Virus record (IMG/VR): IMGVR_UViG_3300014019_000001 | Coordinates: 32,001 to 96,000 of that record | Direction: 5' to 3' (one strand) | From: a virus | Lineage: Duplodnaviria > Caudoviricetes | Length of the DNA stretch: 64,000 nt | In this document: positions 1 through 64,000 of the stretch, piece by piece | How positions within the stretch are numbered: position 1 is the stretch's first letter | Layout: each line of letters begins with the position of its first letter | The notes under the pieces: model-generated | The model's input: only the letters and a program-made list of their open reading frames with translations | The model's database searches: none | What the model was told of the DNA's origin: nothing | Program-made: the position numbers and the translations under genes

Positions 1-257
1 GCTTGATTTACAGCCGCCTGCTGCACCGCTGCCTGCACCTCATGAGCGCGCGAGCCGCGACGAATGCCGTTGTTCTTGAAGCGCTGCGAGAGATTCTGCC
101 GGGAGACGCCGAATTCGTCGGCAAGTTCAACGACGCCTTTGATACCCAGCTCGTAGGATTCCACGATCTGTGCCCATTCAGCATCGGTGAGCCGGCGACT
201 CTTTTTGTCCTCGCCGGCGGAGTTCTCATCCGAACCGGAGAGTGTTTCCTCTGACAT
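1..257 (-). CDS. N-terminal part of an HTH protein, probable terminase small subunit (runs off window)
   Basis: Not in the ORF track; read manually as MSEETLSG...LTDAEWAQIVESYELGIKGVVELADEFGVSRQNLSQRFKNNGI. HTH pattern, GGAAGGGA RBS, follows the ParB/ABC/GNAT operon. The terminase call is from context. Confidence 0.55.
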   Translation of the reverse strand, partial: MSEETLSGSDENSAGEDKKSRRLTDAEWAQIVESYELGIKGVVELADEFGVSRQNLSQRFKNNGIRRGSRAHEVQAAVQQAAVNQ

Positions 258-295
258 ATTCCCTTCCAGCATAACTAAGCAGTGACTTACATTCT

Positions 296-403
296 AGCCG
301 GAGGAGTTTTCCCTGTCCATCTTCATACTAAGTTATTAATTACTTACTTTAGAGTAGATAATAACTAAGTATGAAAGAGGCGAGGGAAACATCTCCGGCT
401 CGT
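296..403. repeat. Imperfect ~105-bp inverted repeat with AT-rich core (copy 1)
   Basis: AGCCGGAG..TTCCCT..TTCATACTAAGTTATT / AATAACTAAGTATGAA..AGGGAA..CTCCGGCT; related copy at 13387-13511. Confidence 0.7.
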
Positions 404-664
404 CTAACGTCCTCCGGATCGGAACCAGTCGTAGGCCGAAGGAGTGGGACGAATGATCTTGAACATTCCGGCGCGCTCCAGCTCGATGATGCCGCGCTTT
501 ACCAGGAAACGGAGACTGGTCCGGAGAGACCCGTAGGCGCAGGTGTATGGCAGCGCCTGGTGCAGCTCCGTCACGGTGTAAAAGGTTCCGTTGTCGGCTG
601 CCTCCAGGACAAGGTGCATGATCTGGCGCTGCTTGTCGGTGCGCTTTGGCTTAGATCGGCGCAT
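404..664 (-). CDS. Small winged-helix DNA-binding protein
   Basis: TVTELHQAL...SLRTSLRFLVKRGIIE pattern; overlaps the GNAT stop codon. Confidence 0.65.
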   Translation of the reverse strand: MRRSKPKRTDKQRQIMHLVLEAADNGTFYTVTELHQALPYTCAYGSLRTSLRFLVKRGIIELERAGMFKIIRPTPSAYDWFRSGGR

Positions 665-1532
665 GGAGCTTCAGCCTCTCGTTCGGCCCTTGGAGATCGA
701 ATTGCGTGATCGGTAGACGCTCCGGAACGCTGCCCTTCGGGTCCGGGCATTGCCAGACGCCATACATGGGCGAAGCCAGGCTCATCTGCTGAATGCCCTT
801 GATCACTTCGACGGTCGACATGGCGGCCACGCGCGCCGCTCCGCGCTCCCGGTTGGCGCCGGTGTTCTCCAGCGCGGAGTTGCGCAGATAGAAGTCCTTG
901 CACGCCTGGATCAGCTTCTCGCGCGCCGCCGGGCTCTTAGCCTCGATCTCGGCGACAATCGCCAGGTAGTCCTGCGGCGAGGCTTCGAAATGAGAACGGA
1001 AGAACTTCATGCCAGCGTCGAATTTGTTGGCGTTCATCGGCTCCACAAAGCGGAAGCCGGCCTTCTGGCCGAAGAGGTTGAACTTCGACATGGACGACTG
1101 GATCTCCATGAAGGTGTTACCCTCCATTCGCGAGACCAGGTTCATCATCCGGTAGCCGACGCCGATCCCGCGATACATAGTGTCCACCACGAAGCGCGAG
1201 ATCACTCGGAAGTTCTGGTTGATGTAGAGATAGCGGTTGGTGTTCGTGAGCCTGGTTTCGCCAGAACCGGGCGCCAGCTTAGGAAACACCAGATGGCGCT
1301 CCCGGAGCATGCCCTTGGGCGAACCGGTCACGATCACTCCGATGGTCTCCTCGCGCAGTCGCAGGCGCCAGAAACGGGGGCCGAAAGGCAGCGCCTCTGC
1401 CTTGTAATGGAGATCGTGAAGAAGATCCCAATCGGTCTTGTCCCCACGCTCGACCATCATTTCGCGGGCAAGCGCGAAATTCGCTCGTGGGTTCGGGTTG
1501 CGCTCGATCAGCGTGTCGGTGTCAAGCATCAC
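651..1532 (-). CDS. GNAT-fold acetyltransferase (Mom/TmcA-like), putative DNA base-modifying enzyme
   Basis: Acetyl-CoA motif A ISRFVVDTMYRGIGVG and N-terminal LHY; same operon as the ABC ATPase and ParB-N genes. Confidence 0.7.
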   Translation of the reverse strand: MMLDTDTLIERNPNPRANFALAREMMVERGDKTDWDLLHDLHYKAEALPFGPRFWRLRLREETIGVIVTGSPKGMLRERHLVFPKLAPGSGETRLTNTNRYLYINQNFRVISRFVVDTMYRGIGVGYRMMNLVSRMEGNTFMEIQSSMSKFNLFGQKAGFRFVEPMNANKFDAGMKFFRSHFEASPQDYLAIVAEIEAKSPAAREKLIQACKDFYLRNSALENTGANRERGAARVAAMSTVEVIKGIQQMSLASPMYGVWQCPDPKGSVPERLPITQFDLQGPNERLKLHAPI

Positions 1533-1746
1533 GTCGAAACCAGCCCTTGCGCTTCCCTGTGCGAATGAGCGTGCGCCAGAAGTCGCTGAGTGATGCGCCC
1601 AGCCAGATCAGCAGCACAGCATAGAGACTATTGGCGATCAGCTCGCTCATCCGTCGTCCTCCTCGCCGCGACGCAGCCGCACTTCGAGGAAGGCCAGAAA
1701 CAGGATGATCACGAGCAGAATGGCGAGGAGCTCGACCCAGCTTCCT

Positions 1747-1959
1747 TCACTTCCGGCCATTAACTTCCCTCCACCACTTCAGGGTTTTGTCACAGTGATT
1801 GAGATCCACGGTGTCGAGGATCTGGCAGAGCACGCAGCCCCACCTCTTCCGATCGTCGCGTGCGCGAGCGGCTCGATAGGACAGCGTTTCGGTGGGCGCG
1901 CCGCCGAGCAGCGCATTCACCAGGATTGAAACCGCTACGGCGATCGAGCGGACGGACAT
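1747..1959 (-). CDS. Small phage protein (TLSYRA...CxxL...HC motif)
   Basis: ORF track 1747..1995; start trimmed to MSVRS. Confidence 0.55.
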   Translation of the reverse strand: MSVRSIAVAVSILVNALLGGAPTETLSYRAARARDDRKRWGCVLCQILDTVDLNHCDKTLKWWREVNGRK

Positions 1960-2037
1960 GCGCCCTACCCCGCCAGGACCGGCGCGACGGCGCATCCACT
2001 CAGAAAGAGCGAAATAGCGAAAACGGCAAAGCGCGAT

Positions 2038-2364
2038 TTAGCCATTTCCGACCCGTCGACCGGTGTTGTATTCGACCTGAACGGCGCGATCGTCCCAGAA
2101 CTCGATGAGACCGAGATCCTTGACGCAGGTGATCGGAAGGGTCCGGCCAAACTGCATCATGCAGAACACGTTGATCGCCGGCGCGTAGTTCTCGTTGGTC
2201 GAGGCGCGCGCCGTGAAGATGCGCACGTCCTTGCCTTCGTCGAGCCACTGGCGCACTCGGCCGACCATCGCGGGAATGGGAGCGCCGACGTGATCGATGC
2301 CGCGCCAGTGGTCGTATTCCGCCAGCGTGCCGTCGAGATCGACGCCGATCCAGCCCTTAGCCAT
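2038..2364 (-). CDS. HAD-superfamily phosphatase (PNK 3'-phosphatase-like)
   Basis: IGVDLDGTLA motif I, FTAR motif II, K...FWDDR motifs III/IV. Confidence 0.8.
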   Translation of the reverse strand: MAKGWIGVDLDGTLAEYDHWRGIDHVGAPIPAMVGRVRQWLDEGKDVRIFTARASTNENYAPAINVFCMMQFGRTLPITCVKDLGLIEFWDDRAVQVEYNTGRRVGNG

Positions 2365-2653
2365 CGACGATCTCCCAATCCTCTGCGAGGATATCGGTCT
2401 GCGAGGCGAGCCAGCCGGTCACGGTCGAGCCGTCAGCAGCACGCAGATTGAGGTTGGGCATACGAACCGACGTGCCGCGATCGCCTTCCTCGAAGAGGGA
2501 GTTGCGCACGCCGCCGGTGAGCAGCGCATTCGTGGTGAGCGGCGGCCGGGAACCCTTGTTGAGGAAGACGAACATCCCCTTTCCGTTCCAGCCGTCACGG
2601 GCGACACGCCCGCCGCCCGACTTCAGGTGTTCGATTGCAGCTCCGAAATTCAT
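2357..2653 (-). CDS. DUF2829 protein, Tad2-like anti-defence sponge
   Basis: MNFGAAIEHLKSG..VARDGWNGKGMF ... WLASQTDILAEDW, the signature of DUF2829. Confidence 0.8.
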   Translation of the reverse strand: MNFGAAIEHLKSGGGRVARDGWNGKGMFVFLNKGSRPPLTTNALLTGGVRNSLFEEGDRGTSVRMPNLNLRAADGSTVTGWLASQTDILAEDWEIVDG

Positions 2654-3294
2654 GTCATTTCCTTCCGTTCGACTTCGACACGCTCGCGAAAACGCTTGGT
2701 GATCGTCAGATCAGGGCCAAGCTCCTCGCCGAGGTCCGTGTGGGTGGTTGCGACCATGAAGGTCTTGCCGAGACGTCGGGCGACCTTCTGGATGTTGAAC
2801 GCCACGATCTTTGCCGTGACGCGATCAAGGACGGCGCCGAACTCGTCTGCGATCCAGACGTCGGCGTCCTGCTCCATGATTTTTGCGAGCTTCAGTCGGT
2901 AGCGCTGGCCGTCCGACAACTCCGATGGTTTGCGAATGTAGATCCAGGCGTCGGAGATGCCGGCTTTCGCGAGCAGATCGGTCGCTTCGACAGTGGTCTT
3001 GCCCACAAGGTCGATGACCGGGCGCTCTTCGAGCTGGATTTCACCGAGATCGGCGATCCTGAGCCCCTGCCCTGCCATCTGGGTCTTCAGATCGCGCAGC
3101 AGCAGCGACTTGCCGGAGCCCGACTGGCCGGTGATGTAGACGACATCGCCTTGGTTCACATCGATCTTCAGGTTGTCGTAGATGACGAACTTCTTGTCCG
3201 ACAGCGCCAGGCCAAAGCTCTCACCGATTTCGAGCACGCGGGACGTGCGCTCCACATTGCTCTCGAATGCGCGGGAGATCGTGTAGGTCGTCAT
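2650..3294 (-). CDS. Stand-alone ABC-type ATPase
   Basis: Walker A GQSGSGKS, signature LSDGQRYR, Walker B IADEF, H-loop ATTH; no permease nearby; start trimmed to MTTY. Confidence 0.9.
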   Translation of the reverse strand: MTTYTISRAFESNVERTSRVLEIGESFGLALSDKKFVIYDNLKIDVNQGDVVYITGQSGSGKSLLLRDLKTQMAGQGLRIADLGEIQLEERPVIDLVGKTTVEATDLLAKAGISDAWIYIRKPSELSDGQRYRLKLAKIMEQDADVWIADEFGAVLDRVTAKIVAFNIQKVARRLGKTFMVATTHTDLGEELGPDLTITKRFRERVEVERKEMT

Positions 3295-3659
3295 TCCATG
3301 TCCACCAGGATTTCGTTCTGAACGATGTCGAGGAGTGCGGCCTTCACGGTTTCCAGGTAGCCGATGAGCTTGCACGCCGAGAGGTCGGCGTGATCGTCGT
3401 TCGGCAGCACGAGATCGGAGAAGAAGCACTTGTCCTGGGCGTTCCAGCCCACAATGAGCGCGCCAGAGTAGCGGCCGTCGTAGACCATCTCCGCGAAGTT
3501 CTCGACGAGCTCCACGGTGTCTGCATCCGGCTCGGGGGCCTTCAGTTCGTCCGGCAGCTCTTGCTCGACCTCTGCGAGCTCCTCGTTCGGCACCTCGCGG
3601 CGCGTCTTGATCGAGATGATCTTTGCCTTGGGAATTTCGTCCTGCGGGATGTCGCTCAT
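3291..3659 (-). CDS. Hypothetical protein
   Basis: Acidic 122-aa ORF, translationally coupled to the ATPase. Confidence 0.65.
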   Translation of the reverse strand: MSDIPQDEIPKAKIISIKTRREVPNEELAEVEQELPDELKAPEPDADTVELVENFAEMVYDGRYSGALIVGWNAQDKCFFSDLVLPNDDHADLSACKLIGYLETVKAALLDIVQNEILVDME

Positions 3660-3673
3660 ACGTAAGTCATTAC

Positions 3674-4327
3674 TTATGAATTGAGTTCGATGAAAGCGAC
3701 CAGGGCATCAGCGCCCTTGAGGGCGGTTTCGTCCTCAACGCGGCTCATGAAGCTTCGGATTGCTCGGGACTGGGCGATGGTCACACGCTTGAAGCCAAAT
3801 GCATCGGCGATCGGCGCGGCCGTATCGTCCACCTCGTCGGCCTTCTTCGCATTGGCCTGCTGCTGGGCTTCGACGGCGCCGGAGATGTCCTCGACGAAGA
3901 AGTCCGTAGAGATTTCGCCAAGGTCGGAGGTCGAGAATTCCAGCTCTTTTTCGTCGAAGCCGAGGGTGAGCAGATCGATGTCAGTCTCGGCGAGCCGGCG
4001 CAGTTCGTCCTGGATCAACGACATGTCGTAGGACGCGCCTGTCACCCGGTTGTCGGCGAGGCGCAGCGCGTCGGCTTGCTCCTTGGTCAGATCCGAGCGG
4101 ACGATGACCGGCACCTTCTTCCGGCCGAGCTTGATGGCTGCCAGACGCCGGCCATGGCCGGCGATGATCTCGCCGTTGGTCCAGACCACGATCGGTTGCG
4201 TCCAGCCGTAGGTGAGGATCGCCTTCGCGAGCTTTTCGATCTCGTGCTCGGGATGGTTCTTGGCGTTGAGCGCGTAAGGGATCAGCTTATCGACGTCCCA
4301 AAGCTCGATCTTCGGCTGATCACTCAT
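3674..4327 (-). CDS. ParB/Srx N-terminal domain protein
   Basis: LIPYALNAKNH, GWTQPIVV, IIAGHGRRLAA, LADNR; start trimmed to MSDQP. Confidence 0.9.
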   Translation of the reverse strand: MSDQPKIELWDVDKLIPYALNAKNHPEHEIEKLAKAILTYGWTQPIVVWTNGEIIAGHGRRLAAIKLGRKKVPVIVRSDLTKEQADALRLADNRVTGASYDMSLIQDELRRLAETDIDLLTLGFDEKELEFSTSDLGEISTDFFVEDISGAVEAQQQANAKKADEVDDTAAPIADAFGFKRVTIAQSRAIRSFMSRVEDETALKGADALVAFIELNS

Positions 4328-4493
4328 CGTAGTCTTTCCTGTAGATGTCCCAGAGCTCCTCGTTAGAGGGCTGCCGGGTGTTGATTTTCGGTTCGAAGAA
4401 CTCCCCTGCCCCACAGGCCCGGCACTCCGGGCGAACGATCCTGGGGTTGAAGTAACGGCATCCGGTGCAGTCGGAGAACTTCGGCTCTTTCAC
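4320..4493 (-). CDS. Small CxxC...CxxC zinc-binding protein
   Basis: Manual reading from a GTG start: ..FSDCTGCRYF..PECRACGAGEF..; fills the gap between the two ParB-N genes with overlapping stop/start. Confidence 0.5.
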   Translation of the reverse strand: MKEPKFSDCTGCRYFNPRIVRPECRACGAGEFFEPKINTRQPSNEELWDIYRKDYDE

Positions 4494-5218
4494 GCGGCGA
4501 TCTCCGCCAGCGCTGCATCGAGGTCTGCTTCGTCGACGGCATTCTGGGTGCTGCGGGACTCGAACTGACCGACAAGGAGATGAACCAGAGCATCGCCGGC
4601 GTTCGTCAGGTCGTCCTGCGTGGTGAAGCCCTGTGCCTTCATCGTTTTGGCGATGAGCGCTGTGAGGCGCTCGGCGTCGCCCAAGGAAACCTTGAAGCGC
4701 ATCTGGGTGTGGGTCTTGGGCGCCTTCGCTGCCGGCGGCTCCGGGTCAGGCTGATCGCCCGGCGACTCGAAATTCCCGTCAATGTCCAGATCATCGAGCG
4801 CTATATCAGTGCTTGAGAAGATCGTTGTCAGGTCTTCGTCGGCAAAGGGCAGGAAACTCTGAAGCTCGCCAACATCACCGAGGGTCTTGAGAAGTTCGGC
4901 GAAAGACAGTGTGTCGTCGGCGCCGTAGCGAGCATTGTCGAGAACAGAGATTTCCTTGGCTCGTTTGTCGTCAATCTGCCCGAGGTTGACGACAGGAATC
5001 TCCGAAAGCCCGATCTTCTTCGCGATGTGCCAGCGGTGCTCGCCGCCGATGATCTCGTATGTGCCGTTTACTTCACGCACGACCACCGGCTTGAAAAGGC
5101 CATTTCGTTTGATCGATTCCTCAAGCTTCGCCTCGTTGTCGGGGGAGACGATGTTGGTGTTCCAGGAATTCGGAACGAGCTTTTCGGGATCGAGATTGAG
5201 CAATTGCGGTTGCGACAA
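4490..5218 (-). CDS. ParB/Srx N-terminal domain protein
   Basis: LVPNSWNTN, LEESIKRNGLFKPVVVR, IIGGEHRW. Confidence 0.9.
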   Translation of the reverse strand: MSQPQLLNLDPEKLVPNSWNTNIVSPDNEAKLEESIKRNGLFKPVVVREVNGTYEIIGGEHRWHIAKKIGLSEIPVVNLGQIDDKRAKEISVLDNARYGADDTLSFAELLKTLGDVGELQSFLPFADEDLTTIFSSTDIALDDLDIDGNFESPGDQPDPEPPAAKAPKTHTQMRFKVSLGDAERLTALIAKTMKAQGFTTQDDLTNAGDALVHLLVGQFESRSTQNAVDEADLDAALAEIAA

Positions 5219-5294
5219 TGGTTCATCCTCTGATAAGTAATCTATTACTTACCACATAACCGAAAGCCTGCAAGAGGCAATGAGGAAAATTTGA

Positions 5295-6887
5295 ATGGCT
5301 GTTCTTCAGCTCGCCCACAACGCAGTCGCCGCCAAGCTGATCAATCCGCCGGCTGAGGTTGCCCAGGCAACGGCCGACCTGCTCTCCTACGTCGTGGATG
5401 GCGCCGATCACATCTGGTCGGTCAATTCAGGGCGCTGGGATGGCCGGTCGAGTTTCTACGACACGACCAAGCACGCCTTCCCAGCCGGTTTCGTCTATCT
5501 GGTTCACGCAGAACTCACCAAACGGGGCCACACCGTTCATCTCGTTCGTAAGCCGCACGCCCCTCCCCTCGGCCCCGAGAACCCCATCGTGGATGAGTTC
5601 GGGAATGACGATCCGCGTTACGACTACCAGATCCGGGCGCTGCGCCAGGTCGAGAAGCATGGGCGCGGGATCATCCAGGTGGCCACCGGCGGCGGCAAGT
5701 CGAAGATCGCCAAGCTCATCATGGCGCGATACCGCCGGATGACCCTCTTTCTGACGACGCGCGGCATTCTGCTCTACCAGATGGATGACCAGCTCAAGAA
5801 GCTCGGGCTCAACACCGGCCAGATCGGCGACGGCGAGTTCAAGGTCACGCGGGGTGTGAACCTTGGGATGGTCCAGACGCTGGTTCAGGCGCTTGAGGTT
5901 CCGGATCTGCACGCGGAACGCCGGGCGGTCGTGAAGTCGATCCATCTTTCGAAGTCGAAGGACGAGAATCTCTCCAACGAGGAAATTAGCAAAATCGCTA
6001 AAGAGCGATTTGACGAAAAGACGAAAAAGCGAAATCAGATCCTGAAGATTCTGGATATGATCGAGGTGGTCATCGGCGAGGAAGCTCACGAGGCCGGCGG
6101 CGAGAGCTATTACAAGATCCTGCAGCACTGCAAGAACGCCACGATCCGGGTCGCGCTAACCGCCACGCCGTTCATGCGCGACAGCGCCGAGGACAACATG
6201 CGCCTGATGGCTGCATTCGGTCCGAAGCTGATCATCATTACCGAGAAGATGCTGATCGAGCGGGGCATCCTGGCAAAGCCCTACTTCAAGTTCGTGGACT
6301 GCCGCCCTCACCCCAAGCTGCGCCGCACGAGCCCGTGGGAGCGCGCCTACAAGCTCGGCTACATCGACAACGACTTCATGCTTCAGGAGGCTCTCCGCGA
6401 CGCTCTGAACGCCAAGCGCGTCGGCCTGCCCGTGATGGCGCTGTGCGTGCGCAAGGAGCACGGTCAGAAGATCGAAGCCTTCTATACCGCCAACGGACTG
6501 AAGGCGAAGTTCATCTATGGTGAGTCCAAGATGGAGATCCGCCGGCGCTTCATCGAAATGCTGGCAACCGGCGACATCGACGTTCTGATCGGCACCACCA
6601 TCCTCGATGTCGGCGTGGACGTGCCGGCTGTCGGTCTGGTGCAGCGACTCGGAGGCTACAAGGCCGAGATCCAGCTTCGCCAGCAGATCGGCCGTGGGCT
6701 TCGCGCCAAGAAGAACATCCCGAACTATGCGTTCATTGCCGACTACTCCTGCAACATCAACACGACCTTGAACGAGCACGCGCGCCAGCGCCGGGCGATC
6801 GTGGAAAGCACACCTGGCTTTGCCGAAGGCATTCTGCCCGCCAATCAGGACTTCCCCTGGGCGATCTTCGAGAGGAAAGCGGCGTGA
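5295..6887 (+). CDS. Superfamily 2 DNA helicase (UvsW/ResIII-like)
   Basis: YQ motif, ATGGGKS, EEAH, LTATP, ILDVGVDVP, QQIGRGLR. Confidence 0.9.
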   Translation: MAVLQLAHNAVAAKLINPPAEVAQATADLLSYVVDGADHIWSVNSGRWDGRSSFYDTTKHAFPAGFVYLVHAELTKRGHTVHLVRKPHAPPLGPENPIVDEFGNDDPRYDYQIRALRQVEKHGRGIIQVATGGGKSKIAKLIMARYRRMTLFLTTRGILLYQMDDQLKKLGLNTGQIGDGEFKVTRGVNLGMVQTLVQALEVPDLHAERRAVVKSIHLSKSKDENLSNEEISKIAKERFDEKTKKRNQILKILDMIEVVIGEEAHEAGGESYYKILQHCKNATIRVALTATPFMRDSAEDNMRLMAAFGPKLIIITEKMLIERGILAKPYFKFVDCRPHPKLRRTSPWERAYKLGYIDNDFMLQEALRDALNAKRVGLPVMALCVRKEHGQKIEAFYTANGLKAKFIYGESKMEIRRRFIEMLATGDIDVLIGTTILDVGVDVPAVGLVQRLGGYKAEIQLRQQIGRGLRAKKNIPNYAFIADYSCNINTTLNEHARQRRAIVESTPGFAEGILPANQDFPWAIFERKAA

Positions 6888-7075
6888 GGAAATTGGTCGA
6901 TCCGGTGCACTTTTTCGACGCCCATGGGAAGTCCATGCTGACCCGGAAGCACGAGGAGCAGCGCATTGCAGAGCTTGAGGCCGAGATTGTCAGGCTCAAG
7001 CAGCTTCTCAAGCGAACCGTGGATGCGCTAAAGAGCGAAAGGGCGAAACCACGAAATAGCGAAATGAGGAACTAG
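6884..7075 (+). CDS. Hypothetical coiled-coil protein
   Basis: Overlaps the helicase stop codon. Confidence 0.5.
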   Translation: MRKLVDPVHFFDAHGKSMLTRKHEEQRIAELEAEIVRLKQLLKRTVDALKSERAKPRNSEMRN

Positions 7076-7156
7076 CTCAAGCGCGAAATCGCTGAATACC
7101 TGTTTCGTCCCGCTATAGATAAGTAATCAATTACTTCTCTATCAGCAGGGCCTTCA

Positions 7157-7723
7157 ATGTCTTCGCACCCCTACCCCCGCTTTATCGGCATCTGCGGAAA
7201 TCCGAAATCGGGCAAGTCGCTCGCCCAGGAAATTCTGTCCCAGGATCTGAACTATCTTCCGATCGACGACGGGCATGTGCTGCGCGAATTCGCCGTCAAC
7301 AAGCTCGGCCTCACCTGGGACGACGTTCAGACCCAGGAAGGCAAGCAGCGCGTCACCGAGATTCTCGGGAAAGAATGGCAGCACCGGATTCTGCTGGGCG
7401 AGCTGGGCAATCGTCTTGAGGAGATGTTCGGCGACCACATCATGCCGTTCATCGCCACGCGCAACCTCTACCCCAATGCGCGCTACTCCTTCGGCTCCGT
7501 TCGCAAGAACCAAGGGCATTTCTTCCGCGCCAATGGCGGCATCATCATCGAGATCGTCAATCCCCTCGCCCCGCCGAGCGGTAACGCTTTCGACCTCTAC
7601 GATACGTCGGCAATCACGCGCACCGTCATCAACGATGGTATGCAGCGCTTCCCGGACGCCCCGGAGCGCGCCAGGGCGCATTTCCGTGCCGAGTTGCTGT
7701 CTGCTGTCGAGGCGGCCGTGTGA
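7157..7723 (+). CDS. Deoxynucleoside monophosphate kinase-like P-loop protein
   Basis: IGICGNPKSGKS; R-x-x-L-G-E-L-G motif resembling T4 gp1-type dNMP kinases. Confidence 0.7.
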   Translation: MSSHPYPRFIGICGNPKSGKSLAQEILSQDLNYLPIDDGHVLREFAVNKLGLTWDDVQTQEGKQRVTEILGKEWQHRILLGELGNRLEEMFGDHIMPFIATRNLYPNARYSFGSVRKNQGHFFRANGGIIIEIVNPLAPPSGNAFDLYDTSAITRTVINDGMQRFPDAPERARAHFRAELLSAVEAAV

Positions 7724-8256
7724 TGGCGAGTGTTTTGGATCTCGATGCCGGCACTTTCACGATGAACAGCCAGGACGGGCCTTCGGTTCTGCGCGGTGGG
7801 TCGGTCCAGCTTTCGCAACTGGCACCTCGCGCTGCTGACCAGGACCCCGGCATGCAGGTGTGGTGCGAAGGCGAGCTTATCGGTTGGCTTGCCGTGGACC
7901 CGAATTACCTTCGTGGCGGCTTCTACGATCTCGTCATGATAGACGATCTTCCGTCGCTGACCGCCGGCTACGACGATCTGACGTCGCTGCCAGTCCCTTC
8001 ACCCCGTCAGATCAGTCTGCGCGTGGTTCGACGCACTGCCTCGATCTCTCTGTTCGAGGTCAACATGGCGAGGAACGAGGTCGAAGTGCAGGCGCTGTTC
8101 CGCAAGCGTCACAATGTTCCGTCGTCGGCCTCCATGGATCGGGACAACAACACCGACGCCTACGTCTTTCGGTGGCGCGTCTTCGATGTGACCGTCGCTC
8201 AGTCGGAAACCATCTTCGACCTGGACAACTTCACGCCCAATCCGGACCATCGCTAG
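7720..8256 (+). CDS. Hypothetical protein
   Basis: Coupled ORF, 178 aa. Confidence 0.6.
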   Translation: MMASVLDLDAGTFTMNSQDGPSVLRGGSVQLSQLAPRAADQDPGMQVWCEGELIGWLAVDPNYLRGGFYDLVMIDDLPSLTAGYDDLTSLPVPSPRQISLRVVRRTASISLFEVNMARNEVEVQALFRKRHNVPSSASMDRDNNTDAYVFRWRVFDVTVAQSETIFDLDNFTPNPDHR

Positions 8257-8274
8257 ACTTCGTTAACCAGAATC

Positions 8275-8325
8275 GGCTATCCGCTTTTAGCTAAATCTCG
8301 TTCTAGCGAAAGGCGGATATAGCCA
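8275..8325. promoter_or_regulatory. Octamer array upstream of parA (candidate parS/operator)
   Basis: GCTAAATC/GCGAAAGG-type 8-mers directly before the parA ATG; the same arrays are dispersed over 2-30 kb. Confidence 0.5.
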
Positions 8326-8973
8326 ATGAGCGAATTAGTGATCGCATGCCTGTCCCAGAAGGGCGGCGTCGGCAAAAGCACCCTCGCCCGTTTGATCGCC
8401 CGGACATACGCCTCGGCCGGCTGGAGCGTGAAGATTGCCGACTTCAACACGAAGCAGCTCACCTCGGTCGACTGGGTTGGAACACGGATGAAGCTCGGCC
8501 TTGAGCCGGTCATCCACGCCGAGCCCTATGCCTCGGTCAAGAACTTCAAGCGCGAGAACTTCGACCTGATCGTCGCTGACGGTAAGCCGGACAGCGACGA
8601 CACCTCGCTTGCCATCGCGCGCATCGCCCAGCTCATCGTCATCCCGACCGGTCTCTCCACGGACGACCTCAAGCCGCAGATCCTGTTCGCGAACGAGCTG
8701 GTGCAGAAAGGCGTGCCTCGGGATCGCATCATGATCGTCCTGAACAAGGTGACGGAGAGCGAAGCCTCGGTGCAGGAGGTTCGCCAGATCCTGCGCTCGA
8801 CCGGCTATCAGATCGCCGAATACGACCTGACGGCGAAGACTGGCTATCAGAAGGCTCAGGACGCCGGCCGCTCAGTCGCCGAAACGACCTTCCCAACGCT
8901 GAACGAACGCGCCGACGGTCTCGCTTCCGAGATCGTGGTCAAAATGAATGAACTGTCGGAGAAAGCAGCATGA
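8326..8973 (+). CDS. parA: ParA partition ATPase (type Ib)
   Basis: SQKGGVGKST deviant Walker A; short, with no N-terminal HTH. Confidence 0.92.
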   Translation: MSELVIACLSQKGGVGKSTLARLIARTYASAGWSVKIADFNTKQLTSVDWVGTRMKLGLEPVIHAEPYASVKNFKRENFDLIVADGKPDSDDTSLAIARIAQLIVIPTGLSTDDLKPQILFANELVQKGVPRDRIMIVLNKVTESEASVQEVRQILRSTGYQIAEYDLTAKTGYQKAQDAGRSVAETTFPTLNERADGLASEIVVKMNELSEKAA

Positions 8974-9209
8974 CGAAGACACCGACGAAAGCTCCGGTCC
9001 CGAAGCCTGCAAGTCTGAAGATGGATTTCATGGCCCAGGCCACGCAGGCGGCCGCCAACAACATGTCCGACAAGCTGAAGGATATGAGCTTCAAGGTGCC
9101 GGAGGAGTTTCATCGCCGCTACAAGTCGGCGGCCGCAATGCATGGTATCCAGATGAAGGACATCCTTGAGCAGAGTTTCGAGCTCTGGCTCAAGCGCGCA
9201 GACCAATAG
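8970..9209 (+). CDS. Ribbon-helix-helix partition protein (ParG/omega-like)
   Basis: 79 aa, coupled to parA; MSFKVPEEFHRRYKSAAAMHGIQMKDIL RHH pattern. Confidence 0.75.
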   Translation: MTKTPTKAPVPKPASLKMDFMAQATQAAANNMSDKLKDMSFKVPEEFHRRYKSAAAMHGIQMKDILEQSFELWLKRADQ

Positions 9210-9325
9210 TCAGAACATACGGGGCGCCCCGGAAAGGGCGCTTTCCGTAAATGCCGAAAAAGCTAAATCCCGAAATGACGAGCGCCGAGAACGCCGCCAT
9301 GAACAGGAAATAGGTGGCCACGGCG

Positions 9326-9778
9326 TCAATCACTGTGCTTCACCGAACGCACCTCGCCGCCGGTCCATGGGTCGACCTCAATGGTCAGCCGGATCGCGTC
9401 CTCGGCGCTCTTGCCCAGCTTCATCGCCATGTAGGCGCTCTGCTGCCCGGAGCCGATGGCGTAGAAGTCGGCTTTGACCGGTCCTGTGAATGCCCGGCCG
9501 TCGTTCCAGTAGAAGGCAGATCCGTCCGGCTCGACGACCAGCGCCTGAACAAGGTGCTCCTGATCGGCCACAGCGCGCTCCAGGGCGGCGTCATCCGGTA
9601 GACTGTTCAACCAGGCCAGAAAGTTGCTGGGCGCGCCCACGACGCTGCTGGAGACGCCCACAAGGCGGCCGCCGCGCAGGCGAAAGACCTTGGTCTTGTT
9701 CCCGATGGGATGCTTGTCGCCGGAATAGGCCCGGCTGTCACCTGCGAGGATGCCGGCGCGATAGGCGATTGTCGTCAT
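9326..9778 (-). CDS. Ntn-hydrolase, HslV/proteasome-beta-like peptidase
   Basis: Starts MTTIAY..LAGDS; K; AIGSG; D.WTGG. Confidence 0.75.
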   Translation of the reverse strand: MTTIAYRAGILAGDSRAYSGDKHPIGNKTKVFRLRGGRLVGVSSSVVGAPSNFLAWLNSLPDDAALERAVADQEHLVQALVVEPDGSAFYWNDGRAFTGPVKADFYAIGSGQQSAYMAMKLGKSAEDAIRLTIEVDPWTGGEVRSVKHSD

Positions 9779-10116
9779 GCAAGATCGCCCAGAATGCGCT
9801 TCGGCTGCATGATCGCCCGGTTGAGGCGATAGAAGGCGTCCTCGACGTGCCGGCGCGCGATCTGCACGGAAGCTTGGTCGATCTCCTGGCTGTCCCGGTT
9901 GCGAACGTGCTCATCGACGCGGCGCAGAACCTTTTCCTCCAGGATCTTGTTCTCGTTCACCATGTCGATCTTCCACTGCTCGACGGTCTTGGCGTAGCCG
10001 GCGACGGGCAGGCCGGAATGACCGGGAATAGGCGAGGGCGCCTTCTGGTCGTCAAAGAGGGGAAGTTGATGCGTGTCGGCAACCTCGGCGGCACGCTGCT
10101 GCTCGGTTCGGTCCAT
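9775..10116 (-). CDS. Acb2-like anti-CBASS nucleotide sponge
   Basis: VAGY...IDMVNENK...IARRHVEDAFYRLNRAIMQP matches the Acb2 pattern (GY..ID.MN..K...RAIAQP); start trimmed so it does not overlap the tRNA. Confidence 0.7.
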   Translation of the reverse strand: MDRTEQQRAAEVADTHQLPLFDDQKAPSPIPGHSGLPVAGYAKTVEQWKIDMVNENKILEEKVLRRVDEHVRNRDSQEIDQASVQIARRHVEDAFYRLNRAIMQPKRILGDLA

Positions 10117-10142
10117 TCGATGATCCTGTGGGGTAGGGGAGT

Positions 10143-10218
10143 TGGCTGAGGAGGCTGGGCTCGAACCAGCGACAGGGCGATTAACAGTCGCCAGCTCTAC
10201 CATCTGAGCTACTCCCCA
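10143..10218 (-). tRNA. tRNA-Asn(GTT)
   Basis: TGGGGAGTAGCTCAGATGGTAGAGC..GGCGA CT GTT AA TCGCC..GGTTCGAGCC..GCCA; 76-nt cloverleaf. Confidence 0.95.
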
Positions 10219-10222
10219 ACGT

Positions 10223-10299
<77 letters not shown>

Positions 10300-10551
10300 T
10301 TGATGGGAAGATCCTAAGTAAGTGATTACCTACAGTCAAGCGCGATTTAGCGAAAAGGCTATTTGGCTATAGAGCGCTATCGCTAGGAGAGGTGGCTACA
10401 GGCAGTTCCGGATCTGTGGGGCCGGGGTAGACGCAACTTAGGTCAAGGTCCATCTCGTCGGGACACAGAGGAGAGGTGGCTAGGATGCCGGGGAGTTGGT
10501 GAGCGATGGAGGTATCCCCTTGAAATCACACGCAAATCTCTAAGACTTCGC

Positions 10552-10580
10552 TTGCACTACTCGCAGCAAACGTCTAATGT
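10552..10580 (+). promoter_or_regulatory. Sigma70-type promoter of the GG-free gene
   Basis: TTGCAC (10552-57), 17-nt spacer, TAATGT (10575-80). Confidence 0.65.
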
Positions 10581-10720
10581 GTATTCATCAACAGAGAGCA
10601 AGTAGCTCAGTTGATTTGAAGCAAGCGCTTCAAGCTCTTTGACATTCGAATAGATGACATGCGACGCATCCCGATTGAGCGCGTTCATGTCACAGAAAGC
10701 TAATATTTCATCTTCAATAG

Positions 10721-10738
10721 TAAGTCATTACTGACTTA
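10721..10738. promoter_or_regulatory. 18-bp palindromic operator TAAGTCATTACTGACTTA
   Basis: Member of the dispersed TAAGTMA-N4-TKACTTA family; lies just upstream of the GAGAGAG RBS. Confidence 0.7.
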
Positions 10739-10760
10739 CACAACATGAGAGAGAACGAAC

Positions 10761-11336
10761 ATGACTGACAATAACAACGTATTCTCGACCGCTCTTAACG
10801 CTCGCGTTGACGCTGCTGTCAAAGCTGACAAGATGAGCGAGAGCAACCGTGAGAAGCTTCGCAACTTCGCGAAAGAGTGCAACAAGTCTGAAAAGCTCGT
10901 CGCTTTCTTGAGCGCGTGCGCTGTTGACGTGCGCGTATTTGAAAACGACGTCTACGAGATCGACAAGCTGCGCAATCTGTCGCGCTTCGCAGTCGATGAA
11001 ATCGCAGCGCGCGATTTCAACGAAATGAACAGATGCGTGTTCCTGACAGCGCTCGCTTTCGAACGCGCTGATATCGCGTTCACGAGAGAAGACGCGACAC
11101 ACGCTTGCAGCGCGCATTACAAAATCAAAGACGCGAAAAAGCGCGCGCTGACTTCGCAGAACGCAAAGACTGTCGCTGACAGCACAGTCGCATCGCAGCA
11201 TAGAAGCTCGCTCAAAGCGCTTGAAGCGCTGAACGTGCTTCGCAGCGTCAACAAGAGCGAGTTTCGCATGAACCTGCAAAGCGATGCGACGATTAAGCTC
11301 GCAGCGAAATTCAATATCGACCTGACGGCTAAGTAA
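10761..11336 (+). CDS. Gly/Pro/Trp-free protein, paralog of 12351..13136; putative immediate-early DNA-binding regulator
   Basis: 191-aa ORF with promoter and RBS; shares DVYEIDKL/NVYAADKL, AF..A...FT.E.A and TV...T...Q..S...AL with the paralog. Confidence 0.8.
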   Translation: MTDNNNVFSTALNARVDAAVKADKMSESNREKLRNFAKECNKSEKLVAFLSACAVDVRVFENDVYEIDKLRNLSRFAVDEIAARDFNEMNRCVFLTALAFERADIAFTREDATHACSAHYKIKDAKKRALTSQNAKTVADSTVASQHRSSLKALEALNVLRSVNKSEFRMNLQSDATIKLAAKFNIDLTAK

Positions 11337-11422
11337 GCACTTACTGCTAGAGCGCTAGAAATAGCGCTCTAGCTATTTCGCTAAATAGCCCAACCGGGCA
11401 TCCCGCGCCCCTGGAGCCACCC

Positions 11423-11584
11423 ATGAACCTCCTCCTGATCGCCGTTGGCGTGCTCTTTGCCGTCATCCGCGCAGCCGCCTGCTATCTGGACCCTCATCCG
11501 GGCAACCAGTTCAACCTCATCATGAGCCTGCTCCTTGCCGGCGTCCTCATCGTCGGCAGCCTGGAACAGCCGGACTATGTATGA
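11423..11584 (+). CDS. Small membrane protein
   Basis: Manual reading MNLLLIAVGVLFAVIR...; GGAG RBS; two hydrophobic stretches. Confidence 0.45.
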   Translation: MNLLLIAVGVLFAVIRAAACYLDPHPGNQFNLIMSLLLAGVLIVGSLEQPDYV

Positions 11585-11771
11585 GCTGCTCCTGATCACC
11601 ATCGTCAGCGCGTCCAGCGCTGGCGCCTCCGCCATCGAGACCCAGGCGATCGAGACCTACGATACCGCCGACGCCTGCCTCGATGCCGTCAGCCAGATGC
11701 CGATCCGGAAGATCCAGCTCCCGACCGGACAGACCCTCACCCTGAAACTCGCCTGCGAGAAACGACCATGA
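11577..11771 (+). CDS. Small secreted protein
   Basis: Signal-like MYELLLITIVS, two Cys; start trimmed. Confidence 0.5.
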   Translation: MYELLLITIVSASSAGASAIETQAIETYDTADACLDAVSQMPIRKIQLPTGQTLTLKLACEKRP

Positions 11772-11953
11772 GCAAGCACCAGCCCGTGCAGGACGACACC
11801 TGCCGCCACAAATTCAAACCGTCGACACTGGCAGCCAGACAGGCTGCCTACGACACCCTGGACGAGGATTGGCTCGATGACGTCGAGCACCTGGCGTTGC
11901 CGCACTATCGCTTCGGCGATGGCGTGCGCCACTACCTGGAAGGAATCGAATAG
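11768..11953 (+). CDS. Hypothetical protein
   Basis: ATGA overlap with the upstream ORF. Confidence 0.5.
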   Translation: MSKHQPVQDDTCRHKFKPSTLAARQAAYDTLDEDWLDDVEHLALPHYRFGDGVRHYLEGIE

Positions 11954-11999
11954 CCCCAAGGCGCCCTACCAAGGGCGCCAGCGGGAGCCGCCCGCCGAC

Positions 12000-12285
12000 C
12001 CATGGAAGCCCACGGAGCCCCGTGGAGAGCGTTTCCCATGGTCGCATGAGCGCTGGCCCGTCCGAAGGGCCAAACGCGCGTCCTGGGCCGCCTGTGCCAA
12101 TATGCGCCCCATGGGGTGCCATGGCGAAAGCCCGAAATCAGGAAATAGCGAAATCGGGAAAGGAATACGAAGGTGCTGGTCCTACGGCCGACCAGCACCG
12201 GATCCCATGGAGCCCACCGGTTCCCCTAAGCCGCTCCGCCTGAATTCGCCCTAGGCTCACAATCGCCGCCCATGGAAACCCATGG
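12000..12285. repeat. Phased CCRYGG array
   Basis: Sites start at 12000, 12010, 12020, 12036, 12109, 12119, 12205, 12270, 12280. Confidence 0.75.
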
Positions 12286-12302
12286 GCCGTAACCCGCCAC
12301 GA

Positions 12303-12330
12303 AGAAGGGCAGCCCGTAGACTGCCCTCTC
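12303..12330. terminator. Hairpin terminator between converging units
   Basis: AGGGCAG-cccgtaga-CTGCCCT stem downstream of the 12351 stop. Confidence 0.55.
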
Positions 12331-12350
12331 GTTCTCTCTGGACTTGTGCC

Positions 12351-13136
12351 TTACGCCGCCAGCACCTCCTGGAGGCGCTTGGTCTGCGGCGTGTCGGTCA
12401 GCTCGTAGACGGGCGCGCGGAACGTGCCGGAGTTCTTGACGATGCCCATCGTCTGGAGAGCCGTCATGGTCGAGGACGTCTGCGTCGACATGGTGCCCGG
12501 ATCGACGGTGTGGCGGATGAGGATCTTCTGCATGGCGGCGCTGACCTTCACCTTGTCGCAGGCTGCAGCCTTCGCCATCTCCCCGGTGAACTTCTCGCCG
12601 GCGGCGCGGAAGGCGAAGAGGCTCTTGCAGATGGCGATGTTGATCTTGTTGGTCAGGGCGCCGTCCCGGAGACCCTTCACCAGGTCAGCGAGCTTGTCCG
12701 CCGCGTAGACGTTGAAGCGGCTGCCTTCCGAGACGGACCGGTTGATGAAGTCGGGCTCGACCTGGGCGGCGATGAGGATTGCCGCTGCGGAGGGCAGGGT
12801 GAGCTTGGCGCGCGTCTTGTCCAGGCTCTTGTGGATCCGCTCGTTGTTCGGGTTCTTGGTCTTCTCGTAGGTCGCCCGGTCGTCGAAGCCCTTGGCGACC
12901 TTCTGCGCCATTGCCAGCTTCTGCTCGTCCGTGTAGCTGTCAGCGATCTGGGGCAGGGTGAGCTCGACAGCGCCGTCGCCGGCCGGGCCGGGGTCAGACT
13001 GGACCGTTTCCGAGACTACGACAGTATTGCCGTCGCCCGTTTCGAGACCGGCGAGAATAGCAACTTCGTGATCCGTGATGACTTCCTCGGATACGACGGT
13101 CGCCTGTGCCTTCTTTGCGTTGTTGTTCTTAGCCAT
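12351..13136 (-). CDS. Conserved hypothetical protein, probable C-terminal winged helix; paralog of the GG-free gene
   Basis: Start trimmed to MAKNN (AGGA RBS); motif sharing with 10761..11336. Confidence 0.8.
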   Translation of the reverse strand: MAKNNNAKKAQATVVSEEVITDHEVAILAGLETGDGNTVVVSETVQSDPGPAGDGAVELTLPQIADSYTDEQKLAMAQKVAKGFDDRATYEKTKNPNNERIHKSLDKTRAKLTLPSAAAILIAAQVEPDFINRSVSEGSRFNVYAADKLADLVKGLRDGALTNKINIAICKSLFAFRAAGEKFTGEMAKAAACDKVKVSAAMQKILIRHTVDPGTMSTQTSSTMTALQTMGIVKNSGTFRAPVYELTDTPQTKRLQEVLAA

Positions 13137-13267
13137 TTCGTGTTTCCTTCTCTCTCGTTTTCCTCTCAAGCGCTTCATTGCTCTTGATGATTACAAGATA
13201 GAACGTGTCTCTATGGGTGTCGGCTGGGAAGAACAGGCATGTTGCATGGTAATACAGGACCGTTACT

Positions 13268-13575
13268 CCATGGGACCGGAAGGTTCTCCACGGAGCCCCA
13301 CGGAACGCCATGGCTGACCGTGGAGAGGGGAGGGCGAGCCATGGGCCGGGAAGATGATTTGTCCCTAAGGAGACGGCGCGCGTTTTACGAGCCGGAGGAG
13401 TGCCATTTTAGTTTTCCCTTAATTCGCGTCTCCATACTATGTATATATACCCTTTAAAGACGTAATAACTTACTTAGTATGGAAGAGGCGAGGGAAGCGT
13501 CTCCGGCTCGTGGGTTGGTAGGCGATTCCGTGGGTGGATGGGTTTCCGGCCGTGGAAGTCCGTGGTGAACCTTGG
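13268..13575. repeat. Phased CCRYGG arrays flanking copy 2 of the AT-cored inverted repeat (13387-13511)
   Basis: Sites at 13268, 13288, 13298, 13308, 13318, 13339, 13528, 13550, 13560 and CCTTGG at 13570. Confidence 0.75.
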
Positions 13576-14618
13576 CGCGGCCACCTCACCACCGCTTTTC
13601 GATCGCCCTTCAATCTTCCTAGGCTCTTCGCTTTCTTCACCCTCTACGCGTTCACGCTGTCGCTCACTCTAGCCTCAGTCTCCCTATAGCTCTCCTAGGC
13701 TACGCTCCTTTCTACAGTCGCACGTTCACCTCATACGCACCTGGTCTTCTCCGGCTCGTGCTTCTTCTGGTGATCGCCCTTTCGCTCATTCGGGAAATAG
13801 CTATTTCGTGTGATCGCTATTGCGCTACGCCAGTGTGTTGCCAGTTGCTGCGTCTCCTGTGTGCTGTTTCGCTCAGGGTTGATCACCTGATAGCGTCCAT
13901 GACTCTTCTGCGTGTCGTTGCTGCTCTCGGGCGTGTTTGCTTGCTGGTGAGCTTCTATGCGTCTTTGAGGGTTTCGCCTGTTCATGGCTGTAGCGGTTTA
14001 CCGAAATCGCTTTTTCGCTATTTACGGATTTGGCTGCAAACCTGGTGCTAAGCTAGGGCTAAGGATCCTCTTATTCCGGATAAGAAGGTTGGCGGCCGGG
14101 CCTAGGTTCATTTCGATGGCGAAACGGTATGGAGCCATGGGATTGAGCGCCCGTGGAAGGCCGTGGAGTTGACGGCGCGCAAAGGAAAGGGCAGAGCGCG
14201 GAGAAAGGATAAGCCGCGACATCTGCCCTTTGGTAGGTGCCCAAGCACCCGGCGAGCGATAGTTTGCAGACTACCGCCGCCCTTCCTTTGCCTGACCTGC
14301 CGGGGGAGAAACTCCGGCATTCAGTGCTGTCGGTGTTATTCCACTAGGAGGGCGCATGAATCCCACCTGCTTGCACGACCGCCGACTGCGCGCTAGTAAC
14401 CGCTTACTTAGTTATAGCGGCCGGAGAGAGGCTTGCGCCTATTCTTCGACGGGCTCTGCCTGGTAGTCCTCGAAGAAGTTCTCAACGCCGAGGCGTTTTG
14501 CCTCTGCCTGTGCCTCGGTGATTCCGGCCGATGGTGTTCCGGTCCAGGTGAAGATGTGGACGCGACGCTTGGCCGGTGCGCTGTAGGCGGTGATCTTGTG
14601 GCGCATTGTCATTCCCCT

Positions 14619-14843
14619 TTAGGCCAGTCGGATGATGTCGAAGAGCAGGTGAATGTTGTTCCAGATCTCCTGCTGTTCCTCGGAGCCGTCAGCTACGGGC
14701 ATGACGTCGTTGTTCTGCTCCTCGGCGCGCTGGGCGGCCTCTACCGGGTCGTGGCCGTATTGCGTCGCGTCGATGATTGCCTTGAGGACGCGGTGCTGGG
14801 CTTCCGTCAGCACGATGGTTTTGGTCTTCTTCGGCTTGCTCAT
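14619..14843 (-). CDS. Hypothetical protein
   Basis: GGAG RBS and AACCC-box promoter upstream; start trimmed. Confidence 0.55.
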   Translation of the reverse strand: MSKPKKTKTIVLTEAQHRVLKAIIDATQYGHDPVEAAQRAEEQNNDVMPVADGSEEQQEIWNNIHLLFDIIRLA

Positions 14844-14920
14844 CGCTTGTCTCCGTCTCGCGTTTCGATGATTCACTGTCGCACGACGCGAGACGGGTTG
14901 CGGGAGGGCCGTGACGGCTG

Positions 14921-15211
14921 TTATCGGGTGCGCAGGTAGTCGTAGTTCCGCAGGTAGTTGCGGATGACAATCGGTGTGAGCTGGGTCAGCACGGCTTCGT
15001 CGTTGATCAGGTCACGCATAGCGGCACCAGTGAGGAACAGGTGCGCCGGCAGGTTCGGCACATGGTTGTTCTGCGGCGAACGCGGGCAGCGGAAGCGAAG
15101 ACGGCGCGACAGCAGTTTGACGCGCCCGACATACTCGCCGTTGACATACGCCTTGGCGAGTTCGTGATCGATGGTGTCGTAGGTGACGTTCAGGGCGATG
15201 GGCTTTGTCAT
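14921..15211 (-). CDS. Hypothetical protein
   Basis: Start trimmed to MTKPI; coupled to the upstream ORF. Confidence 0.5.
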   Translation of the reverse strand: MTKPIALNVTYDTIDHELAKAYVNGEYVGRVKLLSRRLRFRCPRSPQNNHVPNLPAHLFLTGAAMRDLINDEAVLTQLTPIVIRNYLRNYDYLRTR

Positions 15212-15537
15212 GTTCGATACTCTCCGGTTTTGTGATGGCGGAACAGCATGGTGGCGGGGCACCAGATCCAACCTTCTCGCGCCATGGCTTGGCGATGCTC
15301 CTCTTCCAGCTCGCGGCGGCGCTTCGTCTCGGCCTCCTTCTGGCGCGCCAGGAGCTGACCTTCCGGACTCTCGGTAAACTGAGTGTCCTTGATCCACCTC
15401 TCGGCGTCGGCGTAGCTGTAGGTCGTGTAGCAGGGGGTCAATGACCAATTCTTGAGCGGCCATGGACCGAGCGCCTTGCGGACGAAATAGGTGATGGAGG
15501 TGCCGGAGGCGCGGGGCTCGATCTTGTATTCAGCCAT
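15208..15537 (-). CDS. Hypothetical protein
   Basis: GGAGAG RBS. Confidence 0.6.
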   Translation of the reverse strand: MAEYKIEPRASGTSITYFVRKALGPWPLKNWSLTPCYTTYSYADAERWIKDTQFTESPEGQLLARQKEAETKRRRELEEEHRQAMAREGWIWCPATMLFRHHKTGEYRT

Positions 15538-15621
15538 GGATTCTCTCCATGATCACGGAGATGGTCGCGAGCAGCATGAGCGCGACCAGGACTGTCGCCA
15601 TGATGTGGTCGGCGAAGGTCT

Positions 15622-15906
15622 TCATCGGATGTTCCTCTCGCACCAGAAGTCGATCCAGTCGTCTGTGCCGGTGTCAGCGATGCGCTCGTCTTCCGGCAGG
15701 CCGTTCACGATCAGGCACCAGCCAATGCGTCGTCCGCCTTCGTGCTCAAACAGGATCACCTGGGCCTCATCGACGGCGTTCACGGCTGCCTCGGCGCGTG
15801 AGGCACGCGTGCCTTGGTAGTCGGGCTCATCGCCGCCGCCGTCGACCACGATGAAGTGCCCGGCGTCAGCAGCGTCTTTGAGGAGCTTGCGAACGAAGTT
15901 CGTCAT
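15622..15906 (-). CDS. Hypothetical protein
   Basis: GGAG RBS, in an operon array. Confidence 0.6.
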   Translation of the reverse strand: MTNFVRKLLKDAADAGHFIVVDGGGDEPDYQGTRASRAEAAVNAVDEAQVILFEHEGGRRIGWCLIVNGLPEDERIADTGTDDWIDFWCERNIR

Positions 15907-15908
15907 GG

Positions 15909-16154
15909 TCAGCTCCTCTGCAGGATCTCGGTGACGGCGGCGGAGGCCAGGGCGAGCGTCGGATGACCTCCGTGATCCCTCATGCCGGTGATCTGCCCGG
16001 CGCCGTCGCGATAATATTGATTGACCCAGAACTCGCCGAAGGAGTGCTGGATGGCAAAGTCCGACTCCTTGCCGTCTACGAGAACGACCGTCTGGTCATC
16101 CTCGGACTCAGGGCACTCGGACGCTTCGAAGCGAAAGGTGATCTGTTTGGTCAC
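15909..16154 (-). CDS. Hypothetical protein
   Basis: First gene after the operator/promoter at 16166-16210. Confidence 0.6.
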   Translation of the reverse strand: MTKQITFRFEASECPESEDDQTVVLVDGKESDFAIQHSFGEFWVNQYYRDGAGQITGMRDHGGHPTLALASAAVTEILQRS

Positions 16155-16232
16155 TGCTGTTCTCCTAAGTAATTCAATACTTAGAGAATAGCGTTTCGAC
16201 AGCCGGGTTACGGCTGGTTTGTTGCGGTAGGC

Positions 16233-16862
16233 TTAGGGAGTCGTCTTGGACTGCAGGTAGTGGCGATAGTAGCCGGTGCGCTCCACGGGCTCGAACTCGA
16301 TGAGTTCCTCGGAACTGATCAGCGCCGGCAGACCTTCCTTCAGGACCTTGGCTGCATTCTCACCGGTGATCTGGTGAAGGACGATCGCCTTCACGCTGAT
16401 GGTGGGCACGGCATCCGGGTTCTTCGACCATGCCTTTGCCTGGACAGCGCGCACCTGGCGAGTGACCTCCCGGAGGGTCGGGAGTGAGTAGGTTTTGCCG
16501 CCGTGCTGGAATTCGTAGATCGTGACGCCCTTGGCTCGGCCTGACTTCCTCTTGGCCCGTTTGGCGCGGGGCGGTTTCGCCTTGGCAGCCTGGCGCCGGA
16601 TCTCAGGAAGGTTGTTATGCGCCCGGCGGCCGGCATCGGTCAGCTCCACACCGCCCGTTTCGTTGAAGGCGACGAAATCGATGCCTAGGAGCTTTCGGAT
16701 CAGCACAGCGCCCACGAAGCGGCCGGCGGCCGGCTTGCTGGTGTGGTTGTTGCCTACACCCCAGACGTTGAAGCCAGCCGGGTAAAGCGCGCCCTCTCCG
16801 AGGAGACGAAGGGCGGATTTCATGGCTGGGGTGACGATGACGTCTTTTCCGGATTCGCTCAT
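16233..16862 (-). CDS. Hypothetical basic protein, possible winged helix
   Basis: VELTDAGR wing motif, Lys/Arg-rich linker. Confidence 0.55.
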   Translation of the reverse strand: MSESGKDVIVTPAMKSALRLLGEGALYPAGFNVWGVGNNHTSKPAAGRFVGAVLIRKLLGIDFVAFNETGGVELTDAGRRAHNNLPEIRRQAAKAKPPRAKRAKRKSGRAKGVTIYEFQHGGKTYSLPTLREVTRQVRAVQAKAWSKNPDAVPTISVKAIVLHQITGENAAKVLKEGLPALISSEELIEFEPVERTGYYRHYLQSKTTP

Positions 16863-16917
16863 GGCAGTGGCTTATCTTATTGCGGATAAGATGAGCTAGA
16901 TTGCCCGGAAGGATAGG

Positions 16918-17196
16918 TCAACCCTGAGTGTCAGCCTGGCGAGATCGCGGCGGGTAGATGTTCACCCGGAAGAGGGGCTTCATCATGCCGCTGTTCTTCA
17001 TCATCGCCATGGCGTTGTCGGCCACGTCCCGGTCTTCGAACTTGTTGCCGTGGACGACTCGCCCGCTGTCGTCGTAGACCGTCATGAAGCCGATGGGCTC
17101 AGGTTTGCGGAGCTCGCCAAGGACCTCAAGGTCATCCTCGATCATCTCCGCAATCCACCTCTCCAGATCGTCGAGTGGATCGCTTGCAGCGTTCAT
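16918..17196 (-). CDS. Hypothetical protein
   Basis: Start trimmed to MNAAS; ATGA overlap. Confidence 0.5.
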   Translation of the reverse strand: MNAASDPLDDLERWIAEMIEDDLEVLGELRKPEPIGFMTVYDDSGRVVHGNKFEDRDVADNAMAMMKNSGMMKPLFRVNIYPPRSRQADTQG

Positions 17197-17819
17197 CGCC
17201 GTGGCCCCTCCAGTTTCTCGACGGCGATCCAGAACTTCTGCTTCTGATACAGGTCGGTTCTGCTGACCAGAGCAGTGTCCCGGTCCAGGCGATGGACATG
17301 CACAGATCCGGGCGTGTGGCCTTTCACGTCGTCTCTGATGCGCGCCAGGCCGGGCACGGAGAACGGAAGCGAGAGGGTCGGCTCGCGGGGCGTCGACAGC
17401 AATGATGCCTTGATCTTCGGGAGATTGATGGGTTCCGGAAACTGCACCTCGATCGGAATGAGGTTCGTCGGGCAGTCTCCTTTGCCGCCCGTCGTCCGGC
17501 CGAGGTCGCCACAGGAATCGGAGCGGTTGTAACGGTGAATGCCCTTGTCGCAGAAGACGCACTCGTAGCCCTTGGTGTCGGCGCGACCCTTGATCGTGAC
17601 CAGCTCGCCGCCGAGGCTCATATAGGTCTTGCCGACCTCGAACCGGAAATTCTCCGGCGCGTTGATGTCCGGGCGAAATTTCAGCAAGCAGGCGATCGCC
17701 TGGAGACGATTGCGCGTGTTGGTGTCGAGGATCTTTTCGCCGCCGAGCTTCCACAGCCAGTCGGCGTGCGACCATACCTTCGGATCGATCTTGGCTTCGT
17801 ATTCTGCCATTGTGGTCAT
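17193..17819 (-). CDS. Hypothetical protein
   Basis: 208 aa, coupled. Confidence 0.6.
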   Translation of the reverse strand: MTTMAEYEAKIDPKVWSHADWLWKLGGEKILDTNTRNRLQAIACLLKFRPDINAPENFRFEVGKTYMSLGGELVTIKGRADTKGYECVFCDKGIHRYNRSDSCGDLGRTTGGKGDCPTNLIPIEVQFPEPINLPKIKASLLSTPREPTLSLPFSVPGLARIRDDVKGHTPGSVHVHRLDRDTALVSRTDLYQKQKFWIAVEKLEGPRR

Positions 17820-18115
17820 GCTGCGAGCTCCTTTGCAGAAAGTGGGCCGGTGGGCGGCTCAAGGTCGATGAGGTGCGCGGCGGTTTCCTTCACGATCTCC
17901 TGCTTGTCGCCGACAAGCAGCCATCCGTCGTCGTCACTCAAGGGATCGTAGATGACCTGGCAATCGGGCGAGGCATACTTCTGGGCGCGTTCAAGCAGAC
18001 CATCCGGTCGATCCGAGGCGTTCTCGAACTCCTTCCAGGTGGCGAGCTTGAAGCCGTAGGACTCGACAGCCTTCAGTGAAGCATCGAAATTCGCGAGCAG
18101 TTCCTCGGTCGTCAC
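17816..18115 (-). CDS. Hypothetical protein
   Basis: GGAGG RBS, coupled. Confidence 0.6.
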   Translation of the reverse strand: MTTEELLANFDASLKAVESYGFKLATWKEFENASDRPDGLLERAQKYASPDCQVIYDPLSDDDGWLLVGDKQEIVKETAAHLIDLEPPTGPLSAKELAA

Positions 18116-18351
18116 GTCGGCCTCCCGTCGCAGCAGGGGCAGGTCTCGAAACGGCCGTTGCGCTCGTCGGCGTAGTTGTAGATGGCTGCGCCGTTGACCG
18201 AAGCCTGCTCTGGATATTCTGCACAGGGGTCGCCGTGGCAGAATGCACAGGTTCCGTCAGGTCCACGGGCGTATTCGGCGATATAGGCTACTTCGCACTC
18301 GTAGCCTGAGATATGCATCTTGGGCATTGGGTTTTCCTTCTGAGGGTTCAT
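18112..18351 (-). CDS. Small Cys-rich protein
   Basis: CxxC...CPCC motifs. Confidence 0.55.
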   Translation of the reverse strand: MNPQKENPMPKMHISGYECEVAYIAEYARGPDGTCAFCHGDPCAEYPEQASVNGAAIYNYADERNGRFETCPCCDGRPT

Positions 18352-18419
18352 TGATCACCCTCCGCAGCCTACTGATCCCGAATTAGCTATAGCGCTAATT
18401 GGCGATTTCGGATTCTTGG

Positions 18420-18755
18420 AGGGGATCGTGAGCACTCAAGCGGGCACACTTCCCGGAAATGGCTGGTTGGTCTTTTGACCGCCAAGAGCGGGGTAGGGAC
18501 TTTTCACCCAGACTGTCCGAACGGACGGGGCGACGGATTTACCGATGATCGGCTATTTGCGTTCGGAGGTAGCCACCCTCATTCGGACGTCGGCGTCGAG
18601 CGCATGTTTCTCCTCGCGTTCTGCCGGTAATTCAGGCGACCGGCGGCACCATCGTCTCAAACGTTCAGTGCTGATGGGCTGTTTGCGTCCGAGGTTGCCA
18701 TCCTCATCACTTGATCCAGGTCGTGCGCGCTCTCCTCGCTGCTCTGCTTTGATGC
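18420..18755 (-). ncRNA. Candidate structured RNA or leader with two pseudoknot-like repeats
   Basis: No convincing ORF; related 36-37-nt units at 18546-18582 and 18672-18707; promoter-like element at 18760-18790. Confidence 0.4.
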
Positions 18756-18887
18756 TTAGACAGTAGCGCGATGCGATCAGGTTTGCGGCCGGATCGTCAC
18801 GGTAAGTAAGCGGTTAGCTCTATAGCGGGACGCAGAAGGGTCGCCACGGGTTTGTGGCGAAGGTGATACGGAGGAGAGGCGGAGTGC

Positions 18888-19118
18888 TTACGAGAAGGGG
18901 TGGGGCTGGGTTTGCATGAAGAGCTCGGCCTGCCCCATGGCATCCCGATGCTGGCTGATCTGGTAGAGCTCCTCGACCGTGATCTTGAAGACCTGATCTC
19001 GGAGCCGGAGATACATGTCGCCGCTCGACCCTTGGGCGACACTCGAATCCTGATCAAGCTGGCCATCGCGAATGATGGCGTTGGCGATCATCTTGTAGAC
19101 TTCGTTCCGGCTGGTCAT
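18888..19118 (-). CDS. Hypothetical protein
   Basis: GGAG RBS. Confidence 0.5.
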   Translation of the reverse strand: MTSRNEVYKMIANAIIRDGQLDQDSSVAQGSSGDMYLRLRDQVFKITVEELYQISQHRDAMGQAELFMQTQPHPFS

Positions 19119-19378
19119 GACTTTCTCCCAAGCTGATGAGGGAGATTAAGCCATGAATCCGGTCGGAGGAAAGAACCCAGCGTAATCATCTAGGTCGTTT
19201 ACGTCGATGGTGATGTTTTCTGTCACCCCAGCGCCGTCCGTCACCTCAAAGGTGATCTTCTTGTCATCCATCATGGCGCGCATGAGTTCCTTATAAGCCT
19301 CAAGAGCTGCATGACGGTTATCGGTCACATTTTGGATCTTCGAGGTGATCGAGACGATATGGGGCACAGCGCACTCCC

Positions 19379-19759
19379 TTAAAGGTTCTTCAGGTTCTCG
19401 AGCTCCGTGAAGCGCTCGTAGCGGATCTCCGGCGAGCGGCACCAGGCGGTGTTTTCGTAGACGCCCGTCGGCCGGCCGTTGCTCATGGCGACGACGTAGC
19501 CCATTCGGCCGACGTATCCGCCAAAGCCGTTTTTGCTGTTCGCCTTCACGCAGACGTAATTGTGGGTAGCGTTACCCATGATCCAGGAGATCTGGGCGTC
19601 ACGCACGGAGTAGGGGTCTCGAAGCGCGTCGCGCGCTGCCTCGGCGATCGCCACACGCACCGCCTTGGTGACGGGCTTCTGGCTGGCGAGCTGCTCAGGA
19701 CCGGTCATGCAGCCGGATAGTGCAACGGCTGCGGTAGTGAGAAGGATGATTGAACGCAT
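19379..19759 (-). CDS. Lipoprotein
   Basis: Lipobox ALSGC; LRDPYS..VCVKANSKNGFGGYVG motif. Confidence 0.8.
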   Translation of the reverse strand: MRSIILLTTAAVALSGCMTGPEQLASQKPVTKAVRVAIAEAARDALRDPYSVRDAQISWIMGNATHNYVCVKANSKNGFGGYVGRMGYVVAMSNGRPTGVYENTAWCRSPEIRYERFTELENLKNL

Positions 19760-19839
19760 AGATACCCCTCAAACGCGAAATTCTCTCATAAGAGGAATAT
19801 AGCGATGCTGCAACGGGGTAGCGTTGGGTGCCCGAAGAC

Positions 19840-20301
19840 TCACGCCTCGTCCGGATCGATGCCGGTGATATTGTGGAGCTCGTCGAGCGACAGATGAAGC
19901 TCGTCTTCCTCGGGAATGATGTAGTCCGCGAGGTAAGTTTCAAATTCGTGGGTGGTGCGGATGCGCTCGATCAATTCGATGAAAGCCACGGCCATCAGAT
20001 CGTGGTCGGCATCTGGGTGAATTGTCCAGCCATTGGCATTGAGGAATAGGAAACCTGCGTCAAACGCCGTGCGTTTGTTGCCTTGCTCAAAAGCGTGCGC
20101 CATGGCGATACCCTCCATGTAGGATACCGCCAGATTCAGAGCATCCGGCTCTTCGTAAGCCCACAGGTTTTGAGGGCGCATAAGTGCGCCCTCAAGCTTC
20201 TCTGGGAACAACAGGGCATGATGCTCGCCTGTCGCTATGGTGTTTTCGAGATTGATATTGACGACGACTTCGGTAGGAAGCCAAATAGGTTCACTTCGCA
20301 A
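19840..20301 (-). CDS. doc: Doc/Fic-family toxin
   Basis: HAFEQGNKRTA motif (Doc-type K); LEGALMRPQN. Confidence 0.85.
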   Translation of the reverse strand: MRSEPIWLPTEVVVNINLENTIATGEHHALLFPEKLEGALMRPQNLWAYEEPDALNLAVSYMEGIAMAHAFEQGNKRTAFDAGFLFLNANGWTIHPDADHDLMAVAFIELIERIRTTHEFETYLADYIIPEEDELHLSLDELHNITGIDPDEA

Positions 20302-20434
20302 GGACGGCGTGAACCTTCGGGAAGCGCTTCATGGCGGTCGCGATCAGCTTGTCATAGTTCACCGGCGCCTTCGAAGGACGCACGTCGAACGTCTTCCTGG
20401 TTTCGGTAACGGTGATAGCTTTTACGGCGCTCAT
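20291..20434 (-). CDS. Putative 47-aa antitoxin of Doc
   Basis: Manual reading MSAVKAIT...MKRFPKVHAVLAK; overlaps the doc start; GAGG RBS. Confidence 0.55.
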   Translation of the reverse strand: MSAVKAITVTETRKTFDVRPSKAPVNYDKLIATAMKRFPKVHAVLAK

Positions 20435-20567
20435 AGTAGTGGCCTCTCTTTATGCGATCTGTTTTATCAGTTGAGTCTTAGGGATGCAAACTGAATCAAC
20501 AGGAGGCGAACGGGCAGCGAGCAGCGATGTTCCCCTAAAGTTACGCATTGACTCATGAAGCCATAGT

Positions 20568-20582
20568 GAACAAATAAGGAAC
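20568..20582 (+). promoter_or_regulatory. Alphaproteobacterial LexA (SOS) box
   Basis: GAAC-AAATAAG-GAAC abutting the ATG at 20583; TTGACT at 20548. Confidence 0.7.
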
Positions 20583-20873
20583 ATGAGGCATCGACGTGGC
20601 ATTGACCTGACAGTGCGGGAGAGCCGCTACGACATTCTTTACCTGGGACCGCTCCTGGATCCGGTGCATACGACCTTTGACGATATCCCGGAGTGGCACG
20701 CCCTGGGCGGCCATTGTGCCCGTTGCGAGCGCACCGGCTGGATCAACCGCTGGGAGGTCTCAAGGAAGTGGGGCAAGCACACTTTCCTAGGCTCACTCGC
20801 CGGTCGACTGAGGTGCTTAGGGTGCGGCAACAAGGATGGGAACAAGTGGATTCTCGGCAAGCTGCCAAGATAA
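20583..20873 (+). CDS. Zinc-ribbon protein, SOS-controlled
   Basis: CARC...LRCLGC; preceded by the SOS box. Confidence 0.7.
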   Translation: MRHRRGIDLTVRESRYDILYLGPLLDPVHTTFDDIPEWHALGGHCARCERTGWINRWEVSRKWGKHTFLGSLAGRLRCLGCGNKDGNKWILGKLPR

Positions 20874-20934
20874 TTCTTGCAAAATAAATAGTGGCCACTA
20901 AATATATAACCGTCGCTAACGAAAGGAGACGGTT

Positions 20935-21276
20935 ATGGAAAGAAGGCATGAGGATCAGATGCGCGCCGTGATCGAGCGCGTTCAAACCCACGGCGTCGCA
21001 GAGGTTCTGAAGAGTGAGATCCGCTTGTGGTTTGGCCAGGACAGAGTAGGGCGCCGCACCTGGCGCCAGATCGCCCAGATGTGGCGCGAGACCAGTCAGG
21101 ACATCTCCAAGCACAAGATGTTGGTCGGCGGGCTCGACACCGAGCATTGGTATTTCGTCTATGCCTACAACGCACCGACCAACGCGGCTTCGTATCTCAA
21201 GGACGTGCGTTACCTCGCCGGCGAGGTCAATCCGGAAGGGCTGCCGGTTGCAATTCCGGAAGACGGCGAGGAGTGA
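20935..21276 (+). CDS. Hypothetical protein
   Basis: AGGAG RBS. Confidence 0.6.
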   Translation: MERRHEDQMRAVIERVQTHGVAEVLKSEIRLWFGQDRVGRRTWRQIAQMWRETSQDISKHKMLVGGLDTEHWYFVYAYNAPTNAASYLKDVRYLAGEVNPEGLPVAIPEDGEE

Positions 21277-21450
21277 ATATTGCCTAGGAGCGAGCGTAGT
21301 TGATACGCTCGTCTTCCTGAACCTGCCATGGGAGCGGCGGCCGGATTGTTAACCACCTGTTAAGGTTAATGGTTTCTTACGCTGAAAACTCTAGTGGACC
21401 ATTAAGGTTCGCTAGAGAGGAGGGTAGGGAAGGAGAGGGTGTTGCTGCTC

Positions 21451-21972
21451 TCACAAATACCTTCCCAGGAACTGGCGCACTTCGTCATCGGTCATGTCGC
21501 CGAGGTCGCTGGCGCCAGGGCAGACAAGAACGTCATCGCCGAGCTTCGCCAGCGGCACACCGCTTGGTCCAGGGTCACACACCGCAACCGTTGCTCTCGA
21601 TATCGAGCGCAGCCAAGGAATGATCTGCTTCGGATCGTTCGACAGCGTGCCGATGCCGGCCAAGCCCAGGTTATGAACGCGCACGGCATCGAACAGGCCT
21701 TCCATCAGGAAGAGAGGGCCGGGGCGGTCAAAGGTTTCCAGTCCGAACACAGCGATGTGCCCGTTTGATCGATAGGTGTAGTAACGCCCGTCGCGCGGAT
21801 GGTTCTTCGCCTTCTTGTCAGCATCTGGGCGATACTGCTGATAGCCGCACAGCACGCCTGACAGATTGTAGAGCATAAAGGTCGCGACACGCTCCCGCTC
21901 ATCGATCGCTGGTGAATAGAGGGAGAAGTCGACGTGCCGGTCCTTCAGGTGCTGAATCATTGAAGGTGTCAT
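21451..21972 (-). CDS. Minimal TOPRIM (primase-like) protein
   Basis: LMEGLFDA, VCDPGPSG, DLGDM. Confidence 0.75.
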   Translation of the reverse strand: MTPSMIQHLKDRHVDFSLYSPAIDERERVATFMLYNLSGVLCGYQQYRPDADKKAKNHPRDGRYYTYRSNGHIAVFGLETFDRPGPLFLMEGLFDAVRVHNLGLAGIGTLSNDPKQIIPWLRSISRATVAVCDPGPSGVPLAKLGDDVLVCPGASDLGDMTDDEVRQFLGRYL

Positions 21973-24258
21973 CCGCCCACCTGCTCGGCCATAAGGGCGT
22001 ATTTGGCTTCGAGCACAGGCACCAGCGCCAGCATCTCCGTCTCGGTCAGATCGTCGTGCTCCTCGATCTCGGGAATGATGCCGCCCTCATCGGGGTCGCC
22101 GCGCACCAGGATGTCGTAATAGTGGATCTCCTCACCGCGCTCAGCGATGCGATCATCGTGCATGGCGAAGACCTGAATCTCGGTCGCAGGCGTCACTTGC
22201 TTTCTTCCTTGAGGCAGCTCGGGCAAACGTCTTCCCGGAAATTGACGTCCGGCTCGCAAACGATGCGCCAGCCGGCCTCTTGCGCGGCTCTCTTGGTCTC
22301 GCCGTCGTAGGGCCAGGGAAGGTTCAGGCTGAACGTCGTCACCTTGCATCGATCACACAGAATGTATCGGCCGCCTTGGGGCATCAGAATCTCCCGTATT
22401 TGGGGCTGGAGCGCATCGCGTCAGCCTCGGCTAGACGGAGCGCCCGTTCACCGGAACGGTGCTCGCGGACTCCCTGTGCGCCTTCTGCGAGGTAGATTTC
22501 GTGTTCCTCTTCCGTATCGAAGGCGTCGGTGCAGAAGCTGCATGGAGGATTGCCCGTCCAGCACGAACATCCACGGTCGAGTAACTCGCCATCCGGATCT
22601 TCGAATATCTTTCTCTCCGCTGGCGCTCCGTGATGAGCTGGAAGATTAAGTCGCATCACTCGACCTCATTGGAGAGCGACCCGGAGCGAGATCCTCTGGT
22701 CTTCGTTACCGACGAAGTGAATGACCTGCTCGACCATGTGAATGTCGCCTCGTGGCGCGCTGTCGATGATCAGGATCTCGCCGGCTCTAGGAACGTGTTT
22801 GAGATTGACCTCCCAATACCGCCCGGTCAGTTCCTGCGTATCGCTGACCTCTTCCACTTGAACCTTCATCAATCGACACTCCACGTTTTCACGATTTCTT
22901 CCACGGATTCGAACTTCATTGGCGCCTTGCCTTCCTCGATCACCGTGAGGATGTCGCTGCAATGGATCAGGGCGAAGCGCATACGGCGCTCGGCATTCGT
23001 GATCCACGGCTGCGTCTTGAGCGGCAGGTGGTTCATGGGCCAGGAGGCGACATCGCGGATCTTCTCGGCATCATGCTTCATACGCTCCTGATAATGGGCG
23101 TCACGGATTTGCTTCTTCTTCAGGGCGCGCTCGTTGAGGAGATCGGCGAGACGCCGGCCGGGATCTGCCGCCCGTGCTGCTTCTTGCGTCAGGGCACGCA
23201 CGTCCTCGGGGCTGAGAAGCATGAATTCGCGGAGCTCGTCCTTGATATGGGCATGCGCTGCTTTCCAGATATCGGGGCGCTGGTGCCAGGGGAGGGTGTT
23301 GTTAGACATGGTTCAGTCCACCGGAGCGAGTTGTTTCCAGATCCAGATGTCGCCGGCCTCGTCTTCGTAGCAGGTCTCGCCGTTTTCATCGGGAAGCGGC
23401 ACCTGTGTATCCCAATGGACCTTGCTCTCGCCGGCGTAGCAGGGCGTGCCGTCAGGCTTGAAGCCAGACACCGCTGCCGTCACAAGGACATGCTCGCAGA
23501 CGCCGACGATCACAGCGCCGGTTGGCGATTTGTAGCGGCTTGGCTCCTGAAGATCCGCGAGATAGTTGTTCAGCGCGTCCTCGACCTCGGTCTTCGTGAC
23601 CATTTCCATGATTTTGACCGCCTGGGATCAGGCCGTCTTCGATCTCGGATCGGTCGCTTCCCAGAATTTGTGACCGACCGGCGCCTGGTAGCCACTGCCG
23701 ATCAACTCAGCGAGGATGTGGCGGGCCAGATCGTTCGTTTCGTGGACAATCTGCTCGTCGGTTCTCATGATGCCTTTCCTTCGATTGCTGTGCCGGCGGG
23801 GCGATAGCTGTCGTCAAATTCCGGCTGTTTGGATCGGGCGATGACGTCGCGGATCTTCATCAGCAGCTCTCGCGGGAAGATGCTCTCCACCGCCTTGCAT
23901 GCCTCCAGGTTTTCGACCGAGGCGCCACAGAGCGGGCAGGGGTTGGGCACGTCGTTGTGGCAAGGGCATCGCTTTGACGCCCAATCCACCACTTCCTTGA
24001 GCATGGCCACGGCATCAGTCATCACCAGCGTCCTTCTGTGATCATGCGCGCCTGAATGCCGTTGGCGTCGTAGTCGCCGGGACGAAGCTCCAACTGGCGC
24101 GCCGCTTCGTCGATGAAGTGGCTGTAACTCGGACCCATGCCGACGTCCGGGCATGCGTCGTCGTAGCGCTTGAGCGCCATAGCCAGTCGGAAGACGGCAA
24201 TGTTGGCGTCGACACACTTCATGGCTTCGACTCCAGGCCCATCATCAGGGTGCAGCAC
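21969..24258 (-). other. Array of about 9 short coupled hypothetical ORFs (21969..22196, 22193..22384, 22384..22659, 22666..22869, 22869..23309, 23313..23609, 23765..24022, 24022..24258)
   Basis: Overlapping stop/start codons; several carry CxxC motifs. Confidence 0.55.
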
Positions 24259-24776
24259 TGCGACCAGGCGCGCTGCCAGAGCGTTTCGTCGCCACCACGC
24301 AGGGCGCGTTCCAGCAGCTCCTTCTTCTCGCGCAGATAGACGGGCGCGAAGCCGGGGTCGTAAAGGGCGATCGAGGACGTGTTGTCGATCAGGTCGGCGA
24401 TCTTGATGGTCTTGGTCTGGTTCGACGCCTCGGCCAGCCGGTTGAGGTTGATCTCGAAGCGCTCCTTGCGATTGCCCGCCTCCAGACCGACATTCGTCAG
24501 CGCCTGGACCTTCAAGTAGACCACGGTGCCAAACTGGTCCTCGATGTGGTCGAGGGTGATGCCGGTGTCTTCCACCACGTCATGCAGCAAGGCGGCTGCG
24601 ACGTCGGTCCAGTGATGCCCGTGGACGGTCTGCACGATGGCGGCCACGGCACGCGGATGGGCGATATAGGCTTCGCCCGTGTATTTGCGCACCTGGCGGG
24701 CACCGGTATGTGCCGCGAAGGCGAACAGATCCGCCGTCTGGATCATGCGAGATCCGAGGTTGGAATAGTGGTTCAT
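24219..24776 (-). CDS. HD-domain small alarmone hydrolase (Mesh1/SpoT-like)
   Basis: RKYTGEAYIAHP, AALLHDVVEDT, KIADLIDN. Confidence 0.85.
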   Translation of the reverse strand: MNHYSNLGSRMIQTADLFAFAAHTGARQVRKYTGEAYIAHPRAVAAIVQTVHGHHWTDVAAALLHDVVEDTGITLDHIEDQFGTVVYLKVQALTNVGLEAGNRKERFEINLNRLAEASNQTKTIKIADLIDNTSSIALYDPGFAPVYLREKKELLERALRGGDETLWQRAWSQCCTLMMGLESKP

Positions 24777-25107
24777 CCGAAGAACCCTCCGCAGGCGAGC
24801 ACGATCAGGGTGATGAGGGTGACGACGATCTGCACGGGCGCGCGAATGACGACCTCCTTCCCGTTCTTGGATGCTGCCGCGATCATGCCGAAGGCAAGCC
24901 ACGCGAGGATGACCCACTGCGGCCAGCCGAAGGATGCGACGTTGATCATTCCATTTCCTCTCTCGTTTTGCGCTATAGGTAAGCGCTTACTGATCATGCT
25001 CGGGGTCAAAGCGCCTTGGTCGGACAAGGCTTCCCACGAGTTTCGGGGTGCTACTGAAACGCCCTCATGCGTGACGGAGTTCGCACATACCCGCCGACAA
25101 GCTAAAC

Positions 25108-25194
25108 TGGAGTGCTGAGCAGGATTCGAACCTGCGACGCCCTTACGGGACCGGATTTGCAATCCGGCGCGTTCAACCACTTCGCTACCAGCAC
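25108..25194 (-). tRNA. tRNA-Cys(GCA) with a long variable arm
   Basis: Acceptor GTGCTGG/TCAGCAC, U73, CCA; anticodon arm CCGGA TTGCAAA TCCGG; variable arm CCC-GTAA-GGG; 87 nt. Confidence 0.85.
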
Positions 25195-25196
25195 GA

Positions 25197-25920
25197 ATGA
25201 CGATGGACACAAGGCAAGCTCGAAGCTGCATCCGGTTCTCCCGGATCACTACGGGCGATCAACTCCGCAAGCCATCGTCATCTTGGCGAGCTTCCATCGC
25301 GCCTCCCCAGGTGTCTTTTTGCGACTGAGGTCTACCTGGTTACACCTGCTTGCCGTCGCTATTCAGCGCCAGCGAATTTCTCCTGGGAGAGACAGCCAAT
25401 CTCTCCTTTCTCAGCGCCGCAGATTGTCGAAGGCTTTCTCCGCTGCGCCACTACTCAGCCCGTCAATTCGGACCCAAGACCTTGTTGCCCATTCGGGCGA
25501 AACTGGCGCTCACGAGAGGAGTCGAACCTCTAGCCGGCTGGCCTGTGACTTGCGTCACTCCGACTGCTTCCGACGTCACCCGACAGCTATTCGACCCTTA
25601 TCCGGAGTCCAGATCGACATCGCCTGGAAGCTAGAGCATTGTGCGGCACTCTCTCCGCCCGTCACGATTTCACTCGTCGCCGAGGTCGCGACCCTCGGAT
25701 GCCTTAATTTTCAGCCCACGCTGGAGACATAGGATAGCTACTCCTCGCTCCGTCACTGACCAGATCAACGCCCGCCTAGAATAGGCAGAAGATCCAGAGG
25801 CTACCGGCGCCCGTGGCGCTTGGGCAGTGGGCATTATCGGCGCTTCAATTCTGGCGTTACCGCCAACTCTGACGCACCAATCTCACTTATTTCATTCCCG
25901 ACACCTCATTCGCTGTTGCT
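25197..25920 (-). ncRNA. Large structured ncRNA, GOLLD-like candidate
   Basis: About 720 nt without a credible ORF, downstream of the promoter at 25950-25975; many hairpins, an internal T-arm, and long-range pairing ATGACGATGG/CCATCGTCAT; abuts the tRNA. Confidence 0.55.
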
Positions 25921-25992
25921 GTGCGATCTAACTAAGTGCTTACATATCTCTTATAACGCGCTTAGCGTCGGGTCACTATTGGATTCTTCAGG

Positions 25993-26346
25993 TCAGTAAT
26001 CGGAGGCGTAGAACAGGGACAGGACGCGGATGGTCACGGCGGGATCCTCCGGGTGATTGCTGCCGCTCTCCTCGTCCAAGGCGTAGTAGTCGATCTTGAA
26101 CATGAAGGGCTTGCTCTCGCCCTCAACCGTGAACGTGCCGAAATCGTGCTCATGGTAGGGATCATTGTCCTCCGGCCAGTCGTCGAAGGTTCGCAGCGCC
26201 TGGATGATCGGTGTCAGCCGCTCACGGTCAGGGCGTTCCCGCGCGAGATCGCCGGTAAGAATGCTGTGACCGTTGATCGATCTTCCGGTTGTCCGAAGCT
26301 CGTCGTTGAGATTGCGGGTGCGGATTTTCTTCTCTTCCTCTGTCAC
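25993..26346 (-). CDS. DUF3768-like protein
   Basis: LNDELR, DNDPYHEHDFG, FKIDYY, RVL. Confidence 0.75.
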   Translation of the reverse strand: MTEEEKKIRTRNLNDELRTTGRSINGHSILTGDLARERPDRERLTPIIQALRTFDDWPEDNDPYHEHDFGTFTVEGESKPFMFKIDYYALDEESGSNHPEDPAVTIRVLSLFYASDY

Positions 26347-29012
26347 CACAGATCCTCGGAATAGAGCGACGGCCCCTTGCTGTCGCTGATGATTTGCTTG
26401 GCGCGCCAGGCAATACCGTATGCCTCGACGCGGTTGACGTAGCGCCCGGTGCTTGTGACAAAGCCTTGGCATTGCGGGATCATGGCCGACCCGTTCAGCC
26501 CCATAGTCTGATCCATGGTCTGGATGATCGTGTGATGGCGCGCCGGTGGTGGTAGACTGACTATGGCGCCGAAATAGACGGCGGCCGCAGCTATGCGTTC
26601 ATCCATTGCGAATCCTCGCTATTTCAGCCTGAACCTCTTCCAGTTGCTGTCTCAGCATCCGCTCTCGAACCATCAGCGGCGCCAGGCGCTCAAGCTCGCC
26701 AATGACCGTCTCTGCGATCTTTTGGTGGTCGTCGAAATCATCGGGAACGATTGTGGTGAACTCGATTCTGTGGTGCATGCGAACGGGCTCGTAATTGGCC
26801 ATCAGAACCTCCCGAAGTTGGGGTTTGCTTGCTTCATGTCGGCGGTGAGCGCATCGACCAGCCGGGCGTGCATCTGCTCGCCGATGACCTTTGCCATCGC
26901 TAGGGAAGGGTATTCTTTGCCGACGCGGCGGTCTCCGACCCTGATGGTCCAGAAGCTGCGAGGTCCGGCTGCAGGGTTGGGGTTGCGCGGATCGTGCGCG
27001 TCACCTCTCACCCGGATGATGTCGACCTTGGCTGCCGGAAACACCTCGTTCTCGAAGGAGAAGTCTGGCGGCGATGGCGGCAGAGATCGCGGCCAGGTGA
27101 AGGACAGCTCATCGATCCAAAAATGCGTGATAGCCTTCCCGGAAAGCGTGCCGCGATCCTTGAGCTTCGTCAGGGTGAAATCGGACTTAGGATAGGGCGT
27201 TGGCAGTGCCATATCGATGATCGGCAGTTTTCTCATCTTGCCGAGGTCGTCTTCAAACTCCAGGGAGTAGCTGGTCAGAGCCATCTGGGCACCACATGGT
27301 CCACACGGTTGAATGGAATGAAGACCGAATTGCCATGAGTGCCCGTGTCGAGAAACAACTGCGTGTCCTGCTCGGTTTGCAGCTCCAGGAAATACTCATT
27401 CATCGACTTCAACGTGCCTTGGAAACGATGCCCCGAGAGCGTGGTGACGATCAGCTCGAAGGCTTTGCCCTTCGCCTGCGTCTCGATGTGTTTCAGAATC
27501 CGATAAGCGCTCATACGTGTGCCAGCTCCCTTCTCACCCGGCGGATCTGCGAAATGACGTTCTTGATGGCGCGGCGGTTGTTATCGCCGGTAGTCTTGCG
27601 GGGAACGACGCCGGCAAGCTGGCCGCATACCCGGATGTGGTAGTGGCGGGTGCCATTCTCGATCTCCCAGTCGTCCTGCTTCTCGAGCTCCGTCATGAGG
27701 ATCGGCGGAAGGCGGTTGCTCACGTCACAGCCCTCGGGAACGACACGACGTTGGTCGCCGGCTGCTCGGGCTCCTCCTTCTTGACGGGCGCGGCCGCCGG
27801 CGCCTCGATGACCTCTTCGACTTGCTCATCCGTGGGCACGACGCAGCTCGCCAAGCGCAGATAGGCGCCGCCGATCTTAACCTTCAGTATGAAGCGACCG
27901 GGCGCAGGCTGCGTGATTACGAGCCGGCCGGACGCCAGCGCTGAGTTGATCAGGTATTCGACGATCATCGTTCACTCCTTCGCTAAGTCAGTTATTACTT
28001 AGTATAGCGAGAGAGTGAGCGGGTTGCGTTTGGATTCAGTCGGCCGCCGCGAAACGCCGCTCCGACCAGTTGGCGAAAGCGGCGTCGGCCTTGGTCTCGG
28101 TCAGGCGCAATGCAGAATCGACGGCGTTGATGAACACGCCACGGTCGGCTTCACTGTATTCTGCAAGGCTCGCCTTGATCGGGCACTCCTCGCCGGGATG
28201 GCGCGCGGTATAGGCCCGCCGCATGGATGCAAGAAAGCCCTCGGCGGCGAACTCAAGGCGCAGGCGGCTCAAGCTCAAGATTCAACTCCTTCAGTAGGCG
28301 GCGGACGTCGGCGTAGGTCCAGGTCTTCCTGCTCTTCGACGGCCCATAGGCTGTTTCGTTCAGGGCTATAGCGATCTCGTGTCCGTTCGCGTCCGTCTTC
28401 AATCGACGGATATTCAGAACGACCGGGGTCAGAGCCCGAAGCATTTCCTCGTGATAGGCACGTTTCGCGGCATTCATGGCTGGAATCGCCAGCGCGCCGC
28501 GCTCCTTGGCTGTCATCGGCCGGCGCAAGAGCATCATGCCCGGCGCCAGATCTTCGATCAGTGTGGGATCGATCGCCAGGAGATCTTTGATGAGGTCGAC
28601 GGCGTGCTCTGCCCCAGCCTGCATGTCGAGGCGGTCGAACGAAATCTCCTGTCGGACCGCCTCTTTGAGCCTAGTGCTTGGCGACATCGATCAACTGCTC
28701 CGGCCCCACGACGCCCTCGGCGATCTCGTAGAGGATGGACATGATCTGCTCGTTCTGGAGCGCGACGCTGAGCGCCATCAGGCGCTTGCCGATTTCGAGC
28801 TGGGCGAGCTCGGTCTCACCCCACTTCTCCGGGTTCTCCTTCAAGGAACTTATTCCTGTCGAAAAGACCTCAACTTCGCCATTAACGCGAAGAATGATGC
28901 CGCAATCGCCCTCTTTGATGAGCGGCTCATCGGTTCTCGGCTTGGGGGACAGGGTGTCGAACAAGCTCGGAACTGTGGTTTGGGACATCTGACTGCAAAC
29001 TCCTAAATTCAC
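26343..29012 (-). other. Array of short hypothetical ORFs (26343..26606, 26599..26802, 26802..27284, 27275..27514, 27511..27723, 27720..27968, 28036..28278, 28253..28687, 28671..29012)
   Basis: Tightly coupled ORFs behind two AACCC-box promoters (about 28002-28026 and 29042-29066). Confidence 0.6.
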
Positions 29013-29171
29013 TCAATTTTATGTGCTTTTGTGCTTTTGCTGTTATAGCAGACGTGCATCGGGTCTTGTTGGCAATTCTACAGGTTGTTGTGAAACAAAT
29101 GAAGAACATTGTTGCCATCCTAGGATGAACGGCGTTATATGGGGTAGGTCAGAATTCCTAGTGGAGATATC

Positions 29172-29441
29172 ATGAGAGAGACGCAATTCAACGAGGAAGT
29201 GGACGCGCTGACGGAGGCCGTGCTCGTCGCCATGGAGGAACACTTCAAAATCAAAGGCTTGCACTTTGAGAGGGCGAATTTCGTCAGGGAGACGTCGGCC
29301 GACCTGGACCAGATCAGCCGGGAGGCTTACTTCTTCGGGGCGGAAACATTTCCTGACATCGAGCGCTCCGCCGTGGAACGCGTCATTCCGGCGCCGTTTC
29401 GACGACCTTCACCGCTTCCTTCAGCTCACTTTCCGTCATGA
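29172..29441 (+). CDS. Hypothetical protein
   Basis: GGAG RBS; oriented opposite to its neighbours. Confidence 0.5.
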   Translation: MRETQFNEEVDALTEAVLVAMEEHFKIKGLHFERANFVRETSADLDQISREAYFFGAETFPDIERSAVERVIPAPFRRPSPLPSAHFPS

Positions 29442-29702
29442 GCGCGCACTGCTGGCGCTGGTAGATCACCGTTTCGCCCTTGTCGTTGAACTTGGGCGGC
29501 GCCATGCTCTCATTGATCTGCGCGACCTGACGCTCGCATTCCTTGAGGGGCAGGACGTCCAAGACTTTCGTGTCGATCCTCGGCTCGGCGGTTCCGCCGA
29601 TCATCTGCACCAGGATTATCACGCCAACAAGTTTCATCTCTACCAGCCTTCGGTTCCGGAGTTGCAATGCGCGATTGTAGCCGCGCATTGCACTTGTAGG
29701 AA

Positions 29703-29999
29703 TCATGTGACGCGATTGGAAGACCAGTTTTTCTTCAATTCGCAAATTCCCCGGAGCGCGTCTTCGTGGACATAGTTCGGGTGACGATACCAGAAGGCGA
29801 GGGCCTTCTCGCAGAGCACGATTTCCTTTTCCGCCTGGCGTTTCTCGACAGGTGACGAGCGTGGATTGTCGCGAACGAATTTCAGGAAGAGGAGCTGATC
29901 GTAATGCTTCAGGTAGTGCTTGGTGCCGTTCCACTTCCAGACGTTCAATGCAGGCCGGTCAGCACCTGCAACTCGGCTCGTATCATAGAAATAGGTCAT
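29703..29999 (-). CDS. Conserved phage hypothetical protein
   Basis: Start trimmed to MTYFY; EKRQAEKEIVLCEKAL.FW.RHPN motif. Confidence 0.65.
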   Translation of the reverse strand: MTYFYDTSRVAGADRPALNVWKWNGTKHYLKHYDQLLFLKFVRDNPRSSPVEKRQAEKEIVLCEKALAFWYRHPNYVHEDALRGICELKKNWSSNRVT

Positions 30000-30111
30000 A
30001 GCGTTTTCTCTCTTTAGCGATTTAGCTAATTGAAGAGTAGCGCGCTCAGACGAGGAATGCGGCTGGCTGTTGCGACGTTGGGAAGGAACCCCATGGGACG
30101 CGCCGCCCATG

Positions 30112-30140
30112 AAAAAGCCCAGGGCGCGAACCCTGGGCTT
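30112..30140 (-). terminator. Rho-independent terminator
   Basis: AAGCCCAGGG-TTCGCG-CCCTGGGCTTTTT on the minus strand. Confidence 0.8.
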
Positions 30141-30166
30141 GGGGCCGAGACTGCTTGGGAGGAGGA

Positions 30167-30706
30167 TTAGTCTTCGGCCACATTCCGGACCATGAGCGGG
30201 CGCTGGGAGAGGCGCAGCGGCTGGTCCGAGAACAGATAGTCGCCGTGCCATTCGACATAGGCGTTGGTGTCGGCGGTGAAGAAGAAGATCCCCTCGGTAT
30301 TCTCGCCGTAGGCGCCGTCGTAGTCGGGCTGCTCGATCTTCTCAAGGACGGTCGTGCCGCCGACGGAGAACTTCTGCGGCGCTTCGCCGGCCATCAGGTA
30401 GCTCTTGAGCGACGTGACCTTACCCCGGATCGGGTATTCGGCGACGACGTTGCCGTAGGAGAGCAGGTAGATGTAGCCGGACATGTTCTGCTGGTTGATG
30501 CGCTCCAGGCGCTCGACCAGGTTCTTGCGCTCCAGCGACGTTTCGAGACGCGGATTGGGAATCGCGTTCATGAGACGCTGCTGGTTGCTTTCGACCTGGG
30601 CTGCGTTGCGCTGCGTGGTGGTCGGCTCGGCGGGCTCACAACCGGCGAGAACGGCAAGAGCCATGAGGCCGGCGAGCAGCGCGTAATGATGGCGGGTGCG
30701 GGACAT
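30167..30706 (-). CDS. Phage lipoprotein
   Basis: Lipobox LAGC. Confidence 0.7.
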   Translation of the reverse strand: MSRTRHHYALLAGLMALAVLAGCEPAEPTTTQRNAAQVESNQQRLMNAIPNPRLETSLERKNLVERLERINQQNMSGYIYLLSYGNVVAEYPIRGKVTSLKSYLMAGEAPQKFSVGGTTVLEKIEQPDYDGAYGENTEGIFFFTADTNAYVEWHGDYLFSDQPLRLSQRPLMVRNVAED

Positions 30707-30715
30707 TGACGATCC

Positions 30716-31144
30716 TTAGTTCAGCTCCGCCGGCAGATCGCTCGTGCGGAAGAGGTTGCGATTGGCCATCTGGGTCTTGGCGTTGTATTCGGCGACCATC
30801 TGGGCGCGCTGACCACGGAGACCGAGGAGAACGTTGTTGAGGCGCGCCCACTCCTGGCGATCCTCGAACTTCCAGGTGGAGCGCGCACCGGCGCTCTGCT
30901 CGAAGGATGCAAGCGACGCCTCGGCCGCGCCGATCTTCACGCCGATCGCCTGAACGTCCTGGTATTGCCGTTTGAACCACTCGTAATTGTGGATCATGTT
31001 GTCGGCGTTGAAGGTGCGCTCCGCTACGCCCGAGGCGGCGCGGAAGGGCAGGGTGAGAATGCCGGCTACAGAACCGGCGATCACCAGGCCGGATACGATG
31101 CCGATGGCAGCAAGTCCGGCTACGAAGATTTCGCGGGCTTTCAA
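30716..31144 (-). CDS. Membrane-anchored coiled-coil protein
   Basis: N-terminal TM helix; NYEWF...EYNA motif. Confidence 0.65.
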   Translation of the reverse strand: MKAREIFVAGLAAIGIVSGLVIAGSVAGILTLPFRAASGVAERTFNADNMIHNYEWFKRQYQDVQAIGVKIGAAEASLASFEQSAGARSTWKFEDRQEWARLNNVLLGLRGQRAQMVAEYNAKTQMANRNLFRTSDLPAELN

Positions 31145-31245
31145 GTTCGCTTCCTTTCAGGGCGATAGAGCATCCAAGCGCTCACCGCCAAACCGATCAG
31201 GAAGGGTCCGAGAACAGCGGCGGTGAGCGCGAGTTTCATGGTCGA

Positions 31246-31590
31246 TTAGCCGCGACGACCGACCGGGCCGCCGGCGTGAAGGCCGAAGAGGGTGGCGAGG
31301 ATCGCTTCCGGCGGAATCGTGAAGCCAGCGGTCTCGCATTCGCACGGCGGCAGTTTGGTCGAGTCGACGCCGAGCTCTTCGAGCTGGTCGGAGACCTTTT
31401 CTTCCTTCTGGGCGAGTTCGATGAGGGCGAGCTTCTGGAAGGTTTCCAGGGTGTTCTGGGACAGATCGACGTGAGCGCCGGAGCCAGCCGCCACGCGAAC
31501 GCCGAGGTCCTCGACAGCGGCAATCTGGGCACGGATTGCCGTCAGTTCGGACGACAGCTTGGACACCTGGTTGAGATCGGAAATGTGCAT
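31246..31590 (-). CDS. Hypothetical protein
   Basis: AGGAG RBS; AACCC-box promoter upstream. Confidence 0.6.
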   Translation of the reverse strand: MHISDLNQVSKLSSELTAIRAQIAAVEDLGVRVAAGSGAHVDLSQNTLETFQKLALIELAQKEEKVSDQLEELGVDSTKLPPCECETAGFTIPPEAILATLFGLHAGGPVGRRG

Positions 31591-31691
31591 TCTTACGCTC
31601 CTTTTGCGTTTCGTGATGCTCGTCTAACTCATCACTTACTTACTTTATAGCGAGTCAGACGCTGGGTTACTTGTGGTTTCTGTCGGTGTTA

Positions 31692-33122
31692 TCAGGCTGC
31701 TTCAGGAAGCTCTGCCACCTCCTTGTGCGTTGCCAACATTGCCTGGTGGGCGCGCTCGCGCACGTCGGCGAAGCTGGTGAGCTGGCTCATGCCGTCGCTG
31801 TAGACGACCTTCAGGAGGTTCTTGAGCTTCTCGTCCGGCCGAGCTTCGCTCTCCTTGATCGCAATGAGCCCGTGGCCGGTGTCGATGACGATCTGCCGCC
31901 CCGCCTTGGACGTCTTGGCGGGATCGGTCGCAGGCTTCTTCTGCAGGTCCGCCCAGCCGGCGCCGGTATCAATCGCGTTCGCCTTCATCGCGAAGTTGAG
32001 GTCGTTACGCGAATGCCCCTGGAGCAGCCCGCCGCCCATGCCAAAGGCGATATTGTCGATGGACCAGCGATTTTCGATCAGCGCGCGGCACAGCCGGCTG
32101 ATGGAGTTGAGGTTCATTCCGTCACCCTGGATGACGCCGATCTTCTCGTGGAGCACCTTGAAGCCCTTCGAGTTGGTGGTGCCGCCGAACTTGTTCCAGA
32201 GCGTTTCGAGCACCTTGATGGGCGTCGTCACCGGGTCGCCGGAGTCTGGCCGGATGATCAGCTTGCCGTCGATGTTCTGGATCTTCTCCTTCAGGCTGCT
32301 GCCGTAGATGTTCTCCAGGGCGTTGAAGAGGTCGTAGCTGTCAGAGACGACCGAGAAGAGACCGTCGCCGAACTTGTCGAGCATGTTGCTGTAGGCATCG
32401 GTCTCGTGCTGGCGGCCCCATGCAGTCATCGTGGAGTGCTCGGATGCGGGGATCGAGAAGCCGGCGCACCCGTCCTTCTCCTGGTAGACCCGGCGAACGG
32501 CGAGAAGCGCCTCAAGGGTGTCGGTGCCCTGGAAGTTCACCAGATGCGCCATGCCACCGATGCCGGCAGATTCACCGGACGACACGCCGCGCCCGCCGAA
32601 GTCGTGCAGCTTGAAGGCGATATCCGGAGCGTCAGAGGTCTTGAGAGCGGTGTCGTAGATGATCACCTTGGTCACGAAGGACAGCGTTGCGACCGAGGTG
32701 GCATACCAGACAGCGCGCAGAAGGGCCGTTTCGATGAAGCTCGTCAGCCACGGAACCTCCGGGTCGGTGTTGCGCACCTGGACCAGCGGCGTGCCGCGCT
32801 CGACGATGGAACCTTCGGGAAGCGCCTCGATCTCCAGCGGCAGGTAGCCGTTGTGATGCTTCCAGATGTGCAGCCAGCCGTCGCGATTGAAGGGCAACCC
32901 GTGCTTTTCGAGGAGTTCCCCGGCTTCATCGATGTCGCTCAAGGTGATCGGCTTCATCAGGTAGTCCTGAATGAACGCCTGGATGCCGAAGAACAGCACC
33001 TTGCCGTCGACGGCCGCGTTCCCACGCGCCTCGATGTAGGAGGACACGAACTTCGTGCCTTCCGGGTATTGCAGGAAGTGGGAGTGCTTATAGCTGTCAC
33101 TCGCCAGGATGATGTTGACCAT
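31692..33122 (-). CDS. nadV: Nicotinamide phosphoribosyltransferase (NAMPT)
   Basis: SDSYKHSH, LHDFGGRG, ASEHS, SVVSDSYD, IRPDSGDP, IQGDG. Confidence 0.95.
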   Translation of the reverse strand: MVNIILASDSYKHSHFLQYPEGTKFVSSYIEARGNAAVDGKVLFFGIQAFIQDYLMKPITLSDIDEAGELLEKHGLPFNRDGWLHIWKHHNGYLPLEIEALPEGSIVERGTPLVQVRNTDPEVPWLTSFIETALLRAVWYATSVATLSFVTKVIIYDTALKTSDAPDIAFKLHDFGGRGVSSGESAGIGGMAHLVNFQGTDTLEALLAVRRVYQEKDGCAGFSIPASEHSTMTAWGRQHETDAYSNMLDKFGDGLFSVVSDSYDLFNALENIYGSSLKEKIQNIDGKLIIRPDSGDPVTTPIKVLETLWNKFGGTTNSKGFKVLHEKIGVIQGDGMNLNSISRLCRALIENRWSIDNIAFGMGGGLLQGHSRNDLNFAMKANAIDTGAGWADLQKKPATDPAKTSKAGRQIVIDTGHGLIAIKESEARPDEKLKNLLKVVYSDGMSQLTSFADVRERAHQAMLATHKEVAELPEAA

Positions 33123-33135
33123 CAGCGTCTCGCTT

Positions 33136-34164
33136 TCAGAGGAAATTGGAGATGAGGTTGTGGTGGTCCTCGAAGAACAGCTCCGGGGACAGATCATCGA
33201 AGGAATACCAATCGGCTTTCGCCGCATCATCGCCGCCTTCGACCTTCGGCAGATTGACAGGGGTAGGAATCTCGAAGTGGTAGACCATCGAGACGATCCG
33301 GCCGCGCAGTGAGCGGTGCGGATTATCTGCGACCATGTGGCCGACCATGTAGTGCTCCAGATCGTTGATCGAGAGCCCGGTTTCTTCCCTCAGTTCACGG
33401 CAAGCGGCATCAAAGAAACGCTCGTTCTTGTCCACGAAGCCGCCGGGCATCGCCAGCGTTCCTCGACCGACAGCTTTGCCGCGCGTGACGAGAAGGATCT
33501 TGCCCCGGTGCACGACAAGCGCGTCAGCGGCCAGGAACGGGCCGGCACCATAGGTTTGACGCCCGACCTGGATCGCGTCCTTGTAGGCGACAAGATCCTT
33601 GAACTTCTCGGACAGCGCGAAGTCCTTCAGCCAGGCGAGAACGCTCGGCGACACGGCGTCGTGGGGCATGCGCGGGAGCCGCCGAATGTAGTCCTCGCGA
33701 ATATCCGACGCATTGATGGTGCCGTGCTGCGTCGTGAGCTGGATCGAATCCCATTGAGGGAACATGTTGAGATAGTATGACGAGGCGTCCTTGCCGTAGC
33801 CGGCGAGGGAGATATCCGCGTCCTGGGTGCCGTGAAGCTGGACACCGCCCTTATTGAGGTGGCGCAGGACGATCTGGTTGACCAGGCCGCGCAGCTCACC
33901 GGCCCATGCTGTATCCGGATCGAAATCCTCAAGCAGGGCGACGACCAGACGGCCGGTGGCAACTTCGTGCCGGAACACCGCCTCAATCATGGCGCGGCGC
34001 TCGTCGCCGGTGAAGGGGTTGACCGGCGTGCGTGCCTGATAGGCACTGCCGACGACGACAATCAGCGTATCGACCTTGGAGAGCGCCTCGCGGATCACAT
34101 GCTCATGACCGATGTGAAGCGGCTGGAAACGTCCGATATAGACGCCGAAATGGGGCTTAGACAT
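33136..34164 (-). CDS. nadM: Bifunctional NMN adenylyltransferase / Nudix (ADP-ribose) hydrolase
   Basis: GRFQPLHIGH; Nudix box GGFVDKNERFFDAACRELREETGL; FFEDH. Confidence 0.92.
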   Translation of the reverse strand: MSKPHFGVYIGRFQPLHIGHEHVIREALSKVDTLIVVVGSAYQARTPVNPFTGDERRAMIEAVFRHEVATGRLVVALLEDFDPDTAWAGELRGLVNQIVLRHLNKGGVQLHGTQDADISLAGYGKDASSYYLNMFPQWDSIQLTTQHGTINASDIREDYIRRLPRMPHDAVSPSVLAWLKDFALSEKFKDLVAYKDAIQVGRQTYGAGPFLAADALVVHRGKILLVTRGKAVGRGTLAMPGGFVDKNERFFDAACRELREETGLSINDLEHYMVGHMVADNPHRSLRGRIVSMVYHFEIPTPVNLPKVEGGDDAAKADWYSFDDLSPELFFEDHHNLISNFL

Positions 34165-34489
34165 TCATCAGGTTCCTCTCGATGCGGAAGGTCTGCTCAC
34201 CGCAACGCACGATGTTGCCGTCAATCTCGTCCACCGGATCGGTGTAGAAGGTCTGGCCATCGGGCTTATTGGTGAAGCCTTGAGTGGTGCCGCCGACGAC
34301 TACGCGGTTGGTTCCCACATCGAGGAAGCGGGCATTCTTGAGCACTCCCAAAAACATTCTCGTCTCTCCAAAATGAGTAATCGCTGACTTATGTGTCGGC
34401 GCGCGTCGAAGCGACCTTTGCTCGCTTCGATGTTTCATCATCGCAGCATATGAGCAGGGTTGCGGCAGGGGCTTTTCGGTTAGTGCAGG

Positions 34490-35110
34490 TTACTGGCTCG
34501 CCCAGACCACACGCGCCATCCACTCGACATCGGCGTGGTCGAGTGTTCGGTTCGGGTGCTCGGGATTGAGCGAGACAAGCTCGATGGCGCGGGGGCTTTG
34601 GCGTTGCAGGCTTTTGACCATCACCTCGCCCTCGCGCGTCCTTACGACGACGCGATCGCCACGGCGAACCTGCGCGCCCGGCTCGATGATAAGGATGTCG
34701 CCGTCACGGTAGACCGGCTGCATGCTGTCGCCTTGGACTTCGAGCGCGTAGTGCCCAGGTTTGCCGGGAAACTCTACGACATCCCAGCCTTCGCCCGTGG
34801 GAAAGCCGCCATCGTCAAAGAAACCGCCGGCGCCCGCCTGGGCGAAGCCCAGAAGAGGCATCGTGGCTGATTTTGGCCCCGTCGGCGCGGCTATCTCGAA
34901 AAAGTCATCGATGCCTGTGCCGGTTGCATCAAGCAGCTTCGCGATCGATTCCGTGGACGGCCAGCGCTGACGGCCATCTGCGCCCTGCCGCTTGGACTTG
35001 TTGAAGGACGTTGGGTCCAGCCCTGCACGGCGGGCAAGGCCGGAGGGTGAGAGACCGCGACGCTGGGCGAGGTTATCGATCGCCGCCCAAATTCTGTCGT
35101 GAGAGAACAT
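34490..35110 (-). CDS. HTH / S24 peptidase (LexA/CI-like) transcriptional regulator
   Basis: N-terminal HTH, AQAG cleavage-type site, GDSM serine and VMVK lysine; start trimmed to MFSHD. Confidence 0.9.
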   Translation of the reverse strand: MFSHDRIWAAIDNLAQRRGLSPSGLARRAGLDPTSFNKSKRQGADGRQRWPSTESIAKLLDATGTGIDDFFEIAAPTGPKSATMPLLGFAQAGAGGFFDDGGFPTGEGWDVVEFPGKPGHYALEVQGDSMQPVYRDGDILIIEPGAQVRRGDRVVVRTREGEVMVKSLQRQSPRAIELVSLNPEHPNRTLDHADVEWMARVVWASQ

Positions 35111-35228
35111 GAAGGGAGATCCCGATATGGCTGTGGACCGGCAAATGCCGGTCCTTTCAAGCGCGAACATAGAGGATGATTCCTATTCAGTAAAGGAGAA
35201 GCAGGATTATTTTCCTGTATGAGTGGGA

Positions 35229-35648
35229 TCAGCCGTCGAGGGCGTCGAGACGCTTGAGAATTTCGTCCTTGGACAGCTTGGTGATCTCTTCGCTTTCCTT
35301 CGCGGCGTAGGCTTCGAGCAGCTTGCGACGCTCCTCGGCATTCGAGGCGCGCTTGGCGGCGGCTGCGATTTCAGCCTGCTTCACACCGATGATGTGCTTG
35401 AGGATTTCGAGCTTCGCCTCCAGCTCGCCGACGCGCGGATCGGGCTTCGCGCTGACGAACGAGCCTTCACCGATAGACTTCAGCTCGGCGTTGATAGAGC
35501 GGGCGATCGTGTCGAGGTCGGTCTTGACCTCGCGCGTTGCGCCGGTGGCGACGAGGGGAAGATCCCAGAGCTGCTCGGTGGAGAGCTCGCCCTTCGCCGA
35601 TGCGAAACGGTATTTCTTGCGGGTGGCGGTTTCAAAGATGTTCGACAT
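35229..35648 (-). CDS. Conserved phage protein
   Basis: MSNIFETATRKKYRF..KG.LS.EQLWDLPL; start trimmed. Confidence 0.75.
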   Translation of the reverse strand: MSNIFETATRKKYRFASAKGELSTEQLWDLPLVATGATREVKTDLDTIARSINAELKSIGEGSFVSAKPDPRVGELEAKLEILKHIIGVKQAEIAAAAKRASNAEERRKLLEAYAAKESEEITKLSKDEILKRLDALDG

Positions 35649-35691
35649 TTTCCAGTTTCCTTGTGGTTTTCGAGGGAAGGTGACGCCCGGA

Positions 35692-37680
35692 TCAGAAGTT
35701 GATCCGGAACGCCTTGTTGATGGTCGCGCCCTTGACGACGACGATGGCGGTGTCCTGGCGGGTGGACGAGAAGCCGAGGCCGGAGAGCTGCTCGGTGGAC
35801 TTCGGCGTCTTGGTCTTGGCACCGAGGATCTCGAAGACCTTCCGGTGCGGCTCGAGCTCGCCACGGAGGAACTCGTTGTAGATGCCGCGCGCCTGGTCAG
35901 GGTTCACGCAGTCCTTCAGGATGAAGAACCAGTGCTTGTTGCCGACCTGCTGATCACCCCAATGATTGGGCGACAGAAGCAGCGTGTCGACAGGCACGAG
36001 CGTCTCGGTATTCACACCCCACTTTTCGATGGAGCCGGAGGTGGCTGTGAGCGTCGGGCCGGGTTTGAAGCCCTGCACCTTGCCGCCGATCACGTCGAAC
36101 GTGGCGAGCTGAATGCTCTCACCCTGGCTGACGATCTTCGGATAGGCGAAGGTGCGCGTCTCGCCGTTGAAGAAGAACTCGACCTCGAAGCCGCCGTCCT
36201 CACGCCTGCGCTGCGAATACTGGTTGACGTAGATCGTGTAATTGCCGTCGCGGGGCGAGCCCCAGCTCAGGTTCTCAACCGGGTTCTTCGGGTCGTGCCG
36301 GTCCATACCGTTCATGTCGACATCGAGAACCCCGAGACGCTGGCGGTAGTAGATGTGCCCCGCCGGCGTGTGGGCGTGCAGATCCAGGTCGTCGGAATTG
36401 TGCCAGGCGAGCGACACACGCAGCGGCGCGTCGATGTTGCCGCCGGCCGTTTTCACGCGCTCCTTGATCGAATCCGTCACTTCGCCGTCATAGGACCAGG
36501 CGAAATCATTCGCCCATTTGAACAGCCGCCCTGTGTTCTCGTGGACCGGCGCCGTAAGGCTCATGAAGTTGCCGGCATGGCGGTTCTCGACCAGGAGTGA
36601 GATCGAGGAGGCCAGGTGCAGCTTGTGCTTGATGAAGTCCTCGACCGAGATATCCTCGGCGTTCTTGACGTCGACCACGGCCGGCTTCACCGCCTCCATC
36701 AGGAGACCAGTCAGGCTGCCGTCCTTCATCTTGCCGCGCACCTCGTTGTCCACGAACAGAATGTCGTTGACGGACACGTCGGAGATCTTGGCGAAACGGC
36801 GTTCGACGGCGTTCTCGAGACCCAGCTCCTTGAGCTTGTCCACGGCCTGCTCGATCATCTTCGCCGTGATCAGCGACTTGGGGCGCTTGTAGTTCTGCGG
36901 CGCGACCTTGCTTTCAAACTTACGCACGGCGCTTTCGAGGTCGTCGCCGGCCGACAGGTCGATGACGAGCGAGCCAATGACCGTGCTGCGGAAGAGAGCG
37001 AAGCGATCCGTCACCTTCTGCCACAGGAACAGCTCCTTGTTGGGCGCGGCGTCGTAGTCGGTCTTCAGGCGATAGAAGCCATTGACGGCAGCAGAGTGCT
37101 CGGCGCCACGGTAGAGGTTGTTCTGGTTGATCAGGTCGACGACCGTGTTCAGGGCGTCAATCGTCAGCTCCTCGCAGCCGCGCTTGAAGACGCCAAGGTT
37201 CGTGGTGATGGAGCCGCGATCGGCGTCCGGACGGGTGCTGCGATGCTTCCGGTCGATCGCCGTGAAGAAGTGGGTGAACTGGTAGGTCTTGTTGTCGATG
37301 TAGTCGATGTTGGGCTTGTGGCCGAAGACCGATTCCTTCGTGCGGAAGACGCTGCGGATCGCCTTCGAGCGCACCACGGCGGCGAGCGCGGCGGCGACGA
37401 CATCGTAGGGATGCGGCAGACCCTTGAGATCCCAGAGCGTCTCGATCTTGCCATCGATGATAGCGATCAGGTGGCCGGCATGGCGAACGAACGCCCGGTC
37501 ATAGGAGCCGTCATGCACGGTGCGCACACGGAAGATCGGGTCAGTGCCGGCCGGGAAGGCGGCGAGGTAGATGCCCCAGAGTTCGTCGCGCTCGGCGTCG
37601 ACCTCATAGAGTTCGTGCTTGGAAAGCAGGGCGAAACGATCTTCGACCGCCTTCGAGAATTTCGGGAAATTGTCGCTCAT
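35692..37680 (-). CDS. Large conserved phage protein with a YfaP/DUF2135-like module
   Basis: LRVSLAWHNSDDLDLH..LDVD..PVEN motif; 662 aa. Confidence 0.75.
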   Translation of the reverse strand: MSDNFPKFSKAVEDRFALLSKHELYEVDAERDELWGIYLAAFPAGTDPIFRVRTVHDGSYDRAFVRHAGHLIAIIDGKIETLWDLKGLPHPYDVVAAALAAVVRSKAIRSVFRTKESVFGHKPNIDYIDNKTYQFTHFFTAIDRKHRSTRPDADRGSITTNLGVFKRGCEELTIDALNTVVDLINQNNLYRGAEHSAAVNGFYRLKTDYDAAPNKELFLWQKVTDRFALFRSTVIGSLVIDLSAGDDLESAVRKFESKVAPQNYKRPKSLITAKMIEQAVDKLKELGLENAVERRFAKISDVSVNDILFVDNEVRGKMKDGSLTGLLMEAVKPAVVDVKNAEDISVEDFIKHKLHLASSISLLVENRHAGNFMSLTAPVHENTGRLFKWANDFAWSYDGEVTDSIKERVKTAGGNIDAPLRVSLAWHNSDDLDLHAHTPAGHIYYRQRLGVLDVDMNGMDRHDPKNPVENLSWGSPRDGNYTIYVNQYSQRRREDGGFEVEFFFNGETRTFAYPKIVSQGESIQLATFDVIGGKVQGFKPGPTLTATSGSIEKWGVNTETLVPVDTLLLSPNHWGDQQVGNKHWFFILKDCVNPDQARGIYNEFLRGELEPHRKVFEILGAKTKTPKSTEQLSGLGFSSTRQDTAIVVVKGATINKAFRINF

Positions 37681-38023
37681 CGGGTTTTCAGGCTCCGTTA
37701 ATAAGTAAGCGCTGACTGCGCTTTGTTGACAAAATAAGAGTAGCGTTAGCTGCTACGGGTTGCGGCAGGGACGTCGCGGAGACGTTGATCTCCCTCAGCC
37801 CAGTCGTGGACGTAGGCGACAGTGGAGCGCCGGTCGCAGCGCTCGCAGCGGCAGGAAAGGCTGACGTGGTGACGACCGATGCCGTCGATGGGACCGGCCG
37901 TGGGGCGCAGATACGGGCGATCACCCCACCAACCGGAGCGCCAGACGTGACCGAAGAGGCGGCACATCAGGGGCACGTTTTCTTCCCATTTGCGCGCCGG
38001 CCAGCGGAGAACGACCTTGCTCA

Positions 38024-38395
38024 TTATGCGTAAGCCTCGTCCCAGGTCTCGGCAAAGCGGCAGTTCTCCGGCATGTCGGCGAAGAACGGCTTGATCTGCT
38101 CGCGTTTGTAGCCGGCGAGGCCACAGCCCACAGGCGTCACGTAGAACCGGAGATCCGGCCGGCTGCGCGCGAATTCCTTGAAATCCTCGATATGCCGGCC
38201 GATGGCGTCGAGCGTGAGGGTCTGAATGCGCAGATCTTTCGTCGGCAGTGCGTAGCTGCGCCCCTGCAAGCCTTCGCCCTGGAACAGGATCGCGCCATAC
38301 TGCTTGAGGGCAGTGAGCGCAGCGCCGGCTCCGTGGCGGCCGGCAAGGTTGGAGCCGAAAACGAATACCTCGTTCGGTTTAATGCCTTCTCTCAT
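38024..38395 (-). CDS. Macrodomain-like phage protein (VFVFGSN family)
   Basis: VFVFGSNLAGRHGAGAA, SYALPT, VTPVGCGLAG. Confidence 0.7.
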   Translation of the reverse strand: MREGIKPNEVFVFGSNLAGRHGAGAALTALKQYGAILFQGEGLQGRSYALPTKDLRIQTLTLDAIGRHIEDFKEFARSRPDLRFYVTPVGCGLAGYKREQIKPFFADMPENCRFAETWDEAYA

Positions 38396-38442
38396 TGTTG
38401 CTTCCTCTCTCAGTAAGCGGTTAGTTATATTTCAGGGCAAAC

Positions 38443-40092
38443 CTATTCGTAGTTCTCCGGGTGGAGTTTCTGGTCGGTCTTGTCGGCGCAGCCTGGACAC
38501 TCGCCGTCGTAGCCATCGCCACCCTCGGCGTAGTGCTCTCCGCACGAACGGCAGACGAGAAAGTCGTCATCCTCGCTGTCTTCGATCACCTCGGCGAAGT
38601 TCATGTCGAACGCCCGGCGGGTGAGCGCGAGAAGGTTATCGCCTTCAACGCCGTGGTCGCGGCGCGCCAGGTGCAGCAGATCACCGATGAGGTCCTGAAT
38701 GTGCGCCTTGTCGTCTTCGTCACACTGATGGCTCGCCTTGTAGGCGTTGAGCGCCTTCTTGGCCCAGCCGGCGCGCATTTCGTTGGTAATCTGGGTCGTC
38801 GGTTCGTCCGGCCTGCGCTGCGCCTGGATTTCCTCGCGCAAAGCCTCGTGGCGATCAGCTTTGTCATCGAGCCGGATCGTGGTCGAGCTGCCGGTGGTTA
38901 GCTTATCAGCGACACGGCGGATCTCCGTCTCACGGTAGGAGAGGGCGCTCTCCAGCATGTCGATCTGAACGTCATCAAGGATCAAGACCGCCATCAGTAT
39001 TTCTCCATCCTACCGAGGATCAGCACGAGGCGCGGATTTTCGGTCATTTCCGGGCGCGGATAGGCATCGCGAAACAGAGTGCGCGCCTCAGCCGGTGACT
39101 CGAAAATCTCGTAGAATTCCTCGCGCGGATCATCCTTCGCAGGATCAAGACCCTCGTAGCTATCGTAGACGACGGCATAAAAGGGATGACCCTCGTGGCC
39201 GTGCTTGAAAGCGGCGACGGCGAGACGGAGGCGGGCAAAGAACCGATAGAGAGTCTTACGCATCACGCAGCCTCCTTGCCGCTCAATGCGTTGGGAAAAA
39301 CGGTCAGGTAGAGCCGCTCGTCGCGTTCAACAGCGGCGATGGATTCATGGATAGGCTTGGGTTTGGTGGCGCGCTCCAGGCGCCGCTGAAGCTCTCTGCG
39401 AAGACCCCTAAAATATTGGAGGTTTTGCTCGTGCTCGAAGTGGAGGTTCGGCACCTCGATAATGGTCATGCCGGCGGCTTCAGCCTGGCGGCGGATCTTC
39501 CCGCGATGAGCGGATGTCGAAGTGCTGTAGGGCATGTTGTTGATCAACATCACGCCGTTGTGCTTACGGGCGATCAGCACGTCGTAGGAATAAGCTTTGC
39601 TGCCGTCGAAGCGCATTTCGCCGCATTTGGCGACGCGGTGGGTGCCGGTCACGAAAGCGCGCGCCAGATCGATATGATTGATCACTGGTTCAGCTCCTCG
39701 CACAGACGGTCGATTTGCTCGTCGGAGAGACCTTCGTGGGCGCCGTCATTAGTGAGAATGTCGTGCAGCGCGGCATGCAATTCGCCGGCATTCATGGTGC
39801 GCATATCCTGGAGGCAGCGCAGGCCGGCGAGAATTGCGTCACGTTCGATAGCGGAGAATGAGTAAGTGATTACTTCCGGCAATTCGCAAATGGAATCGTC
39901 ACCGAGTTCTTCGGTTTCGCCTTCCATAAGCTGGAAGTCGTCAAACTCAGCGATGTCGCCGATCTCGACCCAATCGCCCGTGTAAAGTGGGTTCATGGCC
40001 GTCATTTCGGCTTCTTCCTGGGTGTCTGCTTCGACAAGGGTGGCATACTTCACCCATGCGTCGTGACCCTTCACGACCTTGAACTTTGCCAT
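38443..40092 (-). other. Four coupled hypothetical ORFs (38443..38994, 38994..39266, 39263..~39700, 39682..40092)
   Basis: Follow the promoter/operator at 40112-40156. Confidence 0.6.
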
Positions 40093-40224
40093 TTCTCTCT
40101 CCGTCGCGCACTAAGCGCTTACTTATCTATCTATAGCGATAGCAAGGCGGGTTGCAATAGGATTCTTTCGGGGCCGAAGCGGCGCATCGCAGGATCGGGA
40201 CGCGCCGCTGGCTGGCGGCATGGC

Positions 40225-41013
40225 TCAGGCCGTCTGCGCCGGAGGATTCAAGATCGCGCGCAGGCTGGCGGCGACCGTCGAGTTCTGGTTACGCGCGAGC
40301 GCCTGTTTCGTGCGCGTGGCGATCTTCACCGCGTCGAAGAGGTTCATGATCTGCCCGGCCTGGCTGCGCGCCGTTCCCTCGTTGTAGCCCTCGGTGTCGC
40401 TCTTGGCGCCGGGCGACTTATACGCGGCGACGAGATCAGCCGAGGAGATCGAGCCCTGCTTTTCGAGAAGGTTGAAGGCGATGACGACGAACGTGGACGG
40501 CGCTTTGCCGGCGGCGATCGCGCCGAAGAGATTCTCGAATTTCTCCGCGACCTTCTTCTGCTTGGGGATCAGGCCGAGGGTGTCGGTCTTCGCCTTGTCG
40601 AGCACCGCCGGATCGGACGGAACGGCGCCTTCGAGAACGAAGTGCTTGGCATCGATGTTCTTCAGGTCGCGCGGCGTGCGCGGGGTCGACGGCGCGCGGG
40701 GCGTCTTCGCAGCCTTCACGACGGTCTGGGCGGGGGCGGCCGGCGTGGTGCTGGCGACGACGGTCGATTCCTGCTCCTGGTAGGCTTCCTCGCGCTCGAT
40801 AGCCGCCTCGACCTTGCGGATCTCCTCGTCGTTCAGAACGAGTTCGCCGAGGGTGTCATCGATCGCCGGCTGGCTGGCGCCAACAGCTTCATCGACGGCT
40901 TCGATCAGTTCCTCGACGCTGGCGTCAGACGCGCTGACGTCCAGGCCGTCGAGAAGGTTGTCCAGTTCTGCAATGTCGGCCGCGCCGACGGGGGCATTCG
41001 CCTGATTTTCCAT
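40225..41013 (-). CDS. Conserved hypothetical protein: acidic N-terminus, possible C-terminal winged helix
   Basis: GGAG RBS, own AACCC-box promoter; YNEGTARSQAGQIMNLF. Confidence 0.75.
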   Translation of the reverse strand: MENQANAPVGAADIAELDNLLDGLDVSASDASVEELIEAVDEAVGASQPAIDDTLGELVLNDEEIRKVEAAIEREEAYQEQESTVVASTTPAAPAQTVVKAAKTPRAPSTPRTPRDLKNIDAKHFVLEGAVPSDPAVLDKAKTDTLGLIPKQKKVAEKFENLFGAIAAGKAPSTFVVIAFNLLEKQGSISSADLVAAYKSPGAKSDTEGYNEGTARSQAGQIMNLFDAVKIATRTKQALARNQNSTVAASLRAILNPPAQTA

Positions 41014-41100
41014 TCTCAGTCTCCGTTTCGCTCTCTTTGCGCTCTTTCGCGCTCACAGTTTCGTTATACGAGAGAGCAAAACGGGTTGCGGCTGGGTAGA

Positions 41101-41655
41101 TCAGGCCGCGAGAGGCATCTTCTGTTGTTCCGGCAGGCTGAACCAGCCTTGGCGATAGCCCTTGAAGAAGCACGCCATCATGCGATCCACGTCGTAGGCT
41201 GCCGCGTGGGCGAGCGCGGGATCGTATTCCTCGTTCATGGCGAAGCAGAGCTCCTGCAGAGTGGGTTTCTTGCCATCAGGCGTCGCCCAGATGCCTTCCA
41301 TCATCGTGTCGACGATGGGCCGCTCCGGCAGCTTGAGCTTCATCCGCTCCAACTCGTATTTGAGGAATCCCGTATCGAACGGCGCATTGTGAATGACGAA
41401 AGCGGAGGATTTCTCCAACACCTTCTGGACCGCCGGCGCGACCTTCGCCCAGGTGGGCTTGCCGATCAGGTCGGACGAGGAGATCCCATGCACGCGCTGC
41501 GCATCCACGGCGATCGAGCGCTCGGGGTCAATGCGCTGCTCGAATGCGAAGACCTTGGTGCCGTCGAGCTTCCAGAGGCCGATATAGACCTCGATCAGCC
41601 GGTGATCGCCGACCTCAAGGCCCGTGGTTTCAGTGTCGAGACCTGCCAGAAGCAT
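41101..41655 (-). CDS. DnaQ-like DEDDh 3'-5' exonuclease
   Basis: LDTETTG, HNAPFD, VDT, AHAAAYD. Confidence 0.92.
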   Translation of the reverse strand: MLLAGLDTETTGLEVGDHRLIEVYIGLWKLDGTKVFAFEQRIDPERSIAVDAQRVHGISSSDLIGKPTWAKVAPAVQKVLEKSSAFVIHNAPFDTGFLKYELERMKLKLPERPIVDTMMEGIWATPDGKKPTLQELCFAMNEEYDPALAHAAAYDVDRMMACFFKGYRQGWFSLPEQQKMPLAA

Positions 41656-41803
41656 TACTTGCCATCCTCTCGGGTCATGTTGAACAACAGCTTGCCGAAG
41701 CCAAGGGCAAGCAGGAAAAGCGGCATGCCGATTACCACCGCGCAGACGAGGGCAACGCAAGCAATCTGGGCGATGTCGATGAGGGTCTGCATGGCGGCTC
41801 CTT

Positions 41804-42391
41804 TCAGATGTGCTGCCAGGTGGTGCGATTGAGGATGTTCACGACGGTCGAGCGCGCGATGCCGAAGCGCTTCATGAGCTCCGGGATGGAGGCGCCGTCG
41901 CTGGCGTGCTGGCGTCGGATCTCGATGACCTGGCCGGCGCTGAGCTTCGCGTTGGAATTCTGGGATCCACGGCCAGACTTGAGACCCGTCCGGTGCGCGT
42001 GCTTCTCGTTGTCACTCCCGGTCGACCATTCGAGCTGATATTCGCCCCATTTGGCGCGCAGCTCAGGTGTTGGTTGACGCAGGTAATTGTGCTCCTTATT
42101 GCCGTCGATGTGGTTGACCTGCGGCAGGTTGAGCGGGTTCGGCAGGAAGCGCAGCGCGATCACCCGGTTGAGCAGAATGGACTTCGTGAAGCCCATCCAG
42201 GTCATGTTCGCATAGACCCGGCCGGTGGCCTTGTGGACGCGGAACTTGATCGGCTCGTATTCGTCGGAGAGGAGCTCGCCCTTGTCGCTGGCGCGCTTGC
42301 AGCGCAGAACCGTGCCGTCCTCCCTCGGAATGATGTAGCGGCTCTTGATCGCGTGCAGGATCCATTTGTCCTTTGAAAATTTCTTGGTCAC
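41804..42391 (-). CDS. HNH endonuclease-like protein with a C-terminal HTH
   Basis: PQVNHIDGNK.HN...LEW.T..DN.KHA. Confidence 0.85.
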   Translation of the reverse strand: MTKKFSKDKWILHAIKSRYIIPREDGTVLRCKRASDKGELLSDEYEPIKFRVHKATGRVYANMTWMGFTKSILLNRVIALRFLPNPLNLPQVNHIDGNKEHNYLRQPTPELRAKWGEYQLEWSTGSDNEKHAHRTGLKSGRGSQNSNAKLSAGQVIEIRRQHASDGASIPELMKRFGIARSTVVNILNRTTWQHI

Positions 42392-42909
42392 AGCCGCGCG
42401 AACTCCTTGTGAGCAGCCTTGTAGGCCGTGTCATAGGCATCCTTCGCCTCGGTCATCGTTGAATAGCTGCCGAGGAACTTCGCCTTCCCGTTGATCCTGA
42501 TTTGAGCGAGGAAGCGCCCATTGCGCTCTCTCACACCGCGCACGCCGCTCGTATTCGTAGATGGCGTTTTGCGATTGGCGATACTCTGCACGCCCGTAGC
42601 CAGGCGCAGGTTCGACCACCTGTTATTCGACGGGTTGAGGTCGATATGATCGACAATCAGAACCGGCCACTGCCCGGTCATCATCGCCCAAGCGATCCGC
42701 TGGCCGAGACATGGGCTGCTATCGATGGAGATGACGACGTATCCATCTTTGCGAACCGTGCCGGCGAGATCGCCAGCTTTCGCGCCCTTACAGCCGCCGC
42801 GATCGATCTTCCAGCGAAGCTCCCCGGTAAACGAATCATAAGTAAGAAGTTCGTGAAGGCGCTGAACAGTCGGCTCCTTCCTCACTCTCTTTCGTCCTGG
42901 TTTAGCCAC
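42388..42909 (-). CDS. HNH-AP2 homing endonuclease
   Basis: VDHIDLNPSNNRWSNLRLAT; NTSGVRGV..AQIRING..LGSY AP2 domain. Confidence 0.88.
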   Translation of the reverse strand: MAKPGRKRVRKEPTVQRLHELLTYDSFTGELRWKIDRGGCKGAKAGDLAGTVRKDGYVVISIDSSPCLGQRIAWAMMTGQWPVLIVDHIDLNPSNNRWSNLRLATGVQSIANRKTPSTNTSGVRGVRERNGRFLAQIRINGKAKFLGSYSTMTEAKDAYDTAYKAAHKEFARL

Positions 42910-43150
42910 GGTTCTTCCTCATCTGGCGGATTTCTTCGATGACCTGCTCCAGGTTCCTGAGCAGCTCTTTGTCGGCGAGGCCGGAAACGGTGTCCCAGAT
43001 CGCGTTGGCGACGATGAAGAGCTCCCGGTCGGTGATCTTTCCGGCCTCATAGGCTGCCACCCACTTCGCAAGCTGCGCGCTGCCTTTGCGCGTCAACTCC
43101 TCGGAGAAGGTCGGCCATTCGTCTGTCATTTCGTCACCTGCATAATTCAC
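42902..43150 (-). CDS. Hypothetical protein
   Basis: Downstream of the operator at 43143-43160. Confidence 0.55.
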   Translation of the reverse strand: MNYAGDEMTDEWPTFSEELTRKGSAQLAKWVAAYEAGKITDRELFIVANAIWDTVSGLADKELLRNLEQVIEEIRQMRKNRG

Positions 43151-43183
43151 TGCTTACTTATAGCAAGCGATCAGACGGAATGC

Positions 43184-43846
43184 TCACGGGTTCACGAAGC
43201 GCATGTCGGCATAGCGATGACGACGGGACATGGCGTCCTCGTAGGCCATCAGAAAGTATTCCTTGGCCTGGTAGGCGCTCATCATTTCGATCTCGTAGGG
43301 CGCGCAGAGCGCGTCGGGATCGAGCATTTCAGAAGGGTCGTCCGGCTGGTGCGGCACGATCTGCCGGAATTCGGCCGTGCAGACGGCGTTGTCGGCGATC
43401 TTGATCTCCTTGGGCAACGGGCAGATCAGCCCGAAGCGCTGCGCCACGGCCCACTCGGCGCGATCCTCAATGGGCTTGATGATGGCATGCACCATCGGGT
43501 GATGCTTCACCGGCCGGATCATATCGCCGAAGAGGTATTCAGGCGCATCGTGCAGCAGAGCTTCCAGCTCCAGATCTGGGCGGTGGAGATGCTCGACCAT
43601 GAATTTCGCGCACAGAACCGAATGTTCGGCCACGGAGAACGAGATACGGCTGCGGAACTGCTTGTGCTGGGTGGCGCCGTTCCAGCGATTGTTGTTCGCC
43701 AGGTGATGAGCCACCACCTCGATCTTGATTTCCTCCGGGCGCGGATCGAACGGGTAGATTTTGTGACCGTCTGAGGCGTTCATCGTCGGGCCACGGCTGG
43801 GAGCCGGCGACGGGCTTGTGATTTCGGTATGCTTCGGGGTGGTCAT
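43184..43846 (-). CDS. HD-domain nucleotidase (YfbR-like)
   Basis: RWNG, SVAEHS, ALLHDAPE..GD, KIAD. Confidence 0.85.
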   Translation of the reverse strand: MTTPKHTEITSPSPAPSRGPTMNASDGHKIYPFDPRPEEIKIEVVAHHLANNNRWNGATQHKQFRSRISFSVAEHSVLCAKFMVEHLHRPDLELEALLHDAPEYLFGDMIRPVKHHPMVHAIIKPIEDRAEWAVAQRFGLICPLPKEIKIADNAVCTAEFRQIVPHQPDDPSEMLDPDALCAPYEIEMMSAYQAKEYFLMAYEDAMSRRHRYADMRFVNP

Positions 43847-43865
43847 CGGCGCTTCTCGCTCGGGG

Positions 43866-43896
43866 AAAAGAAAAGGGCGGGATTGCTCCCGCCCTT
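43866..43896 (-). terminator. Rho-independent terminator
   Basis: AAGGGCGGGA-GCAA-TCCCGCCCTTTTCTTTT on the minus strand. Confidence 0.8.
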
Positions 43897-43913
43897 GCTT
43901 CGGAAGTCAGTGA

Positions 43914-45443
43914 TTACTTACCTTCGATCTCACGACGAAGGGCGCGCAGCTTCTTGGCGGAGATGCTGTAGAGGCGCTCCGCTTCGCGCTGGCTGATCTC
44001 GCCAGCCTTCACGCGATTGTAGGCTTCGCGCCACTTCTCCGGGATCGTCGAGGTCTGCATCGGCGGCTGCGGCTGGCTCATCTTCGCGGGAGCCGCCGGG
44101 CGCGTCACGACCTTGCTCGGCTTCTTGTTGACGCCGCCCTTCTTCGGGCTGACCTGGGCGGCGCGCTGCGCTGCTTCTTCCTTGATCGAGACAGCCTTCG
44201 TCTTCTTCGGAGCCGGCGCCTTCTTCACGTCAGCCTTGGCGGCCTTCGCAGCAGCGCGTTGTTCCTTCTCCGCCTTCTTTTCGGCGACGACCTCTTCGAC
44301 AGCCTTCTTCACCTCCTTGACCGAGACGACGTTCTTGTCCAGGCTTTCGTCGAGGGCTTCCACCTTCGCCACGTCGGTCTTGACCTCGGCGACGGACGCG
44401 AGCTTGTCGATGGTGACGCCACGACGCGGGGTGGTGACGACATTCGTGCCCTTCGCGCCGCCGATCACCACGTCTTCAACGACCTCGATGTGGTCGCCGG
44501 CAATGACGTTCGCGAGGATCTTCGCAGACGGCTCGTGGCTCGTCATCGGCTTGTTGCGGAGAAGCAGATGATAGCCCTCCTCCGGGACACGGGCGACGAT
44601 GTGGTAGGCGGCAGCGCGCATCTTGTCCGGCTCGTTGTAGGGCACGGCGATGACATCTTCCGGCGCCACCTTGATCAGCGTGATCAGGTCATATCGGAAG
44701 CCGGCGATATAGCCGCGCCGGGCGACGTGCAGACCACTGGAGCACTGGATGCGACGCGACGGGTCAACCAGGCTTTCAGCCATCGAGACGCGCGAGCCGA
44801 CGCGCTGGTGGACCTTGCGCGTGTGCGGATCGACGAAGACATCCTTGTCGTAGCTGGAGAAGCACAGGATCTTGTAGCCGACGATCGTGCCGTCATCAGC
44901 GATCGGAAGGTCGGCGCGCTCGATGAAGTGCAGCAGCTCCTGAACGGAGTGGCCGCGCTTGTCGATGACCTTGGACAGACGCTCCAGGAAGCGCTGGAGA
45001 CCCTTCACGTTCTGGAAGGCGGCATATTCGATCTGCTTTTCGAGCTTCTCCATGCCGGGAATCTCCTTGCCGTCGACGATGGCAACGAGCGTTTCGGCAT
45101 CGGGATCGACCACCGGGCCGGTGGGCTGCTCGATAGTCTCGCCCTCAGCAGTCACCTGACTGTCGCCGTAGCTGCCGAGGTTGAAGTGACCGACGAAATC
45201 GCGGAACTTCTTGCGGACGAAGCGGATGAGGCCGCCGGTCTTGGCTTCGACCTTCGCTTCGAGCGAGTAGGAGTCGAGGTCGATTTCGACGGTCTTGTGC
45301 TTGGCGAGAGGCTTCGTGATCTCGTCCATGATGGACTTGGTGCGATAGCCGGTCGCCGGGAGATTGATCTCCTTTCCGTCCGTCGTATAGAGCGTCACCC
45401 CGGCGGCGCTGGTGATCGCGGATGTGATCTTGACCTTGTTCAT
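43914..45443 (-). CDS. rIIB: rIIB-like protein
   Basis: LPIADDG.IVGYK, CSSGLHVA, KVAPEDVIAVP; follows rIIA. Confidence 0.85.
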   Translation of the reverse strand: MNKVKITSAITSAAGVTLYTTDGKEINLPATGYRTKSIMDEITKPLAKHKTVEIDLDSYSLEAKVEAKTGGLIRFVRKKFRDFVGHFNLGSYGDSQVTAEGETIEQPTGPVVDPDAETLVAIVDGKEIPGMEKLEKQIEYAAFQNVKGLQRFLERLSKVIDKRGHSVQELLHFIERADLPIADDGTIVGYKILCFSSYDKDVFVDPHTRKVHQRVGSRVSMAESLVDPSRRIQCSSGLHVARRGYIAGFRYDLITLIKVAPEDVIAVPYNEPDKMRAAAYHIVARVPEEGYHLLLRNKPMTSHEPSAKILANVIAGDHIEVVEDVVIGGAKGTNVVTTPRRGVTIDKLASVAEVKTDVAKVEALDESLDKNVVSVKEVKKAVEEVVAEKKAEKEQRAAAKAAKADVKKAPAPKKTKAVSIKEEAAQRAAQVSPKKGGVNKKPSKVVTRPAAPAKMSQPQPPMQTSTIPEKWREAYNRVKAGEISQREAERLYSISAKKLRALRREIEGK

Positions 45444-47977
45444 TATGCTGCTTCCTTTTCGGTGATGACGGCCGGCGGCAGAGCAGCCGGGATGATCGTC
45501 AGGGCGGTGGATTGAGGTTTGGGAGCTTCTGCAGCCGGCATCGCCTCGACGTCGACGGCTTCGGGTTCAGCGACTTTTGCGTCCTCGCTGCTTCGGACTT
45601 TGATGCGCGCCTTATGGCGGCGTTCCATGAAGCGCATCACCGCAAAGAGATCCTGGACGCGCTCCTCGTCGGAGTAGTCCATGTAGTAGTGAATGCCGGC
45701 GAGGGACTTGAATGCCGCGAACTGCTCGTTGGCCTCGACACGGCTGACGCGAAGCGAGCCGAAGTTCTTCAACGCCATGTTCTCCAGGTCACGGAGCTCG
45801 GAGCGAAGCCACTCCTTCTGCTCCGTGTGAGACTTGGTGTTGTTCATGTTGCTTCGGACGCTCGAAACGACTTGAATGAGGTCGTAAGCCTTGCGGCCGA
45901 CATCGGTCATGCGCACCTTCGGCGGGAAGAAATGCATCGTCATTTCGAGGCTGCGACTGGAGAGCTCGCTGATCATCTGGGAGCACTCGGCGTAGCCGCT
46001 ACTGGTCACGAAGCCCTTGCGCGCCATCCAGGCATACTGGACGTCCCGCTTGTCCTGGTTCTCCTTGAGGAAGCGGACCATCGCTTCAAGGAGCGGCTCG
46101 GCGCCGGTTTTCGCCCGGATCTTGGCTTCTTCTTTCGCGTCGAACACCACGGCAATGTCGCCGAAGTGCTTTGTCAGCACATCACGGGAGACCTGATACT
46201 GGCCGGCGCCCTTGTAATCCCGCCAGTCGTTCTGGCCACGGACGTAGTATTTTGCCGTCTCCAGGCTCTCAGCCTTCGGCAGCTTGCCGTCGTTGAGGTC
46301 CATGAGCGAGTGGTAAAGGTCGGTTTTGACGACCTTCGGCGCACGCTTCGGCGGGGGCGTGATCTTCACCTCGACCGGCTCGAAGCCGAACTTCTGCGCC
46401 AGTGCCTTGATCTTGTCGATCTGGGCATGCTGGCCGCGCTTGAGGACGAAGACCATATGCGCCTGGCACTGGTCATAGTTGACGTGCCTGACGGTCTTGT
46501 CGATTGCACGATCCTTGGCGATCTGCGCCACGGCATCGCGCTGATTGAAGCTGATATAGAGCTTCTTGCTGACGATCTGGGTGTAGTCCTTGATCGTCTT
46601 GTCCATGCGTGTCGGGCGAATGTTGCCGCTGTGCGAGCTGCCATCGATGAGAAAAGCATAGAGGTTCTCGAACAGCCCGAGCTTGTTCGCGATGCGCTGG
46701 AACAGCCGGGACTCGATCCGGAAGCCGTTGATGCGGGGCAACCGGGCACCGTAGTAGCGCTCGATCGTCGGGCGAATGTAGGCTGCCTTCCGGAAGTAGT
46801 TGCGCATGTCGCGCGGAACGGCCTTCGCGAACGCCAGACGCCACATCTTGTATTGGTTCTTCACCAGCGACTGGATGTGGGCCGCCGCGCACGCCTTGTG
46901 GATCTGATCCAGGGTGAGCGAGGCGCTGTGCTGCGGCATGAAGCGGACGAAATCCGAACTCACGAGCTGACGGTTCCAGGGAAGCTCCTTCTCCTTCTTC
47001 ACGACGTTCTCGGCGCCCTTGAAAATGATCTCCTTGGCGTGAGGCTTCATGCCGTTGCGGATAATGCGATCGGCACGCGCCAGAAGCTCCAGAAGCGTTT
47101 CCTTCGTCTTGTCCGTGTAGGAGAGGGACTCGCGGGAGGGCGTGACACCGACGCTGTTCGGCGGCGCGATGATAACGAGGCGACCAACGCTGCCGGTGAT
47201 TTCCGAGACCTTGGTGACGGCTTCCATCAGTTCCCGTTCAGTCGTCTGGACAGGATAGAGCACCGTGCCGTAGAGGCAGTAGACATTGCTCTCGCGCATG
47301 TCGTGGCCTGGAATGATCGCGAAGCCATGCGTCGCCTGGCTGTAGTCGTAGCCTTCAATGAGCGCGCCGCCGTTGATGACGACCTTCATGCCGCCCTGCA
47401 TCACGACGGACTTCAGGATGCTCATGAAGAGATCCTTGTCCTTCGGTTCCTTCAGGGGGATCGAGACAGTGACACCGCTCTCGGTCGTCGGGACCTTCAC
47501 CATCTGCCGGAAGTCGGGCTTGCCGTCGGTCTCAGCGCCACCGCGCGAGATCGCATAGACGTGCTTGAAGCCGTTGACGCAGCTCGTCACGGAGAAGTGG
47601 TCGGAATAGGCGAACGGAGCCTTCGAGCCGAGGCCGAAGCCGCCGGTCTGGTTCTCGTCTTTCACCTTGGTCGATGCGCCGTAGCGGCAATAGATCGGGC
47701 CGATCTTGTCGGCGGGGATGCCGGGACCGAAGTCCTTGATGACCAGCTCGGTATCGGTGAGGGTCACTTCGACGGGGCGATCCTTCTGGCCGGACACGAT
47801 ATGCGCGTCCCAGGCGTTGCAGAAGACTTCACGGATGACCGCCCGCTTCTTGTCGCGGTAGAGGGTATCAGACAGGACGGTGAAGAACTCGGCCGACTCC
47901 GACATGGTGAAGGCTTGGGCTTTGCCGCCGCCGATAATGGCGTGGGTATCGAGCCCTGCGATTTGCGATACTTCCAT
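45443..47977 (-). CDS. rIIA: rIIA-like protein (GHKL ATPase N-terminus)
   Basis: LSDTLYRDK..AVIRE..CNAWDAH, DFGPGI, GGFGLGSKAPFAYSD; start trimmed. Confidence 0.9.
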   Translation of the reverse strand: MEVSQIAGLDTHAIIGGGKAQAFTMSESAEFFTVLSDTLYRDKKRAVIREVFCNAWDAHIVSGQKDRPVEVTLTDTELVIKDFGPGIPADKIGPIYCRYGASTKVKDENQTGGFGLGSKAPFAYSDHFSVTSCVNGFKHVYAISRGGAETDGKPDFRQMVKVPTTESGVTVSIPLKEPKDKDLFMSILKSVVMQGGMKVVINGGALIEGYDYSQATHGFAIIPGHDMRESNVYCLYGTVLYPVQTTERELMEAVTKVSEITGSVGRLVIIAPPNSVGVTPSRESLSYTDKTKETLLELLARADRIIRNGMKPHAKEIIFKGAENVVKKEKELPWNRQLVSSDFVRFMPQHSASLTLDQIHKACAAAHIQSLVKNQYKMWRLAFAKAVPRDMRNYFRKAAYIRPTIERYYGARLPRINGFRIESRLFQRIANKLGLFENLYAFLIDGSSHSGNIRPTRMDKTIKDYTQIVSKKLYISFNQRDAVAQIAKDRAIDKTVRHVNYDQCQAHMVFVLKRGQHAQIDKIKALAQKFGFEPVEVKITPPPKRAPKVVKTDLYHSLMDLNDGKLPKAESLETAKYYVRGQNDWRDYKGAGQYQVSRDVLTKHFGDIAVVFDAKEEAKIRAKTGAEPLLEAMVRFLKENQDKRDVQYAWMARKGFVTSSGYAECSQMISELSSRSLEMTMHFFPPKVRMTDVGRKAYDLIQVVSSVRSNMNNTKSHTEQKEWLRSELRDLENMALKNFGSLRVSRVEANEQFAAFKSLAGIHYYMDYSDEERVQDLFAVMRFMERRHKARIKVRSSEDAKVAEPEAVDVEAMPAAEAPKPQSTALTIIPAALPPAVITEKEAA

Positions 47978-48095
47978 CTTTCTCTCTCTTCCTTTCGTGA
48001 GCGCTCTAAGAACTAAGCGCTTACTTATGTTGCTATAGCAGACGAGAAGAGGGTTGCTCACGGAATCTCGAGGCTCTTGATTCCGTGAGCGAGCG

Positions 48096-48716
48096 TCAGT
48101 TGAGGTGGATTGCGCTGCGGCGCTCCCTGTCGATGACGTCGAGGCGCTGCACGATGGTCTCGTGCAGGAAGTCCTTGCGAACGTCCCAATCCGTGTCGAA
48201 GATCAGGGCGGAATTGACCTGTTCCTTGAGCTCGGAGATACCGCCTTGCACGACGAGCGCGTGGTGCATCTGGTAGATGGGATTCTCCGACGGCTTGCCG
48301 TCCTCGACCACGTAATCCGGCAGAGGTGCCAGATAGAACACGAAGTCGTAGACGGAGCGCGTGGCTTCCAGGCACTTGTCGGCGAAGTTCGCCGCCTGGC
48401 GCAGGACCTCCAGATCAACGTTGTCGCCGTTCTTCATGGTGAACTCGCAAGCGAGATAGCCAAGGAAGTCGAGCGGCGTCCGGTCGCAGATCAGCGGCCG
48501 GCTGCGCTTGTCGAGCTCCTCCAGGTGGTTCTGGAGGAGCAGCGTCTGAAGGTGCAGACGATCCATGAGCGACAGGTCGCCCGTGGCATCGTAGCCGAAC
48601 GACTTGGCCGTCTTGGAGATCGAGGTCTCGTAAAAATCGATCCCGAGCTCCTCTGCGACGGCGCGCGCCAGTGTGGTCTTGCCGGAGCGGTGCGCTCCTG
48701 TCAGGCCAAACAACAT
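48096..48716 (-). CDS. P-loop nucleotide kinase (AAA_28-like)
   Basis: GAHRSGKTTL, ICDRTPLD. Confidence 0.75.
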   Translation of the reverse strand: MLFGLTGAHRSGKTTLARAVAEELGIDFYETSISKTAKSFGYDATGDLSLMDRLHLQTLLLQNHLEELDKRSRPLICDRTPLDFLGYLACEFTMKNGDNVDLEVLRQAANFADKCLEATRSVYDFVFYLAPLPDYVVEDGKPSENPIYQMHHALVVQGGISELKEQVNSALIFDTDWDVRKDFLHETIVQRLDVIDRERRSAIHLN

Positions 48717-49180
48717 CAGAGCCTTCCGGTGCTGCCAAAGCCGGCGGCACCACGGTCAGAAATGTCCAGCTCCTCGACCTCAGCGAACTGTGCGCGGAGA
48801 ACCGGCGCGATGACGAGCTGCCCGATGCGCTCACCCGGCGACATCTGATATGCCTTGTTCGACGTGTTGAGCAGGATCACCTTGATCTCGCCGCGATAGT
48901 CGCTGTCGACCGTGCCGGGCGTGTTGACGATGGTCAGGCCGTGCTTGGCGGCGAGACCAGAGCGAGGGCGCACCTGGAATTCAAAGCCGACGGGCAGCTC
49001 AACGGCAATTCCGGTCGAAATCATGCGCCGCTCGCCGGGTGCAAGCCACAGATCGTCGTTCTTGTCGAAGACGGCATAGACGTCGGCGCCGGCGGCCTCG
49101 GCGCTGCCATAGGTCGGAATGGTGGCGTCCTGACGCAGACGCTTGATCTTGACCGGCACGAGGGGAATGGATGCGCCCAT
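48716..49180 (-). CDS. dut: Trimeric dUTPase
   Basis: AAGAD, RPRSGLA, GTVDSDYRGEI, RGAAGFGSTG. Confidence 0.97.
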   Translation of the reverse strand: MGASIPLVPVKIKRLRQDATIPTYGSAEAAGADVYAVFDKNDDLWLAPGERRMISTGIAVELPVGFEFQVRPRSGLAAKHGLTIVNTPGTVDSDYRGEIKVILLNTSNKAYQMSPGERIGQLVIAPVLRAQFAEVEELDISDRGAAGFGSTGRL

Positions 49181-49393
49181 TTTCAGTTTCCTTTCAGGAG
49201 TTCACGCGCAGCGGCGGCGTAGCCGTCGGCGATGGATTTCACGGCTGCGTGCTTCGCAGCCTCGGGATCGGCTTCCGGGCCGGCCCAGTGGCAATCCTCG
49301 TCCGGACCTTCATCGAGGGTCCAGTAGAAGCCCGGCTGGAGATCGGGGTGTTCCCCGATCTCCTTGATGCGAAGGGAGAACGTGGTGTTGCCG

Positions 49394-49663
49394 TCACTCA
49401 TAACGAACCGTCACATTCTTGAAGAAGCCGCCGCACACGACGCCGGAGACCGGCTTGCCGTTCACGCCGATGGCGCGGAACGACGTGCTGTAGGTCTCGC
49501 CCCGGCTGCAGCCGAGGAACGAATAGCCATCGAGGCGGACGTTGGTGAGACCCTGCGCCTCAAGTGCGCGGCGAGCGGTGGCCGGATCGACGTTGCCCAT
49601 GGTGGCGAACGTGATCAGACCGAGAACTGCGAGACCGCCAAGCAAGATACCTGCTTCCTTCAT
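49394..49663 (-). CDS. Small secreted or membrane phage protein
   Basis: N-terminal TM segment; VSGVVCGG. Confidence 0.6.
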   Translation of the reverse strand: MKEAGILLGGLAVLGLITFATMGNVDPATARRALEAQGLTNVRLDGYSFLGCSRGETYSTSFRAIGVNGKPVSGVVCGGFFKNVTVRYE

Positions 49664-49670
49664 GATGAAC

Positions 49671-50678
49671 CTACTTCGAGACCGGGGCTTTGATCGCTGC
49701 GGCGGGGTGGTAATCGATCAACTCCACGTCATCGACGCCGACATCGAAGATGCTGCCGTCGTGATGGAGCATGACCTGCGGCAGCTCGACGGGCTGACGG
49801 GTGAGCTGCTCCTTCGCCTGCTCAACGTGGTTGGCGTAGAGGTGCAGGTCGCCGAAGGTGTGAACGAACTCGCCCGGCTCCAGACCGACCTCGTGTGCAA
49901 CCAGCATCGTCAGCAGCGCGTAGGACGCGATATTGAAGGGAACGCCGAGGAACCAATCAGCGCTGCGCTGATAGAGCTGGCAATTCAGCTTGCCGTTGGC
50001 GACGTGGAACTGGAACATGGTGTGACACGGCGGCAAGGCCATGCTGTCGACCTCGACCGGGTTCCAGGCGCTAACAATGTGCCTGCGGCCGTAGGGGTCT
50101 CTCTTGAGCCCTTCGATCACGTTCTTGAGCTGGTCGATGTGAACCGGAACGTGTTCCGAGGCGCCAGACGTGTTATCGTAGACGACCTTCTTCGCACCGA
50201 TCCAGTCGCGCCACTGCTTGCCGTAGACCGGGCCGAGATCGCCGTTCTCGTCAGCCCATTCGTCCCAGATCGAGACGTTGTGATCTTTCAGGAACTTGAT
50301 GTTGGTGTCGCCGCGCAGAAACCAGAGCAACTCGACCAGGATCGAGTGGAAGTGGACCTTCTTGGTCGTCAGCAGCGGGAAGCCTTCCGACAGATCGAAC
50401 CGGAGCTGCTCGCCGAAGAGACCGTAGGTGCCGCCGTTGCGGCCCTCGCGATAGACGCCCTTGTCGATCAGCTTGCGCAGGACGCGCAGATACTGGTGAT
50501 CGGCCATGTTGCCGATGAGACGCAGGTTCTGTTCGCTGTAGATATGGAGAGCGCCCCGGTCATCCTCAACCACGTAGCGCGTTTTGTTATCCAGCTTGTC
50601 GAAGACAGAAACGATCGTCCCGTCAAAGCTGTAATCGCCGGTGACTTTCGTCACAGCATCGAGATCCGAAAAGGGCAA
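49671..50678 (-). CDS. thyA: Thymidylate synthase with an N-terminal DfrB-like SH3 extension
   Basis: [38 protein letters not shown]. Confidence 0.95.
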
Positions 50679-50688
50679 AGTTGCCTCC

Positions 50689-51265
50689 TTACTTCTTGAG
50701 AATGTCGGCGGCGACTTCGAGCAGGATGTCCGGAAGCTCTTTCGTGCCGTCGTTGATTTTCGTGGTGAGTTGGCCGGAGAAGTCTTTCATCTCCGAGTAG
50801 GTGAGGCCCTGGATGAGCCCCGCCAGGTTCTTGAGTTTGGCGTTGGGATCCGCCTTTACCTTGTCGCCGAGCGTGAGGCGGCGCTCCTTGTCTGTGCGGA
50901 AGTCGTCAAACGCCACCAACAAGCTCCCGTGCCTTGCCGACAGCGATGGACGCGCGCTTTTCGAGGTCGCAGCCGCAGTAGCCGGTGTGCTCCGACTTCT
51001 CGATCAGCAGCGTGTCCTGCTCGTTGGAGATCCGGGCGAGTTCGCGCAGAAGGCAACGCGACTCGACGAGTTCCTTCTGGAGACGGGCGGCCGAACCGGC
51101 CTGGTTGCGATTGCGGCGCTCCAGATCAGCGATTTCACGCTGAAGGGCGATGATGGTGTCCTTGTCGGCCGGGCTATCTTCGGCCTCCTCGGCAGCGCCG
51201 AAGAAATTGCACATGTTGACCTGGTGAACGATGCTGACCTGCGGCCGGCGAAGGAAGTTGAACAT
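50689..51265 (-). other. Two hypothetical ORFs (50689..50922, 50906..51265)
   Basis: Follow the promoter/operator at 51284-51322. Confidence 0.5.
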
Positions 51266-51340
51266 CTGCCTTTCCTTTCTAGCTAAGTGATTACTTATGT
51301 TATAGCGCGCGTGAAACGGGTCACGCGCGCTATTGAGAGG

Positions 51341-51565
51341 TCAGAGACTGTCGAGATAAGCCTTGAGCTTGTCGGACCCGCCGACGTGCACGTCGCCATG
51401 GAAGATCTGCGGAACAGTCGAGTGGCCGGCGGCGCGGAAGCGCTGGAACTGCAGGTCAGTCACCAGCACCTCCTCCTCGAAATCGATGCCGCGAACCGCC
51501 AGCAAAGCCTTCGCGCGGCTGCAATAGACGCAGGTCGGCGTGGAAATCACTCGCCACTTTGCCAT
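51341..51565 (-). CDS. Glutaredoxin
   Basis: CVYC, TVPQIF, VGG; adjacent to the RNR. Confidence 0.92.
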   Translation of the reverse strand: MAKWRVISTPTCVYCSRAKALLAVRGIDFEEEVLVTDLQFQRFRAAGHSTVPQIFHGDVHVGGSDKLKAYLDSL

Positions 51566-53853
51566 TACGCCGCCTCCTTTCGATCTTCCGAGAAGTCGAT
51601 CGGGCACGCGCCGGCGCCGCAGTCCACATGCTCGAAGCCGATGTCCTCCTTGACGTCATCACCCTGGATGGCGGCGGCGATCAGTTCGAACTGCTGCTTC
51701 GTGACGGGCTGTTCCGGCTGATACTCGTAGGCCGAGGTATCGGTCTGGGGCATGACCGAGCAGCAGCGGATGGAGAACTGGCCGTCGATCAGCGTGTGCA
51801 GGAAGTGCTCGAAATCAACCTTCTTCGGGTCATACTTGAGCGTATAGCTGACCTGATTGCCGGTCTCATGGGCGAGGGACTCGCCGTTGGCATCGACACC
51901 GTGGATCCAGTATTTCTCCAGCAGGCGCAGGAATTCATACTGTTCCTCGGGCGTTGCCTCGGCGGCCGTGACCACCCATTCGCCGCCATCGAGCTCGCAG
52001 ATGCGCGGCTTCGTCGGGAAGCCAACGACGGTGGTGCCCTCGTAGGTCTTCAGACGCTTCACCGGATAGCCCATGGCCTCGTAGTCAGCGACGAGCGGAT
52101 CGTCATTGCGGAACTGCACCCAGCGGATGAACTCGCGCATGGACGGCAGGTGCGCGCCTTCGGTCAGACCGAAGAGCTTCGATGTGGTGCCGGCCGGCTT
52201 GAAGGTCGTGTTGGTGTGCGGGACGACGACGCCCAACTCCTTCGCGAACTTCTCAGCCTCGTCATCGATCGCCCGCTTGAACCGGGAGAGCGTGAGCCAC
52301 ATTTCCTTGGACTTCTGCTCGTTCACGATATCGTGCCAGGTGAACTTGAAGCGGTCGTAGGCCCATTCGTGGAAGCCGGTGATGCCGACGCCGATACGAT
52401 TGGTCCGGTTGACCTCGCGCCGGTAGAGGCAGTCCATCGTGTTCACGCGGATCAGAGCGCGCACAGCCGCCCGGAACGCATCCTCGGCGTCATCGTCGTT
52501 CTGCGCGTGGAAGGGCACCACGTCAGCGATCACGCAATAGGCGCCGAGCATCAGCAGGGTGATCTCGCCGCACGGATTGGTGATCATGGTGTATTTCACG
52601 TCCATGACGACCTTCGCCAGCGCCGACATCAGCGGGATCGTGTCCGCATCAACCTGGAAGCGGCTGGAGCCTGCATAGAGACCGTCAACGTAGGATTCGA
52701 TGCCCTCGTTGTTCTGCGTGAGCTTGTCCTGGTTGATGATGCCGGGCTCGCCGGTGCCATCGAAATAGGATGCCTTCGCCAGCTCGATCAGCACGCGCCA
52801 GGCGTGGGCTTCCGTGACGGTGATCGCGCCGACGCCGAGAAGGAAGATGAGGCGCGGGACGGACGTGCCGAGATCGGCATCACCAAGCTGATTGCGAACC
52901 TTGGCGCAGGCGGCGCGGAACTCGTCATCGATCGTGACCGAGTTGTTGGACGACCACAGGAACCCACCCCGCTTGAGCTGGATGAAGTCGAAGATGGTCG
53001 CGTCCTTCCAGTGCTTCGTCGCCATCCGGGCAGCGCGGCGCGCACCGCCGACGAGAACGCACTCGGCAGCATAGTGGTCGGCATACATGGCGGCGCGCCA
53101 GGGGGCCATGCCGGCGTCGCGGAGGAGGGCGATGTTCGCGATTGCCGACATCAGCGGGCCGGGGCCGGACGCCGGCCGGTTCTGCATGCCCTTAATCGGA
53201 CTGCCGCGCTTTCGGACCTGGGTGAAGTCCAGAATCAGAACTTCGTCGCGCCGGTTCTCGAACGCCATGCGCTCGATGATTTCGACGGCCTTCGCCCAGC
53301 CTTCGCGGCTGTCCGGCACTTCGAACACGGTGATCTTGCGATCGGCATAGAGGTGCTCGGCGTCCCGGCGTGTCTTATAGCCGGAGATCACACCGCTCTG
53401 CACGTCGCCGTGCGACCAGTCGATCACCGGAACGACGATAGGCATATTGTTCAGATCCGCCTGGATCATCGCGTCATCATAGGCGCGGCCGACGCCGGAG
53501 CCATTGAGCAGCAGATAGAAGAGCAGGAACGTCGCGGCCGCCGTGGAGCAGTTCGTGAAGACCTCCTGATTGCGCTCCGGCTGCGTCTCGTCGCCGTGCT
53601 GAAGGTGCCGGCCGGACATGAGCAGCGAAGCCTGGCGCAGGTGGTGATTGAGGTTGGCGTATTCGCTCTGGGCGGCGTTCGCGCCGCGCGGGTCGAGCAG
53701 CGAGTTGCCAAGGGCCACGCGATGGGCGACCTCAGCCCAGGTCTCGACGCGCGTGCTGCCATCCGGATCGGTGATCTTGCGGTTGATGGTGCGATCGGCG
53801 ACGGCCTGGCCCATACCGGCGAAGTATTCCCTCGCAGGGGTGTGCGAACTCAT
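51565..53853 (-). CDS. nrdJ: Class II (B12-dependent) ribonucleotide reductase
   Basis: FTNC, TNPCGEI, KPAGTTSK, C-terminal CGAGACP; no beta subunit nearby. Confidence 0.88.
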   Translation of the reverse strand: MSSHTPAREYFAGMGQAVADRTINRKITDPDGSTRVETWAEVAHRVALGNSLLDPRGANAAQSEYANLNHHLRQASLLMSGRHLQHGDETQPERNQEVFTNCSTAAATFLLFYLLLNGSGVGRAYDDAMIQADLNNMPIVVPVIDWSHGDVQSGVISGYKTRRDAEHLYADRKITVFEVPDSREGWAKAVEIIERMAFENRRDEVLILDFTQVRKRGSPIKGMQNRPASGPGPLMSAIANIALLRDAGMAPWRAAMYADHYAAECVLVGGARRAARMATKHWKDATIFDFIQLKRGGFLWSSNNSVTIDDEFRAACAKVRNQLGDADLGTSVPRLIFLLGVGAITVTEAHAWRVLIELAKASYFDGTGEPGIINQDKLTQNNEGIESYVDGLYAGSSRFQVDADTIPLMSALAKVVMDVKYTMITNPCGEITLLMLGAYCVIADVVPFHAQNDDDAEDAFRAAVRALIRVNTMDCLYRREVNRTNRIGVGITGFHEWAYDRFKFTWHDIVNEQKSKEMWLTLSRFKRAIDDEAEKFAKELGVVVPHTNTTFKPAGTTSKLFGLTEGAHLPSMREFIRWVQFRNDDPLVADYEAMGYPVKRLKTYEGTTVVGFPTKPRICELDGGEWVVTAAEATPEEQYEFLRLLEKYWIHGVDANGESLAHETGNQVSYTLKYDPKKVDFEHFLHTLIDGQFSIRCCSVMPQTDTSAYEYQPEQPVTKQQFELIAAAIQGDDVKEDIGFEHVDCGAGACPIDFSEDRKEAA

Positions 53854-53928
53854 ATTGACTCCTTTTGGTGCTTGGATGCTACATATAGTAGCTAAGCGCT
53901 TACTTATGCGCTAGAGGAAAAATAAAGA

Positions 53929-54495
53929 TCAGGCCGCGCGCTGGGCCAAAATTGCCTGAACCTGCTTGAACGCAGGGGTGACGATGCCGGCGTGACAGAT
54001 GGCTGCGGCGTCGGCCAGGTGCTCGTTCTTGAGGGTCGGCACAAGGACGCCTGCGCGCTTGGTCGTCAGCCAGGGCGCGTTCGGATAGGTCTCCGATGCC
54101 CACTCGATCATTTCCTGCTTGCTGGCGGTCCTGGTGCCGACGGTGCACTTCTTCGTCTCGATAGGCGCCACTTCGAGCAGGGGAATCTTGATGCCGGCAT
54201 AGATGCCGATGGTGATGCCGAACCCAAGGACGGCGTTGTAATCTTGTCCGCCGGAAGGCACCTCGGCGAAGCAGACGGTCACGTCCTTCAGGAAGTCGTC
54301 GACACCACGGGCAATTTCCTGCGCCCGGAGAAGATTGTCGGATGAGGCGCGCACGGACTTGGACTTGTCCTTCTGGGTCTCGATCAGCTTCAAATCGAGA
54401 ATATCGAGCGCACCCGAGGTGATGTCGAAGGACATCTTGGTCATGCCGAAATTGCGCAGCGAGCCGTCGAGCCCCGCGATGATGAGTTTGGACAT
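53929..54495 (-). CDS. RuvC-like Holliday junction resolvase
   Basis: GLDGSLRNFG, E, KQEMIEWA, HLADA. Confidence 0.8.
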   Translation of the reverse strand: MSKLIIAGLDGSLRNFGMTKMSFDITSGALDILDLKLIETQKDKSKSVRASSDNLLRAQEIARGVDDFLKDVTVCFAEVPSGGQDYNAVLGFGITIGIYAGIKIPLLEVAPIETKKCTVGTRTASKQEMIEWASETYPNAPWLTTKRAGVLVPTLKNEHLADAAAICHAGIVTPAFKQVQAILAQRAA

Positions 54496-54974
54496 CAGAA
54501 CCTTCCGAACTTGGGATTGTCTTTGTGCATTTCCGCCGCCGTGACCTTCTCCAGCTCGATCTCATCGAGCATGGCCTTCTCGGTATCGGCGATGAAGGTT
54601 GTGATCAGATCGGGGAGCTTTTCGATCAGGTTGGCGTAGCCGAGCTTTTCGCAGGCGTTGCTGGCGAAGAGCGGAATGGCCTGGTCGAGGTGCGCGGCGT
54701 CCCATTCGCACTGCTTCCATGGCGCATCATCGACAGGCGTAAACGAGAACAGGATCTTCCCGCTTTTGCCGACGCGAACGTCCTTGAAGAACAGCTCCTG
54801 GTCGCCGAACACCGGCTTGGTGCGATAGGTGTCGTCGGGAAGGAGAACTGACGCCTGGGGCGCGCCTTCTACGGTGAAGACGGCGCCTTTCAGCGCCGTA
54901 TTGATGGTGTCGATCACGCGCTCGTAGAGCTTATCCTTGTCGAGCTGCGTATCGGTCATGTGGATGTTCGACAT
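54495..54974 (-). CDS. Hypothetical protein
   Basis: After the operator at 54989. Confidence 0.65.
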   Translation of the reverse strand: MSNIHMTDTQLDKDKLYERVIDTINTALKGAVFTVEGAPQASVLLPDDTYRTKPVFGDQELFFKDVRVGKSGKILFSFTPVDDAPWKQCEWDAAHLDQAIPLFASNACEKLGYANLIEKLPDLITTFIADTEKAMLDEIELEKVTAAEMHKDNPKFGRF

Positions 54975-55066
54975 TTCCGAAACCTTCGTAAGTGCTTACT
55001 TAGTGAATTATAGCACTTTCGCGCAGGAGCACGCGCTTAAAGCGGGATGGGATCAGCCGCTGGCCT

Positions 55067-57010
55067 TCAGGCAGTCACCTCAGTCACGGTGGTCTTGCCG
55101 CCCTTCATCTCCACCTGGACGATGTTGGAGATCCAGTCGCGCAATGAATTGTGGGAGATGACGAACACGGAGCCGCGCTCCTTCGCCTTGTCTTCCAGGA
55201 TTTGCATCAGGCGCTCCAGGCCGGCGGGGTCGAGGGCGTCATCGATTTCGTCGCCGATGAAGAGCTCGATGGGCTTGGTGGCGCGCGTTGCGACAAGATC
55301 CTGAAGGGCAAGCGCCGCCGCGATCCGGACCTTGCGCTTCTCGCCGCCAGAAAGGCCAGCGAATGACTTGGAGCCGGACTTCTTCTCGACCTCGATGGAG
55401 AACTTCTCGCGGAGCTCGCCCTTAGCGTTCTTCACGAGGGTCGTCCAGTTGGCCGAAATGTTGCCGTCGGACAGGATCGCGAGATACTTGGCCGTCTGCT
55501 GATTGAGGAAAGGCGTCACCTCGTCGAGGATGTGGGCGCGCACGCCGGCCGGCGAGAACACCTTCGTCACCGCCTCGGCGATCTCCATCGCTTTCATGAC
55601 CTCATTCAGCTTGTCCTGGAGATCCTTTCCAGCCTTGTCGGCGGCTTCGAGCTGCTTATGGCATTCAGCGATGTTCGCTTCGAACGGATTGACTGCCGCC
55701 GAAAGCGTTTTCACGCCCTCACCAAGCGTTTTTGCAGCGATAGCGAGTTGCGCCCGTTTCTGCTTCAAAAGCTCGCCAGCGCTCAACTGTGCTTGTTTCT
55801 GCGCACGTTCCGCGCTGACCTGTGACGTGTCGGTCATCTTCGACTGAAACGCCTTGGCGGCGACCTCGGTTTCCTCAACCAGCTTCGTTGCAGCCGCGAC
55901 CTTCTTCTTCGCGTCAGCAAGCTCCATGTTGGCTTCTTCGACACGATCGCCGGCCGCTTTTTTCGCCGCGCCCAGCTCCGCCTCGGTCATAGGTCTGCCG
56001 CACTCGTCGCACGGGCAGCCGATCTTGTGCTGAACGTTGGCAAGCTCTGCCTGGAAGCGCGACAGAAGTCGGTTCGCATTGGCGACATTGTTCGTCGCCG
56101 CCACGAGCTGAGTCTGGGCCTGGGCCGCCTCCTTCACGAGCGCCGCATGCTGCTGTCCCTCCTGACTGACAGCCGCGATCTTCGCGTCGCATTCGGCTAT
56201 CGCCTTCTGGAGACCGGCGAAGTCAACGGCGCCGATCTGCGCATCAAGCACCTTGATCTGATCCACCTTATTCCGAATCTCCGACTTATCGGCGGAAATC
56301 TTGAGGCGCTGTGTGTTCGTCCAGCCGTCGCGACTTGCAATTTCCTGGGTGAGCTGATGAGTGATCCAGGCTTTCCGCTGGTCGCACTGAGCGATGGACG
56401 CGGCCACCTGATCGTATTCAGCCTTCTTCTTGCCGAGGCGCTCGCGTGCCTCCTTATAGGCTTCCTCGAGAAGGGTGACGCCGGCGGCTTCCTCGATCAG
56501 GATCTTGAGCTGCTTGTCGGTCATCGCCGGAAGGTCGGGCATCTGCTCCTGGCCGGCGTAGATCGCGCCCTTGAACACCTCGTAGGAGGCGCCAAGGATC
56601 TTGTTGACCACATCCTGGGTGAGCTTGTCCGTGCCCTTCGTCAGGTCGATGTCGAACATCTTGGTCTGATCGTTGAATTTCCTGACCTGGAGGCTGTTCT
56701 TACCGTCCTTGTGCTTGCGGTGACGCGCGATACGATAGGCGTCAGGACCGTCTTCGATCTCGACACAAGCGCGCGTGCCCTTGCCGGCGGCGTCATTGAT
56801 GACGTCATCGCCAGAGACGCCGCGCGCTGTCGTGCCGTAAAGACACCAGCACAGAGCATCCGCGAGCGAGGACTTGCCGGAGCCGTTTGAATCCGCCGAG
56901 GTGTCGTCAGCATTGATGCCCTGGATAAGGACCAAGCCTCGATCCGCAAATTTAACCTCAGCTTTGGTGATGGCGAGGAACTCCTCGACCGTCATCTTGG
57001 AGAATTTCAT
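55067..57010 (-). CDS. SbcC/Rad50 (gp46-like) recombination ATPase
   Basis: NGSGKSS, coiled coil with CPCDEC zinc hook, LSGGEK, IGDEIDDALD. Confidence 0.93.
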   Translation of the reverse strand: MKFSKMTVEEFLAITKAEVKFADRGLVLIQGINADDTSADSNGSGKSSLADALCWCLYGTTARGVSGDDVINDAAGKGTRACVEIEDGPDAYRIARHRKHKDGKNSLQVRKFNDQTKMFDIDLTKGTDKLTQDVVNKILGASYEVFKGAIYAGQEQMPDLPAMTDKQLKILIEEAAGVTLLEEAYKEARERLGKKKAEYDQVAASIAQCDQRKAWITHQLTQEIASRDGWTNTQRLKISADKSEIRNKVDQIKVLDAQIGAVDFAGLQKAIAECDAKIAAVSQEGQQHAALVKEAAQAQTQLVAATNNVANANRLLSRFQAELANVQHKIGCPCDECGRPMTEAELGAAKKAAGDRVEEANMELADAKKKVAAATKLVEETEVAAKAFQSKMTDTSQVSAERAQKQAQLSAGELLKQKRAQLAIAAKTLGEGVKTLSAAVNPFEANIAECHKQLEAADKAGKDLQDKLNEVMKAMEIAEAVTKVFSPAGVRAHILDEVTPFLNQQTAKYLAILSDGNISANWTTLVKNAKGELREKFSIEVEKKSGSKSFAGLSGGEKRKVRIAAALALQDLVATRATKPIELFIGDEIDDALDPAGLERLMQILEDKAKERGSVFVISHNSLRDWISNIVQVEMKGGKTTVTEVTA

Positions 57011-57186
57011 AACCTACTCCGGATAGATAATTTCTTCTGGGAGATCGATGTCGTAACGCAAGCGAACGGGAAGGCCAGTTTCGTTGGCTTTCTTCTGGGC
57101 TTGCTCCCGAGTATGCTGCTTGGCGATCTCCAAGCCGCGCTCTCGCATGGCTTTGAAAATCTTATCTACTTGGTCGACTGACATCG

Positions 57187-57540
57187 TTACTCCTTCGCGT
57201 TGATCGCAGCGGTCATGTTGCCAGTCGCTGCAGCCTGTTGAACGTTGGTCTGATGCGTGGGACGAGCCGCAGGGGCCTGCTTTGTCGCTGGCGCCGACGC
57301 GGCCTTCTTCGCGCTGCGAACGACGTCACGTCCACGGCCGCGATCGCCGAACTCGCGCATGTCCTGCTTGATGATCTGGACGCTGGCGGCGTCCTTCTTC
57401 CGATACATTTCGGCGGTGGGAAGCGGCAGGTCGCAGATGGTCTGCTTGATCAGCTCCGTGCGCTCGCCCGTCTTCCTTCCCTTCTCGTCGAAGGTCGAAA
57501 TCAGATGCTTGTTCTCCAGAATGACCGTGTAAAGCTGCAT
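57187..57540 (-). CDS. Hypothetical protein
   Basis: GGAGAG RBS; operator at 57551. Confidence 0.65.
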   Translation of the reverse strand: MQLYTVILENKHLISTFDEKGRKTGERTELIKQTICDLPLPTAEMYRKKDAASVQIIKQDMREFGDRGRGRDVVRSAKKAASAPATKQAPAARPTHQTNVQQAAATGNMTAAINAKE

Positions 57541-57605
57541 GTCTCTCTCCTAAGTAGCTACTGACTTAGACTAGCAGCTACACGAATGGCGTTCGGCTGG
57601 GATCG

Positions 57606-58706
57606 TCAGGCTTCTTCGTAGACGCTCTCGGCGGCCTTCAGCACGTCGGCGGCGGCCGTCTTCACGGCGTTCCGATCGATATGCTGTGGAAGCTCCATCT
57701 TGTCGCCGAATGCCGCGACCGACTGAGCAAGTGTCAGCGTCTTTCCGTTCTGGACAGCCTGCCCGGTGCGCTGGTTGATCTGCGCCGGCGGCACCTGAAT
57801 GGACGTGCCGAGCGCGCCATGCGTCTCGAAGAACGTTTTCAGGTCCTTCATGTCCTCGGCCGTCATCTGGCTGCCACGGAAGCGGATATAGTTGCCGTCG
57901 CACTGGAGCTTGATTTCATCCTCATCACGCCCGGAAACGTCGATGAACTTCGGCGCGTGGCTGTCCATGAACTTGATGTTCTGATGGTCGACCAGGAGGA
58001 AGCCCGCCTTGGTGCCGACATCGCCCCAGGTCTGGTGCGTGGTCGCGCCGATCGACACGATACCGCCGGGCATGACTTTGTGATTGTGGTAGTGGCCGGC
58101 GAAAATCCGGCGGAAGCCGAACTGCGCGAGACGCGCGTCAGAAATTCCGTGGCCGGCCGGCATGCCCGGCAGCACGCCGTCGATGCCTGCGTGAATGAAC
58201 ACGTCGATTTCATCGACGCCATTGCCAACAGCGCCGGCGAGTTTGCCGAGATCGTTCAGGAGCGCCTCGTCGTTGGAATGCCAGGGAACGAACCCCAGGT
58301 GGTAGCCATCATCCGTCGTGATCAGGCGGGGTTCGTTGATGACGGTGAAGGTTCCGTGTTCCGAGAACGTCTGGGAGAGCGTCTGGATCGCCGAACCGAG
58401 CTCCGACGTTTCCTTGCCTTTCAGGTCGTGATTGCCGGGGATCGCCAGGATCGAAACACCCGAGTCCAGGATCTTCCGGATCGCGTCCTGCGTCGGGTTC
58501 AGCACCTCCGGGTCGATCGAGCCGCGAACATGGAAGATATCGCCAGCGATGACCATCACCTTGCCGCCGGCCTTTTTCAGCTCGGCTGCCGCGCGCTCCA
58601 TTTCGCTGAGGATGATACCGAGACGATTATTTACCCCGTCGCTCCGGACATGCGAAAACAGGGACCAGTTATGGGCGTGCAGGTCGGACAGGACTGCAAA
58701 AGTCAT
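57606..58706 (-). CDS. SbcD/Mre11 (gp47-like) nuclease
   Basis: SDLH, AGDIF, PGNHD, GHYH. Confidence 0.92.
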   Translation of the reverse strand: MTFAVLSDLHAHNWSLFSHVRSDGVNNRLGIILSEMERAAAELKKAGGKVMVIAGDIFHVRGSIDPEVLNPTQDAIRKILDSGVSILAIPGNHDLKGKETSELGSAIQTLSQTFSEHGTFTVINEPRLITTDDGYHLGFVPWHSNDEALLNDLGKLAGAVGNGVDEIDVFIHAGIDGVLPGMPAGHGISDARLAQFGFRRIFAGHYHNHKVMPGGIVSIGATTHQTWGDVGTKAGFLLVDHQNIKFMDSHAPKFIDVSGRDEDEIKLQCDGNYIRFRGSQMTAEDMKDLKTFFETHGALGTSIQVPPAQINQRTGQAVQNGKTLTLAQSVAAFGDKMELPQHIDRNAVKTAAADVLKAAESVYEEA

Positions 58707-58770
58707 TTCTCTCTCCAGATGCTCTAAGCGCTTACTTACGTTATAGCGCTTAGAGCGAGGGTTGTTGCGG

Positions 58771-59727
58771 CTACTTCAAGGAGTTCTTGAAATTGTCGAT
58801 ATTGGTCAGGTTCGGCCGGCGCTTGAGCGTGACACTGCCCTTCTCAACCGCCTTCAGCATGTAACTGATAATCCGGTGCATCGCCTTCTGGGCGTCACCG
58901 TTGCCGGTCCCGAATTTGCCGTTCCACGTCGCCGAGTTGTTCTCGTCGCCATTCACGCCGCAGCGCAGATAGGTGTCGAGATAGAAATGAGCATTACCCT
59001 CGCCGTTGTTGAAGACGATCCCGGTCTTGTTATTGTAGGCCTCGATCATCTTCTGCGTGGAGACACCCATGTCACGGCGGAGCATGAGCAAGGCACTCGC
59101 CAGGAACGGAACCTTGAAGCGAGCCTGGACCGGGCTCATCTTATCGAGAGCCTTCAGCTCGGCGCAGAAGAATTTGATCTGGGCATCGCGATCATTCTTA
59201 CCGGGAGCGCCGCTGACATAGGAGCAGGCGAGTGTCAGCGCTTCGCCGAAACTGCCCTTTGCCAGCCAATCAGTCTGAAGATTGATGTCGGCGGCGTTCA
59301 TGAGGCCCTGAATGGTATCAGGTGAAGTCTTCACCGAACGCCGACTGTCGTGGCTGTTGTAGAGCCGCTCGGACTCAGTTTTCAGGCTGATTTTCGGGTC
59401 GAGGAGGTCGTAGACGATCACGAAGAGCGTAGTCAGTCCGCTCATCTTGCGCCCGATCAGGTATGCGCGCGTATGCCCGTCGATCTTGACCGAATTTCCA
59501 TGCACGTCGCGCGCCATAAAGACGACGCCGTGTTCCGGACGAAGGTCATTCAGATGAAGCGTGTTACGAAGACTTTCATTGCGCTGGATCGAATTGCGCG
59601 GAACCTGCTCCCACTCTGCCGCCGTCATGATCTCGGCGGAGATACGCACATTCTCGATGATCACGGATGTCGCCGGAACGATCGGCGACACGAGCTTCGG
59701 GGAAGAAGTGCGAAGTGCCTGTGCCAT
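58771..59727 (-). CDS. Hypothetical protein with a ParB-like IDGHTR motif
   Basis: IQRN...KIDGHTRA; lower GC than its flanks; own promoter and operator. Confidence 0.6.
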   Translation of the reverse strand: MAQALRTSSPKLVSPIVPATSVIIENVRISAEIMTAAEWEQVPRNSIQRNESLRNTLHLNDLRPEHGVVFMARDVHGNSVKIDGHTRAYLIGRKMSGLTTLFVIVYDLLDPKISLKTESERLYNSHDSRRSVKTSPDTIQGLMNAADINLQTDWLAKGSFGEALTLACSYVSGAPGKNDRDAQIKFFCAELKALDKMSPVQARFKVPFLASALLMLRRDMGVSTQKMIEAYNNKTGIVFNNGEGNAHFYLDTYLRCGVNGDENNSATWNGKFGTGNGDAQKAMHRIISYMLKAVEKGSVTLKRRPNLTNIDNFKNSLK

Positions 59728-59803
59728 ATGTCTATCTCTCTTTCTCGCTAATGCATTGATTACTTACGTATAACGCGAAAGAAAAAGGACTTCGGCTGGA
59801 TAG

Positions 59804-60247
59804 TTAAGGACGCGCGACGGCAGCTTTGCGCTTGAACTCCTTCAGGGGCAAATAGCGCTGGAGCGCGCCGCCACGGCTCTCGTAGTTCATGATCCGGGCG
59901 TGGCTGGTGTCGAAGAACTTGTCGATCGGGGCAAGCCAAATATCGTCCGATTCCTTGCACAGAACGCCGACGACCTTGATGCCTTCCACCCGTCGATCCC
60001 GGAGAGTTTCCTCATCGATCGCCCAGGCGGCCACTCCTTCGCGAATGGCCTCGGAGATGTTCTTTTTACCCGCCCGGAAAATCTCTCCGAGCCGGCGATA
60101 CGCGAGATAGACCTGGGTGCCGTTAGGCAAGGTGTAGACGGCTCCGTAGAGCCGCCGGCCCTTCTTGACGAGCCGCTTGGGCAGCTTGTCCATCTGCTTC
60201 CGCAAGGTTGGCGGTTTGCGCGCCACTTTCAAATCCTTTCCACTCAA
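59804..60247 (-). CDS. Conserved phage hypothetical protein
   Basis: Basic 147-aa ORF; exact start uncertain. Confidence 0.6.
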   Translation of the reverse strand: MSGKDLKVARKPPTLRKQMDKLPKRLVKKGRRLYGAVYTLPNGTQVYLAYRRLGEIFRAGKKNISEAIREGVAAWAIDEETLRDRRVEGIKVVGVLCKESDDIWLAPIDKFFDTSHARIMNYESRGGALQRYLPLKEFKRKAAVARP

Positions 60248-60653
60248 ATAGCCCCTGTTTTCCCTGAATAGGGATCGGATGCTCCAGCACTTCCGGCCGC
60301 ATCATCCGCCAGGCGTAATTTCCAATCGAGAACCAGCCGTAGGAACGCTCTTCCTCGGTGATGTCCTCCAGAAACTCCTCAGTGACGACCTCGAAGCTGT
60401 CCAAGATCACCGTGCCGAGGAGGTAGCCTCTCGGCAGTTCTTCGAGAGGCGGCAGACCGGTCATCGCGTAGTAGCGCTGCATCAGTGGATCGGCGGCTGC
60501 GTTGCGCTGGTCCGGGGTGATGCTCTTGGTCGACGCGATCCCGATCCGCTGACCGATTGCAGACTTGGGCGGCGCCCAGGTCCTCGTTTCGAAGATTTTG
60601 AAGCCGTGGACCACAAGTGAGGTCCACGGCTGCCAGATAGAGATTACCTTCAT
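60123..60653 (-). CDS. ASCH-domain protein
   Basis: ISIWQPWTSLVVHGFKIFETRTW (GxKxxExR) and PIPIQGKQGLF; start trimmed. Confidence 0.85.
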   Translation of the reverse strand: MKVISIWQPWTSLVVHGFKIFETRTWAPPKSAIGQRIGIASTKSITPDQRNAAADPLMQRYYAMTGLPPLEELPRGYLLGTVILDSFEVVTEEFLEDITEEERSYGWFSIGNYAWRMMRPEVLEHPIPIQGKQGLFEWKGFESGAQTANLAEADGQAAQAARQEGPAALRSRLHLA

Positions 60654-60726
60654 ATCGACCCCGTGATTTGCTGATTGAGCTATAGCAAGAACGGAGTCGG
60701 GATGAATCCCCTGGAAAGGGAAATCG

Positions 60727-60939
60727 CTAGTCGGATACCTCCGCGAGGATCTCCACCTCACCGACCTTCAGATCACGAACCGGAAGGTCTTTGATCGCCT
60801 CCGACCACTCGATCAGTTCCGCCGGGGTCTGGAGCGCGATTTCTCGCGCTTCTTCCTCGGTCGCAGCCTCGACGTTGAGCGTGGCGTGCTGGATCTGCTC
60901 GATGCGTCGGACAAGGACGATCTCGTAAAGCTGCTTCAT
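60727..60939 (-). CDS. Hypothetical protein
   Basis: VEAATEEEAREIA motif; coupled to recA. Confidence 0.6.
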   Translation of the reverse strand: MKQLYEIVLVRRIEQIQHATLNVEAATEEEAREIALQTPAELIEWSEAIKDLPVRDLKVGEVEILAEVSD

Positions 60940-62066
60940 GCCGCTTCCTTGACGTCATCCTCCTCGGGCGCGTCGGTCGAGATATCGACTTCGGCGACCA
61001 CCGGCGGTTCGTATTCCGGCGGCAAGAGAGCCGTCAGCTTCTTGAAGCCGCTTTCGCCTTCAGCTTCGATTTGGCGAGCAAGCGCCTCGCGGCCGATCTG
61101 TTTGCCTTCCCAGAGGACGTGGCCGGCCTTGACGTTCTTGTCGTTGCCCTTCTCGTCCTTGTAGGTCGTCGGCAGCAGCCCCTGTTCGTTGAGGAACTCG
61201 ACCAGGCTGCGCTCACGGTCGAAGCGACCAGTGCCGTCCTGCTGGAACATAAAGCGCCAGGAGGCAGTCTGGAACGGCCGATTGACCTTGTTCTTCCGGA
61301 AGCCGCCGGTCACTTCCATACCGATGACGTCCTTGCCGAGCTTGATCTGCGAGGCCGACAGCCACAGGCGCTGCGAGAAGTAGAACTCGGGCGCGTCGCC
61401 GCCGGTCGTCTTGCGCGGATCGCCGAACGTGACGCCGATCTTGTTGCGCATCTGGTTGAGGAAGATCGAGCAGACGCCGTAGTCCTCGGAGATCTGCGCG
61501 ACCGACGGGAAGTGCGTGGAGGTGCAGACGGCCAGCTCCAGCTTGTCGCGCATGTTGCGCTTGTCGATTTCACGCAGATTGCCCTTGTCGTCGTAGAGGA
61601 GGGCATGCGGCGTCATAGCGGCGAGCGAGTCCCAAACCCAGCAGATCGGCGCATCCTTCGGGATCAGTTTCTTCTCGCGGATCGTGCGCACGGCCTGGGC
61701 GAAGATGGCGATCGACTGTTCGAAGGTCTCGGGCTTGCGATAGACGAGGCGGCCGGGGGTCGTGTCGAGGCCGAGACGCGGCGCCAGCTTCAGCGAGAAG
61801 GAGCGCTCGTGGTCCATGAAGCCGGCGATGCCGCCGAGCTCCTGCGCGGCTGCCATGGCGCGCGTCGCGATGGCAGTCTTGCCGGAGGAGGGCGGGCCGG
61901 CGATTTCGATCATGCGACCGACCGGGAAGCAGCCCGTCCAGGAATTCGACGATGCGTTGTTCAGGGGCGGGAAGCCGCTGTCGAGCCAGTGCTTGACCGT
62001 TGCCTCCTCATCGTTGTCGCCGATGACGCCAAAGAGAGTTTTGGCGATGTCACTTGCAGAAGCCAT
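60936..62066 (-). CDS. recA: RecA/UvsX-like recombinase
   Basis: PVGRMIEIAGPPSSGKT, WDSLAA, FLNQMR.KIGV.FGDP..TTGG, KNKV. Confidence 0.92.
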   Translation of the reverse strand: MASASDIAKTLFGVIGDNDEEATVKHWLDSGFPPLNNASSNSWTGCFPVGRMIEIAGPPSSGKTAIATRAMAAAQELGGIAGFMDHERSFSLKLAPRLGLDTTPGRLVYRKPETFEQSIAIFAQAVRTIREKKLIPKDAPICWVWDSLAAMTPHALLYDDKGNLREIDKRNMRDKLELAVCTSTHFPSVAQISEDYGVCSIFLNQMRNKIGVTFGDPRKTTGGDAPEFYFSQRLWLSASQIKLGKDVIGMEVTGGFRKNKVNRPFQTASWRFMFQQDGTGRFDRERSLVEFLNEQGLLPTTYKDEKGNDKNVKAGHVLWEGKQIGREALARQIEAEGESGFKKLTALLPPEYEPPVVAEVDISTDAPEEDDVKEAA

Positions 62067-62082
62067 TTGCTTTCCTTCCTGC

Positions 62083-62499
62083 TTACGAGTCTACGAAATC
62101 CACATCTTCATCTGCCGCAACGAGGGCAGGCTTCGGCTTTCCTTGTCCGACGAGACGCTCACGAACAGGCGGCGCAGCGGGACGCGCCGCTGGTGCCTGG
62201 TATTCCTTGTCGAGCGAGAAGCCGCCGTTCGCCGCAAGCGCAGTGCGCAGGGACAGTTCCGCCTTGCTACGGCTGTCGCTCTGCACGGTCGCAAGGAAGT
62301 TGAAGGTCTTGGCGATGTCGGTCTCTTCGACGCTGCTGCTGCCTTCGATCAGGCGAACCAGATCGTGATAGGCACGAGCGACCTTGCCAACGGCCGCTTC
62401 GAGCTTGGCCCGGTCAGGCTGCTTGGTAGTTTCGGATGTCATCGAGATAAGCCTCCGGAATCCAGAGATTGCAGGTATTGAGCGCACCCTTGCGCTCAC
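62083..62499 (-). CDS. Hypothetical protein
   Basis: True start is probably MTSET (about 62442). Confidence 0.55.
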   Translation of the reverse strand: MSARVRSIPAISGFRRLISMTSETTKQPDRAKLEAAVGKVARAYHDLVRLIEGSSSVEETDIAKTFNFLATVQSDSRSKAELSLRTALAANGGFSLDKEYQAPAARPAAPPVRERLVGQGKPKPALVAADEDVDFVDS

Positions 62500-62752
62500 G
62501 CTTTTCGTTCAGAGCCTTCATAACCTCCGCCCAGTTGACGTCGTTCATGCTGGCGAGGCTCATCAGGCACTCCAGAACGTCGGCGTATTCCTCCGGATTG
62601 GAGATATCGCGGGCGATCTCCTCAGCTTCCGAATGAAGCTTGGCGACGAGCAAAGCGGTCGCGACAGCCGGCGAGACGGCGAGGTTCAGCTCCGTGATGC
62701 CTGGACGCGGGACCATCTTGTCCCGGACAAGCTGCGGAATTCGCGTTTTCAT
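62414..62752 (-). CDS. MazG-like nucleotide pyrophosphohydrolase
   Basis: LVRDK..KL.SE..E..EEYADVLE..KRERKG. Confidence 0.75.
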   Translation of the reverse strand: MKTRIPQLVRDKMVPRPGITELNLAVSPAVATALLVAKLHSEAEEIARDISNPEEYADVLECLMSLASMNDVNWAEVMKALNEKRERKGALNTCNLWIPEAYLDDIRNYQAA

Positions 62753-63699
62753 GCTGCCTCCTGCATGATTGCCTGGTAGGCCGGGAAGACCGACGACCAG
62801 TTTTCGAGATCTTGGGTGAGGGATCGGAACAGCAGCCGGTCGCAGAACGCGCGCAGCTTGTTGATGTCCGGCTCACCCTTGGTGACGCGCAGATTGATGG
62901 GCGCCGGACGATGCGGCGTCTTGAGATCCATCAGCTTGATGTTGGAGGCGAAGGCGATCGCCTTGCTCTCATCCTCGACGAGCGCGCGATATTTCTTCGG
63001 CAGCTTGGCGACATCGACGGTCTTTTCGAGAATGCACTGGTTGGTGAAGCTGGCGAACGAGCCATAGGTCTGAAGGAACTCTTTCGCGCCCTTCTCACCG
63101 ATACCGCCGACGCCCGGAATGTTGTCGCCCAGGTCGCCCATCAGCGCCTTCATTTCGATGAACTGATGCACGTCCTTGACGCCGTATTTCTCCGGCAGCA
63201 TCGAAGGTGTCATCTTCCGATCGTTGATCGGGTCGAACCATGTGACGTTGGGGCTGATAAGCTGAATCCAGTCCCGGTCGGCCGAGACGAGGATGATCTT
63301 GTCGCCACGAGGCTCAAAGCGCTGCACCATGATGCCGGCGAGGTCGTCGGCCTCCATGTTCGCTGCGCGCACCTGATTGATCCCGAGGAGCTGAATGCCG
63401 ATCTCGATCAGGCGCGCCTGCTTCTTGAGCTGTTCCTTCTGCGCTTTCAGCGCGGCAGCCGCCGGCGTGTCGTCCTTGTCGCGATTGGCCTTATATTCCG
63501 GGTATTCGATCTTGCGCCAGGAGGCGCCGTCCCAGAGGACGGAGGGGGTGTAGAGATTGCCGTAGACCGCCATCAGCCGGCGGAGGGTGCGCATCATGCC
63601 GAAGACGGCCTGAACCTGCGTCTGGCCGACGGTGAGCGTCGTGCCGGCATTTGCAGCATGCGCGATTGAATTGCCATCAATGAGGAGGTGACTAGCCAT
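62749..63699 (-). CDS. 5'-3' exonuclease (FEN/T4 RNase H-like)
   Basis: LLIDGNS, YKANR, EADD, SADRDW, GDLGDNIPGVGGIGEK. Confidence 0.93.
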   Translation of the reverse strand: MASHLLIDGNSIAHAANAGTTLTVGQTQVQAVFGMMRTLRRLMAVYGNLYTPSVLWDGASWRKIEYPEYKANRDKDDTPAAAALKAQKEQLKKQARLIEIGIQLLGINQVRAANMEADDLAGIMVQRFEPRGDKIILVSADRDWIQLISPNVTWFDPINDRKMTPSMLPEKYGVKDVHQFIEMKALMGDLGDNIPGVGGIGEKGAKEFLQTYGSFASFTNQCILEKTVDVAKLPKKYRALVEDESKAIAFASNIKLMDLKTPHRPAPINLRVTKGEPDINKLRAFCDRLLFRSLTQDLENWSSVFPAYQAIMQEAA

Positions 63700-63719
63700 T
63701 TTCGACCTTTCGAAATGAG

Positions 63720-63826
63720 AGCGGCGGCACGCGAACCAGGAACGTGCCGCCGCTTGTGCTGACCCTCTATTGCGGCGAGAGGGTCAGCAGCGCAGCGCCC
63801 GAGGGGGCAGGGAGGCGCTGCGCGCT
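63720..63826. terminator. Three consecutive hairpins
   Basis: GCGGCGGCACG/CGTGCCGCCGC, GCTGACCCTCT/AGAGGGTCAGC, GCGCAGCGCC/GGCGCTGCGC. Confidence 0.6.
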
Positions 63827-63831
63827 ACTCG

Positions 63832-64000
63832 TCAGACGATCAGGCCGTCGAGCTCGGCGAGAACGTCATCCACCTCGGCCGAAGACAGAGCGTCATTCTG
63901 TGCGGGAGCCGCCGTCGCAGCAGCCTGGGCCGGCTGTGCAGCGGGTTCAGCCGGAGCGGCTTCCTCGACAGCAGCGACGGCTGCTTCAAGCTCGGCGTCC
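63832..64000 (-). CDS. C-terminus of an acidic-tailed protein, possibly SSB (partial)
   Basis: ..AELEAAVAAVEEAAPAEP..SSAEVDDVLAELDGLIV*. Confidence 0.5.
   Translation of the reverse strand, partial: DAELEAAVAAVEEAAPAEPAAQPAQAAATAAPAQNDALSSAEVDDVLAELDGLIV

Follow-up and report, generated by a model that had tools for sequence, protein, structure and literature searches.

The window analysed here covers 64,000 nucleotides (positions 32,001 to 96,000 of IMG/VR record IMGVR_UViG_3300014019_000001) of a 99%-complete phage genome of 116,399 bp. On its minus strand, positions 404–5218 encode two ParB/Srx-N proteins, a permease-less ABC ATPase, a GNAT-fold protein, a short HAD-like protein and a small winged-helix-like (wHTH) protein. 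The operon and its surroundings, in window coordinates, comprise the following features.

3–272, minus: 5′ part of a gene for a TerS-like DNA-binding protein, running off the window (genome 31589–32272)
291–319, minus: sigma-70-like promoter site, TGGACA-17-TAGAAT, 10/12 matches; a consensus match only
404–664, minus: small basic wHTH protein, 86 aa, pI 10.5; core
651–1532, minus: GNAT-fold acyltransferase with a helical insertion, 293 aa, pI 9.5; core
within 1533–1746: small ORF, overlooked in the earlier reading
1747–1995, minus: basic ORF with a hydrophobic stretch, 82 aa (phrog_34710, phrog_3342); variable passenger
2038–2364, minus: short HAD-like protein, 108 aa, DLDGT motif; variable passenger
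2357–2653, minus: Tad2-like (DUF2829) protein, full-length match to profile PF11195 (80.6 bits; cut-off 25 bits); variable passenger
2650–3294, minus: soluble ABC ATPase, 214 aa, PF00005 (ABC_tran) at 51.8 bits; core
3291–3659, minus: acidic ORF, 122 aa, pI 4.1; variable
3674–4327, minus: ParB/Srx-N protein 2, 217 aa from ATG 4327, pI 4.8; core
4490–5218, minus: ParB/Srx-N protein 1, 242 aa, pI 4.4, PF02195 at 56.2 bits; core
5219–5294: putative divergent control region between operon and helicase gene, with an AAGTAAT...ATTACTT palindrome
5295–6887, plus: DEAD/ResIII (UvsW-like) helicase, ResIII 63.3 bits, Helicase_C 41.1 bits
8326–9209: separate ParA–ParG pair
9775–10203: Acb2/Tad1-like gene
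10512–11326, plus: GG-free, CC-poor transcription unit (the island; context only), a GG-less gap of 816 bases

The named genes, their coordinates and their strand had been proposed in a sequence-only reading and were borne out by profile, PHROG, structure and synteny matches, but that gene list had missed the Tad2-like gene and three small ORFs. Both ParB/Srx-N proteins exceed the 26.3-bit cut-off for ParB_N (PF02195), the second with 30.6 bits over ORF 3674–4414, in which ATG 4327 is the likely start. Protein 1 matches phrog_723 (3e-62) and has a conserved GGEHRW motif; protein 2 matches phrog_930 (1e-77) and has an invariant GHGRRLA motif. Solved ParB/Noc structures are matched by residues 4–117 only of protein 1 and by the N-domain alone of protein 2, and profile and structure matching detected no HTH or dimerization domain in either. 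The ABC ATPase, with a likely start at ATG 3294 in an ORF open up to 3429, appears catalytically intact from its motifs (Walker A GQSGSGKS, signature LSDGQ, Walker B VWIADE, H-loop TTH), and the operon has no permease gene beside it. Although the Pfam GNAT score of the 293-aa protein (16.6 bits) falls below the 23.6-bit threshold, its identity is secure, given an AF2 model with pLDDT 88.6, fold matches at Foldseek probability 1.0 and VIA Z 11.8, and a conserved and intact R-G-x-G-x-G acyl-CoA loop; it also matches phrog_886 (1e-117). The wHTH protein matches phrog_900 (3e-12) and reaches 21.6 bits for Penicillinase_R, below the 22.6-bit cut-off; a homologue follows the GNAT gene in SSU5.

Comparison with other phages separated a constant core (ParB, ParB, ABC, GNAT and, mostly, the wHTH gene) from variable passengers, namely the Tad2-like sponge, the short HAD-like protein and the small ORFs, inserted in the Rhizobium branch of the module. 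The core lies beside the helicase gene in Rhizobium phages, Pseudomonas nickie, Stenotrophomonas ANB28, Xanthomonas JGB6 and Salmonella SSU5, and the helicase gene is divergent from the operon in all relatives compared. Wherever the flank extended far enough to include them, the four core genes keep their order beside the helicase gene, over five host genera and helicase identities of 46–89%. The ABC ATPase is 53–58% identical in nickie, ANB28 and SSU5; for SSU5 and ANB28, identities to the query are 41–44% (GNAT) and 55–57% (ABC). Among the passengers, the Tad2-like protein, probably an anti-Thoeris nucleotide sponge by its family match, is patchy among relatives; the HAD-like gene, called solely from its DLDGT motif and PHROG matches to residues 3–58, is carried by a minority; the 82-aa ORF occurs in only two related loci; and the 122-aa acidic ORF has no match in Pfam or PHROG searches, with weak homologues in L011 and Y2_11 only. 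The module, located directly upstream of the packaging genes in SSU5/nickie/RHEph10-type siphophages and phage-plasmids of about 100–120 kb, is a genuine gene set with broad conservation that is still uncharacterised.

In relatives, the module always stands directly before TerS, TerL and portal. The TerS-like gene was recognised from gene order shared with Y2_11, B1VFA, nickie and SSU5, and from tblastn matches to the gene preceding TerL in nickie (31%) and SSU5 (28%). The operon had been read as leading into this gene, which is indeed next, but a 131-nt gap holding the sigma-70-like site (319–291) separates it from the wHTH gene, so the packaging genes may form their own transcription unit.

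The ABC ATPase and the GNAT protein form one functional unit, in line with the earlier reading: other phages encode both on a single polypeptide. These ABC–GNAT fusions of 450–900 aa (JGI "ABC-type ATPase with predicted acetyltransferase domain"), themselves uncharacterised like the operon, carry the ABC domain N-terminally, matching the order of the two phage genes, and their C-terminal half is homologous to the phage GNAT protein over its residues ~10–170. One further fusion, a PolB–ABC–GNAT protein of 1260 aa, includes a B-family DNA polymerase. The fusions sit in replication modules: DnaB, DHH and GyrB adjoin one, and PrimPol, RecA and FEN another. In the operon, by contrast, the halves are separate genes tied to two ParB-N genes; no ParB gene was found in the 6–8 kb fetched on either side of the fusions, which makes the ParB partnership specific to the operon's lineage.

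We propose, with a probability of about one in three, that the operon encodes an ATP-dependent acyltransferase, assisted by its ParB proteins, whose target is DNA or something bound to it. The enzyme would use ATP to move an acyl group from acyl-CoA onto DNA, or onto something held on DNA, while the genome replicates or late in infection. The ParB-N pair would serve as nucleotide-switch activators or loaders, in the manner of the ParB partner of ParB-dependent phage thymine dioxygenases, and packaged DNA would be protected by the resulting post-replicative modification. Pointing this way are the catalytic motifs, the GNAT fold matches, the fusions, the conservation and the ParA–ParG pair, which already fills the partition role, together with the contrast between a basic GNAT protein and acidic ParB-N proteins (pI 4.4–4.8). 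Profile searches of the genome matched no C5, N4/N6 or D12 methyltransferase and no TGT/DpdA homologue, leaving the operon as its only recognisable modification-type locus.

Precedent exists for the proposed arrangement. In the DpdA/DpdB 7-deazaguanine system, a ParB-like ATPase helps an enzyme to modify DNA that has already been replicated, although here the genome lacks DpdA and an acyl group would be transferred where that system exchanges bases. The association of ParB-N genes with DNA modification, also part of the earlier reading, has published backing: phage ParB-like proteins that lack a DNA-binding domain are activators of an enzyme that modifies bases of double-stranded DNA post-replicatively (PMC13229309). 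In that thymine dioxygenase pair, 5mYOX176/ParB176, the ParB protein is encoded beside the modifying enzyme and required by it; the operon differs in its predicted GNAT acyltransferase and ABC ATPase in place of an Fe/2-oxoglutarate dioxygenase and in having two distinct ParB-N proteins. Phage Mu Mom, which modifies DNA bases as an anti-restriction device, shares the GNAT fold: its structure (8bv8) has the joint top Z of 11.8 and the longest alignment (166 residues) in a search where rows within 1 Z unit count as tied. No sequence similarity between the two was detected, however; the operon protein keeps the classical acyl-CoA loop, and Mom works alone, with neither ATPase nor ParB partners.

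Several observations weaken the DNA-directed proposal. GNAT enzymes act mostly on proteins and small molecules. In the fold comparison, Mom, TmcA and NAT10 are not set apart from protein acetyltransferases. The literature searched holds no report of a modified base in SSU5-type elements or these rhizobiophages, and the ParB-free flanks of the fusions count in the same direction. It is possible, if on the unlikely side, that the ABC–GNAT pair acylates a protein or small molecule instead, in a counter-defence or host-takeover module aimed at host defence or replication, or at a phage replisome or packaging protein, with the ParB-Ns as nucleotide-dependent regulators. Many of the closest structural matches of the GNAT model are N-acetyltransferases of this kind (RimI, Ard1/Naa, GCN5), and the module is retained with or without the island. 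The anti-defence genes within and beside the operon (Tad2-like, Acb2/Tad1-like) mean that a counter-defence enzyme against a host protein would fit equally well. The DNA polymerase fusion and the replication-module placement nevertheless point to DNA-linked chemistry, and strict core conservation over five host genera would be unusual for fast-turnover counter-defence genes, of which Tad2 turnover among the relatives is an example.

The constant position before TerS, TerL and portal also suggests a packaging accessory, in which ParB-like nucleases or CTPases, the ATPase and the wHTH protein would mark or process the ends of the genome, or else load terminase where packaging starts. B1VFA has fixed genome ends with 3.6-kb direct terminal repeats that need generating (PMC12509600), and some ParB-N families carry a nuclease annotation. 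We consider this unlikely, since it leaves the conserved acyl-CoA-binding GNAT protein with no role, ABC–GNAT fusions elsewhere occupy replication and not packaging modules, and a promoter-like site lies between the operon and the TerS gene.

The most specific claim made for the operon was that it writes a CC/GG mark: packaged DNA would be acylated at CC (or GG), and the unit at 10512–11326 alone would be readable by the host polymerase on entry. The unit itself held up. It is the sole such GG-less stretch in the genome, spans promoter, leader, ORF and terminator, encodes a 191-aa product lacking Gly, Pro and Trp, and is kept in 39 of 43 informative close relatives as well as in Y2_11, B1VFA and nickie. 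Its persistence in loci of 49–66% GC argues that the cause lies in the phage itself. The sense strands of 32 island ORFs hold four GG in total, against CC in nine of the ORFs (up to 10 in one); this stricter exclusion of GG would fit a block at template-strand CC, but most islands wholly lack both dinucleotides, making the asymmetry modest.

The link to the operon fared less well. Co-occurrence holds in one direction: all 34 island-bearing loci with a fetched upstream flank carry the core operon (the flank was too short in five more), and an island lacking the operon was not seen. The converse fails. The operon does not suffice for an island, since SSU5 and ANB28 have the complete core yet no island across the whole genome. 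In the 30 kb retrieved for JGB6, a stretch of only 254 bp is free of both GG and CC; it lies upstream of a probable orthologue with normal coding, and ANB28 shows a like pattern. In the close relatives L032, L053 and L059 the operon is retained (GNAT 58–72% identical) with the island decayed or absent within 10 kb, and where helicase identity drops under 51%, in six loci, the operon is again present with no island within 10 kb. Even with no further modification enzyme family found in the genome, a CC/GG-writing operon is improbable; equating the specificity of a DNA modification with this signal is possible but not favoured.

A TmcA/NAT10-like RNA acetyltransferase, making N4-acetylcytidine in phage or host tRNA or rRNA, is quite improbable. 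NAT10-type enzymes prefer CCG contexts, and in TmcA/NAT10, as in the operon, an NTPase accompanies a GNAT domain, there acting on a nucleic-acid base. Relatives of the phage carry tRNA genes, and NAT10 and TmcA appear among the Foldseek matches of the GNAT model with alignments of ~300 columns, but at an rmsd of 14–16 Å and not top-ranked in a second-look ranking. The operon falls outside that family, with an ABC-type ATPase on a separate polypeptide in place of a fused RecD-like helicase domain and with no DUF1726, and the DNA polymerase fusion suits DNA better than RNA.

The published annotation, plasmid-partition ParBs with an ABC transporter ATP-binding subunit serving a plasmid-prophage state, is highly improbable: GenBank and PHROG names agree on it, the B1VFA genome announcement lists parB among plasmid-maintenance genes (PMC12509600), ParA is present in the phage and RepC in its relative Y2_11, yet the ParB match is confined to an N-terminal domain, with no HTH or dimerization domain detected, ParA is already paired with its own ParG-like centromere-binding protein, tblastn found ParA in neither nickie nor ANB28 (both of which carry the module), the transporter would have no permease, and the 293-aa "ABC transporter subunit" is the GNAT protein, not an ATPase.

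The minus-strand operon forms a genuine module, which is conserved and has been mis-annotated. The virus record in which it lies (116,399 bp, 99% complete by CheckV, bases 32001-96000 being covered by the window) has as its closest GenBank relatives Rhizobium siphophages of 115-122 kb (RHph_Y2_11, RHEph10, B1VFA, V1VFA-S, and RHph_X66). ORF listing and profile searches bore out the minus-strand gene set of the sequence-only reading, which had overlooked a Tad2-like gene, three further ORFs, the divergent helicase gene, and a 131-nt gap with a sigma-70-like site between the winged-helix (wHTH) and TerS-like genes.

Genes of the operon and its flanks (window coordinates)
3-272, minus strand: TerS-like ORF running off the window, 5' part of the DNA-binding protein gene found ahead of TerL in all relatives
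404-664, minus strand: small basic protein with a winged-helix match near threshold
651-1532, minus strand: GNAT protein, 293 aa, sub-threshold Pfam acetyltransferase match, very strong phrog_886 match
within 1533-1746: small additional ORF
1747-1995, minus strand: additional ORF
2038-2364, minus strand: HAD-like protein, 108 aa, DLDGT motif, partial PHROG matches
2357-2653, minus strand: Tad2-like DUF2829 gene, PF11195 at 80.6 bits (cut-off 25) over the full profile, positions 1-73 of 73
2650-3429, minus strand: ABC ATPase, PF00005, 51.8 bits
3291-3659, minus strand: additional ORF
3674-4414, minus strand: ParB2, ParB N-terminal domain PF02195, 30.6 bits (cut-off 26.3)
4490-5218, minus strand: ParB1, ParB N-terminal domain PF02195, 56.2 bits (cut-off 26.3)
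5295-6887, plus strand: DEAD/ResIII helicase gene, divergent from the operon

The same order (helicase; ParB, ParB, ABC, an optional small gene, GNAT, an optional small wHTH gene, TerS, TerL, portal) recurs in the Rhizobium phages Y2_11 and B1VFA, Pseudomonas phage nickie, Stenotrophomonas phage ANB28, Xanthomonas phage JGB6, and Salmonella phage SSU5. All 80 IMG/VR loci whose flank reached the four core genes carry them, and the core extends across a large family of ~100-120 kb siphophages that includes the SSU5/pHCM2-type phage-plasmids often found in clinical Salmonella, Klebsiella, and E. coli. Even close relatives differ in whether they carry the Tad2-like, HAD-like, 82-aa, and 122-aa genes, which are therefore insertions, not parts of the machine. 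By its profile match, the Tad2-like product is a predicted full-length member of the Tad2 (anti-Thoeris sponge) family. The HAD-like protein shows motif I and a possible motif II, its PHROG matches span residues 3-58, and it had no Pfam match.

For the GNAT protein, an exhaustive profile-free search gave 218 relatives. The protein missed the Pfam gathering score (Acetyltransf_10, 16.6 versus 23.6 bits; Acetyltransf_1, 12.6 bits), and a distant fused homologue, P0216, passes Acetyltransf_1 (25.6 versus 20.7 bits). An alignment of 23 sequences with identities down to 20% retains an R-G-x-G-x-G loop, in which motif A (Q/R-x-x-G-x-G/A) appears as YRGIGVGY, with R121 and G124 invariant and G122 nearly so; judged by sequence, this is the acyl-CoA pyrophosphate loop of GNAT enzymes. 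An AlphaFold2 model built on that alignment (pLDDT 88.6) matched many GNATs in Foldseek at probability 1.0, including NAT10, TmcA, and phage Mu Mom. The modeled fold and the motif A loop place the protein in the GNAT acyl-CoA N-acyltransferase superfamily, and the phrog_886 label, "ABC transporter ATP-binding subunit", is wrong for it. Judging from the aligned range, helices inserted at residues ~170-252 interrupt a GNAT core; with a pI of 9.5, the protein is basic.

The ABC ATPase carries Walker A (GQSGSGKS), signature (LSDGQ), Walker B (VWIADE), and H-loop (TTH) motifs, as the ATP-binding subunit of an ABC transporter does. Profile searches found no permease family among the operon proteins; homologues of the ATPase are fused to GNAT and PolB domains instead. 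Distant homologues of 450-900 aa place the ABC domain ahead of a C-terminal half that matches residues ~10-170 of the phage GNAT, and a 1260-aa phage protein joins B-family DNA polymerase, ABC, and GNAT domains (8001-11783 of the related phage locus L027). These longer forms were recovered by an exhaustive representative search and not by a word-index search. Such fusions show the ABC and GNAT proteins to be one unit. Because the fusions lie in phage replication modules, one beside DnaB, DHH phosphoesterase, RNase H, and GyrB genes and the other (L027) among PrimPol, RecA, and flap endonuclease genes, the enzyme is tied to DNA metabolism, with no particular substrate implied.

Both ParB proteins are strongly acidic and contain the ParB N-terminal (Srx-like) domain; solved ParB/Noc/Spo0J structures match only residues ~4-123, the N-domains. 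At the level of sequence comparison, Pfam and NCBIfam gave neither the central HTH nor the C-terminal dimerization domain of segregation ParB. In place of the GERRxRA CTP-binding box stand GGEHRW (ParB1) and GHGRRLA (ParB2), each conserved in 14 homologues and presumably variants of the nucleotide-binding box. A ParA gene with its own 79-aa ParG-like partner lies at 8326-9209 on the plus strand, a putatively complete small partition pair compatible with a plasmid-prophage lifestyle. No ParA was found by tblastn in nickie or ANB28, though both carry the operon core. On this evidence, the operon ParB proteins are probably not the partition system. A thymine dioxygenase that acts after replication on double-stranded DNA is activated by phage ParB-like proteins devoid of a DNA-binding domain (PMC13229309, 2026); these activators give ParB-N proteins in DNA-modification loci a direct working precedent. 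Complex prediction of ParB1 and ParB2 with the GNAT partner gave scores that a control equaled.

We tentatively favor, with a probability of about one in three, an acyl transfer that depends on ATP, is assisted by ParB, and targets DNA or something bound to it. Should the module modify DNA, acyl transfer by an ATPase-coupled GNAT would add to the known phage DNA-modification chemistries, and ParB-like activators of DNA-modifying enzymes would then be known from two cases. Literature searches on COG2401, phage ATPase-acetyltransferase fusions, N4-acetyl DNA in phage, and GG/CC-free phage regions returned nothing relevant.

It is also possible, if somewhat doubtful, that the target is a protein or small molecule and the module serves counter-defense. 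The second-look aligner VIA matched the GNAT model at Z 11-11.8 over 125-166 residues; Mom was joint first, with an alignment longer than any other (166 residues), and protein acetyltransferases reach equal scores, rows up to 1 Z unit apart being ties. The fusions in replication modules point toward DNA metabolism. An accessory role in packaging appears unlikely, although the core precedes the terminase and portal genes in the recurrent order: the ABC-GNAT fusions of other phages occur among replication genes.

The sequence-only reading had proposed that the operon writes a CC/GG mark on packaged DNA and that a GG-free transcription unit is its modification-immune starter gene. The unit itself is real and is the sole such stretch in 116 kb. 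At 10512-11326 (plus strand), spanning leader, ORF, and a GG/CC-free hairpin, there is no GG on the plus strand and CC falls far under expectation, against a genome mean of ~70 GG or CC per 500 bases. The island is also present in Y2_11, B1VFA, and nickie, where 1137 bases lack both GG and CC, and in 39 of the 43 informative IMG/VR loci whose helicase is at least 51% identical, relatives having been retrieved via the helicase gene.

Counterparts of the island in related phages
L005 (phage locus): 10447-11604
L097 (phage locus): 6320-7283
nickie record: 103938-105073
further counterparts: loci L011-L090

The encoded proteins (~190-200 aa) form a single divergent family. Across 32 island ORFs there is no Trp, with 1 Gly and 4 Pro in all; sense-strand GG occurs four times in total, nine ORFs contain CC (one of them 10 times, the maximum), and the majority lack both. 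Modeling gave a helical protein that ends in a winged helix; the model had no strong structural match, and tblastn with the protein against 50,697 phage records gave no match. Since GG and CC are missing from the non-coding leader and terminator too, a cause in translation or tRNAs was rejected. It is unlikely that the island enters the cell ahead of all other DNA: the ends of B1VFA are fixed and carry terminal repeats (PMC12509600), and in its 122-kb record the island occupies 42.3-43.3 kb, presuming that the record begins at a physical genome end.

No instance of an island without the operon was found, the case that was to refute the proposed link. The reverse case, an operon with no island, is common and weakens the link. 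SSU5 has the full core and no dinucleotide-free stretch beyond chance; in ANB28, likewise with the full core, at most 174 consecutive bases are free of both GG and CC, compared with 254 bases within the 30 kb fetched for JGB6. The latter two share a short depleted stretch upstream of a normally coded ~195-aa gene at the syntenic spot (L023:2577-2830, gene 3063-3662; L098:8984-9236, gene 9436-10011). The GG/CC-free length there is only about 175-450 bases, the gene adjoins DHFR, and its match to the island family is weak (hhalign E 0.1-0.16); this may be a partial or ancestral island state. Two operon-bearing loci of close relatives are only partially depleted (L032:~16300-16900 and L053:~14700-15450, with 17 and 9 GG/CC per 400 bases versus means of 56 and 40) and look like decayed islands. 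A third, L059, keeps the operon with no depletion within 8 kb, and six remoter loci carry the operon without an island within 10 kb.

Subtracting the genes of SSU5 and ANB28 from those shared with nickie yielded an HslV-like peptidase, a structural gene, and shadow ORFs, with no credible alternative writer; HslV was discarded as a correlate, being also present in the island-poor L032 and L053. A sigma-70-family factor gene (genome 101224-101775, minus strand, outside the window; L010:18029-18664) has homologues here and in nickie, is flanked in Y2_11 by cobS and the Pol III alpha gene, and was not found in SSU5 by tblastn. It was likewise rejected, as it is not among the genes missing from both SSU5 and ANB28. 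Profile searches of the genome gave no methyltransferase of the C5, N4/N6, or D12 type and no TGT/DpdA; a ThyA of ordinary appearance is present, and Tet/JBP profiles matched neither this genome nor the control genomes.

We regard as improbable a new DNA writer that acylates cytosine at CC steps in virion-bound DNA, with a GG/CC-free starter gene. The incoming genome would then be unreadable and uncuttable, the winged-helix-encoding unit of the nickie/RHEph10-type branches would be the modification-immune starter gene, and in the island-less branches (SSU5, ANB28) the mark would be another one or sparser. The GG/CC-free unit is a strong, conserved signal in its own right, and the failure of the operon alone to predict it narrows the search for its cause.

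RNA acetylation is quite improbable. The Foldseek matches of the GNAT model to TmcA/NAT10 (E 5e-4 to 1e-3) have an rmsd of 14-16 Å, and neither is among the 50 VIA matches listed. TmcA/NAT10 carry DUF1726 and a RecD-like helicase ATPase fused N-terminal to the GNAT, whereas the 293-aa phage protein has neither and the neighboring ATPase is of the ABC family (PF00005). Least credible is the database labeling of the core genes as partition proteins and ABC transporter subunits, which proved wrong or unsupported.

Immediately before the island, adjoining the HslV-like gene, a 142-aa protein (9775-10203, minus strand) has an Acb2/Tad1 hairpin domain (39.2 versus a 27-bit cut-off), a putative second cyclic-nucleotide-sponge-type anti-defense gene. 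CCRYGG sites with exact 10-bp spacing (12000-12285, 13268-13565, 14135-14166; L005:7798-7849, 9004-9034) flank a normally coded 275-aa paralogue of the island protein (12351-13178, BLASTP E 2e-6). This arrangement also occurs in Y2_11; no arrays were found in nickie, SSU5, or ANB28, and with nickie lacking them they were rejected as a general island correlate. The palindrome AAGTAAGCACTTAC occurs twice, at 11331-11344 and 54988-55001, versus none expected, and related AAGTAA...TTACTT motifs lie in the control region shared by the helicase gene and the operon, as well as in the gap preceding the TerS-like gene.

Follow-up and report, generated by a model that had tools for sequence, protein, structure and literature searches.

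Phages reveal their attackers by the motifs that they avoid. The first-step-transfer DNA of T5 lacks EcoRI sites, and the entry of T7 DNA is coupled to transcription. At the level of RNA, mRNAs without ACA resist MazF, and T4 RegB cuts early messages at GGAG, a site that contains GG and sits in Shine-Dalgarno sequences. Eukaryotic viruses are depleted of CpG in response to ZAP and of TC/CC in response to APOBEC3; APOBEC3G reads CC in single-stranded DNA and thereby causes GG-to-AG changes on the message strand. We know of no bacterial CC-specific deaminase that acts on phages. Chlorella viruses encode pairs of frequent-cutting nickases and methylases, for example Nt.CviPII with its CCD site. 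For Autographiviridae, an early, leading region free of restriction motifs has been described (PMC12455610), and in the CmdTAC defence system CmdT ADP-ribosylates the adenine of GA dinucleotides in single-stranded RNA (PMC11618068).

Here we analyse an island almost devoid of GG and CC in a 64-kb window (the whole stretch of DNA that was analysed) of a phage genome. The island resembles motif-free leading phage DNA in that a short, probably early part is purged of a word kept elsewhere, with first genes that could act ahead of any protection, and ordinary site avoidance is found in the present genome too. However, the sites avoided there are 4–8 bp long, whereas the ban described here concerns a dinucleotide, is strand-biased, has cost three amino acids and leaves palindromes plentiful. 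CmdTAC illustrates that two letters of an mRNA are enough for bacterial immunity to recognise it and stop its translation, so that a message without the dinucleotide would be immune; its dinucleotide, GA, is however abundant in the island (73 occurrences), and no CmdT-like gene or ADP-ribosyltransferase was found in the present genome. To our knowledge, CmdT has not been linked to any footprint of avoidance. Transcripts that evade MazF or RegB likewise escape an endoribonuclease by lacking its site, and the ribosome-binding site of the island is GG-less, but these enzymes have sites of 3–5 nt and cause no amino-acid purge, and they leave the CC ban and the coverage of the promoter unexplained. 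ZAP and APOBEC3 provide examples of dinucleotide-reading immune factors that leave a depletion footprint, and the strand logic of APOBEC3G is that of the island; in contrast, their footprints are genome-wide and partial (observed/expected 0.2–0.8), whereas here the ban is total and confined to one unit. With Nt.CviPII, a virus enzyme of near-dinucleotide CC specificity shreds host DNA, and a nick in the template strand blocks transcription whereas one in the other strand is tolerated; however, the present genome yielded no homologue of a nickase or methyltransferase. Our literature search found no description of a total, strand-biased dinucleotide ban.

Results

Extent of the GG- and CC-depleted island

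The window contains 4795 GG, and its longest GG-free run on the + strand extends from 10512 to 11327 (816 bp), followed by a run of 146 bp. A scan of the whole 116,399-bp genome, which the first-pass annotation had proposed, gives the same picture: the 816-bp run is alone of its size, the second is again 146 bp long, and no comparable run lacks any other common dinucleotide. The stretch that had been described as GG-free at first pass, 10513–11326, indeed contains no GG and is not poor in G or C (192 and 211 among 814 bases). From this composition approximately 45 GG and 55 CC are expected, compared with 0 and 10 observed. Three of the ten CC belong to the CCCC of the border box (10516–10519), and the other seven lie exactly at the positions named previously (10670, 10671, 10789, 10847, 11042, 11273 and 11321). 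GC (88) and CG (84) are over-represented, in agreement with the earlier description of G and C as abundant in these combinations. Only part of the statement that the gene is GG-free held: it is correct up to 11326 but not for the whole coding sequence, which has a lone GG at 11327 that spans two codons and lies three codons ahead of the stop. Both flanks are GG/CC-rich as claimed, with 26 GG in the 202 nt before the box and the return of GG and CC at 11389–11397, 16 nt past the hairpin described below. Other palindromes are plentiful in the island: six-bp palindromic sites number 24 and fall into 11 kinds, and GCGC and CGCG occur 20 and 15 times, respectively.

Parts of the island

The island is best explained as one transcription unit composed of an operator/promoter box, a leader, the gene of a winged-helix protein and a hairpin. 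Between a leftward tRNA/Acb2-like operon and the island lies a G-rich region (10340–10512, + strand), in which message-strand GG far outnumbers CC and the repeat AGGAGAGGTGGCTA occurs at 10385 and 10469. This region is probably regulatory; a comparable G-rich, GAGGTGG-bearing region is found 5' of the box in 17 of 20 related loci. The adjoining bipartite box, (C/T)ATCCCC-N20-CTAAGACTTC (10513–10549, + strand), is conserved in relatives and probably serves as an operator. It occurs once in the genome, its spacing is exactly 20 nt in every locus, and the zone free of GG and CC starts at its right half, TCTAAGAC; the N20 spacer holds GG or CC in many otherwise strict loci.

A candidate sigma-70-type promoter, TTGCAC-N17-TAATGT (10552–10580, + strand), follows, with a predicted start at approximately 10586–10590. 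This promoter and a leader of about 175 nt had been predicted at first pass, and their position is conserved: relatives with a long leader keep CTTGCA-N16/17-TAnnnT at the promoter position, and the start region ..AATCATC.. is common to relatives with a short leader too. The leader (10587–10760, + strand, about 175 nt) contains no GG and has a fold z-score of -2.4. It comprises a conserved element, GCTCTTTGACATTCGAATAGATGA (10634–10657, + strand), and a second GCATCCCG (10666–10673, + strand), which is the source of its only CC; a search against Rfam assigned it to no family. The ribosome-binding site GAGAGAG (10747–10753, + strand) is, as had been noted, a Shine-Dalgarno sequence without GG, and the consensus of the relatives before the ATG is AGAGAGAG.

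The coding sequence (10761–11336, + strand) specifies a 191-aa protein of an uncharacterised family and, as the first-pass annotation had stated, this product contains neither Gly nor Pro nor Trp (0 of each). Downstream of the gene, a perfect 12-bp hairpin without GG or CC, GCTAGAGCGCTA-GAAA-TAGCGCTCTAGC (11346–11373, + strand), is probably a terminator; relatives have equivalent hairpins 3' of the gene. Directly outside the 3' border, GGGCATCCCGCGCCCC (11397–11412, + strand) provides the third copy of a GCATCCC word that is likewise present at the 3' border in L003, L033 and L034. CC is tolerated in the unit only within this repeated word, and relaxed GG and CC occupy synonymous positions. 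A longer banned word was considered and rejected, as the exceptions have no common context beyond GCATCCC. At the 3' borders of the loci, no conserved motif of an antisense promoter was found.

Coding constraints and predicted structure of the protein

When the identical Gly/Pro/Trp-free protein is re-coded with the codon usage of the genome, about 21 GG and 36 CC are expected, compared with 1 and 5 observed. Shuffling of the gene's own synonymous codons yields a mean of 14.5 GG and a minimum of 6 in 5000 trials. NCC codons are the favourites of the genome, yet they are nearly absent from the gene. The proposal that selection on the nucleic acid has rewritten a protein is supported by the codon junctions, by back-translation, by the retention of the ban in orthologues and by a distant family of about 50 members that lacks Gly, Pro and Trp.

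The structure model of the protein (pLDDT 95.7) is mostly helical and predicts a helical domain at the N-terminus and a winged helix at the C-terminus, in which H140–156, E160–162 and E167–170 would form a helix-turn-helix followed by a beta-hairpin wing. In VIA-align, residues 71–187 of the model match many winged-helix chains with Z values of 6–8.1 over 70–90 residues (rmsd 2–3.5), which argues for a winged-helix fold and concerns the fold only, no function being implied. The likeness to winged-helix regulators (MarR/ArsR/PadR-like; AF1382, PDB 2qvo) is confined to these residues; the N-terminal 70-residue helical domain is unmatched in them, and the protein shares no sequence family with them. 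Eleven loops of the model are free of any Gly or Pro, which would be unusual for any fold. Pfam placed the protein in no family, PHROGs yielded nothing usable, a Foldseek search of the PDB gave no match below E 0.1, and a protein atlas returned only unnamed clusters; neither the island nor the protein had a sequence match among 50,697 phage records. Hypermutation debris was excluded as an origin of the gene by its intact frame, the confident fold and the conserved family.

Conservation in related loci

We compared 21 related loci, which cover 26–91% protein identity and host DNA of 40–65% GC. A search with the box pattern returned 34 viral contigs, of which 12 are real and the remainder chance matches in low-GC phages; a locus search with the single protein as query found nothing. 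Message-strand GG is limited to at most two occurrences in 17 of the 21 loci and CC in 12, with a complete CC ban in about ten, so that the comparison of orthologues suggested at first pass finds GG-freeness kept across diverged loci. The cultured Rhizobium phage B1VFA has 0 GG and 0 CC over about 850 bp. In the pooled strict zones, GG (observed/expected 0.00) and CC (0.02) are the only depleted dinucleotides, and GC (1.8) and CG (1.7) are enriched. The zone has a fairly constant length of 0.75–1.3 kb irrespective of gene borders. In strict loci it starts 24–47 nt 5' of the predicted start, free spacer positions included; the promoter positions without GG or CC are few and partly fixed by the promoter's own consensus, and both RNA start and RNA end are predictions. 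In most loci the ban stops 10–45 nt after a hairpin, and in B1VFA and L018 it continues 95–150 nt past strong intrinsic terminators.

The two strands are not treated alike. In five loci GG is at most 2 while CC ranges from 5 to 30 (GG/CC 1/7 in the window, 1/24 in L007, 2/30 in L028, 0/10 in L039 and 1/5 in L050), and the opposite case never exceeds 2 GG. As loci that are GG-strict and CC-relaxed recur and the clear opposite never does, the reader appears to be strand-specific. The strand asymmetry noted at first pass is therefore real and recurs in other lineages, and it speaks against avoidance of PAMs or type II sites, one of the options then put forward, as a purely symmetric reading of the duplex. 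Among the family representatives, distant homologues lack Gly in 41, Pro in 38 and Trp in 52 of 54 cases, and this absence persists even where the DNA ban is relaxed. The unit is thus kept free of message-strand GG by selection on the nucleic acid and was ancestrally free of CC as well; the ban predates the divergence of the protein family and is still enforced in many lineages.

Genome and neighbourhood

Size and gene content identify the genome as a B1VFA-like rhizobial phage-plasmid: it belongs to the class of about 110–122 kb, encodes parA, parB-N, repC, DnaE and rIIA/B, and shares the gene order helicase – ParA – tRNA-Asn/Met – island gene with this group, for which PMC12509600 served as our source. 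B1VFA itself has fixed ends and a 3.6-kb terminal repeat (PMC12509600). A 117-kb Shinella plasmid carries a 91% identical gene. The island diverges from a leftward operon that contains tRNAs and an anti-defence gene resembling Acb2/Tad1, a synteny kept in B1VFA, L009 and L018, and this gene order, from which the timing is read, suggests that the unit may be expressed early and in a setting where expression is essential. Complete relatives are circular assemblies with overlaps of 95–127 bp, and the counterpart of the island gene in B1VFA, gene 061, lies at 42.6 kb in the record of that phage; a position near physical DNA ends was dropped from consideration in view of these circular records. Two short metagenomic contigs begin at the box, to which we give no weight because conserved sequence of co-occurring strains would break an assembly there.

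A normally coded paralogue of 275 aa, with Gly and Pro, is located 1 kb from the island (12351–13178, - strand) and is conserved in relatives. It is 28% identical to the island protein over 107 aa (E 2e-6), and the winged-helix region is common to both. Arrays of CCATGG/CCACGG/CCGTGG flank it at 12000–12285 and 13268–13344, and 10 of the 44 CCATGG-type sites of the genome fall within 1.3 kb around it. GTAC, CAGCTG, CCGCGG, CCCGGG and CACGTG are all absent genome-wide, which indicates that restriction-site avoidance is a habit of the phage. On both strands together, CCGCGG (0, expected 55), CCCGGG (0, expected 41) and AGGCCT (4, expected 41) are purged, and CC in infecting DNA is therefore apparently unprotected.

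In Pfam scans of approximately 130 proteins, no methyltransferase, TGT/DpdA, glycosyltransferase, GNAT or nickase was found, no deaminase except a dCTP-deaminase-like protein, and no RNase toxin (MazF/PemK, RelE, HEPN, PIN) or ART; Fic/Doc was present. A comparison of gene content between the relative that has lost the ban and strict relatives yielded no candidate writer or reader: what the ban-lost genome lacks are small genes, genes without annotation or anti-defence genes, and it is also the most divergent genome. The genome also has a highly conserved operon that encodes two ParB-N proteins and an ABC ATPase lacking a permease; this ATPase and the 293-aa protein next to it show 60–76% identity in the ban-lost G001, the CC-relaxed G002 and the strict G003–G005.

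Discussion

The pattern makes us confident that selection acts on the nucleic acid through a strand-specific reader. As its cause we favour, tentatively, a CC-directed attack on DNA that the unit has escaped and for which the transcribed strand is critical. A CC-directed DNA modification or lesion that blocks host RNA polymerase had been suggested at first pass, and this agent stays hypothetical. DNA rather than RNA is pointed to by the extension of the ban over the presumably untranscribed promoter, the hairpin stems and the sequence past the terminators of B1VFA and L018. The attack on CC could be a nick, the removal of a base, a deamination or a bulky adduct, and its agent could be of host origin or part of the machinery with which the phage shuts off its host. 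A strike at CC on the transcribed strand, which corresponds to GG in the message, would stop or corrupt transcription and would thus be strictly forbidden; a strike on the other strand would only damage DNA, resulting in a weaker ban that could have decayed in several lineages, including that of the window. The hierarchy of strict GG and relaxed CC would then follow from a single CC-reading agent with a different consequence on each strand. We propose that the unit must be expressed while a strand-specific, dinucleotide-reading factor is active, a moment at which genes in the normal alphabet would be unreliable, and that the retention of a normally coded paralogue next to the island may be explained by this. 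The protein itself is probably an early-acting regulator with GCATCCC- or CCATGG-type sites as its targets.

Against an attack on DNA speaks that neither the Pfam scans nor the gene-content comparison gave a candidate enzyme, and it gives no account of why only this unit needs protection. In addition, a GG-specific reader of RNA would do just as well for the part of the pattern that is strictest and best conserved. Such a reader is the main rival, possible in our view, if doubtful: a nuclease or RNA modifier would act on GG in single-stranded RNA, to which a GG-free message would be immune. Candidates for the agent would be a toxin from a defence or addiction module of the host and an RNase with which the phage shuts off its host. 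Cleavage of GGAG by T4 RegB and the resistance of ACA-less mRNAs to MazF offer precedents. A dinucleotide-specific one is the modification of GA in single-stranded RNA by CmdT (PMC11618068). That no part of the ban is kept more strictly or more widely than the one on message-strand GG (17 of 21 loci), that the untranslated leader and the GG-less ribosome-binding site lie inside the ban, and that the ban ends 10–45 nt after the hairpin in most loci all agree with a reader of RNA. However, the CC ban, complete in about ten loci, then requires a second cause, either a GG-free antisense transcript in the strict lineages, for which the 3' borders show no conserved promoter, or a second factor. Furthermore, promoter DNA 5' of the predicted start is included in the ban, the ban reaches beyond strong terminators in B1VFA and L018, and the hairpin stems, which a single-strand reader would not see, are GG-free as well; among RNase toxin families none was detected in the genome, only Fic/Doc.

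It is unlikely that the unit represents first-entering DNA, that is, a leading virion end purged of host restriction or CRISPR words (CC/GG PAMs) before anti-defence proteins are made. T5 first-step-transfer DNA is a precedent for such purging. The leading regions of Autographiviridae are another (PMC12455610), and the strong avoidance of classical sites throughout the genome, the fixed ends and terminal repeat of B1VFA (PMC12509600) and a zone length independent of gene borders would fit. However, a reader of duplex DNA cannot produce the strand asymmetry of five loci, in which the strands are not equally depleted. Nor is the island generally purged: its many six-bp palindromes and GCGC sites are anything but scarce, on which ground general restriction avoidance is rejected for it. 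In addition, the complete records of relatives are circular, the B1VFA record has the gene at 42.6 kb, and a PAM-free gene would leave the rest of the genome unprotected.

Two further explanations rely on the phage's own proteins. In the first, which we consider improbable, the phage would mark its DNA at a CC/GG word, with the ParB-N/ABC ATPase operon as the writer; the mark would hinder host RNA polymerase, and the immediate-early unit would stay unmarked. This would account for one deviant unit and for a normal paralogue for later use, and the operon with its two ParB-N proteins is present and highly conserved. Its ABC ATPase and 293-aa neighbour are, however, equally conserved in ban-lost, CC-relaxed and strict genomes, Pfam detects no GNAT domain in the operon, and the remaining early genes would meet the identical block. 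Moreover, CCGCGG, CCCGGG and AGGCCT are purged genome-wide instead of being protected, and the loss of the first two makes a blanket self-modification of CC in the virion unlikely. In the second, even more improbable explanation, the normal paralogue or another duplex binder would coat or silence CC/GG-rich DNA, and the island copy, which it could not bind, would be expressed under silencing. The paralogue pair with its shared winged-helix domains, the CCATGG-type arrays beside the normal copy and the confinement of permitted CC to the repeated GCATCCC word are in line with this. On the other hand, a duplex binder would read both strands alike, against the bans on GG only, escape from a 6-bp site needs no ban on every GG and CC, and coating or silencing is without evidence. 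A cause in the protein or in translation, in which a helical protein needs no Gly, Pro or Trp or codons of depleted or cleaved tRNAs are avoided and the DNA pattern is a by-product, could appeal to the mostly helical, confident fold and to an amino-acid absence that outlasts the relaxed ban, but is already contradicted by the lack of GG in 250 nt of non-coding DNA, at codon junctions and in Arg codons, and sits poorly with the nearly unused NCC codons and the 11 loops without Gly or Pro.

We see an even chance that the GG/CC-free units are the footprint of an undescribed strand-specific activity that reads CC or GG on DNA or RNA and is widespread in bacteria or borne by phage-plasmids. In prokaryotes it would play the part that ZAP has with CpG and APOBEC3G with CC, with enough force to remove three amino acids from a protein family. 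The ban affects a single, presumably early unit, was in place before a family of more than 1000 members diverged and has cost that family three amino acids. It implies an unnamed CC/GG reader, which may be a defence system, an enzyme of host shutoff or a mark on the DNA. The system lends itself to experiments: B1VFA is in culture, an isolate carries the Shinella plasmid, and natural relatives exist in which the ban is intact, half relaxed or lost. For annotation, a protein family without Gly, Pro and Trp calls for caution, since it may be shaped by DNA and not by its fold. If such a reader exists, the islands would provide a handle for finding the activity and a natural design rule for immune genes.

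Results

The window covers bases 32,001-96,000 of a virus record of 116,399 bp and 60% G+C. GG is missing from the + strand of the window between 10512 and 11327 (816 bp); the second-longest such run measures 146 bp, whether the window or the whole genome is considered. Among its 814 bases the stretch has 192 G and 211 C, from which base composition alone would give approximately 45 GG and 55 CC. None and 10 are found, respectively, three of the ten CC belonging to the left-border CCCC, while GC (88) and CG (84) are commoner than expected. In a sliding-window scan, the fifteen lowest values for GG and CC combined all fall at this island, and restriction-type palindromes are abundant within it (24 six-bp palindromic sites, 20 GCGC). 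The coordinates and the CC list of the first-pass annotation were exact; its description of the gene as GG-free holds apart from a single GG at 11327, which spans a codon junction three codons ahead of the stop.

The coding sequence (10761-11336, +) specifies 191 residues without Gly, Pro or Trp. Back-translation of the same protein with the codon usage of the genome (5000 samples) yielded 21 GG (minimum 9) and 36 CC (minimum 18), compared with 1 and 5 in the actual sequence. Permuting its own synonymous codons among positions gave a mean of 14.5 junction GG, with a minimum of 6 in 5000 trials, against 1 in the coding sequence and 0 within the run. The step is therefore avoided both in which codons are used and in how they follow one another. 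The avoidance, hereafter the ban, extends to 250 nt of non-coding DNA, to the ribosome-binding site GAGAGAG and to the stems of the predicted terminator hairpin. In eleven pooled loci under the strict form of the ban, depletion is limited to GG (observed/expected 0.00) and CC (0.02), with GC and CG raised to 1.83 and 1.73. The constraint acts on the nucleic acid, not on the protein.

Four close homologues share 81-91% identity with the island protein, and an exhaustive profile-free search returned 51 homologue representatives at 26-55% identity. Among 54 homologues, 41 lack Gly, 38 lack Pro and 52 lack Trp; those containing these residues are mainly of a longer, normally coded paralogue type. 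The ban was scored on the DNA of 21 loci, the window included, strict loci being counted from the box at the start of the zone to the stop codon. Ten have no GG, and no CC save at most one conserved CC-bearing word; they include the cultured Rhizobium phage B1VFA (B1VFA_061), a contig of 40% G+C (L010) and a phage of 63% G+C (L034). In seven, including the window, GG stays at two or fewer, and in five of these CC is relaxed to 5-30 (GG/CC of 1/7 in the window, 1/24 in L007, 2/30 in L028, 0/10 in L039 and 1/5 in L050). The remaining four are lax for both steps; one of them, L031 of the ban-lost record G001, retains box and gene, but its protein has acquired 8 Gly and 3 Pro anew. The relaxed GG and CC occupy synonymous positions (codon junctions or NCC codons), the pattern expected after the lifting of a constraint. 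The asymmetry always runs in one direction, message-strand GG being the durable ban. Because the unconstrained GG:CC expectation is about 1:1.7, the single GG and 24 CC of L007 are no mutational accident. On duplex DNA, GG and CC are one and the same step to any reader, so whatever reads the dinucleotide must be strand-specific.

The zone starts at a conserved bipartite box, (C/T)ATCCCC-N20-CTAAGACTTC (10513-10549, +), present in one copy in the genome and spaced by exactly 20 nt at every locus. The 5' edge of the zone coincides sharply with the right box half, because the N20 spacer of many otherwise strict loci holds CC or GG only 2-5 nt from TCTAAGAC. With all loci anchored on the box, two promoter arrangements emerge: in short-leader loci, CTAAGACTTC separates the two hexamers of a sigma-70-like promoter, TTGAAC-16-TAAAGT, and in long-leader loci, the window among them, it lies just upstream of CTTGCA-N16/17-TAnnnT. 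The latter consensus is matched by the promoter predicted in the first-pass annotation, TTGCAC-N17-TAATGT (10552-10580, +). Given these arrangements, the box is a putative operator rather than the promoter itself. As both arrangements share a downstream ..AATCATC.. region, transcription probably starts near 10586-10590, with a leader of about 175 nt; 24-47 nt of banned DNA lie upstream of the predicted start, free spacer positions of strict loci included. The leader contains a 24-nt element (10634-10657, +) conserved down to 35% protein identity and a second GCATCCCG (10666-10673, +), and leader CC is tolerated in any strict relative only within a GCATCCCG copy. A third GCATCCC (11397-11412, +) lies just outside the 3' border, likewise in L003, L033 and L034. 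At 17 of 20 loci, the message strand of the 200 nt preceding the box is rich in G and carries GAGGTGG-type repeats. In the window, 10340-10512 directly adjoins the GG-free zone and carries GAGGTGG/GAGGAGG repeats and 26 GG versus 6 CC on the message strand; the opposite strand of this flank would yield a C-rich, G-poor RNA resembling a Rho loading site. The B1VFA and L039 flanks include a tRNA-like T-arm (GGAGAGTTCGGATCTCC).

At its other end, the zone stops 16 nt 3' of a perfect hairpin (11346-11373, +), the probable terminator. It ends 10-45 nt 3' of such a hairpin in most relatives and continues 95-150 nt beyond strong intrinsic terminators in B1VFA and L018. In L010, L016, L007 and L017 it takes in a second small gene, complete copies of which also lack Gly, Pro and Trp. 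The metagenomic contigs L007 (954 bp) and L017 (1049 bp) consist of the GG-free zone only, starting within 12 nt of the box and stopping inside the second GG-free gene; these ends are probably assembly breaks at sequence common to co-occurring strains, a physical DNA end being conceivable. The strict relative G003 has a second dinucleotide-free run of 379 bp (G003:C1:21030-21408) approximately 1.6 kb downstream of its island, GG-free on the record + strand and thus CC-free in the island message sense; a further unit subject to this rule may lie there.

An AlphaFold model of the island protein built with the family alignment (pLDDT 95.7, pTM 0.90) combines a helical N-terminal part with a C-terminal winged helix and aligned to many winged-helix chains (Z 6-8.1). 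No family was found in Pfam, PHROG or PDB; the whole fold recurs in two uncharacterised viral models, and the protein resembles atlas clusters that comprise hundreds of unnamed members. It is a real, folded protein whose loops do without Gly or Pro and which probably binds DNA. About 1 kb away, a 275-aa paralogue of normal composition (12351-13178, -), kept in relatives, shares the winged-helix region (28% identity over 107 residues). CCATGG-type arrays flank it on both sides, with 10 of the 44 CCATGG of the genome within 1.3 kb; those at 12000-12285 and 13268-13344 contain CCATGG, CCACGG and CCGTGG words. The arrays look like iterons or operators and, together with the paralogue, possibly form an origin with an initiator-like winged-helix protein.

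The genome is a B1VFA-like phage-plasmid. It encodes a helicase, ParA/ParG, two ParB-N proteins with an ABC ATPase, RepC, DnaB, DnaE fused to a UDG-family domain, a gp32-like protein, a RecA-like protein, SbcCD, ligase, ribonucleotide reductase, thymidylate synthase, rIIA/B, NAMPT, a LexA-like repressor, a sigma-like protein and Fic/Doc. Gene order around the island is identical in B1VFA, and a 117-kb Shinella plasmid carries a 91% identical gene. The B1VFA paper describes siphophages with terminal repeats of 3.6-3.9 kb, parA, parB and repC (PMC12509600). Divergent from the island, a leftward operon under a separate sigma-70-like promoter encodes tRNA-Met, tRNA-Asn and a co-oriented Acb2/Tad1-hairpin-domain protein (9775-10200, -), whose place is kept in L005 and L018; a Tad2-like protein (2357-2650, -) is encoded further left. 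Both proteins resemble sponges for immune signalling nucleotides. Because of these tRNA, Acb2/Tad1-like and Tad2-like genes, the neighbourhood looks like an anti-defence region, presumably expressed early.

GTAC, CAGCTG, CCGCGG, CCCGGG and CACGTG are absent genome-wide, with 34-314 of each expected on both strands (for GTAC, 0 in 116 kb against about 157 per strand), and CTCGAG, AGGCCT, ACGCGT and CTAG are strongly depleted. This profile is textbook restriction avoidance, from which it follows that type II enzymes have access to the infecting DNA. The DnaE-type polymerase (PHP, Pol III alpha, HHH; L013:3865-7224, equal to genome 97865-101227, -) bears its uracil-DNA-glycosylase-superfamily domain at the C-terminus, and a dUTPase and a dCTP-deaminase-like protein are also encoded; the phage may have to contend with uracil in DNA. 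Upstream of leftward genes, (C/T)AACCC-N12-15-TAnnnH, a candidate phage-specific promoter class of the first-pass annotation, occurs at nine minus-strand sites, eight within the window (16210, 28026, 31669, 37762, 40154, 41088, 48056 and 58764) and one at genome 107364. CAACCC is similar to CATCCCC, one half of the island box, and the gene for a sigma-70 region-2 protein lies at genome 101754-102401.

The search for a reader of the dinucleotide gave no candidate. Among some 130 proteins scanned with Pfam there was no DNA methyltransferase, TGT/DpdA, glycosyltransferase, GNAT, cytosine deaminase, nickase or RNase toxin. The ParB-N/ABC ATPase operon, earlier suggested as a DNA-marking system, does not track the ban, since its ABC ATPase and 293-aa neighbour are equally conserved (60-76% identity) in ban-lost, CC-relaxed and strict genomes. 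Whole-proteome comparison revealed no enzyme-like gene absent only where the ban is lost.

Discussion

The ban, its nucleic-acid level, strand bias, age and anatomy are established, and on this basis we propose a mechanism each step of which we infer. It has to account for a message-strand GG ban stricter than that on CC, an ancestral ban on both, confinement to one unit beside a normally coded paralogue, an abrupt beginning at the putative operator that immediately precedes the promoter, coverage of the untranscribed promoter and the hairpin stems, and an end near, sometimes past, terminators. We tentatively propose CC-directed attack on DNA as the cause, a possibility to which we give clearly less than even weight. 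A single agent would act on DNA; its hits in the transcribed strand would stop RNA polymerase or cause miscoding, and hits in the non-transcribed strand would have no such effect. The strand hierarchy fits this proposal through one assumption, namely that only transcribed-strand hits matter to the polymerase, and the coverage of the promoter and of post-terminator DNA fits as well.

GG-specific attack on RNA, which we regard as rather unlikely, would fit the most strongly conserved feature, and CmdT, a reader of GA in single-stranded RNA, provides a precedent (PMC11618068); however, the CC ban would need a second cause, and promoter coverage is not predicted. Avoidance of targets at the leading end of the incoming DNA, with the island at a putative DNA end, is consistent with the habits of the phage and the fairly constant zone length. 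T5 and T7 offer precedents, as do the Autographiviridae (PMC12455610), but the strand asymmetry and the many palindromes of the island contradict this explanation and make it improbable. Self-marking of phage DNA ranks lower, and the purged CC/GG-containing restriction sites speak against blanket CC marking in virions; a silencer/anti-silencer pair formed by the paralogues likewise ranks lower, as do protein- or tRNA-level causes, which the junction data contradict.

A literature search found no paper on a complete, strand-biased dinucleotide ban limited to one unit and costing a protein family three amino acids. Evasion of immunity by avoiding motifs is in itself a familiar phenomenon. In this family, the comparison of loci indicates that the ban is old and still enforced.

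Follow-up and report, generated by a model that had tools for sequence, protein, structure and literature searches.

Introduction

Phages of the T5 and T7 type carry pre-early or leading-end DNA that is without restriction sites and is expressed first. In phiKZ and N4, paralogous RNA polymerases come as an early set, which is packaged in the virion, and then a later set. Opposing full-length and truncated isoforms of a single gene are found in the Tn5 transposase and its inhibitor and in papillomavirus E2 and E2-TR. P1 C1 and mycobacteriophage L5 gp71, known for its 'stoperators', are multi-operator prophage repressors. Here we describe a rhizobial phage-plasmid locus that bears comparison with each of these systems. 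It lies in the 64,000-nucleotide stretch of phage DNA that was analysed (the window), part of a 116-kb genome, and encodes a putative DNA-binding protein twice, once normally and once in a gene with almost no GG or CC.

Results

A convergent pair of paralogs

The recoded gene (the island copy) is located on the plus strand at 10761-11336 and encodes a 191-residue protein with 0 Gly, 0 Pro and 0 Trp, which consists of the core and has no N-terminal tail. The copy of normal composition (the normal copy) lies on the minus strand at 12351-13136 and encodes 261 residues, with a basic N-terminal peptide, an acidic disordered linker, a helical domain and a predicted winged helix. Its open reading frame spans 12351-13178 on that strand, and the likeliest start is the ATG at 13136, which gives the 261-residue protein recorded as P0001. 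An earlier note had described a GG-free gene faced from about 1 kb away by a normal-composition paralog, and this description holds: both open reading frames are present, they are convergent with a stop-to-stop gap of 1,014 bp, and BLASTP aligned the two proteins at 28% identity over 107 residues (E = 2e-6). All three blocks that the note had aligned by hand fall within this single alignment. The profile comparison proposed there, run with hhalign on the island family (5 sequences) and the normal family (55 sequences), gave significant similarity (probability 92.4%, E = 5.3e-7, 131 columns). An HMM of the normal family matched the island open reading frames of relatives with E of 1e-33 to 1e-9, and in a protein language-model search both proteins were nearest to one 747-member cluster (scores 0.92 and 0.94). 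On these matches, the island and normal copies are true paralogs.

The pair was present in 29 of the 30 loci from RHEph10/pLM21S1-type phage-plasmids with enough DNA to judge, the exception being a half-length fragment; in one relative the island lies 6 kb away, with the second copy still present. Homologous islands in relatives measure 650-1700 bp. A word-based search returned 4 homologues for the island copy and 55 for its normal twin. A tree built from 59 copies grouped all 30 normal ones in one clade (SH-aLRT 99), which is consistent with one old duplication, and placed the island copies on long branches. The dN/dS values among island copies were 0.03-0.31 (0.12 for the window's copy against that of relative L002) with dS up to 1.4, and synonymous sites that are saturated still carry no GG. 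Length and key residues of the island copy are conserved in 29 copies. Nine positions hold an identical residue in both groups, including Y-x-x-x-K and the third-helix T..Q....AL, and the recognition-helix motif is common to island and normal copies. To judge from these substitution patterns, both copies are kept functional under purifying selection. The N-termini differ, with an average of 2.7 Lys plus Arg among the first ten residues of normal copies and 0.7 in island copies, and the normal family also includes short forms that lack the linker.

Predicted structures

The AlphaFold models of the normal copy (pLDDT 87.8) and the island copy (pLDDT 88.7) both contain a helical domain followed by a C-terminal winged helix. 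In the normal-copy model, helices at residues 185-192, 200-205 and 213-229 precede strands at 233-235 and 243-246. The C-terminal half is, as modelled, a winged-helix fold, with a three-helix bundle, a two-stranded wing and a third helix of the recognition type. The best VIA-align match of this model was the wHTH protein AF1382 (2qvo; Z 9.3, rmsd 2.1 A, 78 residues), and wHTH proteins dominated the list, with MarR, ArsR, ORC and kleisin winged helices following AF1382, many at Z 7-8. The proposal that the pair are winged-helix proteins is thus borne out as a predicted fold of the C-terminal half. Of the comparison of both predicted structures that the note had called for, the normal-copy part gave a clear winged helix; the island model has the same fold, which is no independent test because the alignment it was built from is dominated by normal-copy sequences.

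Searches for a family were less specific. In BFVD the normal-copy model matched phage proteins of 188 and 194 aa (TM 0.83 and 0.73, identity 19% and 14%). Pfam-A hmmscan (even at E <= 1), PHROGs and NCBIfam returned no family for either protein. Membership of the MarR and ArsR families was rejected after PF01047, PF12802 and PF01022 gave no profile match to either protein; so was a RepC initiator (Pfam RP-C), for which there was no Pfam match, and the RepC-like gene of pLM21S1 is a different gene on the other side of the replicon. Among PDB sequences, a profile search yielded noise only (BRIL fusions, ATP synthase b). The wide profile search found 361 representatives and gave no functional lead, since the 150 listed are all close members of the normal-copy family. 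The fold match to TubR was weak (Foldseek E 0.19, VIA Z 7.1). A TubR- or ParB-type adaptor would bind a phased repeat array beside its gene and work with a cognate NTPase from a neighbouring gene; the normal copy is flanked by phased CCRYGG arrays and has a basic N-terminal peptide, and no NTPase gene is adjacent to it.

Avoidance of GG and CC

The GG-free, CC-poor island extends over 10513-11326 and covers the promoter, the leader and nearly the whole coding sequence of the recoded copy. It contains 0 GG and 4 CC, compared to a genome mean of ~56 GG or CC per 400 nt, and is the longest GG-free run in the window and the sole such stretch in the 116-kb genome. The normal copy contains 56 GG and 71 CC in 786 nt. 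The island leader, the ribosome-binding site (GAGAGAG, without GG) and the terminator hairpin are likewise free of GG and CC. With almost no GG or CC in its coding sequence, the island gene encodes no glycine, proline or tryptophan. The note had seen the Gly and Pro positions of the paralog replaced by D, R, S or N; in the columns where the normal family conserves Gly or Pro, 20 island copies have N, D, A, S, R, K or H instead. Asn and Asp are the residues that best tolerate turn geometry at Gly positions.

On the coding strand of 28 island copies we counted 6 GG and 63 CC; ordinary genes have 7.0 GG and 7.15 CC per 100 nt. Both dinucleotides are depleted more than 10-fold, and coding-strand GG is avoided ~10 times more strictly than CC. 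By this dinucleotide pattern, the recoding acts at the nucleic-acid level. The normally written twin shows that neither the fold nor the function calls for a protein without Gly, Pro and Trp; their lack is imposed from the nucleic-acid side. The pair serves as the internal control that had been suggested, one fold family with ~7% Gly in one copy and 0 in the other. In one relative (L010) the second copy has regained 17 GG and 49 CC, showing that the constraint can be lost.

Avoidance of a restriction site or a CRISPR PAM would deplete a double-strand word equally on both strands; GG and CC are both scarce here, but the asymmetry between them is unlike the work of a symmetric reader. Profiles for DpdA/TGT and for C5- and N4/N6-methyltransferases had no match in the 116-kb genome, with positive controls. 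We accordingly set aside DpdA/7-deazaguanine or methyl marking with the island as the unmarked gene, no such enzyme having appeared among these profiles. The genome does contain a thymidylate-synthase-like gene, with nothing pointing beyond thymidylate synthesis. A literature search on GG/CC dinucleotide avoidance in phages and on GG/CC-free islands found nothing relevant.

Transcription signals

The promoters of both copies were aligned across relatives by a shared start box. The sigma70-like promoter of the island copy (10552-10589, plus strand) is made up of TTGCAC (10552-10557), a 17-nt spacer, TAATGT (10575-10580) and the start box GTATTCATC (10581-10589). The phage-type promoter of the normal copy (13186-13220, minus strand) has ACACCC (13220-13215), 13 nt, CTATCTT (13201-13195) and the shared start box GTAATCATC (13194-13186). 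With this anchor, the island copies show CTTGCA or TTGCTC at a spacing of 16-18 nt from a TAnnnT hexamer (CTTGCA-N17/18-TAnnnT in L002 and L004, TTGCTC/TTGTTC-N16-TAAAGT in another clade), and in the normal copies 13 nt separate an (A/C)ACCC box from CTATYKT, a layout common to L002, L004, L021, L024 and L031. The two leaders are homologous (z up to 13.7) and share the start box; their -35 elements differ. This cross-relative comparison bears out the contrast between a sigma70 and a phage-type promoter drawn in the note, even though a strict E. coli-consensus sigma70 scan upstream of the island gene flagged no promoter; the island promoter agrees with that consensus at 6 of 12 positions.

AACCC-class promoters lie upstream of many genes in the genome, and a full-consensus phage-type promoter (GCAAGCC-N11-GCTATA-N2-palindrome) at 14393-14436 on the minus strand heads a gene-free stretch of ~1.2-1.25 kb upstream of the normal copy. 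The phage also encodes an ECF-like sigma (a Sigma70_r2 gene), which is most likely the factor that reads this promoter class. The literature on RHEph10 or pLM21S1 promoters held nothing relevant.

Surrounding elements

An 18-bp palindrome, TAAGTCA-N4-TGACTTA, lies at 10721-10738 on the plus strand, 22 nt before the island start codon. Palindromes of this class also occur 3' of ~40 phage promoters in the genome and precede the island genes of relatives. Directly 3' of the island gene, at 11347-11372 (plus strand), is a terminator-like hairpin without GG or CC (11-bp stem, GAAA loop) that belongs to the inverted repeats I3/I5/I22. It is followed at 11423-11953 by three small plus-strand open reading frames of 53, 64 and 61 aa, which have normal composition, were called on an identical Logan contig and by a codon-usage caller, and gave no family matches. 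A 43-aa open reading frame at 10557-10688 (minus strand), called on two contigs, was not counted as a gene because it is antisense inside the island leader.

CCRYGG words form just two clusters across the 116-kb genome, one on either side of the normal copy, and many relatives have such clusters too. A CCATGG/CCACGG/CCGTGG array with mostly 10 bp spacing occupies 12000-12290, between the two convergent units, and a second phased CCRYGG array at 13268-13344 lies just upstream of the normal copy's promoter. As a universal target the arrays were rejected, since the strict pattern is absent in ~1/3 of relatives and from one whole 110-kb genome, and the arrays are degenerate in the pLM21S1 clade (CCNNGG, CCCAAGG). 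An AT-rich element at 13440-13490 (25% GC in a 60% GC genome) contains a TAAGTAAG...TTAC palindrome and TATATA. Most relatives have a comparable element, ~250-700 nt upstream of the conserved core of the normal copy; in six the distance is ~1.1-1.4 kb. Many relatives have both the element and a gene-free stretch of ~1.2 kb upstream of the normal copy. A steady rise of the cumulative GC skew begins at the locus; the skew was rejected as an origin marker, as it shows an inflection only and no clear minimum. Rfam found two tRNAs only over 9800-14600, and a tRNA was the sole match in a search of phage DNA. No RNA run is listed among the public runs that contain the stretch; the four of them that were analysed are low-depth metagenome contigs, probably of DNA.

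Discussion

Our preferred reading, which we hold tentatively and at slightly less than even confidence, is that the two genes are a two-stage pair, a core copy free of GG/CC and read by a host sigma, then a phage-sigma copy with the basic/acidic N-terminal tail. An old duplication of a predicted DNA-binding protein of the phage-plasmid would have left two copies, both functional. One would then have been rewritten as a self-contained unit, with its own sigma70-like promoter, leader, GG-less ribosome-binding site, coding sequence and terminator hairpin, so that host RNA polymerase could express it without a phage factor. Having no GG and almost no CC, the unit would be invisible to a GG/CC reader in infected or plasmid-carrying cells. 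The other copy, with its tail, would be driven by the phage AACCC-box promoter between the phased CCRYGG arrays. The recoded core copy may provide DNA-binding activity first, or during the quiescent plasmid state, and the full-length copy may take over after the phage sigma is made. In this scheme we infer which sigma factor serves each promoter, which copy is expressed first, what DNA is bound and what reads GG/CC. The difference in promoters suggests one function in two versions, a "safe-mode" copy that the host can read and a copy that depends on the phage. In its stronger form, which we regard as possible although on the unlikely side, the island gene would hold a master DNA-binding protein in "safe mode", spelled without GG/CC, poorer by three amino acids and read by host sigma70, as the sole version expressible while a strand-specific process blocks or destroys sequences with sense-strand GG. 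Candidates for this process are a bulky mark on template-strand CC of virion DNA and an RNA nuclease or RNA-binding factor directed at GG; the twin with normal coding, driven by the phage sigma, would take over once the blocking phase ends. Several observations weigh against the relay: the island promoter matches only half of the E. coli consensus positions and escaped the strict scan, no GG/CC-marking enzyme was found (no DpdA; no C5, N4 or N6 methyltransferase), and L010 let GG/CC return to its second copy. In addition, the island copy does not have the normal copy's tail, so the two proteins may not be interchangeable, which suits an antagonist as well as a starter.

An antagonist is indeed an alternative, though an unlikely one. 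The tail-less island copy would be a maintenance (immunity) repressor or dominant-negative partner and the full-length copy a lytic-phase effector; with comparably low probability, the island copy would be made constitutively from its host-type promoter and would occupy the same DNA sites or form mixed dimers. The island copy does amount to the predicted DNA-binding core minus the basic/acidic tail, both copies have the recognition-helix motif, and the island gene is an autonomous unit with the 18-bp palindrome between promoter and start codon. The placement of that palindrome class 3' of so many phage promoters recalls multi-operator prophage repressors, in a family that has no integrase and lives as a plasmid. 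However, the palindromes might just as well form 5' RNA hairpins, a search of the relatives' 10-kb loci for co-variation of palindrome with recognition helix met too few sites per locus, and some normal-family members lack the linker as well. Nor does antagonism offer a reason for a repressor gene to avoid GG and CC.

It is quite improbable, in our estimate, that the paralogs are simply sub-functionalised, the normal copy being an origin-binding or centromere-type adaptor on the CCRYGG arrays and AT-rich element and the island copy an ordinary transcription regulator; we give the same low weight to contact of the basic N-terminal peptide with a ParA-type ATPase or the replisome. The flanking clusters and the AT-rich, gene-free upstream stretch, both recurrent in many relatives, would fit, as would the onset of the skew rise and the weak fold matches to TubR and to ORC/Cdc6 winged helices. 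Proteins that partner ParA/MinD ATPases typically have a basic N-terminal peptide, and there is a ParA gene at a distance of 4 kb. But this ParA has its own small partner gene downstream, the RepC gene that serves as plasmid replicon is located elsewhere, and winged helices in general give fold matches of this kind. Across a whole clade the arrays are degenerate or, by the strict pattern, missing, and the normal copy's recognition helix is nearly invariant. That the similarity is due to chance, or that the island frame is a duplicate in decay, its unusual composition being a by-product of mutation, we find hardly credible. The low pairwise identity, the long island branches and the relaxed rule in L010 could be read in this way, but the profile and HMM evidence for homology, the dN/dS range, the conserved length and key residues, the Asn/Asp at former Gly positions and the saturated synonymous sites without GG all argue against it.

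Whatever the function, the normally written twin is a matched natural control for the GG/CC rule, and ~30 diverged phage-plasmids keep paying the price in Gly, Pro and Trp. Since sense-strand GG is avoided most strictly and the promoters contrast, the GG/CC reader would have to act on the transcript or on the template strand. This narrows the candidate reader to one that acts on a gene that must work without phage factors, and if the "safe-mode" reading were true the pair could be used to identify the blocking process. An odd amino-acid composition can be the footprint of a DNA-level rule, and genes with such a composition are under-represented in the output of gene finders and homology searches.

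Among known winged-helix proteins (MarR/ArsR, AF1382, ORC/Cdc6, kleisin, TubR), the likeness is in the predicted C-terminal 100 residues, with three helices and a beta-hairpin wing; this pair differs in an extra helical N-domain of ~90 residues without a match and in a recognition helix rich in Ser, Thr and Gln. As with P1 C1 and L5 gp71, an integrase-less phage-plasmid carries one short palindrome class 3' of dozens of promoters, that of the regulator among them, but there is no sequence similarity, and the palindromes here may instead be RNA hairpins. The Tn5 and E2/E2-TR pairs offer an analogy in that only one of the two forms carries an effector tail, the other being reduced to the binding core; here the forms are two diverged genes (about 25% identity), each under purifying selection. 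The locus also resembles T5 and T7 by analogy, in that a small unit, here one presumably read by host polymerase, avoids a short word and the bulk of the genome does not. In contrast to those phages, it is an entire dinucleotide that is avoided here, which costs the protein three amino acids, the two strands are not affected alike, and the protein has a normally written twin; position at a DNA end is a T5/T7 feature that we do not claim for the island. Like the polymerases of phiKZ and N4, one biochemical function may be encoded twice for two expression regimes, but here in small predicted DNA-binding proteins set apart by promoter type and nucleotide 'dialect'.

A recoded gene and its normally written paralog

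The island copy (10761-11336, +) encodes 191 aa without Gly, Pro or Trp and is convergent with the normal copy (12351-13136, -; 261 aa of ordinary composition), 1 kb away. It is contained in a stretch with no GG and four CC (10513-11326), the sole one of its kind in the 116-kb genome, where the background is 56 ± 8 GG or CC per 400-nt window. This stretch starts 40 nt 5' of the -35 hexamer of the island copy and stops 10 nt short of the stop codon; a terminator-like hairpin free of GG and CC (11347-11372) lies 3' of it. The ribosome-binding site of the island copy is a GG-less purine run, GAGAGAG, and that of its twin is GAAGGA. Imperfect inverted repeats of about 29-45 nt (10342-10386 and 11345-11390) bracket the island unit. 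They contain GCTATAG-like and TAGAGCGCTA motifs, and the right-hand repeat includes the hairpin. Directly outside the left edge is a conserved GG-rich element (10380-10520) without a match in Rfam, in which GGAGAGGTGGCTA is present twice; relatives have GAGGAGGTTAGG...GGAAGGCATCCCC. An ORF of 43 aa lacking Gly, Pro and Trp (10557-10688, -), listed among the gene calls of two public contigs, is antisense inside the island leader and is therefore probably not a gene.

The earlier note had aligned the two proteins by eye in three blocks, all of which fall inside the BLASTP alignment of the pair (E 2e-6 across 107 residues). Profile-profile comparison of the two families was likewise significant (92% probability, E 5e-7, 131 columns). 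A word-based search returned 55 relatives of the normal copy and only 4 of the island copy, and in a language-model search the same cluster was nearest to both proteins. In nearly all of the 28 related viral loci that formed our comparison set, a GG/CC-free island lies 3' of the normal copy; in one relative that seemed to be island-less, it was found 6 kb off. Every one of these islands encodes a G-, P- and W-free ORF (180-290 aa), matched by an HMM of the normal family with E as low as 1e-33, and we regard these ORFs as the decisive bridge for paralogy. BLASTP, profile and HMM comparisons all agree with the earlier proposal of a GG-free gene facing a normal-composition paralog: the two copies are paralogs. 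A maximum-likelihood tree was built from 59 core sequences. All 30 normal copies fell into one clade (SH-aLRT 99), apart from the 29 second copies, whose branches were longer. The tree is consistent with one old duplication.

Protein architecture and maintenance of the recoded copy

Curated family libraries held no match for either protein, and no solved structure was related by sequence. The AlphaFold model of the normal copy was confident from residue 60 on (pLDDT 87.8, pTM 0.79); the first 60 residues, basic and then acidic, are disordered. Residues about 150-261 are modelled as a winged helix, as the earlier note had guessed: VIA-align matched the model to AF1382 with a Z of 9.3 (2.1 Å, 78 residues) and then to MarR, ArsR, ORC/Cdc6, kleisin and TubR winged helices (Z 7-8). 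The preceding helical domain gave no match in the structure search. The expectation that both predicted structures would share a fold held for element order and match list, which were the same in the two models; the island model is not independent support, because its folding alignment consisted mostly of normal copies. Some independent support for the island fold may come from BFVD, where the normal-copy model matched two uncharacterised phage proteins of 188 aa (TM 0.83, 19% identity) and 194 aa (TM 0.73, 14%), both as long as island-type copies. A basic N-terminus (M-x-K/R-K/R...) is conserved in the normal family, whose acidic linker differs in length between members; island copies have neither.

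We consider both copies functional on the strength of their substitution patterns. Between close relatives, dN/dS of island copies was 0.03-0.31, and synonymous divergence reached 0.7-1.4, yet zero GG had been gained. At nine alignment positions the same residue occupies at least 80% of the island group and at least 80% of the normal group, including a Tyr-x-x-x-Lys pair, an Asn and the third-helix Thr...Gln....Ala-Leu. The replacement of Gly and Pro by D, R, S or N, noticed earlier in the single pair, recurred in the column analysis with Ala, Lys and His added: where Gly or Pro occupies a column in 60% or more of normal copies, the island residue is Asn, Asp, Ala, Ser, Arg, Lys or His. The Gly that never varies in the normal family corresponds to Asn in 13 of 20 island copies. 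The rule is being lost in two related loci, L022 (second copy 7121-7750; 2 GG, 28 CC) and L010 (second copy 1937-2638; 17 GG, 49 CC), where CC comes back first and GG later; Gly and Pro are still nearly absent from both proteins.

Promoters and strand bias

Many genes of the genome have a tripartite upstream motif consisting of an AACCC-type box, 13-14 nt, a CTATAG-like hexamer and an 18-bp palindrome of the TAAGTAA-N4-TTACTTA class. The palindrome, which contains no GG or CC, occurs at about 40 genome sites (e.g. window 48010, 40108 and 58721) directly 3' of the phage-promoter -10, and may serve as an operator or form a 5' RNA hairpin. The proposed reader of these promoters, an ECF-like sigma, is encoded by one gene (genome 101754-102401, -, outside the window; Sigma70_r2, E 1.7e-7) within an operon in which an AACCC-type promoter precedes the first large gene. 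Further upstream, a perfect TTGACA adjoins a palindrome; the two promoter elements together suggest a sigma circuit that may be host-started and self-reinforcing. No single-subunit RNA polymerase was detected in the genome by a search whose control was likewise without a match.

The leaders of the paralogs are homologous in several genomes (local-alignment z against shuffles up to 13.7) and share a start box, [C/G]TAATCATC. Anchoring on this box separated the promoter classes cleanly. Island copies have CTTGCA-N17/18-TAnnnT in the window and the related loci L002 and L004; in a second clade, three have TTGCTC/TTGTTC-N16-TAAAGT and the fourth, L031, keeps TAAAGT alone. In the window, the elements are TTGCAC (10552-10557) and TAATGT (10575-10580), with a leader of about 170 nt. 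This predicted layout is that of host sigma70. Six of eight aligned normal copies have (A/C/T)A(A/C)CCC or ACCCC, 13 nt and CTATYKT, and the other two have ACTTCC (L016) or ACGTCC (L033) at the same position, so that the promoter contrast put forward from one genome, putative sigma70 versus phage-type, extends across relatives. A CC-free island cannot contain an AACCC box, and the recoded unit is therefore necessarily outside the predicted phage-sigma regulon.

Coding strands of 28 island copies, with the decayed L010 left out, contained 6 GG versus 63 CC in about 16.7 kb; ordinary genes of the genome have 7.0 GG and 7.15 CC per 100 nt. Their proteins have an occasional Pro and almost never Gly. 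The reader would therefore be most sensitive to sense-strand GG (transcript) or, equivalently, template-strand CC, which points to the transcript or template strand as its probable target. A reader that treats both strands alike, for example a restriction enzyme or CRISPR PAM, does not predict such a strand bias. Neither DpdA nor a DNA methyltransferase was found in the 116-kb genome.

Genomic setting

The virus record that contains the window (116,399 bp, 60% GC) belongs to the RHEph10/pLM21S1 group of rhizobial phage-plasmids. Members measure about 110-120 kb, carry a RepC-type replicon together with ParA/ParB genes, lack an integrase and occur as phages and as plasmids (in Shinella, Sinorhizobium, Rhizobium and Methylobacterium). 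Nearly all genes lie on one strand. GC skew across genome 44-104 kb is flat in the structural half and steadily positive from the paralog locus on, with the same gene strand on both sides of the change. A thymidylate-synthase-family gene lies at window 49671-50654 (-; E 2e-111). Two genes away from the island is an HslV-like peptidase gene (window 9326-9778, -), kept in RHEph10, RHph_N1_15 and pLM21S1, where it is annotated as peptidase S14; the regulators might be its substrates.

CCATGG/CCACGG/CCGTGG words cluster at just two sites in the genome, one on either side of the normal copy, and are mostly spaced exactly 10 bp apart. About two thirds of relatives have such arrays 5' and 3' of the normal copy and often directly before the island; in the pLM21S1 clade the arrays are degenerate. 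Upstream of the normal copy lies an AT-rich element that most relatives retain. Also upstream is a gene-free stretch of 1.25 kb (13137-14438; about 1.2 kb in the related loci L040 and L042), headed at its far end by a second, full-consensus phage promoter and containing three direct repeats of 30-40 nt (13759-13875). It could be a long leader or encode non-coding RNAs.

Possible roles of the two copies

From one duplication, two functional copies of a predicted winged-helix protein, and a GG/CC-free unit with a host-type promoter versus a tailed copy with a phage-type promoter, we tentatively infer a relay. The unmodified host machinery could make the recoded core copy during a period, or in a state, in which GG/CC-containing phage sequence is not usable, and production of the full-length copy would start with the presence of the phage sigma. 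We think it unlikely that the tail-less copy is instead an antagonist, a maintenance repressor or dominant-negative partner acting perhaps at the palindromes after every promoter. Still less probable to us is a division of labour in which the normal copy organises, at the arrays, a site resembling an origin or a centromere. The relay from recoded to full-length copy shares one shortfall with both alternatives: none alone explains what reads GG/CC.

The present analysis contributes the paralogy, its origin in a single duplication, a leader common to both copies with -35 elements that differ between them, and the strand bias; our literature search found no paper on a GG/CC-free rewritten gene with a normal twin. 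One aspect of this pair is also seen in each of four known systems: motif avoidance by phages, first-entering phage DNA that lacks restriction sites, paralogous polymerases used early and late, and regulators that exist as full-length/truncated pairs. None of these systems combines a dinucleotide-free gene rewrite, poorer by three amino acids, with a normally written twin.
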